A stretch of 33,507 nucleotides of DNA from Planctomycetota bacterium (GTDB lineage: Bacteria; Planctomycetota; B15-G4; JADJEK01): assembly GCA_044225365.1 (NCBI GenBank), contig JBGAIQ010000058.1, forward strand, positions 1 through 33,507, read 5' to 3'. Shown one piece after another: positions 1 to 33,507 of the stretch (position 1 is the first letter of the stretch; each line of letters begins with the position of its first letter). The position numbers were made by a program, and so were the translations under genes. The notes under the pieces were generated by a model that worked only from the letters and a program-made list of their open reading frames with translations, had not been told where the DNA came from and did no database searches.

Positions 1-60
1 GGCCTTCCAGCATTCGATGAACTTCGTTCGGTCGCCCATTCGTGACTCCGTCCATGGCAT
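1..60 (-). CDS. IS481-family transposase, N-terminal 20 codons only (truncated by window)
   Basis: Not in the ORF track. ATG at 60 gives MPWTESRMGDRTKFIECWKA, matching the MPW...M..R..FI start of IS481 transposases; GGAGG lies upstream. Confidence 0.8.
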   Translation of the reverse strand, partial: MPWTESRMGDRTKFIECWKA

Positions 61-140
61 CTGCAGGTCCTCCTGCCGAGCCAGTGAAAAGTGTCACCCA
101 TGTCTCCGGACATGTGTTACCCATGTCCATTGATTGCACA
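1..140 (-). mobile_element. IS481-family insertion sequence, left end (element continues beyond the window start)
   Basis: Minus strand from 140 reads TGTGCAATCAATGGACATGGGTAACAC...GACATGGGTGACAC: a 5'-TGT terminus plus two near-identical 14-bp subterminal repeats (91-104 GTGTCACCCATGTC, 114-127 GTGTTACCCATGTC), followed by an RBS (GGAGG) and an ORF starting MPW. This layout is typical of IS481 elements. Confidence 0.85.
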
Positions 141-260
141 AGCCGTGCGCCCCTACGAGGCAGCGCATTGCAACAATCGCTACGGCGGGCGCACAGCCGT
201 GCGCCCCTACGACGCGGCGCATTTGTAGCCATCGTTACGACCGGCGCACAGCCGTGCGCC
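141..260 (-). repeat. Tandem array of GTAG-family REP palindromes (~54-55 bp period); first copy cut by the IS
   Basis: Full copy 187-210 GGGCGCAC-AGCC-GTGCGCCC-CTAC (GTAG plus hairpin on the minus strand); half copy 141-156 AGCCGTGCGCCCCTAC abutting the IS end; degenerate copy 243-260. The spacers resemble each other. Confidence 0.8.
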
Positions 261-291
261 ACGACGCCCGCACGGGTCCCGATTCTTCTGT

Positions 292-2913
292 TCAAGGCAG
301 GAAGGTCACGCTCACCGGATTCGTGAATTGGATCGGCTTGCCCTGGGACGGCGAGTAGATCATCGCCGAATGCGAGATCGTGACTCCGACGAGCTGCGGG
401 ATCTGCAGCGGCGGAATGGCGAATTGCGCCGACGCGACGCCGTTCGCGTTGAGGATGCCGGAACCATTCTGGAAGACCGGACTCACGGGATTGGAGAGCG
501 TGAGGAATAGATAGGGATCGAGATTGAGCGGAACGTGCTTGCCGAGCAATTCGAAGCCGGGCGAGGTGCCCGACGCCGATCCCAGTATCCAGTAGCTCTT
601 TCCTGCGAGAGCGATGCCCGGCGCGATGATGACGGGTTGCGAGCCGCCGGCCGACACCGAGATCGTCTCGCCCAAAGGCAGCAACGTGGACACCGGGAAC
701 ACGGCGAAACTCGGACGCGCTCCCGAACCAAGTTTATGGAACGCTCCACCCGCGAAGAGATGGTCGCGATGGAACAGGAGAGCTCGCACCTCGCCGTCCG
801 GCGTCGGTTGGAACGCGAGCGGGAAGGATCCGGCCCGGTCGATCGCGGCGAGACGCGGGTAGAAGCCACTCTGTATGAACTGCCACGTTCCGCCGCAGAA
901 CACGATTCCCGGCGACTGGGCGACAGCGAGAACGGGCTGATCGCCGCCATTCGTGATCTTCGGATCGAACGCCGTGACATGCATCGTCGTCGTGTCGATC
1001 TCGGCGATGCCGCGGCGGAGTTGGCCTTCGACGAGCAGGAAGCTGCCGCCGAGGATGATCCGATCCTTGTCGGTCCGCATCGTCTCGACGGTCTTGTTCA
1101 CGGCCGGACTGAGCGGAGCGATCGCGGACGAGACGGGATCCGCTTTCAGGAAGTTGAGATGAGTCGTGTACGGACCGCCGACCGGTCCGACATCCGAGAA
1201 CGACCCGCCGCCATAGACCGCGCTACCGTTCTCGGCGAGAGCGACCGCATGCGTCGGGGTTCCGGTGTAGATCGACCAGCTCGGGATCTTCGCCCCCGTG
1301 ACCTTGTCGTAGAGCGTCGAGATGTCCGCCAGCACGCCGCCCGGAAGGACCGTGAGATCGCGAACGCTGTCCGCGTTCAGGGGGAGTCCCGCGTCGAACG
1401 AGGTGAGCAGCGCGCCCGAATTCGCATCGATCGCCGCGATGCGCGCACGCACGGTCCCGTTGACGTATCCGAACGACCCGCCGACGAAGACCGTGGAACC
1501 TTCGAAGGCGATCGCGGACACGGCGCCAGCGTTCTCCGGAAAGAGGCTGTTCCCGATGTCCGGCGCCCAGGGCAGGATCTCGAGGGTCGTCGCGTCGAAC
1601 GCAGCGATCCCGTGTCGGCGCAGAGCGCCGAGCGAGCGGAAGGAACCACCCACACCGACCCGTCCTCCGCCAACGGCGATGTCCTCCACGTACGTCGCAT
1701 TCTCGCCCGAAACGTTCGCAGTCTGGGGGGTCACGACGCCGGTCGCCGCGTCGACCATTGCGAAGTACCAGCGCTCGGCTCCGCCCAGCTTCCGAAACGT
1801 CCCGCCGAGGAGGAGCCGAGCCGAGCCGCTGCTCGAATCGATCGCCAGCGAATGGACCTCGAGCGCTTCGTTGCCGGAGTCCGAGATCGCGGCGTCGAAC
1901 GGCGTGACGCTTCCCGTGGAGAGGTCGATCGCACCGCACGCGGCTCGCGGGATCCCTCCGAGCAACGTCAGGCGACCGCCGACGTAGAGGATGTTCCCGT
2001 CGAGGGCGAGCGAGAATACGTCCTTGTCCGCCGCGACGGCAAACGGCAGTGTGGCGCCCGTCGCGAGATCGAGCTCCGCGAGTCGCTGTCGTGACGCTCC
2101 GCCGATCGTCGTGAAGTTGCCACCGACGAAGAGGCTGGAGCCGTGGACCACGAGCGCCGCGACCTGCGCGCTCGGGGACGGATCGATCGCCTGGATCGCG
2201 CCGGTCGCCAAGTCGAAGTACGCGAGATGGCGGCGGAACGCGCCGTTGAAGGTGTTCTGGAAGTAGCCACCCGCGATCAGGGCATTGCCGCTCGCGACGA
2301 GCGAGTAGATCCCATCGTCCTGATGGAACGGCGTCGCCGTGCCCGGATTCCACGGCAGCAACTGCAGCGAGGAATCGAATGCGCACAGCGAGCCGCGCGG
2401 GGAGCCGTTGACCAGGACGAACGATCCTCCGACGTACAGCACGCCGTTGTTCCAGAGCAGGGACAACGGCTCGCCATCGATCGAAGGCGTCCAGGGATCG
2501 ACGTCTCCGGACGCGAGAATGTGCGCGAGCCCATCGCGCGGGAGGGCACCGACCGACGAGAAAGGCCCGCAGACGAAGAACCCGCCGGCGCCATCGGGCT
2601 CGACGTCCCGAACGATTCCGTCGATCGCCGGCATCGCGGGAAACGTGGGAGCGCCGCTCGGCAGGTCGAGGGTGCCGAACGAGCCGGAGTTCGGCCCAAA
2701 GGCGCTGAACTGACCTCCGACGTAGACGGCGTTGCCATGGCCCTCGATCACCTCGATCGTTCCGTCGGGAACCCACGGACTGGATTCCGGCACGGAGCTC
2801 ACGAATGGACTCTGACCGCTCGCCATGGAAGCGGCGAGCAACGCGAATGCGCTACTGAGGATTGTCGCTGACGCCAGCGAGCACGTCGACGATCTGCGAT
2901 GGAACGAGCTCAT
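292..2913 (-). CDS. Secreted beta-propeller repeat protein (delta-60/DUF5122-like, ~14 repeats) with subtype-A C-terminal domain, 873 aa
   Basis: Signal peptide (…AFALLAASMASG-Q); repeated 'hYVGGxF…GxxRxxhAxhD' motifs; GGGAG RBS upstream of the ATG at 2913. Confidence 0.85.
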   Translation of the reverse strand: MSSFHRRSSTCSLASATILSSAFALLAASMASGQSPFVSSVPESSPWVPDGTIEVIEGHGNAVYVGGQFSAFGPNSGSFGTLDLPSGAPTFPAMPAIDGIVRDVEPDGAGGFFVCGPFSSVGALPRDGLAHILASGDVDPWTPSIDGEPLSLLWNNGVLYVGGSFVLVNGSPRGSLCAFDSSLQLLPWNPGTATPFHQDDGIYSLVASGNALIAGGYFQNTFNGAFRRHLAYFDLATGAIQAIDPSPSAQVAALVVHGSSLFVGGNFTTIGGASRQRLAELDLATGATLPFAVAADKDVFSLALDGNILYVGGRLTLLGGIPRAACGAIDLSTGSVTPFDAAISDSGNEALEVHSLAIDSSSGSARLLLGGTFRKLGGAERWYFAMVDAATGVVTPQTANVSGENATYVEDIAVGGGRVGVGGSFRSLGALRRHGIAAFDATTLEILPWAPDIGNSLFPENAGAVSAIAFEGSTVFVGGSFGYVNGTVRARIAAIDANSGALLTSFDAGLPLNADSVRDLTVLPGGVLADISTLYDKVTGAKIPSWSIYTGTPTHAVALAENGSAVYGGGSFSDVGPVGGPYTTHLNFLKADPVSSAIAPLSPAVNKTVETMRTDKDRIILGGSFLLVEGQLRRGIAEIDTTTMHVTAFDPKITNGGDQPVLAVAQSPGIVFCGGTWQFIQSGFYPRLAAIDRAGSFPLAFQPTPDGEVRALLFHRDHLFAGGAFHKLGSGARPSFAVFPVSTLLPLGETISVSAGGSQPVIIAPGIALAGKSYWILGSASGTSPGFELLGKHVPLNLDPYLFLTLSNPVSPVFQNGSGILNANGVASAQFAIPPLQIPQLVGVTISHSAMIYSPSQGKPIQFTNPVSVTFLP

Positions 2914-2971
2914 TCGAGTCTCCCGAGGTCCGCAATTCCAAGATCATGATTCGCGCGCGGTCGCGGCGGCG

Positions 2972-4672
2972 TCAATGCGCCTCGAGCTTCAGCGCGTTCG
3001 ACGCCGTGTACCCCAGCGAGATGCCGGGATCCGCGCACAGCGCCTGGACATGCAATGTCCACGGCCCGACCACCCCGTCCGGGATCGTCGCAGTGAACGA
3101 GATCGACCCCTGTCCCGCGCCGACACCGAGCAGCGGAATTGGGATGCCGAATCCGATGAGGTTCGAGAGCAGCAGCGTGCAGCCGCCGTTGCCGAGGGGC
3201 GTGCTTCCGGTCGAGGCGCCGAGGAGCAGCACGGCCGAGTTCGCGCCCGAGGGCGCTCCGAACGCACCCGCGACGACGACGGAGAGCGGGCCCTTCGGCG
3301 CAACGCAACCGGTCAATACGAGCGAAGGGACGAAGCCTCCACTCCCCGCGCAGCCCGTCCCCTCGTTCGCAATCGAGCCGCAGTCGGACGACCACACGTC
3401 GACGAAGCCCTTGAGGCCGATCGTCTGCTCGCCGCCGATGAGGAGATCCGGCCGCCCGTCGCCATTCAGGTCGAAGCCGCCCGCCACCGCCGAGCCGACG
3501 AGATCGTTCTTCGCCGCGCCGAGGTAGGTACGGATGACGGAGCCCGTCGCGCCGGAGAACGTGCGAGCCATACCCGATTCCGCATCGATCTGATCGTTGT
3601 CGGGCGCGCCGACGATGAAGTCCGCCTTGCCGTCCTGGTCGATGTCGCCGATGCCCTGCACGTCGTCGCCGAAACCGTCGAAGTCGCCGTCGCCGCGCTT
3701 CACGTAGAGCGAGGCGAACGTGGCGCCCGAGTACGCACGCACGGAGCCGCTGAAGAAGCCGATGGTGTCGTCGTTCGGAACGCCGATCAGGACGTCGGGT
3801 ATACCGTCGCCGTTGAGATCGCCGGGCCCGGCCACCGAGTAGCCGAAGACGTCGTTGCTGCTCGCAGCGTCGAACTGCTTCATCAGCGCCCCGCTCGCTC
3901 CGGAGTAGAGACGTACGCGTCCGCCCTTCGCGAAGGTGGCGGTGTTGGCGCCCGGCAGGCCAACGAGTTGATCGGGAACTCCATCGAGGTTCACGTCACG
4001 CGCGTTGCCGCACGACCAGCCAGCCCACTGATCGGGCTCGTCGCCGAGGTACCCGCGAATCAGCGCGCCGGTCTTTCCGGAATACAGGCGCACGGCGCCC
4101 GCGTTCTTGTTCGCGCCGATCTTCTCGAAGCGGGAGCCGACGAGCACGTCGGGGAATCCGTCGAGGTCGACGTCGCCCGCGCCATCGACCGACGAGCCGG
4201 TCTCCTGCCCGAGCGCGGTGCCGCCGAACTCGAAGAGCGTCGCGCCCGACGCGCTCGAAACGATCCGCGCGTAGCCGCCGAGGTTGGCGCCCTGCTGCTG
4301 CTCGGTCGCTCCGACGAGGAGGTCATCGCGGCCGTCGCCGTCGACGTCTCCTGCCGGCGCCACGGAGATCCCGAGCCAGTCGAGGCCGTGGCCGGTCACT
4401 TCGTAGATCACCGAGAAATCGACGCCCGAGTACACCGTCGCGGTTCCCGGTTGGTTGTACGGATCGACGTTGTGTCGATACGCGCCCACGACGAAGTCGG
4501 GAACTCCGTCCTGGTTCGCGTCGCCGAGGAACCGCGCGTCGTGTCCGAAGAGCGATTGGACGTGAGGCCCGATCAGGCGGACGAGCGGAGCCTGAGCGAA
4601 GGCCGAGCCCCACGCACCCATCGCGAGCACGGTGACGATGAAAGGAGGCACGACGCCATCCACGATCGACAT
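2972..4672 (-). CDS. Secreted FG-GAP/integrin-alpha-like 7-repeat propeller protein with subtype-B (Cys-containing) C-terminal domain, 566 aa
   Basis: Start moved to ATG 4672 (GGGAG RBS; signal peptide ending AFA-Q). Seven DxD/NxDG Ca-binding motifs flanked by FG…GAP/GAY-type segments. Confidence 0.88.
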   Translation of the reverse strand: MSIVDGVVPPFIVTVLAMGAWGSAFAQAPLVRLIGPHVQSLFGHDARFLGDANQDGVPDFVVGAYRHNVDPYNQPGTATVYSGVDFSVIYEVTGHGLDWLGISVAPAGDVDGDGRDDLLVGATEQQQGANLGGYARIVSSASGATLFEFGGTALGQETGSSVDGAGDVDLDGFPDVLVGSRFEKIGANKNAGAVRLYSGKTGALIRGYLGDEPDQWAGWSCGNARDVNLDGVPDQLVGLPGANTATFAKGGRVRLYSGASGALMKQFDAASSNDVFGYSVAGPGDLNGDGIPDVLIGVPNDDTIGFFSGSVRAYSGATFASLYVKRGDGDFDGFGDDVQGIGDIDQDGKADFIVGAPDNDQIDAESGMARTFSGATGSVIRTYLGAAKNDLVGSAVAGGFDLNGDGRPDLLIGGEQTIGLKGFVDVWSSDCGSIANEGTGCAGSGGFVPSLVLTGCVAPKGPLSVVVAGAFGAPSGANSAVLLLGASTGSTPLGNGGCTLLLSNLIGFGIPIPLLGVGAGQGSISFTATIPDGVVGPWTLHVQALCADPGISLGYTASNALKLEAH

Positions 4673-4731
4673 CACTTCTCCCATCCTTCGCGCCCGTTTG
4701 GCGAGCGCGAGAGTTCTTGATCGACGAGCTT

Positions 4732-6399
4732 TCACGGCACGCTGACGTGAACGCCCTCAGTCGCGGCGAATCCGTGCGGAGCTGAGGCATCGGCCATCAA
4801 CGCCTGCGCATAGAACGAAACGAGCGGCCCACCCGGCGGCAGCGGAACAGAGAGTGCGATCGATCCAACGCCGTCGAGCGGAAGAGCGATCGGACTCGGG
4901 AGCGGCGCGAAGTTCAGGATGCATCCGCCCGGGAGGCCGAGCGATGCCGGCGTGAGCCCGAGGAAGAGCAACGCGACGCCGTTGGCGACACCTTGCGTGA
5001 TCTCGAGCGAGACGATCCCGGTCGGCACGAAACACCCGGAGAGCGCGAGGGACGGAATCGTGGCCGCGCCCGTGGGGCAACCGACTCCGAGGGACGACGT
5101 GCTGCCGCAGTTGCGGGTGAAGACCACTGCGGAACCGGAGAGATTGCCATTCGGATCCGAGTCGGGCGCGCCGAATGCGAATTCGACGATGCCGTCGCCG
5201 TTGCCATCGCCGACGAAGGCGCAGCTCTTGCCGAACGCATCCCCGATCGCGCCACCGAGCGTCGTGTACAGCGTCGCCCCATTGGCCGCGGGCGCGCCGG
5301 AGAACACGTATCCCGCGCCCGAGTTGTTTCCCGCCGCGTCGTTCTTCGGAGCGCCAACGAGGACGTCGGGTCTCCCATCTCCATCGAGATCGAATCCACC
5401 GCTCACGGTGGTTCCGAGCGCGTCGCCCGCGGCTCCGGTCCAGGTGTGCAGCACGTTCGAGAAGATGCCGCGAATCAAGTACGCGGCGCCCGCGTCGGTG
5501 CCGCCGGCGTCGTTGCCCGGCGCGCCGACGAGGAGATCGACGATGCCGTCGCCGTTCGTGTCGCCGACCGCGGCCACCGAAGCGCCGTACTGATCGAATC
5601 CGGCGAGGCCCGTGTAGTTGAAGAGGATCGCCCCGTCCTGCCCGGCGTACACGTGCGCTCGTCCCGCGAAGTCCTCGCTCGGCGCACCGACGAGGATCTC
5701 CGGGTAGCCGTCGCCAATGAGATCGCCGAGCGTTGCGATCGCCGCTCCGAACTTCGCATTCGACTTCGGAACGGCGAGCGTACGCATTGTCGTGAAGTCC
5801 TTACCGGAGATCACGCGAACCCGTCCCGAGTTCGTTCCGCCGATGGAGGACTCCCCCGCCGAACCGACGGCGAAGTCCGGATACCCGTCGAGATTCATGT
5901 CCCCCGCGGGGGACATGGCTTCCCCGACGCGATCGCCGCCCGCCGGAGCGACACCGTTCTGCGTGTAGAGCGCATTGCCGGTGGCGCCGGAGTACAGCCG
6001 CGCGATGCCGATATCGAAGTTGAAATCGGGTCCTCCACCGAGCACGTCCGGGGTGCCGTCACCGTCGATGTCGCCGACCCCCGCGATCGATGCGCCCATG
6101 TGCTCGAGCGTGTTGCCGACGAGCGTGCGGATCTCGAGACCCGTTCGCCCGGACACGATGCGGATCGTCCCACAGTCGAGTCCGTTGTCGTCGTCGCGAA
6201 TCGCGCCGATCGCGAAGTCGGGCCGGCCATCATGGTCGATGTCGCCCACCGCGGCGATCGCGGTGCCGAAGCGGTCTTCGTCGAAGTTGCCCGTCACGAC
6301 GTGGATGACCTGTTGCGCCTCGGCGCGGACCCCGAGGACGAGCGCCGCACCAACGACGACGCCGGCATGGACCGCCGCCGTACTCGCGCGAACGCTCAT
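4732..6399 (-). CDS. Secreted FG-GAP/integrin-alpha-like 7-repeat propeller protein with subtype-B C-terminal domain, 555 aa
   Basis: Likely start is ATG 6399, overlapping the upstream stop (TGATG); signal peptide ends AEA-Q; seven DxDxDG-type repeats. The 5' extension in the ORF track is a shadow frame of the upstream gene. Confidence 0.88.
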   Translation of the reverse strand: MSVRASTAAVHAGVVVGAALVLGVRAEAQQVIHVVTGNFDEDRFGTAIAAVGDIDHDGRPDFAIGAIRDDDNGLDCGTIRIVSGRTGLEIRTLVGNTLEHMGASIAGVGDIDGDGTPDVLGGGPDFNFDIGIARLYSGATGNALYTQNGVAPAGGDRVGEAMSPAGDMNLDGYPDFAVGSAGESSIGGTNSGRVRVISGKDFTTMRTLAVPKSNAKFGAAIATLGDLIGDGYPEILVGAPSEDFAGRAHVYAGQDGAILFNYTGLAGFDQYGASVAAVGDTNGDGIVDLLVGAPGNDAGGTDAGAAYLIRGIFSNVLHTWTGAAGDALGTTVSGGFDLDGDGRPDVLVGAPKNDAAGNNSGAGYVFSGAPAANGATLYTTLGGAIGDAFGKSCAFVGDGNGDGIVEFAFGAPDSDPNGNLSGSAVVFTRNCGSTSSLGVGCPTGAATIPSLALSGCFVPTGIVSLEITQGVANGVALLFLGLTPASLGLPGGCILNFAPLPSPIALPLDGVGSIALSVPLPPGGPLVSFYAQALMADASAPHGFAATEGVHVSVP

Positions 6400-8375
6400 C
6401 ACGGCACGATCCGAAGCGAAACGGGATTGCTCACGGCCTTGACCTTGCCCTTCGCCTGGTCGTAGACGAAGTACGCGTGGTAGATGAAGAGGTTCGTCAA
6501 CTCCGAGGGCAGACCCGTCGGGACGTAGATCGCCATCTCCGCGCGACCATTCGCGTCCAGCAAGCCCATCGAATTCTGCACGAAGCTGTTCGGGTAGGTC
6601 AGCATCGCGGAGAAGTACGGATCCGCGATCAAGGGCATCGCGAAGCCGGCGAAGGGAGTGCCGGGACTCGTGCCCGTGATGCTGCCGAGCGTGTAGTAGT
6701 ACTTGCCCGCGTACTGCGATCCGGCGTTGACGAGCATCGTCTGCACGCCGCCGACGGAGGCGTTGATGACGTCGATGTCCGCGGAGAGTGGCGCGGGCTG
6801 GGTACTGAGGATCGCGTAGACCTCGCCCGAATGCGTAGCGGGCGGGTTCTTCGCGTTGCGCGACGCGATCAGGATGTCGGGCCGGCCATCGCCATTGATG
6901 TCGCCCGCGCCGGATACGTCGTCGCCGATGTCGTCCTGCTTCGTGACGCCCGCGAAGCGCACGCCGGTCGTGAGTTCGTCGAGCGCAGCGAGGTTGAAGT
7001 GCGCGCCGTTCCCGATATCCGGCCCACCGTAGATCACGTAGGCCTCGCCCGCGTTCTGGAGTCCCGCGGGATCGGCGGCCCGCGATGCGGTGAGGACGTC
7101 GGCGTAGCCATCGCCATTCACGTCGCCAGGACCACCGACGGCGAAGCCGATCGAATTCTCCGCCGTGTCGCCATCGATCCGCACGCCTGCAGTTCCGCTC
7201 AGACTCTGCACGAACACGAAACCGGTCTGGCCCACGTTGGGTCCACCGAACACAATGTTGACCTGACCGCATTCATGGAACGGTGAACCGTTGTGCGGCG
7301 CACCGGCCGCGATGTCTGGAATGCCGTCGCCGTTGAAGTCACCGATCGCCGCGACGTCGATCCCGAGTTGATCGCCTGCCTGCGAGCCCGAGACCTTGAA
7401 CCCAATGCCCGTGAGCGGCTGCGCCGTATCGACCACCGCTCCGGTCGTCGGACCGAAGACGACGAACACGGCGCCGGGGCTTCCCGTCGCGTCGAGTCCG
7501 GGATCACCGATGACGATGTCCCCGCGCCCGTCCCCGTTCATGTCGGCGGAGAGGGCGACCGACCGACCGAACTCCTGATTCGCAGACGGCCCGAGCAGCG
7601 AGATCGAATTGGCCGTCGTGAACGACGCGACGTCGAGCACGGAGTTGGGGACGAAACCGGTTCCGCCGAACAGCACGTAGGCGCGACCCGAAAGGCCATT
7701 GCCATTGGTCGTGGCATCCGGAGAACCGATCACGAAATCGGAGAAGCCGTCGCCGTTGACGTCGGCTCCCCCACCGAGGCTCGAACCGAATCGATCGCCG
7801 GCGGCCTCACCCCTCAGCGTGAATCCGTGCGCGGCGACGAGCCCGGCGATCGAGGTTTCCTTGTTCGCCGAGATCCCGGCGAAGCCGAAGACGACGTAGA
7901 CGCGGCCCGCGTCGATCTTGCCCGGCAGATCGGCGAGAGGCGACCCAATGGCGAAATCGGCGAAACCGTCGCCGTTGATGTCGCCGAGGCCGGAGATCGC
8001 GCCGCCGAACTGTTCGTTCGTAGGTCCACTGATGCGGATCGCGCTGGCGCTCGTCACCGATGTGAAGTCCACGATCCCGTTCCCACCGATCGACGGCTTG
8101 CCGAAGACGAGGTAGGCGAATGGATGATCGCCCGAGGTGAGGAAGTCGGCGATGCCGTCGCCGTTCACGTCGCCGACGGGCGCGACGTGCGTGCCGAGAC
8201 TCGTCTGCGTGGCGTTGTGGAACAGCCGGAATCCGTTGTTGCCGAGCAGCGTGCTGAGGTCGTAGTCGATCGAAGCGCTCGCGACGCCCGCGAGGACGAG
8301 CGACGAGGCCACGCACGCAGCGATACGGAACGGATTGCGAGAAAGCCGCGAAGCGGCGGAGGAAGGATCGCTCAT
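6399..8375 (-). CDS. Secreted FG-GAP/integrin-alpha-like 7-repeat propeller protein with subtype-A C-terminal domain, 658 aa
   Basis: ATG 8375 with GGGAG RBS; signal peptide ends ASA-S; seven [G/A]DxNGDG repeats with GxxYVhFG closing strands. Confidence 0.88.
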   Translation of the reverse strand: MSDPSSAASRLSRNPFRIAACVASSLVLAGVASASIDYDLSTLLGNNGFRLFHNATQTSLGTHVAPVGDVNGDGIADFLTSGDHPFAYLVFGKPSIGGNGIVDFTSVTSASAIRISGPTNEQFGGAISGLGDINGDGFADFAIGSPLADLPGKIDAGRVYVVFGFAGISANKETSIAGLVAAHGFTLRGEAAGDRFGSSLGGGADVNGDGFSDFVIGSPDATTNGNGLSGRAYVLFGGTGFVPNSVLDVASFTTANSISLLGPSANQEFGRSVALSADMNGDGRGDIVIGDPGLDATGSPGAVFVVFGPTTGAVVDTAQPLTGIGFKVSGSQAGDQLGIDVAAIGDFNGDGIPDIAAGAPHNGSPFHECGQVNIVFGGPNVGQTGFVFVQSLSGTAGVRIDGDTAENSIGFAVGGPGDVNGDGYADVLTASRAADPAGLQNAGEAYVIYGGPDIGNGAHFNLAALDELTTGVRFAGVTKQDDIGDDVSGAGDINGDGRPDILIASRNAKNPPATHSGEVYAILSTQPAPLSADIDVINASVGGVQTMLVNAGSQYAGKYYYTLGSITGTSPGTPFAGFAMPLIADPYFSAMLTYPNSFVQNSMGLLDANGRAEMAIYVPTGLPSELTNLFIYHAYFVYDQAKGKVKAVSNPVSLRIVP

Positions 8376-8407
8376 TCGTGTTTCTCCCGGAGTGGACGCG
8401 CGCCGCG

Positions 8408-11400
8408 TCACGGATTCAAGAACAGGGGGTACGCGCGACTCGCGAACACGGGGAACTGATTGCTCCCGAGCACGAGGTACGCGTGTTGGAGTAGGAATTT
8501 CGGCGGCAGGCCGGTGATGCCCGGCGGCAGATTGAACGAGGCCGTCGTGTTGCCCTGCGCATCGAGCACGCCGAGGAAGTTCGCGAACACCGGCGTGTTG
8601 AAGTTCGCCGCGACGATGAAGAAGTAGGAGTCGTAGTTCAACGGCAGGTGCGTCGAACCGAACTGCAGGCCCGGCGAGGTGCCCGTGACAGAGCCGAGCA
8701 TCGCGTAGCTCTTGCCGGCGTTCGCCGCGCCGCCGTGCAGCGACAGCACCTGACTTCCGCCCGCCGCGAGCGAGATCGTCGTCGTATTGCCCGCGAGCGT
8801 GCTGTCGCGGCCAAAGACGACGTAGGTCGTGCCGGCGAGCGTGAGTCCATTCGGACCGGAGATCGGCGCGCCGATGGCGATGTCGTCGCGGCCATCGAAG
8901 TTCAGGTCGCCGATCGCCGCGACGGCATAGCCCGCGGCGTCGTTCGTCTTCTCGCCGACGAATCTCACGCCCGTCGAGGTCGAGAGCGTCGCGAGATTCA
9001 GCGTGCCCGTTCCGCCGATCGCGACGTCGCCGTAGATGCAGTAGGCCTTGCCCGAAGCGGCGCCGTTCGGTGCCGCGCTCGACGCGCCGACGAGCAGGTC
9101 GCGAATGCCGTCGTCGTTGACATCACCGCTCCCGAGCCCGAGTCCGAAGTCGTCGGGATTCGCTTCTCCGATCGCCTTGAAACCGTTCGAACCGACGAGG
9201 TTTGCCACGGCGAGGGATGCGCCCGGCGCGGCCGCATCGCCGAACACCCAGGCGACGATTCCCGGGTCGATACCGATGCTGCCGCCCGAATGCGACGCGA
9301 ATGCGACGTCCACGGTGCCGTCCGCATTCGGATCGCCCGCCGCCGCCACTTCCTGACCGAGTTGTTCGTTCGTCACGTCGCCGGCGAGCACGAAGCGAGA
9401 CGACGCAGGGAGCGTCGCGAAATCGAGATTCCCCGCGCTGCCCACCGTAGGTCCGCCGAAGAGCACGATCCCGGCGCCGGTCGTGGTGAACGGAGCGTTC
9501 AGCCCGGGCGCTCCGATCGCGAGATCGGCATAGCCGTCATGGTTCACGTCTCCCGGCCCCGCCACTGCGTTGCCGAAGACCGCGCCGCCTTGCCCGCCCC
9601 GGATCGAGAACCCCGCGCTCGGGGGCAGCGTCGCGAGCGAGATGTCGCCCGAAAGGAGCTGCGGTGAGTTGCCGAAGAGCACGTAGACGCGCCCTTCACG
9701 CAATCCGGGAATCTCGCCGGTGCCGTCGTTGTGACAGAGACCGACCTTCGCCGTGTTCTTGGTGATGACGAGGACGTCCTGCTTGCCGTCGTCGTCGTAA
9801 TCGCCGATGCGCACCTTCAGGACGTTCGCGCCCTGGTTGAACGTCTCGGTGGCCGAGTAGAAGGGCGCGCTCTTCGCGCGGCTGATCAGGATCGTGTTCG
9901 AATCACCGCCAGGGCCGACGATGTCGGGCCGTCCGTCGCCGTCCAGATCGCCCGCCACTGCGCCGGAGACATTGGTCGCGGCGGCCACGATCGGCGCTCC
10001 GAGCGTTCCCGCGCCGATGTTCGGCACGATCACGATGCCGCTCGAATCCGCGAGGAGATCGACGTCGCCGTCGTTGTCGATGTCCGTCGCTCCGAGCAAC
10101 TCGGTCGCGAGGATCGGCAGCGTCTGGTTCAGGATGAAACCGAAGCCCGCGTACTGATACACGTACAGCGTTCCGAACTTGTTCTCGCTGAGACAGAGTT
10201 CGGGAAGGCCGTCGTTCTGGAGATCGGCGAAACGAATCGACTGCGCGACGTCGCTCGCGCCCACCGGGATCGAGAGCGTCGTCGTCGCCGCGCCGACGGT
10301 GCCGTTCGTCACGAGCGTGCCCTCGCCCGGATTGATCCCGCCCGGATGATGCGCGACCGCGAGATCGAGATCGCCGTCCGCGTCGACGTCGCCGAGATCG
10401 AAATTGCCGAGCGTCTGCCCGCCCTCGAAGAGCTTGGTCGGGAACCCCAACCCGAAACCGAGATTCGGGAGGTAGTGGATGCGGGAGACCACGCTGCCGG
10501 AAACGACGCCGCGCGCGCTGACGAGCAGATCGAGGTCCCCGTCGAGATCCCAATCGACGAGCACCGGATGATCGGGTTCGGTGAGGAACGCGGAGAACGG
10601 CGTGCCGGTCGAGAACGCCCCGCCGCCGAGGCCGGTCTCGATCGCGAGTTGTCCCGGCGTGGTGTAGGTGACGAGGAGATCGTTGATCCCGTCGCCGTTG
10701 ATGTCGCCGACAGCGACGTCGTCCGGAACGAGCGAAGTCGGATGCGAGTCCGCGACGCCGCCCGCGCCCGAGGCGCTCACCGCGAAATCGGCGATCCCGT
10801 CGCCATTGAAATCGCCGAGGCCCGCGACCGATCCACCGAGGAAGCTCGTGGCCTGGACTCCGCGAATCCGGACTCCGAGTGAAGGAGTGAGATTCGTGAT
10901 GTCGATCTGCGCGGGGGCTCCGATCGAGGATTTTCCGTAGAGGACGTAGGCCTCGCCTTCCTGTCCGGTCGACGCTCCGCTATCGGCGCCCGGCGCGCCG
11001 ATCAGGAAATCCGCGCGTCCATCGCCGTTCACGTCGCCGATTCCCGCACACGACCAGCCGCAGAAGTCGGAGGCATTGCGACCCCGAACGAGATATCCGC
11101 TCGTACCGGGCTGCGTGAACAAGTTCACCGCTCCCGCGGAGGTGAGCGATGCGGCGCCGTACGTGACGAAGAGGCCGCCTGCGAGACTATTGCCCGGCTT
11201 GTTGAGGTAGGGCGCACCCGTGATCAGATCGACGATGCCGTCGCCGTTGAGATCGCCCGCGGACGCGATCGACCAGCCGCTGCGGAACCCGACCCCGCCG
11301 CCCTGGAGCTTCAGGACGTCGGTCGCCGCAGCCGTGCCAAGATTGATCTGCAGCGGGAATTGCGCGGTCGCGCACGGCGCGAGGACCAACCCGAACACGA

Positions 11401-11440
11401 TGGAAGCGACGATCCTCGACCGATGACGCGGTGCGACCAT
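8408..11440 (-). CDS. Secreted double-propeller protein: FG-GAP 7-repeat propeller with an inserted VCBS-like 7-repeat unit, subtype-A C-terminal domain, 1010 aa
   Basis: Signal peptide ends ATA-Q; 14 DxDxDG-type motifs of two repeat styles. Confidence 0.88.
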   Translation of the reverse strand: MVAPRHRSRIVASIVFGLVLAPCATAQFPLQINLGTAAATDVLKLQGGGVGFRSGWSIASAGDLNGDGIVDLITGAPYLNKPGNSLAGGLFVTYGAASLTSAGAVNLFTQPGTSGYLVRGRNASDFCGWSCAGIGDVNGDGRADFLIGAPGADSGASTGQEGEAYVLYGKSSIGAPAQIDITNLTPSLGVRIRGVQATSFLGGSVAGLGDFNGDGIADFAVSASGAGGVADSHPTSLVPDDVAVGDINGDGINDLLVTYTTPGQLAIETGLGGGAFSTGTPFSAFLTEPDHPVLVDWDLDGDLDLLVSARGVVSGSVVSRIHYLPNLGFGLGFPTKLFEGGQTLGNFDLGDVDADGDLDLAVAHHPGGINPGEGTLVTNGTVGAATTTLSIPVGASDVAQSIRFADLQNDGLPELCLSENKFGTLYVYQYAGFGFILNQTLPILATELLGATDIDNDGDVDLLADSSGIVIVPNIGAGTLGAPIVAAATNVSGAVAGDLDGDGRPDIVGPGGDSNTILISRAKSAPFYSATETFNQGANVLKVRIGDYDDDGKQDVLVITKNTAKVGLCHNDGTGEIPGLREGRVYVLFGNSPQLLSGDISLATLPPSAGFSIRGGQGGAVFGNAVAGPGDVNHDGYADLAIGAPGLNAPFTTTGAGIVLFGGPTVGSAGNLDFATLPASSRFVLAGDVTNEQLGQEVAAAGDPNADGTVDVAFASHSGGSIGIDPGIVAWVFGDAAAPGASLAVANLVGSNGFKAIGEANPDDFGLGLGSGDVNDDGIRDLLVGASSAAPNGAASGKAYCIYGDVAIGGTGTLNLATLSTSTGVRFVGEKTNDAAGYAVAAIGDLNFDGRDDIAIGAPISGPNGLTLAGTTYVVFGRDSTLAGNTTTISLAAGGSQVLSLHGGAANAGKSYAMLGSVTGTSPGLQFGSTHLPLNYDSYFFIVAANFNTPVFANFLGVLDAQGNTTASFNLPPGITGLPPKFLLQHAYLVLGSNQFPVFASRAYPLFLNP

Positions 11441-11640
11441 ACTGTGAACCCCACGTCCCGCGCGAGCGAGACGACTCCGACCCGGATGACCACTCTGGCG
11501 GACGGCTCTCGGTGACCCAACCGATTCCGATCCTGATTCGCCCGGATCGTACCGCGGGCGCGAACTCCAACCCTTGGAATTGGCGTCTTGTTACAAAGAC
11601 TGCGCGACCGCGACGACAGGTCCCGCGGTTCACGAGTGGC

Positions 11641-12093
11641 TCACCGCACGAGTCCGATCTCGTCCCGGTTCCGCTCGATCCAGTCTTCCTCGGCGGCACG
11701 ACGCGACGCGCGATCCGGTGAGTTCATGACGATCGCCTGCCATTCCCGCAAGAGTTCGACCTTCCTTCGATCGGAGAGGTCCGATCGCCAAAGGTACGAA
11801 GCCGCCCTGAAGGAAGCTCGAGAGCCGCAGAGCCCCTGAAATGGCGGAATCGGCTCCGACCCCGAGAACGCCCACGATCGGCACGTGGGATCGTCCATCG
11901 TGCTCTCCGCCCAAGTCACGATCGGGCTTCGCGTCTCCGCGCAGTTCCACGTGAACGGGCCGAAGCGGATCGTCTGGCGCGACGCGCTCGTGAGTTCGTC
12001 GACTTCGTATCGCAACTCGCCCGACGCCCAACAGAGCAAGACGAGAAGAGAGAACAGGACGATTCCACCTCGGACGATCCCGCGTCGTGACAT
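11641..12093 (-). CDS. Hypothetical protein with N-terminal membrane anchor/signal peptide, 150 aa
   Basis: GGGAG RBS 7 nt upstream of the ATG; basic N-terminus followed by a hydrophobic stretch; no recognisable domain. Confidence 0.55.
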   Translation of the reverse strand: MSRRGIVRGGIVLFSLLVLLCWASGELRYEVDELTSASRQTIRFGPFTWNCAETRSPIVTWAESTMDDPTCRSWAFSGSEPIPPFQGLCGSRASFRAASYLWRSDLSDRRKVELLREWQAIVMNSPDRASRRAAEEDWIERNRDEIGLVR

Positions 12094-12258
12094 GCGCCAG
12101 CTCCCAATCGGATCGCGTGAAGCATCGAGCCGCGCACGACGACTCGCCCGGGGCGAAGCTTCCGCGGAATTGGAGATCGAGGACGCATACCCGCATCGAA
12201 TCGGGATCTCCTCGAGCCCTATCGGTCCGCCCGATCCATTCGTCGAAGGCGGCGCACG

Positions 12259-12786
12259 CTACTTCTTGTCGGCGCGAGGACGGAGCGTGACGAAGCCCGC
12301 CCGCACGCGTTGTGTCGTGAAATCGCGGACGCGGGCCTTCTTGCCCGTACACCCCTGCCCGATCCAGACCATGGTCTCGTCCCGATCGAAGTCGCGAGCC
12401 CACGATTCGAAACGGTCGCTCGCAAGGTCTCTCAGCAGGATGAGTCCGTAGAGCCGCGCAGCGAGGCTGCCACGACGCAGGATCGACTCGGCCATGTCGA
12501 CCCCATTTGGGCTTGCGAGAATCGTGTCGAACGCCGCGAGCTGCGGGTGAGGGGAGCCCACGTACCCGACTTGACGACAAAGCTCGATCGATTCCATCGT
12601 CGTGTCATTCGGCGGCGTGCCGCGCAGGATCGATTCGACCGCCGCCTTCTCCTTCGATGTCCACTTCGATTCGTCGACCTCTGCCGTCGTACGAGGGTGT
12701 GCGGCAGGACTCTCGTGTTCCCGCCCGCATTGGACGAGACCGGTGGCGATGCCGAGCAGGAGGAGAATTCCGAACGCACGTCTCAT
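12259..12786 (-). CDS. Hypothetical exported protein, possible lipoprotein, 175 aa
   Basis: Start moved to ATG 12786 (GGGAG RBS): MRRAFGILLLLGIATGLVQC, an imperfect lipobox followed by a low-complexity linker and a helical domain. Confidence 0.6.
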   Translation of the reverse strand: MRRAFGILLLLGIATGLVQCGREHESPAAHPRTTAEVDESKWTSKEKAAVESILRGTPPNDTTMESIELCRQVGYVGSPHPQLAAFDTILASPNGVDMAESILRRGSLAARLYGLILLRDLASDRFESWARDFDRDETMVWIGQGCTGKKARVRDFTTQRVRAGFVTLRPRADKK

Positions 12787-12922
12787 GCACAGACTCCCAT
12801 CTCGCGGACGACGAAGCCGCGGCGTGGTCTCTTGGGCGCTTCGCACGGATTCCTCGATAGAATCTGGCTCGACTCCTCCTTTTCCATCGGCGGTTCCTTC
12901 GGCGAGAACGGGCGGTTCGCAA

Positions 12923-13084
12923 ATGGTGCGCAAGCAGATGAGCAACCTCGCCGTGGCGATCGTGCTGTGCTTCATCGCGCTCATGCTCTTCCTCGCGATC
13001 CACTTCTTCTCGGATCACGTGAAGAACATCTTTGGGCAGAAGAACCAGCAGGTGTCCGAGGACGCCTTCGTCTCGCCGAAGTGA
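12923..13084 (+). CDS. Small single-TM membrane protein, 53 aa, loosely Flp-pilin-like
   Basis: MVRKQMSNLAVAIVLCFIALMLFLAIHFFSDHVKNIFGQKNQQVSEDAFVSPK; nearly all codons end in G/C as in the real genes here. Alternative start at 12938. Confidence 0.65.
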   Translation: MVRKQMSNLAVAIVLCFIALMLFLAIHFFSDHVKNIFGQKNQQVSEDAFVSPK

Positions 13085-13088
13085 AGGC

Positions 13089-14621
13089 TCAGGCGAAGCA
13101 GATGCAGTGGCCCTGGTCGACGGAATCGCCACCCGGCTTCGCGCCCGTCTTCTTCTCGCCCGCGCAGGCGATGCGCGCGGGATGTTGGAAGGTGAAGAGC
13201 CTCGGCGTGTCATCGCAGGGCGTCACGCCCTTCGCCGCCGCGCGGCGGATCGCGGCCCACATCTGCTCCTCGTAGAACGACGCGAACGGATGGCCGGATT
13301 CGAAATCGCTACCGGGCTCGTCCATGTTCTTCCAGCAGCCGCCGCCGTGGAAGTAGCGCAGGTCATCGACGGGCGCGCCGTCGCGCGGCGCCAGCGAGAA
13401 GTTGCGGATGCGCTCGACCGCGGGCGATTCGAGCCAGAGTTCGCGCAGCCGACCCGGGCGATAGGAGAGATCCGCTTCGAGCAGGTCGCCGAGGAAGAAG
13501 CGCTCGTCGTCCATGCACGCCGCACAGGGCAGCAGTTGGCCATCGGCGGATACGCCGAGGATCGTGTAGCCCGAACCGCAGTAGTCCTTCGCCGGGCCGT
13601 TCGTCGCGAGAGCGTCGAAGATCTTCTCGTTGGTGAGCTTCAGCGTCACCGCCTTCCATTGCGCCTTGGCGCTCGCGATCGCGGCGCGCGAACGCTCGAG
13701 CACGTCCTCCGCCTCCCGTGAGGAGAGTGCGGCGATATCGGCGTGCTCCGCGGCGCCGCCCCGATCGAGGAGCAGGATGAGATGGTGATAGTCGACGCGC
13801 CGGCCGTCGACTTCGAGCCGTGCGAGGCGCTCCGTGAGCGACGCGACGCCCTCCTTCGACACGCCGTTCGGTGTCGTGGACACGCCGACGCGCAGACCGT
13901 GCCGAAGCGCCGTCTCGACGCCGGCGAGCGCCTTGTCGAAGCTGCCCTTTCCCCGCACGCGAAGGCTCGTCCGCTCGTCGTGGCCATCGATCGAGATCTG
14001 CACGACGAGCCGGTCCTTGAACGGCGCGAGGAAGGAAGCGAGCGAGTCGTCGAGGAAGTGTCCGTTCGTGAACAGGACGAGCTTGCACCGCTCCAGCACG
14101 AACCGCGCGAGGTCGCGGAAGTCGTGCCGCATCGTGGGCTCGCCGCCCGTGAAGTAGAACACCTCGGTTCCGAGATCGCGCGCCTCCGCGAGGATCGCCT
14201 TCAGGGATTCGCCCGGGATCCCCGTGCGCCCCTGCTTCACGCGTTCGATCGTGTAGCAATGCCGACAGCGCAGATTGCAGTCGTCGTTGGTGACGACCCA
14301 GAATTCATGCAGCCGTTTCGGTTCGAGCGACTCGCGACGATTGCGCCGCACGACGTCGGGGAACGGCTCGTTCGCGACGAACCCGCGCCGCGTACAGTCC
14401 TTCAGGAACTTCGCGGCGGCGAGTTTGTCCTCGTGCGGGATCGCCTCGAGCTCGAGGCCCTTCGCATCCCGTATCGACTCGAGGATCGCCGCCCCGCTTC
14501 CACTGACACCGATCCACCGCGCGCGCATTGGATCGACGCACACGGGGACGGGGCCTTGCCGATCGACGACGAAATGGGGCGTGAAGTACACGCGGGTATT
14601 CTGCATGAATGGGCCGCTCAT
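13089..14621 (-). CDS. Radical SAM protein with RRE/PqqD-like N-terminus, degenerate SPASM/Twitch domain and Cys-rich tail, ~510 aa
   Basis: CNLRCRHC, FTGGEP, FTNG and QISIDG motifs; CGSG…GVSADGQLLPC auxiliary-cluster motif; GGGC; ends HCICFA. Start could also be 14606 or 14624. Confidence 0.9.
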   Translation of the reverse strand: MSGPFMQNTRVYFTPHFVVDRQGPVPVCVDPMRARWIGVSGSGAAILESIRDAKGLELEAIPHEDKLAAAKFLKDCTRRGFVANEPFPDVVRRNRRESLEPKRLHEFWVVTNDDCNLRCRHCYTIERVKQGRTGIPGESLKAILAEARDLGTEVFYFTGGEPTMRHDFRDLARFVLERCKLVLFTNGHFLDDSLASFLAPFKDRLVVQISIDGHDERTSLRVRGKGSFDKALAGVETALRHGLRVGVSTTPNGVSKEGVASLTERLARLEVDGRRVDYHHLILLLDRGGAAEHADIAALSSREAEDVLERSRAAIASAKAQWKAVTLKLTNEKIFDALATNGPAKDYCGSGYTILGVSADGQLLPCAACMDDERFFLGDLLEADLSYRPGRLRELWLESPAVERIRNFSLAPRDGAPVDDLRYFHGGGCWKNMDEPGSDFESGHPFASFYEEQMWAAIRRAAAKGVTPCDDTPRLFTFQHPARIACAGEKKTGAKPGGDSVDQGHCICFA

Positions 14622-14668
14622 CACCAGTCGATTGGACGAGCCCGATGGCCACGAAACGGGAGACTCGA

Positions 14669-15967
14669 ATGATGCTCTGGTCCTGTTGCTTGATGCTCGC
14701 GCTCGGCACCGACGACTTCACCGTGCGCGAGGACTTCGACGGAAACTCCCTGCCGCCGACCCTCACGGTCTCGAACGGGACCTGGCGCCCGATGGGCGGT
14801 GAACTGCGCGGCAGCGGCAGCGGTCATCTCGACCTCACCTCCCCGATCGGCGGCGATTTCGACCTGACGTTCGAATGCAGCACCGCGGCGAAATCGAACG
14901 TCGAGGTCCATCTCGTCGATCCCGCGACGAACGAAGCGCGGCTCACGTGCGCCTTCCTCGGCCAGTACCACACCGCGCTGAAGGGCGCGCGCTCGTGCAT
15001 CCTCGACGGTCAGAACTTCGTCTCCGTGATGCCGGAGATGTGGATCTGGCCCGAGCATCGCTTCACGTTCCGGGTGCACCGGGAGGGATCGAACCTCTCG
15101 ATGTCCCTCGACGGCGCCGCGGGTCCCGCGTACTCCGCGGCCTCGGACCGTGGCGCGCGGATCGTGCGCATCGTCGTGAACACCGCCGCGGCGAACGGCG
15201 ACGTCCGAATCGATTCGCTCTCGCTCCGCGCAGCGAGTCCCTCGAAGGAAGCTCGAAGCGCTACGCCACCCACCCGACCGCCCGTCCCATCGGACGATCC
15301 GGCAGCGGCCCCGATCCTCGACACCGTGAAGACGAAGAACCTCGTCGTGCACAACCACGCCGATGCCTCGATCGTCACCGCGACGGCCGCGGCGGAGCTG
15401 CAGCGTCAGTACGACTGGTTGAAGACCTATGTCGGCGTCGCGCCGCCGCGGATCGAGGTCCACATCGGCAACGACTATCCGTGTGGCTTCTCCCGCAGCG
15501 GACCGGGCGATCCCGCGATGTTCCTGCAGGCCGGATCGATCTTCGATTCATCGGCGAACTACGCCCATGAGATGCTGCACTGCTTCACGTTCCACTATGG
15601 CGCGCTCCCCCATTGGTTCGCCGAGTCGCTCGCCGACATGGCGTACCTCGACGCGGAGATCGAGCTGTGGAAGCGGCGCAACGAGGCTCCGTTCCTGAAG
15701 ACCTTCGATCACGCCGAGCATCGCAGCTTCGAACTCGCGAAGCTCCGAATGCGATTCGGCAACGGCTACTTTCCCAAGGTGTGCCGGATCCTCGAACGGC
15801 GCCTCGACGAATGCCGCGCCACGTTCACGCCGAACGGCGCCATCGAGAGCAAGAACGCGCTCCTCATCGCCGTGCTTTCGGAGGCCGCGAGCACCGATCT
15901 CCTCCCCTACCTCCGCGACGAACTCGGATTCGACTCGAAGACGCGGGAGCGGCAGCGGGGTTACTGA
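14669..15967 (+). CDS. Secreted gluzincin-type zinc metallopeptidase with N-terminal LamG/ConA-like beta-sandwich, 432 aa
   Basis: ATG 14669 with GGGAG RBS; AHEMLH followed by WFAESLA (third Zn ligand); beta-rich N-domain (EDFDG…GTW…GELRG…DFDLTFE) and Pro-rich linker. Confidence 0.75.
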   Translation: MMLWSCCLMLALGTDDFTVREDFDGNSLPPTLTVSNGTWRPMGGELRGSGSGHLDLTSPIGGDFDLTFECSTAAKSNVEVHLVDPATNEARLTCAFLGQYHTALKGARSCILDGQNFVSVMPEMWIWPEHRFTFRVHREGSNLSMSLDGAAGPAYSAASDRGARIVRIVVNTAAANGDVRIDSLSLRAASPSKEARSATPPTRPPVPSDDPAAAPILDTVKTKNLVVHNHADASIVTATAAAELQRQYDWLKTYVGVAPPRIEVHIGNDYPCGFSRSGPGDPAMFLQAGSIFDSSANYAHEMLHCFTFHYGALPHWFAESLADMAYLDAEIELWKRRNEAPFLKTFDHAEHRSFELAKLRMRFGNGYFPKVCRILERRLDECRATFTPNGAIESKNALLIAVLSEAASTDLLPYLRDELGFDSKTRERQRGY

Positions 15968-15994
15968 ACTGGCCGTCCCGTAGACCTCGGCGCC

Positions 15995-16324
15995 TCAGTG
16001 GCGATGCATCGCGTCGAGCGACTGAACGCCGTGCACGAGCGTCGCACCGCCTCGGATGACGGCGGCGACGTGGATCGCTTCGGTGATCTCGTCGGCACTC
16101 GCGCCCGCTCCGCGCGCGGTCTGGGTATGCGCATCGATGCAGTACGGGCACTGCAGTGCATGGGCGACCGAGAGCGCGATCAGGAACTTCGCCTTCCCGG
16201 TCAGTGCACCTTCGGCGAACACGCGATTCGACCACGTCTGGTAGGCCTCGAAGAGGTCCTTTCGATTCTCGCCGACCTCGGCGAATCGCGGCAGATCGGA
16301 CGGCGAATAGTACGTCTCGCTCAT
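15995..16324 (-). CDS. AhpD/carboxymuconolactone decarboxylase family protein, arsenosugar-biosynthesis-associated peroxidase-like type (TIGR04169-like), 109 aa
   Basis: TYYxPxDLxxF N-terminus, VFxEGAL, LIALSVAHALQCPYCID and HVAAVIRGGATLVHGVQ match the family signature as recalled; CxxC intact. Confidence 0.85.
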   Translation of the reverse strand: MSETYYSPSDLPRFAEVGENRKDLFEAYQTWSNRVFAEGALTGKAKFLIALSVAHALQCPYCIDAHTQTARGAGASADEITEAIHVAAVIRGGATLVHGVQSLDAMHRH

Positions 16325-16447
16325 CGAAGTTCCTCGGACCGACTCGGCTCTTCAAGAAGCGATCGAGAATACCGCGTCACCGCGCGGTCCGCAGCGCGTG
16401 ATCGAACTGCACGTTCATCCACGCCCGACCTCCGAGCCATCGCCAAC

Positions 16448-17974
16448 ATGTCGTATTCCATCCACGGCGCCACCCTGATCGGCATCGACGCCGAACCCGT
16501 CGAGGTCGAGGTGAAATTGCAGCGCGGCGTCATGGGCAAATTCCTCCTTTCGGGATTGCCCGACGCCGCCGTGCGCGAGTCGCGCGAGCGAGTGAAGTGC
16601 GCTGCGATCGCATCGGGACTGCGCTTTCCTCGCCAAACCTTGCTCGCGCATTTCGCACCGGGCGACGTGAAGAAGGAGGGCAATCTCCTCGACCTTCCGC
16701 TCGCGCTCGCTGTGCTCGGAGCGAGTGGTCAGATCCCGGTGCCGCGCTGCTCCCGCGTGCTCGCGGTGGGCGAACTCGCGCTCGATGGCCGCGTGCGCAA
16801 CGTGCGCGGGCTCTTGCCGATCGCGGTCGCCGCGCGGCGTCTCGGCGTCGAGGCGATGATCGCGCCGGCCGAAGGCGCGCCGCAGGCGGCCCTCGTCGAA
16901 GGCCTCCTCGTGATTCCGGTCCAGACGCTGCTCGAAGCCGTCGCCTGGCTCTCGGGCCACCTCGCCATTCCTCCCGCGGCGGCGGAGACCGTCGCGACCG
17001 ATTCCGAAGCGGTCGAGGACTTCGCCGACGTGCGAGGTCAGGAAGAGGCCAAGCTCGCGGTCGCCGTCGCGGCCTCGGGGCTCCACAACCTGCTCTTCAT
17101 CGGTCCACCGGGATCGGGCAAGACGATGCTCGCACGCCGTCTGCGGTCGCTCCTGCCGCCCCTCGATCGCGAGCAGGCACTCGAATGCACGCGGATCGCG
17201 AGTGTCACGTCGCCGCGACGCGTTCCGCTGCACCAGCGCCCGCCCTTCCGCGCGCCCCATCACACCGCGTCGTCCATCGCGCTCATCGGCGGCGGGCCGA
17301 AACTGCGCCCGGGCGAGATCACGCTCGCGCATCACGGCGTGCTGTTCCTCGACGAACTGCCGGAGTTCGATCGCAATGCTCTCGAGGCGCTGCGCCAACC
17401 GCTGGAGGAGCGCATGGTGGCGATCAGTCGCGCGGCGGGAACCGCCGTGATGCCGGCGGACTTCTGCCTCGTCGCCGCGATGAATCCGTGCCCGTGCGGC
17501 TATCGCGGATCACCGAAGGTGGCATGCCGTTGCTCGGACGTGATGATCCGTCGCTACTCCGATCGGCTGTCGGGGCCATTGCTCGATCGCATCGACCTCA
17601 CGGTCGAAGTGCCCGCGATCGATCCCGAGCGGCTCCTCGGCGCGAGCGTCGAGACCACGACGACGGACCTGATCGAGCGAATCGCGAAGGCGCGCGCGAT
17701 GCAGGCCCAGCGATTCTCTACGGCTGGCTCACGTACACGTGCGAACGGACGCATGACCGGCGCCGAGGTCGAGAAGTTCTGTGCGCTCGACGCGGCGAGC
17801 CGAAGGCTCGTGATCAAGACCGCGGAGGCGCAACGACTCTCCGCGAGGGCGATCGTGCGCGCGTTGCGCGTGGCGAGGACGGTCGCGGATCTGCGCGGGG
17901 CCGAGTCGGTGTCGAGCGAAGACGTCGCCGTCGCGCTCGCCTGGCGCTGCCGGATCACGAAGGAGGACGTCTGA
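16448..17974 (+). CDS. comM: YifB/ComM family Mg-chelatase-like AAA+ ATPase, 508 aa
   Basis: GLPDAAVRESRERV, Walker A GPPGSGKT, PFRAPHHT, GVLFLDELPEF, AMNPCPCG and SGPLLDRID; start moved to ATG 16448. Confidence 0.95.
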   Translation: MSYSIHGATLIGIDAEPVEVEVKLQRGVMGKFLLSGLPDAAVRESRERVKCAAIASGLRFPRQTLLAHFAPGDVKKEGNLLDLPLALAVLGASGQIPVPRCSRVLAVGELALDGRVRNVRGLLPIAVAARRLGVEAMIAPAEGAPQAALVEGLLVIPVQTLLEAVAWLSGHLAIPPAAAETVATDSEAVEDFADVRGQEEAKLAVAVAASGLHNLLFIGPPGSGKTMLARRLRSLLPPLDREQALECTRIASVTSPRRVPLHQRPPFRAPHHTASSIALIGGGPKLRPGEITLAHHGVLFLDELPEFDRNALEALRQPLEERMVAISRAAGTAVMPADFCLVAAMNPCPCGYRGSPKVACRCSDVMIRRYSDRLSGPLLDRIDLTVEVPAIDPERLLGASVETTTTDLIERIAKARAMQAQRFSTAGSRTRANGRMTGAEVEKFCALDAASRRLVIKTAEAQRLSARAIVRALRVARTVADLRGAESVSSEDVAVALAWRCRITKEDV

Positions 17975-20489
17975 GCGAACGGAAGAAGCCGACGAGCAAG
18001 AGCCCTGTCGCGAGCATCGTGAGCAGCCCACCGAGTCGAGCCGCATGCGGCTCATAAGTCAGCACGACGCCCTTCGCATTCGCGGGTAGCGGCACGGCGC
18101 GGAAGGCGTGATCGGCGGGGAGCACGGGTCGCGACTCGCCGTCGACGCGGGCCGTCCAGCCCGCGTCGTACGAATCGGCGACGAACAGGAATGCCGGTTC
18201 AGCGAGCCCTTCGATCGCGACTTCGACGCGCGTCGGTTGCTCGCTCACGATCTTCGCGTTACCCGCGACCTTCTTGGCCCCGCGGGCGAATCCCGGACCC
18301 GGATCGGTCTCGAGGAGAACCGTCGATTCTGGATCGAGCGAGGGATCGCACAGGCGCGCGAGCCGAGTCGGCTTGTCCGTGACGACGTCGAATCCGCCGA
18401 CGAGACGGACTCGCGGCAGCGTGCCCGCGACGCGGTAGACGCCAAGCTGTTCGCCGGTGCCCGATCCGTCGTAGATCACGTCGAACCCGGCGCGGACGAT
18501 CGGGCGATCCACGACGATGTTCGGCGTGGCCGTCCGACGAAACGCCGGATGCTCGAAGCTCTCGAGCCGCTCGAACCCTTTCACGACGCGCGGATCGCGA
18601 CGGTCGATCCGTCCCGGCTCGATCGTTTCGATCAGCTCGCCCATCCGCGTGAGGATCATCGGCTCACCGCCATCGAGGCAGCGATATCCGAAGTACGGAG
18701 CGAGCAGCGCCGCCGCGATCCGGTGGTCCGCGTATCGCACGCTGCGCCCCTCAGCCTTCGCGAGGAACTCGATCGCGGGCGTCGTCGGATATTGACCCGC
18801 ACGTTCCTGCAGGGGATTCGATCGCATCGCGTAGAGCACCAGCTCGCCGCCCCCGACGAGGAACAACACGACGCACAGCGCCGTGGCGCGGCGCGTGATC
18901 GCCGCGAATCGCAGGCCGACGAATGCAACGAGGACGACGCCGATCACTCCGACCATCTCGAACAGTTGCCGTGCTGTGTGCCGACCAAAGGGCGCGAACC
19001 CCCCCAACCCCTTGGCTGCCGTCTCCCCCAATTCGAGGGCAGGAGACAGTTCGAAGAGGACGCCGGCAAGAAGCAGCACTCCTGCGGCTCCACCTGCGAA
19101 GAGCATGAACCTGCGACGCGTCGCTTCGCCGCGGTCATCGACCTCGCCACGGAGTCGGGCGTCCAGTCCGAACGCCGCGAGCATCGGCAACGCGAAGCAC
19201 ATGAGAAGCAACGCGCGCTTCGGATTCGACGCCGCGAGCCAGGGCGCGTGTCGGAACATCGACTCGAGCAACGGAGTCTGGAGGGCGAGCAGCAGAGCGA
19301 GGAGGACGAGGACGGCGAGCGCGCCGCACGGTCGCCTCCGCAGCGGAATGCCGAACGCGAGCAGGACGAGGAGCACGGCGGAGCCCGGCCACAACGCGTT
19401 CTCGACCGGATTCTCCTGCGGGTCGTCGGAGAGCCATCGCTGGTGCGGGTAGTAGGCCGCGAGCTCGTTCGGAATGCCTTCGCGATCGGCCATGTTGCCG
19501 AAGAAGTCGGGAAGCACGAGACCCACGAGCGCCGCGGGTCGCATCGCCTTGCCGTACTGGGCCTCGGGCGTCACGAACTCGCGCCGCAGCGAGTTGGGCA
19601 GGAGGGATAGCGTGGGCAGCAATTGATTCGATGCCAGGAGCAGGCCGAGCGCGACGCCTCCGGTCGCGACGAGCGCGATCCGTCCGCGATCCGCGCATCC
19701 GCGCTCGAACAGGCGAAGTGCGCCGTAGACCGCCCCGCCGAGCAACTCGATCATGAGCACTTGCGGGAATCCCGCGAAGGCCGCCCCTGCCACCGCCACG
19801 GCGAGCAGCACCGTCCGCGACAGCCAGGACTTCAGGAGCGGGTTCGAGTGCGACGTCGAGAACAGGGAATCGAGCGCGACCAAGATCCAGGGGAACCATG
19901 CCGCCGTCGCAACGATCGAGGGCAGGTGGATCCGCGTCGTCATCCACGCGCAGAATTGGAACGCGATGCCTCCGAAGAGAGCGCACGCGATTCGAACCTG
20001 GTGCCCGCGCAGGAAGAAGTATGCGCCAATCCCCGCGAACGCGAAATGCAGCACGAGGACGGCGGCCATCGCTCGCAGGAGATCGTCCGCTCGCAGGGCC
20101 AGCCAGTTCGGAAAGTAGTACGGCGGGAACGCGAGATTCGCGAGCAGGGGCTGGCCGCAGAGCACGAACGGATTCCACAGGGGCGCGCGTCCCGCCTGCA
20201 CCTCGTCGGCGATGAACTTCCCTTCGGGAACGATCCAGCCGTTGAGATCCGACGTGACGAAATTGGCCGAACGGGATGCGAGGTCCGCAGGTGCTTTCGC
20301 AACGAAGGGCACGAAGGCCCGCGAGTCGAACGACAGGATGCAGCGATCCTGAAACAGCGCGGGGACGAACGGCAGGAGCGCCGCGATCAGCAGCACGAGG
20401 CTCGCGAGGAGGTCGGGGAGGAACGACCGAAAGGACGGCGCGAGGTCTTTCGCCGGCGCAGTCTCGGGCGGCGATGCGTAGGAACGCAT
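17955..20489 (-). CDS. YfhO-family membrane protein (GT-C fold glycosyltransferase-like), ~844 aa
   Basis: PLWNPFVLCGQPLLAN, many TM helices, C-terminal ADSYDAGWTARVDG…ADHAFRAV…LTYEP plus a final TM helix. Start uncertain (ATG 20489 or GTG 20531). Confidence 0.88.
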   Translation of the reverse strand: MRSYASPPETAPAKDLAPSFRSFLPDLLASLVLLIAALLPFVPALFQDRCILSFDSRAFVPFVAKAPADLASRSANFVTSDLNGWIVPEGKFIADEVQAGRAPLWNPFVLCGQPLLANLAFPPYYFPNWLALRADDLLRAMAAVLVLHFAFAGIGAYFFLRGHQVRIACALFGGIAFQFCAWMTTRIHLPSIVATAAWFPWILVALDSLFSTSHSNPLLKSWLSRTVLLAVAVAGAAFAGFPQVLMIELLGGAVYGALRLFERGCADRGRIALVATGGVALGLLLASNQLLPTLSLLPNSLRREFVTPEAQYGKAMRPAALVGLVLPDFFGNMADREGIPNELAAYYPHQRWLSDDPQENPVENALWPGSAVLLVLLAFGIPLRRRPCGALAVLVLLALLLALQTPLLESMFRHAPWLAASNPKRALLLMCFALPMLAAFGLDARLRGEVDDRGEATRRRFMLFAGGAAGVLLLAGVLFELSPALELGETAAKGLGGFAPFGRHTARQLFEMVGVIGVVLVAFVGLRFAAITRRATALCVVLFLVGGGELVLYAMRSNPLQERAGQYPTTPAIEFLAKAEGRSVRYADHRIAAALLAPYFGYRCLDGGEPMILTRMGELIETIEPGRIDRRDPRVVKGFERLESFEHPAFRRTATPNIVVDRPIVRAGFDVIYDGSGTGEQLGVYRVAGTLPRVRLVGGFDVVTDKPTRLARLCDPSLDPESTVLLETDPGPGFARGAKKVAGNAKIVSEQPTRVEVAIEGLAEPAFLFVADSYDAGWTARVDGESRPVLPADHAFRAVPLPANAKGVVLTYEPHAARLGGLLTMLATGLLLVGFFRSLRRPPS

Positions 20490-20563
20490 CGATTCTCGAA
20501 TCTCGTGGTCCTCGGGGTTCGCGGGCGTCACGCGAAGGATGGTATCTTCCGGCGCGAATCGAA

Positions 20564-22564
20564 ATGACCGAAAACCGCAGCACCGCAGTTCCGTCCTCGA
20601 ACGCGACGCCGAGTCCTCGGCGCGGCGGGTTCGCCGATGCGTTGCGAGGCGCGCTGCGCGACGGCGGCCCGCTCCTCCTCGCGATCCTCGCCTTCGCGGC
20701 CATCGCCCGCATCGCGTACGTGAGCCAGTTCTTCGCGACCAATCCATTCGCGCACGCCGAGACGCTGATCTCCGACGCGAAGCTCTATCACGAATGGGCG
20801 CAACGGATCGCGGGCGGCGACCTCCTCGGGCCGGCGGAACCGCTCCATCACCCGCCGCTCTATCCGTATCTGCTCGGACTCGTCTACGCGATCGCGGGGC
20901 CGTCACCCGGCGCGATGGTGACCCTGCAATCGCTCGTCGGCCTCGTCACACTGCTGCTCGTCTTCGCGATCTCGCGGCGAGTGACGAGTCGCGGCCCCGC
21001 GCTCGTAGTGACCGCACTCGCAGCGCTCTACTGGCCGTTCGCGTTCTACGAAACGCGATTGCTGCCCTCGAGTCTCGCGACGTTCACGGCTGCGCTCGCG
21101 CTCGCCCAGCTCTGCGGAGTCTTCGGAAACCTCACGCGCGGGCGGCTCTTCCTCGCGGGACTCGCGCTCGGAATCCTCGCCGGACTCCGGCCGAATCAGC
21201 TCCTCGCGCTCGCCTTCGTGGTCCCGGTCGCCGGATGGCTCGCGCGCGATGCGACACTCCCTCGCGCGCGAATCGTGAATGTCCTCCTGCTCGGACTCGG
21301 CGCGCTCTTGCCGATCCTTCCGTTCACATTGCGCAACGTCGTGCACGCGGGCGAAGCGGTCCTCCTTTGCGATACCGGCGGGATCAACCTCTACTTCGCG
21401 CACTCGAAGGGCGCCGGCGCGTCGTTCAAGGTGGACGACCCACGCTGGGGCAACGTCGAGGATCAGCCCGCGTATTCCCGGCGCATGGCCGAAGCGGAGA
21501 CGCAGAACCCCTCCCTCACCTGGAGCGAAGTGTCGAGTCACTTCACGCGAAAAGCGCTCGACTTCGCTGTCGCCCATCCCCTCGATGAACTGCGAAGCCT
21601 CCTCGCCCGCGCGCGAGCGATCCTCGATTCGTTCGAATACTGCGTGATCTACGCGCCACTTCCGGAACGCGCGATCGCATCGACCTCGTGGCTCTTTCCG
21701 ATTCCGTTCGCGCCCTTCGCGGCGCTCGTGCTCGCGGGAATCGTGGCGACCCTGAGGACGCGCCCGCGCGATCCCCTTGCACTCGTCCTGCTCGCTTACG
21801 CAATCGCGCAATGGGCGATGGTGCTGATCTTCTTCCAGTACTCGCGCTTTCGCCTCGTCTCCATGCCCGCGCTCGTTCCCCTCGCTGCGATCGGACTGGG
21901 CCAAGTCGTGCAGGGCGTGCGGGCGCGCCGCTTCGCGCTCGAGTTCGTCGCCGTCGCGATCGGCGCCGTGGTGTCTCTCCTGCCCGAGACGTCCGAAGCA
22001 TCCGATCAGCGCGCGAACCAGGATGTCGCGATCGCTTCGGCCTATCGCACGCTGCACGACTTCGCGGCTGCCAATGAGGCACTCGATCGTTCGGAGCGAT
22101 CGCGCCCGGGACTCGTCAACCAGCGACTCGAGCGCGTTGCACTGTTCATCGATCAGAAACAGTTCGGCGGGGCGCGCGCCGAACTCGAGACGGGTCTGTC
22201 GAAGTCACCCGATCAACCTCTCTATCTGCTGACGCTGGCGAAACTGCTCGTCACCACCGAGCCGACGGACCTCGCACGGGCAGCGGACCTCGCGAGGCGC
22301 GCGACTCGACTCGCTCCGGCCCTCATCGAGACCTGGCTCGAGCTGGGACGGGTCCTCCTGGCAGCAAAGCAATGGGAGCCGCTTCGAACGGCGATGCAGG
22401 ACGCGATCGCGCACGGCGCGTCGAGCGCTCCGATCCTCACGTTGCTCGGCAGCGCCTGCCGAAATCTCGGCGACTTCGACGCCGCGCGAAAGGCCCTGCT
22501 CCACGCGATCGAGATCGACCCGCGCTTCGCCCCCGCCCAGGACGAGCTACGACGCCTCCCGTAG
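20564..22564 (+). CDS. ArnT/PMT-like GT-C glycosyltransferase with C-terminal TPR repeats, 666 aa
   Basis: SDAKLYHEWA, PPLYPYLLG, LRPN, RN…GGINLY and RFRL motifs; ~11 TM helices; TPR tail (…AIEIDPRFAPAQ). Confidence 0.85.
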   Translation: MTENRSTAVPSSNATPSPRRGGFADALRGALRDGGPLLLAILAFAAIARIAYVSQFFATNPFAHAETLISDAKLYHEWAQRIAGGDLLGPAEPLHHPPLYPYLLGLVYAIAGPSPGAMVTLQSLVGLVTLLLVFAISRRVTSRGPALVVTALAALYWPFAFYETRLLPSSLATFTAALALAQLCGVFGNLTRGRLFLAGLALGILAGLRPNQLLALAFVVPVAGWLARDATLPRARIVNVLLLGLGALLPILPFTLRNVVHAGEAVLLCDTGGINLYFAHSKGAGASFKVDDPRWGNVEDQPAYSRRMAEAETQNPSLTWSEVSSHFTRKALDFAVAHPLDELRSLLARARAILDSFEYCVIYAPLPERAIASTSWLFPIPFAPFAALVLAGIVATLRTRPRDPLALVLLAYAIAQWAMVLIFFQYSRFRLVSMPALVPLAAIGLGQVVQGVRARRFALEFVAVAIGAVVSLLPETSEASDQRANQDVAIASAYRTLHDFAAANEALDRSERSRPGLVNQRLERVALFIDQKQFGGARAELETGLSKSPDQPLYLLTLAKLLVTTEPTDLARAADLARRATRLAPALIETWLELGRVLLAAKQWEPLRTAMQDAIAHGASSAPILTLLGSACRNLGDFDAARKALLHAIEIDPRFAPAQDELRRLP

Positions 22565-22640
22565 GGCGCGGGCGTCCGGACCGCCGCGCGCCAGCGCGGC
22601 TACCCAACGCCAAGACGGGTCGACAGCCGTCGACCCCTAC
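22561..22640. repeat. Inverted pair of GTAG-type REP-like hairpins between convergent genes
   Basis: 22617-22640 GGGTCGAC-AGCC-GTCGACCC-CTAC has the same loop and tail as the REP at 187-210; 22561-22592 is GTAG followed by an imperfect GC hairpin in the opposite orientation. Confidence 0.7.
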
Positions 22641-22658
22641 GAAGGAGGGTCACCGTGT

Positions 22659-22982
22659 TCAAACGACCCCCGTCGTCTCGAGGCACCACCTAGCATAGGG
22701 TTCGTTGACCGAGGCCACCTCGACCGCCGCGATCTCGGGGACCTCGTAGGGATGGATCGCCGCCATTCGTTCGCGATAGGCCGCAACGCGTGCGGTCGGG
22801 ACCTTGGCGACGAGAAGGAACTCGCGCTCGTCCTGCGGCTTGCCGTCCCAGACGTAGAAGGACCGCACTCCCGGGAGCAGATTGACGCAGGCGGCGAGCT
22901 TTTCCGCCACGAGGAGGCGCGCGATCTCGACGCCTTTCTCTTCGGTCGGTACGGTCGTGAAGACGATGTGAAGGCGGTCCAT
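22659..22982 (-). CDS. cutA: Divalent-cation tolerance protein CutA, 107 aa
   Basis: IARLLVAEKLAACVN, SFYVWDG and HPYEVPEI motifs; start moved to ATG 22982. Confidence 0.95.
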   Translation of the reverse strand: MDRLHIVFTTVPTEEKGVEIARLLVAEKLAACVNLLPGVRSFYVWDGKPQDEREFLLVAKVPTARVAAYRERMAAIHPYEVPEIAAVEVASVNEPYARWCLETTGVV

Positions 22983-23039
22983 TCGCGACTTGCTCCAAGC
23001 CTTGCGTCGATTCGACCTCGGAATGTCTACCATCTCGCT

Positions 23040-24593
23040 GTGAAACAAAAGCAAGCCATCTGGCTCCTGTTGATCGCCGTTCTGCTCGGCGCATTCCTGC
23101 GCGGGCTCGACATCCTCGCCTCCTACGAGAATGGCCTCCGCGGAGCGTGTTGCGCGCTGTTCTCGATGATGGCGAACAACAACCTGAAGTACGGGCTCCT
23201 CGTCACCGGCGGAGTGGGAGTGCTGAACCCGGTTTGGTCGCCTCCCGAGTACTTCAACTACTATCTGCATCACCCTCCGGGAACGATCCTGATCGCCACG
23301 CTCGGCGCCGCGCTCGGCGGAACGAACCCGGCGTCGTTGCGCCTCATCTTCTTCCCGTTCTCGATCGGAGTCATCCTTCTTACGTACCGGCTCGCGCGCA
23401 CGCGGGACGCTCGGGTTGCCGCCGCGGTCGGTGGGATCATCGCGTTGATGCCGCTCACGGCGTATTACGGTGCGTTCGTCAACTTCGAGATCCCGACGCT
23501 CTTCTTCATGCTGCTCGCGATCTTCCTGTTCCAGCGCTACCTGCGGCGCGGTCGGAGGAAGGATCGATCGCGGTTCCTCCTCGCGCAAGCGTGCGCCGTC
23601 GGCTGTGATTGGATCGCGCTCGGTCTGCCCTTCGCACTCATGCTGCTCGCGCCGCTCGTACGGCGACGCAAATCGACGCCGCAGGAAGCTCCGACGCGCA
23701 AGCAATACGTCCTCGCTACGCTGATGGCGATCGGCGCGTCCGCGGTCGTCTTCCTGGTGGTGCGCCTCTGGTACAAATTCCAGCTCTCGCGCTACGGAGT
23801 CGATCCCGATGCAGGAGCGGCCGATGGCTACTACCTGCAGGCGACGCCCTTCGCCGACGAATTCGACAAGTGGAACTACCTCACGCGGATCTTTCAGTTC
23901 TCCCGCGAGCTGATCACGATTCCCGTCCTCGTGCTCGCGGCGATCGGTCTTCTGATCTCACTCGTGCGCGCCGCGAAGCGCGAACTCGCCCAACTCGATC
24001 ACGCCATGCTCGCCACGGCGCTCGTCGGGATCGCCAACCTCGTCATCCTCGGCAATCACGCGAGCAAGCACGATTACTACCTGCTCTATGCGGCCCCGGC
24101 GTGCGCGCTCGCGTGCGGCGTGGCCCTGCGCTGGATCTTCTCCGATTTCGCGGATCCCGAGCGAGTCGACCTCGGCACCCGGCTCACGTCGTTCGGCGTC
24201 GTCGCTTTGATCGTCGTCCTTGCCTTCCGCTCGGTGAACGTGCTCGATGCGCGACGAAGCGACAAGTTGTCGAGACTCGGCAACGAGATCGCCGACCACA
24301 CGGACGAGAAGGCCGTCGTCATGCTGCCCGCGTTCTACACACTCCAGGTCGCGGTCCGCGCCGGTCGATTCGTCGGCGGGCCGGTGACGAACTACGAACA
24401 GCTCGTGTTCGCCTCGCAACTCGCCATGAAATTCGGGATGGGTGGACGACCGCTCGTGCTGTTGCTCGGGGAAGACGAGGAATCGCGCCTCGTTCCGGAT
24501 TTCCGCTCGTGGCTCGAGAAGAACGCGAAGCGCTCGATCAGCGGACCTTTCGTCCAGTACGCGCTCGGCGATCTCCCGCGCAAGAATCCGTGA
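23040..24593 (+). CDS. ArnT/PMT_2-like GT-C glycosyltransferase, 517 aa
   Basis: GTG start; YYLHHPPG loop after TM1, multiple TM helices, YYGAFVNFE, HDYYLLY and a soluble C-terminal domain. Confidence 0.8.
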   Translation: MKQKQAIWLLLIAVLLGAFLRGLDILASYENGLRGACCALFSMMANNNLKYGLLVTGGVGVLNPVWSPPEYFNYYLHHPPGTILIATLGAALGGTNPASLRLIFFPFSIGVILLTYRLARTRDARVAAAVGGIIALMPLTAYYGAFVNFEIPTLFFMLLAIFLFQRYLRRGRRKDRSRFLLAQACAVGCDWIALGLPFALMLLAPLVRRRKSTPQEAPTRKQYVLATLMAIGASAVVFLVVRLWYKFQLSRYGVDPDAGAADGYYLQATPFADEFDKWNYLTRIFQFSRELITIPVLVLAAIGLLISLVRAAKRELAQLDHAMLATALVGIANLVILGNHASKHDYYLLYAAPACALACGVALRWIFSDFADPERVDLGTRLTSFGVVALIVVLAFRSVNVLDARRSDKLSRLGNEIADHTDEKAVVMLPAFYTLQVAVRAGRFVGGPVTNYEQLVFASQLAMKFGMGGRPLVLLLGEDEESRLVPDFRSWLEKNAKRSISGPFVQYALGDLPRKNP

Positions 24594-24612
24594 CAAGTCG
24601 CGGTCGACGCGA

Positions 24613-25413
24613 TCAGCGCCCCATCTCGAGGCGAGTGGCGCACAGGTTGTTGATCCAGTCGATCTCGTAGATCTTGTTCTGCGTCCCGCGGATGTCGTAT
24701 TCGACGCGCTGGAAACGGATCTTCGTGGGCCGGCCCTTGTCGTCGTCTTCGACGATCACGAAGCACGATCGCGGATCCTGGTCGCGCGGTTGTCCGACCG
24801 AACCCACGTTCACGAGCAGCTTCTCCTCGCCGACGACGAACTCCTCGTCGTCGAGTTCGGAAGGGGAATGGTGCTCGTAGACGAGGCGTCCGTTCTCCTT
24901 CTTCTCGACGAACACGCCGGGGAGATGTGTGTGACCGATGAAGCAGACGTGCGGGATCTGGGTGAAGACGTCCTGCAGCTTCTCGGGCGAGTACATGACC
25001 CAGTGCGGCATCACGTACTCCTTGATCGGGTCGCGGGGCGAACCATGCACATACAGCACATGACCGTCGCTCATCGCACGGCGCTCTTCGAGGCGCCGCA
25101 GGAACTCCCACCGCGCCTTCTTCTCCCGCGAGGAGAACAGGCCGGGCTTCATGAGCTGGCGCGTCCCGTCGATGACTTCGCGAGCGATTGCGTTGAAGTC
25201 GACGGCGTCACCCATCAGCGCGTCGTCATGGTTCCCACGGATCGTGAAGCGACAGCGCCGTCGAATCAGGTCGACGCAGGCGTCGGGGTCGGGTCCGTAG
25301 CCGATGACGTCGCCAAGACAGATGACGTCGTCGACCTTCTCGGCGTCGATGCGCGCGAAGACCGCCGTGAGCGCTTCGAGGTTCGAGTGGATATCGGAAA
25401 TGATCGCGTACAA
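24613..25413 (-). CDS. Calcineurin-like metallophosphoesterase (YfcE/MJ0936-like), 266 aa
   Basis: SDIHSN, LGDVIGYG, RGNHD, VHGSP, GHTH and NVGSVGQPRD motifs; TTG start with GGAG RBS. Confidence 0.93.
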   Translation of the reverse strand: MYAIISDIHSNLEALTAVFARIDAEKVDDVICLGDVIGYGPDPDACVDLIRRRCRFTIRGNHDDALMGDAVDFNAIAREVIDGTRQLMKPGLFSSREKKARWEFLRRLEERRAMSDGHVLYVHGSPRDPIKEYVMPHWVMYSPEKLQDVFTQIPHVCFIGHTHLPGVFVEKKENGRLVYEHHSPSELDDEEFVVGEEKLLVNVGSVGQPRDQDPRSCFVIVEDDDKGRPTKIRFQRVEYDIRGTQNKIYEIDWINNLCATRLEMGR

Positions 25414-25611
25414 GCCACCGACTCCAAAGCGCGGAGGGCTACCCTAGGTAGCCGCCCCTTCATCGTTTGCAAGGGTTCGCACGAGTTCGCAAGCGTCGTC
25501 GATCGAGCGGCTGCCAGTCCCAGCCTGGCGAGCATCCGCACTGCCGAGCCCCGTTCATACTAAAAGAGCGGGACGGATTCCGCCATGATTCGGGTGGGAC
25601 GCCGTGACGGC

Positions 25612-26634
25612 CTATCGGGCGCCTCGAACGGCGGCGGCCGGATTCGGCTGCATGGCGAGCCGCAAGCGTTCGATGACCCGCTCGCTCGCGAAGGCAAGCG
25701 GCTGTTCGATCGTCGCGCCGGCGGCGTACGCATGGCCCCCGCCGCCGAGTTCGCACGCGATGCGCCCCACGTCGACGCGCCCGGTGGATCGGAGATTGAC
25801 CCGCACGGCCCCACCGCTCATCTCGCGAAACAAGGCGACCACTTCGGCGGACCGCCCCGTGCGCAGGAGATCGAGCATTTCGTCGGTCTCGTAGGGCCCG
25901 ACCCCGAACTCCTCAGCGACGGCGAGCGGAATGCGACTCCACAGCAAGCGCCCCTCGAGTTCCTCGCGCGCGCTCATCGCGACGTGACCGATGAGTCGAA
26001 CGAGGGCCGTTTCGTTGCGCTGGTAGACCTCACGATAGACCCGGCTCGCGTCGATTCCCGTGGCGAGCAGATCCGCGACGTCCCGCAGGACCGCAGGGGA
26101 CGTGTTGGTGTTGCGAAACCACCCGGTATCGGTGGCGATCGCGACGAGCAAGCACTCGGCGATCACCCGGTCGATCGGTGCGTCGAAGGCGCGCAAGAGA
26201 TCGAGGACGATCGTGCCGGTCGCGGGCGCCGTCGGAACGTGGACGTTGATGTCCCCAGGCGGGTCCGCGGACGGATGATGGTCGATGCAGACCTTCACGG
26301 CCCGCGATCGGCCGAGTTCGTCGCGAAGCCCGGGCATCCGCGCGGGCGACGAGAAGTCGAACATCATGAAGCCGTCGGCGCTGCGAACGTATTCGCTCGC
26401 TTCTCGAGCGTCGTAGATCTCGACGAGATCGTCGCCACCGAGAAAGGAGTAGCGATCGAGGAGAGGCTCGAAGACGAACGCCCGCACCGTCTTGCCCCGG
26501 CTGCGGAGGTAATGCGTCATCGCGAGCATCGAACCGAGGGAATCGCCGTCGATGTTGACGTGTCCGGTCAATGCGAAGTGCTGACTGCGCTCGATCAACT
26601 CGAGCAGGCGCGGCGCGAAATCGCGGACGCTCAT
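25612..26634 (-). CDS. nrnA: DHH/DHHA1 bifunctional oligoribonuclease/PAP phosphatase, 340 aa
   Basis: HVNIDGDSLGS, IDHH, TDTGWF and GGGGHAYAAG motifs; ATG 26634 with GGAG RBS. Confidence 0.9.
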   Translation of the reverse strand: MSVRDFAPRLLELIERSQHFALTGHVNIDGDSLGSMLAMTHYLRSRGKTVRAFVFEPLLDRYSFLGGDDLVEIYDAREASEYVRSADGFMMFDFSSPARMPGLRDELGRSRAVKVCIDHHPSADPPGDINVHVPTAPATGTIVLDLLRAFDAPIDRVIAECLLVAIATDTGWFRNTNTSPAVLRDVADLLATGIDASRVYREVYQRNETALVRLIGHVAMSAREELEGRLLWSRIPLAVAEEFGVGPYETDEMLDLLRTGRSAEVVALFREMSGGAVRVNLRSTGRVDVGRIACELGGGGHAYAAGATIEQPLAFASERVIERLRLAMQPNPAAAVRGAR

Positions 26635-26728
26635 CCACTCTCCAAGTAGAAAGCCGATTCCGTGCATCGGCTCGTTCGCCGGCGATTTGCTCTCGAATTG
26701 GGCGCGCCGTCACCTCATGGTCGACGTC

Positions 26729-27994
26729 TCACCCAAAAGGAGAATCCGGGCGGGGGTCGAACGACGATACCCCGAGTGCGGGCCGAGTCAAGGGAAGCAG
26801 GTGTTCCTCTGCGCCACCTCGAGCGAAGCAAACCTCTCCACCAACGATGGTTGCGACGACATCGACCGCGCCGGAAGTAACCACGTCGAGAGCCGAAACG
26901 AGGCTCGACGGCACGCCACCGCGCGCCTCCACGACGACGAGGTCCGCGCTCTCTCCCTCATCGAGACGACCCGATCCACCGTCGAGGAGATTCGCTGCCG
27001 CTCGCGTGGCCATCGAGAACGTCTCGGCGGGTGAGAGGTCCGGACGCGCCGCGCGCAGGAACGCCATCTCCTCGAACATCGAGAGCGACGAATTGCTCGC
27101 GATCGAATCGGTACCGAGCGCGACGCAGACTCCGGCATCGAGCATCTCCCGAACGGGATGCCAACGGTGGCCGAAGAAGTTGTGGCTGCGCGGACAATAG
27201 ACGACGATCGCTCCGCTCGTTCTCAGCCCTTCGAAATCGGAAGGATCGCAGTAGTTCACGTGCGCGAGCAGCGCGCCGGGGGGCACTCGCCCATGACTCG
27301 AAAGGTACTCGAGGGGTCGCATGCCCGGCGGAGTCGAGAACGGAGATCGCGCCCCGAGCGCGTCGAGCAGATCCTTGAATTCTCCGTCCCCACTCGCGAG
27401 GAACCTTCCCTCCGCCAGAGTCTCGGCGATATGCGTCGAATAGGCGACGGGAATTCGATTCGCGATCTCGGCGCACAACTCGTAGAGCGACGCGGGAGTC
27501 GAGTAGGGCGCGTGGGGTGAGACGCCCGCGCGCGTGCGATGCGAACGCGCGCGATTCGAGAATCCTTCGATCCAGGCCACGAGTCCGCGGCGGATCTCCT
27601 CGGGATCACGCGATCCGAGGACCTCGTGGAACGACACTCCCTTCAGTCCGCTCGCGGCGACCGCGCTGGCTGCCGCGCCCGAGGAATCGATGTCGCCCAC
27701 TGCGGTCGTTCCGCTCGCGAGCGCTTCCGCCGCCCCCACCATCGCGGCGCGTTGGAGGTGGGATGGATTGAAAGGACCCCGCGCCGCCAGCAGGTCGAGG
27801 ACCCACGCGCCGAAGCCGCGCGTGGCGCGCTTCACGCCGCGGGCGAAACTCAGATCGAGGTGGACGTGGGCGTTGCGCAATCCCGGGATCGCAAACCACG
27901 GAGGTGCATCCGCGGGTGGCGAGACGGAAGGCCCGATGCGTTCTCCGGATAGTTCGAGGCTTGCCGCATCGAAGCTCCCGGAATCGCGCAACAC
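26729..27994 (-). CDS. Metal-dependent amidohydrolase (MtaD/aminodeoxyfutalosine deaminase-like)
   Basis: PGLRNAHVHLD, SGTTAVGDI, SPHAPYS, THIAE, LAHVNY and ALGTDS motifs. Start uncertain; GTG 27994 is the first in-frame canonical start clear of the upstream gene. Confidence 0.85.
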   Translation of the reverse strand: MLRDSGSFDAASLELSGERIGPSVSPPADAPPWFAIPGLRNAHVHLDLSFARGVKRATRGFGAWVLDLLAARGPFNPSHLQRAAMVGAAEALASGTTAVGDIDSSGAAASAVAASGLKGVSFHEVLGSRDPEEIRRGLVAWIEGFSNRARSHRTRAGVSPHAPYSTPASLYELCAEIANRIPVAYSTHIAETLAEGRFLASGDGEFKDLLDALGARSPFSTPPGMRPLEYLSSHGRVPPGALLAHVNYCDPSDFEGLRTSGAIVVYCPRSHNFFGHRWHPVREMLDAGVCVALGTDSIASNSSLSMFEEMAFLRAARPDLSPAETFSMATRAAANLLDGGSGRLDEGESADLVVVEARGGVPSSLVSALDVVTSGAVDVVATIVGGEVCFARGGAEEHLLPLTRPALGVSSFDPRPDSPFG

Positions 27995-28070
27995 GGCGCG
28001 AATCGGGAGAGGCGGCGTCCGAGTTCGAGTTGCAATGTCCGTTCCGGCTCCTGGCGATCGACCCTTCGAC

Positions 28071-31000
28071 TCACTGGGCCGAAACGGCGATGGAGACTTG
28101 GTCGATCTCGATGTTCTCGTAGGTGTGTCCGCCGAGGACCGTCGAGCCCTCGAGCTCGACACGGAAGCGGATGTAGCCACCCGAGAGGGACGTCGGATCC
28201 GACACGAAATTGAGATCGACCGTCGCCGCGTCGACGCTTCCGTTCGGCGCGAGGCCGGCGTCGTTGAACTCGATCTTGAACGGAGCCTGCAGATTGTTCT
28301 GGAGATCGGTCAGCGTGAACGAGAGCCCCGTCTGATGGACGCCATCGACATCGGCCTCGTACGACACCGTGAATCCGGTGTAGGAAACGTTGAGAGCACC
28401 CGAGAGGAAGAACTTCGACAGCGCCACCGTCGGGCTGAGACCGGGCACGAGGTAGCCGAGGTCGGTCGCCGTGAGGGCAGGTACGACCGAGTTGTTGACG
28501 TACTGCGACGCATTCAAGGACCCGGAACGGTTCTCGAGACGCACGCGCCCCGCGCCACCCGTTCCGCCCTCGACGAATCCGAAACCGCCGGTGCCACCCG
28601 TGGCATCGACGAGTCCGCCGGAGACCGTGACCGCGAACGGCGTCGTGTCGGTCGACTTCAACACGATCACGCCACCACCACCGCCGCCGCCACCGCTCGC
28701 GCTCGTCGCGAGCTGGCCGGTCGTACGACCACCATCTCCGCCGCGGGCGAGGATGCGACCGCCCGCCGCGACTCCGATGCGATCCGCGGCTTCGATCGAC
28801 ACCGAGCCACCGCCGGCGCCGCCGCCGACGCCCGGCGTCCAGTTGGGCAGGGAGATCAACGTGTTGCCGGGCGACGACGGATCGGGGAGGCTCGACTTCA
28901 CCGTGCCGGCGAGATGGACGCCCGACCCGCCACCACCGGCGCCGCCGATGCGCAGGCTCGGCTCGACGCGCAGAGTCGATCCATTCACGATTCCCGCCAC
29001 ATCGGAGAGGTTCAGGATCTTGTCGTGGTTGACGTCGGCGGCCGTCGTCTGCAGCAGAGCGATCGGCTTGATCGTCAGGGTCGACGCCGTATTGCTCACG
29101 ATCTCGAAGAAGTATCCGGAGGTCACGAGCGGGAAAACGATCGCCGCGGGCGAGACGTCCGGATCGACACCGGGGCCGAGCGACAGACCGGTGAACGGGG
29201 TGCCCTGCGCGGTGATCGTCGTCGCGGTCACGCTTGCGACGGTCGCCGTGATGACACCGGACCCGCCGGCTCCGCCGAGCGTACCCTCGGCCGTTCCGAA
29301 CGTGGGCGAGTCCTCGCCATCTTCACCGGCGGCCCGGCTGCCGCCACCACCGCCGCCACCCGAGCGGACCTGAGTGATGAAGTTCTGAGCGACCGTGAGC
29401 CCTACGGAGCCGAGACCGCGACTGCCCGCGAAGCCCGTCTCCTCGCCTTCGTGTCCCGAGAGGTCCCCGAAGACGACGGGATCACCCACCTTGGCGATCG
29501 GCGGCGGCGGGAGTTCGTAGAGGTCGAGCCCCGGCTGGATCATCGATCCGAAGTAGTCCACCGCGTTCGCGTCGTCCTGGACACCGAAGACGAAGACGTT
29601 GCCCGTGGGGCCACTGAACGATTTCACGTGGAAGAGCGGGTGGATGTGCTGGATGAGACCACCCGGTGACGCGTTCGGGAACAACGTTGCGTTGGCGCCC
29701 GTGCCCACGTTCGGCTGGAACCACAGTCCCGAGGCCTTCGCGGCGTTGTTGGCGTCCGCCATGAGGGCGACCAGCGATCCGACGAGTCCCGCCGAACCCG
29801 AGTAGTCGGAGATCGCGGAGACTTGACCGGAGAGACCTCGCGATGCCGAGGCGCCCGTCGCGTAGCCTGGGACACCAGAGCTGACCATCGTCGGCTGGAA
29901 GTTCGGGCTGCCGAGCGTGACCGAACCGCCAAGACCTCCCGCGCCGCCGCCGGCCGCCGCGATACCCCCGAGCCCCGGAGTCGTCTGCGTCGGTGAGATG
30001 CTCGTCGGGGTCTCGCCCGATACGTCGAGCGTGCCGTTGATCGTGACCGGACCCGTGCAGAAGATTCGCAGAGCGAACGGTCCTTGGGCCTTCACCGTCA
30101 CACCCGCGGGAATCACGAACTCCGAGAAGTTGTAGATCCGCGGGACGACCTGATTGCCGACCACCTGAGAGGTCGGAAGGACGACGTTCGAGGACGCTGC
30201 CACGAACTTGCCGTCTTCACCGGTGCCACCGCCCGGCCCCGTGATCAAGAATCCCGGCTGACTCGAGCCCCAGTCGGCCGAAGAGGCCGCGGAGTCGAAT
30301 TTCGCCTGCGTGGTGAAGGGCTCGACGATCGGATCGAGGACCACCGTTCCGGAGGGTTTCGTCTTGAAGGCGTAGACCTTCTTGGCACCGATGTCGCCCG
30401 TGAGCGAGTACACCGAATTGCCGACGAGGTCCTCGATCAACGGATCGATCGTAACGACGTAGACCGAGTTGCCCGGCACGGCATCGAGCAACGGAGTCCA
30501 GTTGAGCGTCGACGCCGATTGCGAGGAAGAAAGGCTGAAGGTTCCTGGGACGGTCGTGCGATCGGTGGTCGTCGATCCGAGGCCGTCGAGGTCGATCTCG
30601 ATATGAACGCTCGGACTGCCATTCGTCGCAGCGTCGACCACTGTGTTCGGCTTCACCAGTTCGTTGAAGACGACTCGAACCTTGGGCGCCGGATTCACTT
30701 CAGCATTGCTGAAGGAGACGTTCAGCTGTGGGAGTTTGGTCTCGGCGAGCGACTTCGAACCTGCGGATGCATCGACGAGCGTCACGGCGTTCGTTGGCGC
30801 CCCGACCTGTTGATCGACGACTTGGTCGGTCGTGCGGAACCGAATCTCGATGGACTTGGGAAGTGAACCGCCGGCCCCCTTCACCTTGCCCTTCTTCAAC
30901 GTGATCCGATAGTAGGCTCCCGGGGCGAAGCCGAACGAGATCTGACCGTTGGTGATCAGGACCGCGGGCGCGAGCGTGAGCTTGTTCTTCTTCACCTTGT

Positions 31001-31322
31001 AGACGACGGGGGCGATCACCCCGCCGGAGAGGCTCGAAGTGAGGCCAAGAGGCGCGAGCTCACTCGCCGGTACGGACTCGATGCGCACGCTGTCGGGATC
31101 GATCGAGTTCTTGTCGAGATTCCCGTTGAAGACGATCTGGAACTCTTGGTTGACCGCCAGCGCCGGGTAGTGCGAGATCGCGGTTTGTCCGATCGCGGTC
31201 GGCTGCTGCGTGAGAGGATCCCAACCAAAGGTCGTCGTCGTGATCTCGAGCGCGGCGCTTGCCGCGGCGCTCAGCGCGAAGTAGGCGATGAGCATCGAGA
31301 CGCAGTGGCTGATCCGAAGCAT
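28071..31322 (-). CDS. Large secreted protein: two SbsA/Big_5-like Ig domains, glycine-rich region, C-terminal beta domain, 1083 aa
   Basis: GAGGAG RBS; signal peptide ending ASA-A; 'IVFNGNLD…' and 'VVFNELV…IEDLVGN' Ig-like motifs; several GGGGG/GGAGG tracts. Confidence 0.85.
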   Translation of the reverse strand: MLRISHCVSMLIAYFALSAAASAALEITTTTFGWDPLTQQPTAIGQTAISHYPALAVNQEFQIVFNGNLDKNSIDPDSVRIESVPASELAPLGLTSSLSGGVIAPVVYKVKKNKLTLAPAVLITNGQISFGFAPGAYYRITLKKGKVKGAGGSLPKSIEIRFRTTDQVVDQQVGAPTNAVTLVDASAGSKSLAETKLPQLNVSFSNAEVNPAPKVRVVFNELVKPNTVVDAATNGSPSVHIEIDLDGLGSTTTDRTTVPGTFSLSSSQSASTLNWTPLLDAVPGNSVYVVTIDPLIEDLVGNSVYSLTGDIGAKKVYAFKTKPSGTVVLDPIVEPFTTQAKFDSAASSADWGSSQPGFLITGPGGGTGEDGKFVAASSNVVLPTSQVVGNQVVPRIYNFSEFVIPAGVTVKAQGPFALRIFCTGPVTINGTLDVSGETPTSISPTQTTPGLGGIAAAGGGAGGLGGSVTLGSPNFQPTMVSSGVPGYATGASASRGLSGQVSAISDYSGSAGLVGSLVALMADANNAAKASGLWFQPNVGTGANATLFPNASPGGLIQHIHPLFHVKSFSGPTGNVFVFGVQDDANAVDYFGSMIQPGLDLYELPPPPIAKVGDPVVFGDLSGHEGEETGFAGSRGLGSVGLTVAQNFITQVRSGGGGGGGSRAAGEDGEDSPTFGTAEGTLGGAGGSGVITATVASVTATTITAQGTPFTGLSLGPGVDPDVSPAAIVFPLVTSGYFFEIVSNTASTLTIKPIALLQTTAADVNHDKILNLSDVAGIVNGSTLRVEPSLRIGGAGGGGSGVHLAGTVKSSLPDPSSPGNTLISLPNWTPGVGGGAGGGSVSIEAADRIGVAAGGRILARGGDGGRTTGQLATSASGGGGGGGGVIVLKSTDTTPFAVTVSGGLVDATGGTGGFGFVEGGTGGAGRVRLENRSGSLNASQYVNNSVVPALTATDLGYLVPGLSPTVALSKFFLSGALNVSYTGFTVSYEADVDGVHQTGLSFTLTDLQNNLQAPFKIEFNDAGLAPNGSVDAATVDLNFVSDPTSLSGGYIRFRVELEGSTVLGGHTYENIEIDQVSIAVSAQ

Positions 31323-31354
31323 GCTGACTCCTCAAACTCGGTCACCGGGTCGAG

Positions 31355-31381
31355 CCCTTTTCGAATTCGGTTCGAAAAGGG
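31355..31381. promoter_or_regulatory. Perfect 11-bp inverted repeat in the leader of the 1083-aa gene
   Basis: CCCTTTTCGAA-TTCGG-TTCGAAAAGGG, ~32 nt upstream of the ATG at 31322; function unknown. Confidence 0.4.
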
Positions 31382-31810
31382 AGCGCACCGACGTGAGTCG
31401 CTGTGGGCGATCGGTCTCGACTCATGTGCCGCCCGGTCACAAGTCTCGACCAGCGCCCAATCCTAGTCCCCTGACCCCCAAAGTGCCAACGGGCCAGCGG
31501 GACATTTCCAACCCCGGCATGTACTCACGTCGCCGCCGAAGGAAACCTGAACCCTCAAATTGGACTGCCCTATGCTGTAGGCTTCCTGCCCTTCGTTCCC
31601 CGCGACGAACCTGGTGGCCCCGGTACGCGAACCTCGAGGAATTGCTCGAAGCGAGCGTCCGGAGCGCGAATCGCCGGGGAACAGAGGCGAGCCGATTCAG
31701 GCGACGCGACCGGAACGGCGGCGAGCGGTCCCTGCGCGAGCCCGTGCGAAATCGCCCGGTGCGACGCGCTCGGCGCATCAGATCCTCCGAGTACATCGAT
31801 GGAGATTGGA

Positions 31811-32964
31811 ATGTCGGTCCCGAAGTCGAGCCCCTTGATCGCACTGTCCCTTGCCCTGAACGTCTGCACGCTCGGTGGGATCCTCTATGTCGCGAAGCAT
31901 CAGACCGCGAACGACGAGGCCACGCTCCCCGAGCAGCTGAGCGACATGGCCGACGACATCAGCTCGGCGAAGATCGAGATGAAGAACGATCTCGAGACCT
32001 TGAAGTCGCTGATCGCGCGCCTGAACACCACGGGCCCCGGTGGCCCGCAGGCCTACAACTACGATCCTGCCGCCGACATCGAGAAGATGTCGAGCGATGA
32101 TCTCCTGAAACGATGGCTGCACGTCTGCGAGGTGCTCTCGCGCAATCGCCACGACCCGCTGCAACGCGAACCCGTCGAGAAGGAGCGCGGCCGCGTCGAG
32201 GAACAGATGCGCGCGCGCGGCGAGGCGACGGTCGCGTCCATCGCGGCCAAGTTCAAGGAGATCGAGGACAACTGGTTGCAGACGCGGTTGCTGACGAACG
32301 TGATCGAACCGATGAAGACCGAGGCGGGATTCGCGTTCGCCAAGACCGTGTTCGAGGACACGACGCTCGTCGGCGGGTTGCGGCTCTACGCCGCGCAGGT
32401 CCTGCTCAAGAAGGACAAGGAAGGCACGATGGGACGTCTCATCGATCTGCTCGAACATCCGGATCCGACCTTCGATCGGCGCGATCAGATCGTGACGTTC
32501 CTCAAGTCGAACCCCGATTCGCGAGCGGCGCCGATCCTCGTGCAGATCGCCAAGGCCGACGACTCGGACCGAAACGTCTCATCGATCTGCTCGAACATCC
32601 GGATCCGACCTTCGATCGGCGCGATCAGATCGTGACGTTCCTCAAGTCGAACCCCGATTCGCGAGCGGCGCCGATCCTCGTGCAGATCGCCAAGGCCGAC
32701 GACTCGGACCGAAACCTACGCACGGAGGCGGTGGCGGCCCTGGGATCGCTGCCGATCGCGGATTCGATCGCGGCTCTGCAGGATCTCGCGCAGCTCTCCA
32801 AGATCGGCAATCTGCGGATCGAAGCGCTTCGCTCGCTGCACAAGATCCAGGGCAAGGACGTCCTCGATTTCGCCCACAAGGTGCGAGAGAAGCTCGGCCC
32901 CGAGGATCAGATGTTCATTCAGTTCATCGACAACATCGACGCGCAGTACCGCACGAACCAGTGA
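31811..32964 (+). CDS. Membrane-anchored HEAT-repeat protein, frameshifted by a 140-bp tandem duplication (337 aa if one copy is removed)
   Basis: ATG 31811 with GGAG RBS; N-terminal TM helix, coiled coil, HEAT-like repeats (LRTEAVAALGSL, LRIEALRSL); split across two ORF-track frames. Confidence 0.8.
32436..32715. repeat. Exact 140-bp tandem duplication
   Basis: 32436-32575 is identical to 32576-32715; the preceding AC also matches, giving 142 nt of overlapping identity. Confidence 0.97.
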
Positions 32965-32976
32965 CCTGCGCCTGCC

Positions 32977-33507
32977 TCAGTTGATCGTCACCCAGTTCGC
33001 GCCGTCGACCGCCGCCGCGGGCGCACCGTTGATCGAGATCTTTGCCGTGAGGTCGCCGCCGGCGGAGAGCGCCGCGTCGAAGGTCGGCATCGAACCCGTT
33101 CCTTCGTAGTTCTGGGTATTGCTGGTCTGGACGATCGTCCCGGTTTCGTTCACCGCGAACGCACGGCGCCCGGACGAACCAATCGACGCCGGCCAGGCGT
33201 AGACGATCCAGTAGTTCTCGCACAGATCGGGATCGACGACGCCGCCGACCTTGCCGCCGGTCGCATCTTCGGGGATCCCGGCGCCCGAGCTGTCCGGCAG
33301 GTACATCGCGAAGAAGTAACCCGCCTTGTTCACGATCGAGTTGGCGACGTTACCGAGGCTGACGGAGACGATCGCCGGATCGAGCGGCATCGCCTGGCCC
33401 CGCAGATTCACCGAGCCCGACAGTTCGGACAAGTAGAGATACTCCCCGACTCCGTCGTTGTCCTCGTCGACCGCGCACCGCGACTGAGCCTGGGCCTGCG
33501 CGCTCGT
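32977..33507 (-). CDS. Type IV pilin-like/DUF2950-like protein, 3' part (5' end outside the window)
   Basis: Frame is open to the window end: TSAQAQAQSRCAVDEDNDGVGEYLYLSELSG…GYFFAMYLP…YAWP…SGRRAFAVNETG, resembling planctomycete prepilin-type proteins. The methylation motif itself is not visible. Confidence 0.7.
   Translation of the reverse strand, partial: TSAQAQAQSRCAVDEDNDGVGEYLYLSELSGSVNLRGQAMPLDPAIVSVSLGNVANSIVNKAGYFFAMYLPDSSGAGIPEDATGGKVGGVVDPDLCENYWIVYAWPASIGSSGRRAFAVNETGTIVQTSNTQNYEGTGSMPTFDAALSAGGDLTAKISINGAPAAAVDGANWVTIN

Follow-up and report, generated by a model that had tools for sequence, protein, structure and literature searches.

A C-terminal domain of exported Planctomycetota proteins as a candidate localisation tag

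Little is understood of the means by which Planctomycetota bring their huge repertoires of exported enzymes and adhesin-like propeller proteins to the cell surface or into the medium. To our knowledge, and as far as the literature searched here shows, this phylum has no known sorting signal in the form of a folded domain. A gene cluster on the Planctomycetota contig JBGAIQ010000058.1 raises the question of whether such a signal could exist. Within the 33,507 nucleotides analysed here (the window), five closely packed genes of the same orientation occupy positions 292-11440 of the minus strand, and their products are beta-propeller proteins with signal-peptide-like N-termini and related C-termini (Table 1). 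The genes are designated G1 to G5 in the order of their coordinates.

Table 1. Genes of the cluster and their C-terminal domains, in window coordinates.
Feature	Position	Strand	Description
G1	292..2913	-	873 aa; signal-peptide-like N-terminus, Rax2-type beta-propeller (DUF5122 weak), subtype A C-terminal domain
Subtype A domain of G1	295..690	-	residues 742-873 of 873 (HMM envelope); last residues VSVTFLP, then stop codon
G2	2972..4735	-	587 aa from GTG; 566 aa from the ATG used in database copy P0003; FG-GAP propeller, subtype B domain
Subtype B domain of G2	2975..3388	-	four conserved cysteines and GTGCAGSGGFVPSL motif; last residues KLEAH
G3	4732..6399	-	555 aa from MSVRAS; FG-GAP propeller, subtype B domain
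Subtype B domain of G3	4735..5118	-	last residues VHVSVP
G4	6399..8411	-	670 aa from GTG; 658 aa in database copy P0001; FG-GAP propeller, subtype A domain
Subtype A domain of G4	6402..6794	-	residues 540-670; sequence used for the AlphaFold model (pLDDT 97, pTM 0.89)
G5	8408..11440	-	1010 aa; FG-GAP / FG-GAP_3 repeats, subtype A domain
Subtype A domain of G5	8411..8803	-	last residues PLFLNP

The ends of the G5/G4, G4/G3 and G3/G2 open reading frames abut or share 1-4 nt, and a gap of 58 nt lies between G2 and G1. The start of G3 was placed at MSVRAS; the listed reading frame reaches 7272, overlapping G4. Sec-signal-peptide-like N-termini are present in all five products, as called by reading and an in-house hydrophobicity rule rather than a dedicated predictor. 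As for the propellers themselves, the Pfam FG-GAP matches in G2-G5 have E-values of 7e-31 to 5e-47, and PF01839 scores 106-157 bits over 5-8 stretches against a cut-off of 22.1, which places these four proteins in the family. In G1 the Rax2 propeller is the sole family over its cut-off (32.2 bits vs 28.8), and NCBIfam gave no match to this passenger. DUF5122, which we take to be the delta-60 repeat, scores 18.2 bits in G1, under its cut-off of 27. An earlier, sequence-only reading of the cluster had divided the passengers into delta-60-like and FG-GAP types; the FG-GAP assignment stands, and the delta-60-like label is weakly supported because of the low DUF5122 score.

The C-terminal domains, each of ~130 aa, fall into two subtypes, A in G1, G4 and G5 and B in G2 and G3. 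In blastp comparisons the A-type C-termini are clearly related (G1-G5, E 1.2e-27, 49% over 94 aa; G1-G4, E 3.8e-26; G4-G5, E 1.9e-20) and so are the B-type ones (G2-G3, E 4e-15, 35% over 131 aa); the best A-B pair reached E 6e-5 with a five-sequence database. When profiles of 73 A-type and 33 B-type sequences were compared with hhalign, the two matched with a probability of 76%, E 2.2e-5 and a score of 34.9 over 103 co-linear columns, the top score of 26 reversed or permuted controls being 19.7. With shallow 4-sequence profiles the match was not significant (P 0.04-0.08). The proposal that all five proteins share a related domain is thus borne out within the three A copies and within the two B copies, and the tie between A and B exists only at the profile level.

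Subtype A is characterised by the motifs GTSPG, PLNxDxY, HA and SNPV...P-COOH. The consensus proposed from the window (GG, AGKxY, LGSxxGTSPG, PLNxDxY, GxLDAxG, HA, terminal P) was upheld across 73 sequences, and the coordinates proposed for the three A domains were right to within a few bases. The marks of subtype B are four cysteines and GTGCAGSGG; across the four columns, 25-32 of 33 sequences retain the cysteine, which is consistent with an oxidising, extracytoplasmic location. The most conserved motifs are not common to A and B. The same applies to the last residue. Four of the five window proteins indeed end in Pro, as had been noted (G2, which ends in His, is the exception), but Pro closes 53 of the 73 terminal A-type proteins and only 5 of 30 B-type proteins, and a terminal Pro is therefore no general feature. 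Because the main motifs differ and the terminal Pro is rare in B, one common receptor for A and B is not implied, and the idea of a single shared signal gives way to a fold-level profile match between domains with different conserved motifs. Among the conserved A positions, many are turn residues, Gly or Pro, which, judging from the model described below, could have a purely structural role. Direct reading of the five window C-termini found no hydrophobic helix or basic tail, in agreement with the earlier description, and a tblastn search of the window for a sixth copy of the domain was negative, the next best match having E 0.15.

Built from 73 sequences, the AlphaFold model of the G4 domain is a confidently predicted Ig-like beta-sandwich with ~10 strands and one short helix (scores in Table 1); a model of the A domain from 4 sequences only had a pLDDT of 60, too poor for a structure search. 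The best Foldseek matches of the deeper model among solved structures were antibody V domains and the pilus chaperones EcpB, Caf1M and FaeE, with query-normalised TM-scores of <=0.51, identities of 9-16% and E-values of 4e-4 or worse. At this level the resemblance of the model to generic Ig-like sandwiches of the PDB reflects a common fold class and is no sign of relationship or function. A complex prediction for two A domains, run without controls, gave no answer (score 0.00 against a mark of 0.42) and speaks neither for nor against self-association.

The searches of Pfam, NCBIfam and PDB sequences did not place the domain in any characterised family. Pfam gave no match to the isolated domains of either subtype even at E 10, NCBIfam at E 10 gave only a match, at E 0.051 and well short of the cut-off, to an unrelated lipoprotein family, and no PDB sequence matched better than E 0.15. 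The nearest ESM Atlas clusters contain Planctomycetota proteins of 117-140 aa (0.87-0.89) and Planctomycetota CHRD proteins (0.78), all under the lead threshold of 0.9; the latter agree with the CHRD proteins found among the carriers of the domain (P0163 and P0169). Literature searches found no description of this C-terminal domain, and the accessible part of the preprint on Saltatorellota (10.1101/817700) is silent on C-terminal domains, secretion and FG-GAP. Judged by these sequence comparisons, the domain is a C-terminal family that the family databases do not appear to cover.

Outside the window, single-sequence word-index searches returned only one relative for A and two for B. In the full set, subtype A occurs in a single copy in all of its 81 proteins and at the extreme C-terminus in 75. 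In the other six the domain is internal, with PKD, LTD or beta-helix-like regions on its C-terminal side, and in one protein (P0179) it lies immediately after the signal peptide. By the in-house rule, 69 of the 77 A-type proteins starting with M have a signal-peptide-like N-terminus. Subtype B was found in 22 loci, and in 30 of 32 non-window reading frames it ends within 2 residues of the stop codon; one of the remaining two leaves the contig end and the other looks frameshifted. The family has so far been seen almost only in Planctomycetota. All 22 B loci carry this label, and so do all named A-type hits, a minority of the hits, except one on a 1981-bp contig labelled Thermodesulfobacteriota. 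By its NCBI, UniRef and nr names one carrier (P0219) is a protein of Engelhardtia mirabilis, which is in culture.

The passengers of subtype A comprise about 20 Pfam-defined classes. Propellers are represented by FG-GAP 1/2/3, Rax2-type, Kelch/galactose-oxidase, BNR/sortilin, PQQ_2 and RCC1 proteins, and further classes include CHRD, cupredoxin, DUF5060, GSDH, esterase, endonuclease I, peptidases M14 and M64, arylsulfotransferase, beta-helix/NosD, Spondin_N, CBM96, Laminin_G_3 and BNR_2. Neither subtype was present in 148 of 149 other FG-GAP_2-rich proteins, a sample from a 541-column profile search whose 73,771 hits were governed by the FG-GAP_2 passenger and are uninformative on the distribution of the domain itself; the domain is therefore not a standard part of this propeller. 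Several copies per genome are seen, often in tandem: five in the window, three each in L008, L010 and L019, and two in L012. Two further carriers (P0002 and P0070) have adjacent locus tags, and L022 contains A and B together, like the window. A tree of A domains mixes the passenger classes and does not join the three window copies as nearest relatives of one another, which fits a mobile module; 43 of 70 forks are unresolved, and the tree is used only qualitatively. The sequence-only reading had predicted many carriers with the domain at the C-terminus, signal peptides and varied passengers, and this is the pattern observed. None of the outcomes which that reading had named as contrary to it was seen: no characterised family matches, internal copies are few, and the 81 A-type proteins and 22 B loci beyond the window extend the family well past local paralogues.

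We consider the domain to be, as the best available explanation, a tag that places exported proteins on or outside the cell, a reading that we hold tentatively and at somewhat less than an even chance. Each gene of the cluster would give rise to a Sec-exported beta-propeller protein, the last ~130 residues of which would fold into a self-contained Ig-like beta-sandwich. After Sec export and periplasmic folding, a hypothetical envelope component would recognise this domain and either pass the passenger over the outer membrane or keep it at the cell surface. The logic would be that of a type IX secretion C-terminal domain (CTD) or a dockerin, and the domain would not be a catalytic or substrate-binding part of its passenger. 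Recognition, translocation or anchoring, and any cleavage, are inferred; what the analysis shows is the domain itself, its predicted fold, its position at the C-terminus, its single copy, the diversity of its passengers, their signal-peptide-like N-termini and the taxonomic record labels.

A single terminal copy and a terminal Pro in most A-type proteins speak for such a tag, since a conserved free end would be unusual for a mere spacer. The mutually unrelated passengers, the several copies per genome, often in tandem, and the predicted fold, of the same general class as type A CTDs of type IX secretion, count in the same direction. The internal A copies argue against a strictly terminal signal, and the possible structural role of the conserved Gly and Pro turns also weighs against a tag. 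So does the genomic context: Pfam searches of 184 reading frames in 22 loci and of the window found no candidate for a receptor, translocon or processing enzyme, and no neighbour family recurred across unrelated loci in this set. Two apparent associations, a phosphodiesterase, TerB/DnaJ and M64 set (L004/L009) and a recurring gene set in L013/L014, were set aside as synteny between close relatives. In short, the distribution expected of the targeting or anchoring signal proposed in the earlier reading was found, and partner machinery that would make the case for sorting or anchoring itself was not found in the window and 22 loci.

The internal copies would be better accommodated if the domain were an accessory binding module, CBM-like or an adhesive Ig-like one, which tethers the protein to a polysaccharide, particle or prey surface and has no role in export or in the envelope. 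Such a module, a realistic if rather unlikely rival, would be in keeping with an Ig-like fold with generic matches only, with internal copies lying beside PKD or LTD modules, and with passengers many of which hydrolyse polymers (endonuclease I, peptidases, esterase, DUF5060); the conserved Asp, Asn, Tyr and His of PLNxDxY, LDAxG and HA may form a ligand or metal site. However, the domain is never repeated within one protein, its terminal bias is extreme and its final Pro is conserved. It is also carried by cupredoxin, CHRD and many non-enzymatic propeller proteins, and by one protein that already has a CBM96. No known CBM or lectin family of Pfam matches it even at E 10, although a CBM-like module of a new kind is conceivable.

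The pre-peptidase C-terminal domain of secreted proteases offers a similar case for a folding or stabilising appendage, or a pro-domain, that would aid the passenger in the periplasm and perhaps be clipped afterwards. Direct reading of G1, G4 and G5, where almost no linker separates the A domain from the passenger, fits this explanation, as do the terminal, single-copy occurrence and the compact, confidently predicted fold. We nevertheless regard it as quite improbable: unrelated passenger folds are not expected to need one helper, in P0179 the domain comes straight after the signal peptide, and PF04151-type and other protease C-terminal families gave no match. A module assembling tandem-gene products into a surface array or complex is very improbable, for the tight or overlapping tandem spacing in the window, the tandem sets of L008, L010, L012 and L019 and the side-by-side A and B domains of the window and L022 are set against outside carriers mostly known as single, very different proteins and against no sign of contact having been obtained.

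If the domain is a localisation tag, a more specific version would be that A and B are substrate tags of an undescribed Planctomycetota route, independent of type IX secretion, by which Sec-exported proteins, once folded, would cross the outer membrane or be placed on it; we regard this as unlikely. The lone lead for it comes from L001, where a C25-family peptidase with a weak B-type end adjoins a B-type gene, a single case. The tag hypothesis is directly testable in a cultured carrier such as E. mirabilis. The domain family is clear-cut and easily modelled; with it, the exoproteome of uncultured marine and groundwater planctomycetes could be predicted in part, and co-occurrence across genomes would give a handle on the partner machinery. 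Should the domain turn out to be only a binding module, it would still deserve a database entry as a new domain family.

Among known C-terminal signals, PEP-CTERM, LPXTG, GlyGly-CTERM, MYXO-CTERM and their relatives are ~20-30 aa long, with a short motif, then a hydrophobic transmembrane helix and finally a basic tail. Such signals sit at the C-terminus of many paralogous exported proteins and are confined to certain lineages (PEP-CTERM, PMC1569441). The domain resembles the tripartite sorting signals in these respects, but it is a 130-aa soluble fold with a terminal beta-strand and Pro. PEP-CTERM, LPXTG and the other tripartite signals were rejected since the C-termini are an amphipathic beta-strand plus Pro or His and have no NCBIfam match. 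An autotransporter beta-barrel of about 250-300 aa was likewise rejected for a domain of ~130 aa with a predicted sandwich fold and no Pfam match. Dockerins are Ca-binding helical repeats that form part of the anchoring modules on exported enzymes. Similarly to dockerin/cohesin modules, the domain occurs once, and mostly at the C-terminus, in many exported enzymes unrelated to each other, which it may place on a cell-surface partner. Unlike dockerin, it is predicted to be a beta-sandwich; Pfam gave no dockerin match and no partner protein was found.

The closest analogue in logic appears to be the CTD of type IX secretion (T9SS), of which the domain is, by the comparisons made here, not a member. 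As one source describes them, T9SS CTDs fold into Ig-like beta-sandwiches and form the extreme C-terminus of Sec-exported proteins, one per protein, with many carriers per genome, diverse passengers and two subtypes, in the one phylum Bacteroidota; type A tracks the T9SS core genes in its distribution, has seven strands in two antiparallel sheets, is required, and suffices, for secretion and is cut by the sortase PorU, and type B has a cognate PorP/SprF gene next door (PMC10202324). The type A models (PF18962 / TIGR04183), which cover motifs A, B, D and E, matched neither the five proteins at E 0.1 nor the isolated domains at E 10, and no T9SS CTD structure was among the 50 Foldseek matches listed for the A model. 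The type B models (PF13585 / TIGR04131) gave no match either, and a recurring neighbour was not seen in the window and 22 loci. Compared with CTDs as described in that source, the domain differs in belonging to Planctomycetota rather than Bacteroidota (all B loci and all but one of the named A hits) and, for type A, in having ~130 aa and ~10 strands plus a helix in the A model instead of seven strands; six of 81 A copies are internal, and no T9SS components were seen in the window and 22 loci. What the two have in common, as far as that description goes, is an Ig-like sandwich, predicted in our case, in a single C-terminal copy on diverse exported passengers, with many carriers per genome, in two subtypes and within one phylum.

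The five minus-strand genes G1-G5 of the window, each consisting of a passenger and a C-terminal domain of about 130 residues, carry a domain family that is real, recurrent and missing from the family libraries consulted. The genes look like one operon, because the ORF ends at the G5/G4, G4/G3 and G3/G2 junctions abut or overlap by 1-4 nt, and the gap between G2 and G1 is just 58 nt. If the longest ORFs are taken, the stop/start overlaps at 8408-8411, 6399 and 4732-4735 are of the GTGA or TGATG type, which suggests translational coupling at these three junctions; for G2, G4 and G5, the copies in the database begin slightly further in, at ATG. The G+C content of the window is 61-69%.

Genes of the five-gene cluster and the subtype of their C-terminal domain
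Gene	Position	Strand	Product	Subtype	Remark
G1	292-2913	minus	873 aa	A	
G2	2972-4735	minus		B	
G3	4732-6399	minus	555 aa	B	length from plausible start MSVRAS; listed ORF runs on to 7272, inside G4
G4	6399-8411	minus		A	
G5	8408-11440	minus	1010 aa	A	

The sequence-only reading had described secreted proteins with FG-GAP and delta-60-like passengers. The FG-GAP assignment was borne out for G2-G5 (Pfam, E 7e-31 to 5e-47). The delta-60-like label is only weakly supported, as G1 has a Rax2-type propeller (32.2 bits against a Pfam cut-off of 28.8) and its match to DUF5122, which we take to be the delta-60 repeat, stayed under the Pfam cut-off. All five N-termini look like Sec signal peptides, as judged here and below by our own hydrophobicity rule and not by a dedicated predictor. 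Just downstream of the G1 stop, at 141-278, lie three tandem copies of a unit of ~55 nt, the second and third each with the exact GC-rich hairpin GGCGCAC-GGCT-GTGCGCC. This hairpin has no other copy in the window, where chance alone would give 0.02 matches, and the repeats could represent REP-like elements or stacked terminators.

The same reading had placed one related terminal domain on all five proteins. At the level of blastp this stands for the two subtypes separately (A-A pairs, E 1.2e-27, 3.8e-26 and 1.9e-20; B pair G2-G3, E 4e-15), the best A-B pair reaching only E 6e-5 in a five-sequence database; the tie between A and B appears at the profile level. Four-sequence profiles did not establish it (P 0.04-0.08). 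With 73 A and 33 B sequences, hhalign gave a probability of 76%, E 2.2e-5 and a score of 34.9 over 103 co-linear columns, which reach from the first long strand through to the final one, against a top score of 19.7 among the controls (2 reversed, 12 column-permuted and 12 block-permuted). Judging from these alignments, A and B are probably homologous versions of a single fold. Their best-conserved motifs are not in common: GG, AGxxY, LGSxSGTSPG, LPLNxDxY, LGxLDAxGxA, HA[YF] and SNPVxLxLxP-COOH in A, and GTGCAGSGGFVPxL...TGC...GGC[TS]L...GxGQGSI...QAFxxDxG...SNG in B, in which four cysteine columns are filled in 25, 32, 28 and 32 of the 33 sequences. No further copy of the domain was found within the window by tblastn.

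To collect relatives of subtype A, a trimmed alignment of five sequences was used in a word-index search of longer proteins only (8000 candidates scored, E <=0.01). The search returned 80 proteins, three of them the window's own, and together with P0002 these 81 were analysed with a local HMM. All contain a single copy. It lies within 4 residues of the C-terminus in 73 and is also terminal, with an insertion ahead of the last strand, in P0208 and P0210. As the sequence-only reading had predicted for a sorting domain, A is nearly always C-terminal (75/81), on proteins with diverse passengers and, in 69 of the 77 that start with M, a signal-peptide-like N-terminus; the other eight seem to be truncated gene calls. 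Of the 73 copies within 4 residues of the end, 53 finish in Pro. Six copies are internal (P0178, P0179, P0205, P0206, P0220 and P0226) and are followed by PKD domains, a lamin-tail domain or beta-helix-like sequence.

The A passengers, taken from a precomputed Pfam list, comprise propellers (three kinds of FG-GAP, Kelch/galactose-oxidase, BNR/sortilin, PQQ_2, RCC1), enzymes (GSDH, esterase, endonuclease I, peptidase M14, peptidase M64 with CARDB, arylsulfotransferase) and others (CHRD, cupredoxin, DUF5060, DUF7453, beta-helix/NosD, Spondin_N, CBM96, phytase-like), and many have no Pfam family. When 26 proteins were re-checked, a family was found in 25, in none with its best stretch over the A domain. 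The passengers of the metagenomic P0208 and P0210 (about 1490 aa) contain beta-helix and Ig_7, 'CHU_C associated' according to Pfam; CHU_C is presumably the type B C-terminal domain (CTD) of type IX secretion (T9SS). Both subtypes are absent from 148 of 149 other FG-GAP_2-rich proteins. A tree of the A domains, poorly resolved with 43 of its 70 forks open, mixes the passenger classes and does not make the three window copies one another's nearest relatives. The A hits with a source name, a minority, are all labelled Planctomycetota, bar one 1981-bp contig labelled Thermodesulfobacteriota. One, P0219, belongs to the cultured Engelhardtia mirabilis (Planctomycetia incertae sedis in the NCBI taxonomy), which is treated in the Saltatorellota preprint; related isolates are given there as 67-70.5% G+C (10.1101/817700).

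For subtype B, one genome per species was scanned with a three-sequence alignment. The scan matched 261 stretches, 23 of which code for a relative; these lie in 22 loci, all titled Planctomycetota or members thereof. A local HMM run over their 317,177 bases found the domain in 32 ORFs outside the window, ending at most 2 residues before the stop codon in 30 of them. Another runs off its contig, and L018:2450-3997, which lacks the last strand and has 280 further codons, looks frameshifted. Pro is the last residue in only 5 of the 30. Tandem sets occur, three genes each in L008, L010 and L019 and two in L012. A mixed cluster in another Planctomycetota assembly mirrors that of the window, packing two genes of type A and one of type B into 10 kb (L022:1-696, 6439-8352 and 8645-10411). 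B passengers include FG-GAP_2, FG-GAP_3, BNR_2, Laminin_G_3, PQQ_2, Kelch, HpiC1-like and DUF3466, several having no family; the two metagenomic relatives extend this list by a BNR/sortilin propeller and an unknown fold.

The domain matched no characterised family, as had been anticipated. Neither Pfam nor NCBIfam placed a family over the C-termini of the whole proteins (E 0.1); with isolated domains at E 10, Pfam gave nothing and NCBIfam one unrelated match (E 0.051, far under its cut-off). PDB sequences matched no better than E 0.15, and no description of the domain was found in the literature searched. AlphaFold was unsure with four A sequences (pLDDT 60); with 73 rows it predicted a beta-sandwich of about ten strands and one short helix (pLDDT 97, pTM 0.89). 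Among the Foldseek matches listed from the PDB, this model resembled generic Ig-like domains only (antibody V domains; the pilus chaperones EcpB, Caf1M and FaeE), with query-normalised TM-scores <=0.51, identities of 9-16% and a best E of 4e-4.

Elsewhere in the window there are genes for a radical SAM protein, a YifB/ComM-like Mg-chelatase ATPase, CutA1, a DHH phosphoesterase and an amidohydrolase. A cluster at 17955-24593 codes for a YfhO-like membrane protein of 983 aa and two glycosyltransferases of the PMT_2 type, one of them with TPR repeats; none of the 22 related loci showed such YfhO-like/PMT_2 genes. A large Big_5 (bacterial Ig-like) protein without A or B, a 1083-aa minus-strand ORF at 28071-31322, may be another exported protein. 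No sorting machinery could be named from the window or the 22 loci, and no Pfam family recurred beside carriers in unrelated genomes (184 ORFs). L001:3497-5953 (minus strand of the locus, 819 aa) has a Peptidase_C25 domain (E 3e-49) and a weak B-type end (i-E 0.008); a gene of type B lies about 2.6 kb away. In NCBIfam the T9SS sortase PorU ranks first for this protein, its 67 bits falling far short of the 420-bit cut-off. As a candidate processing enzyme observed once, it is a lead, no more.

A single copy that is almost always terminal, the conserved end of A, signal-peptide-like N-termini and passengers of many unrelated kinds, on several proteins per genome, form the signature of a localisation tag. 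We therefore tentatively favour, with slightly less than even confidence, a role in secretion or surface retention. Against it count the six copies at internal positions, the absence of any partner and the differing motifs of A and B, and the conserved Gly and Pro positions could be merely structural. A substrate-binding module is rather unlikely and a folding or pro-domain distinctly improbable; an assembly module we consider very improbable.

Among known systems, the T9SS CTD comes closest in its logic to such a localisation tag. It is described as an Ig-like sandwich that undergoes recognition in the periplasm, is found in one phylum only and is divided into types A and B (PMC10202324). The domain described here is excluded from that group by sequence and by taxon. 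As a kind, folded tags at the C-terminus of exported proteins are already known from another phylum; this family is new to the libraries consulted.
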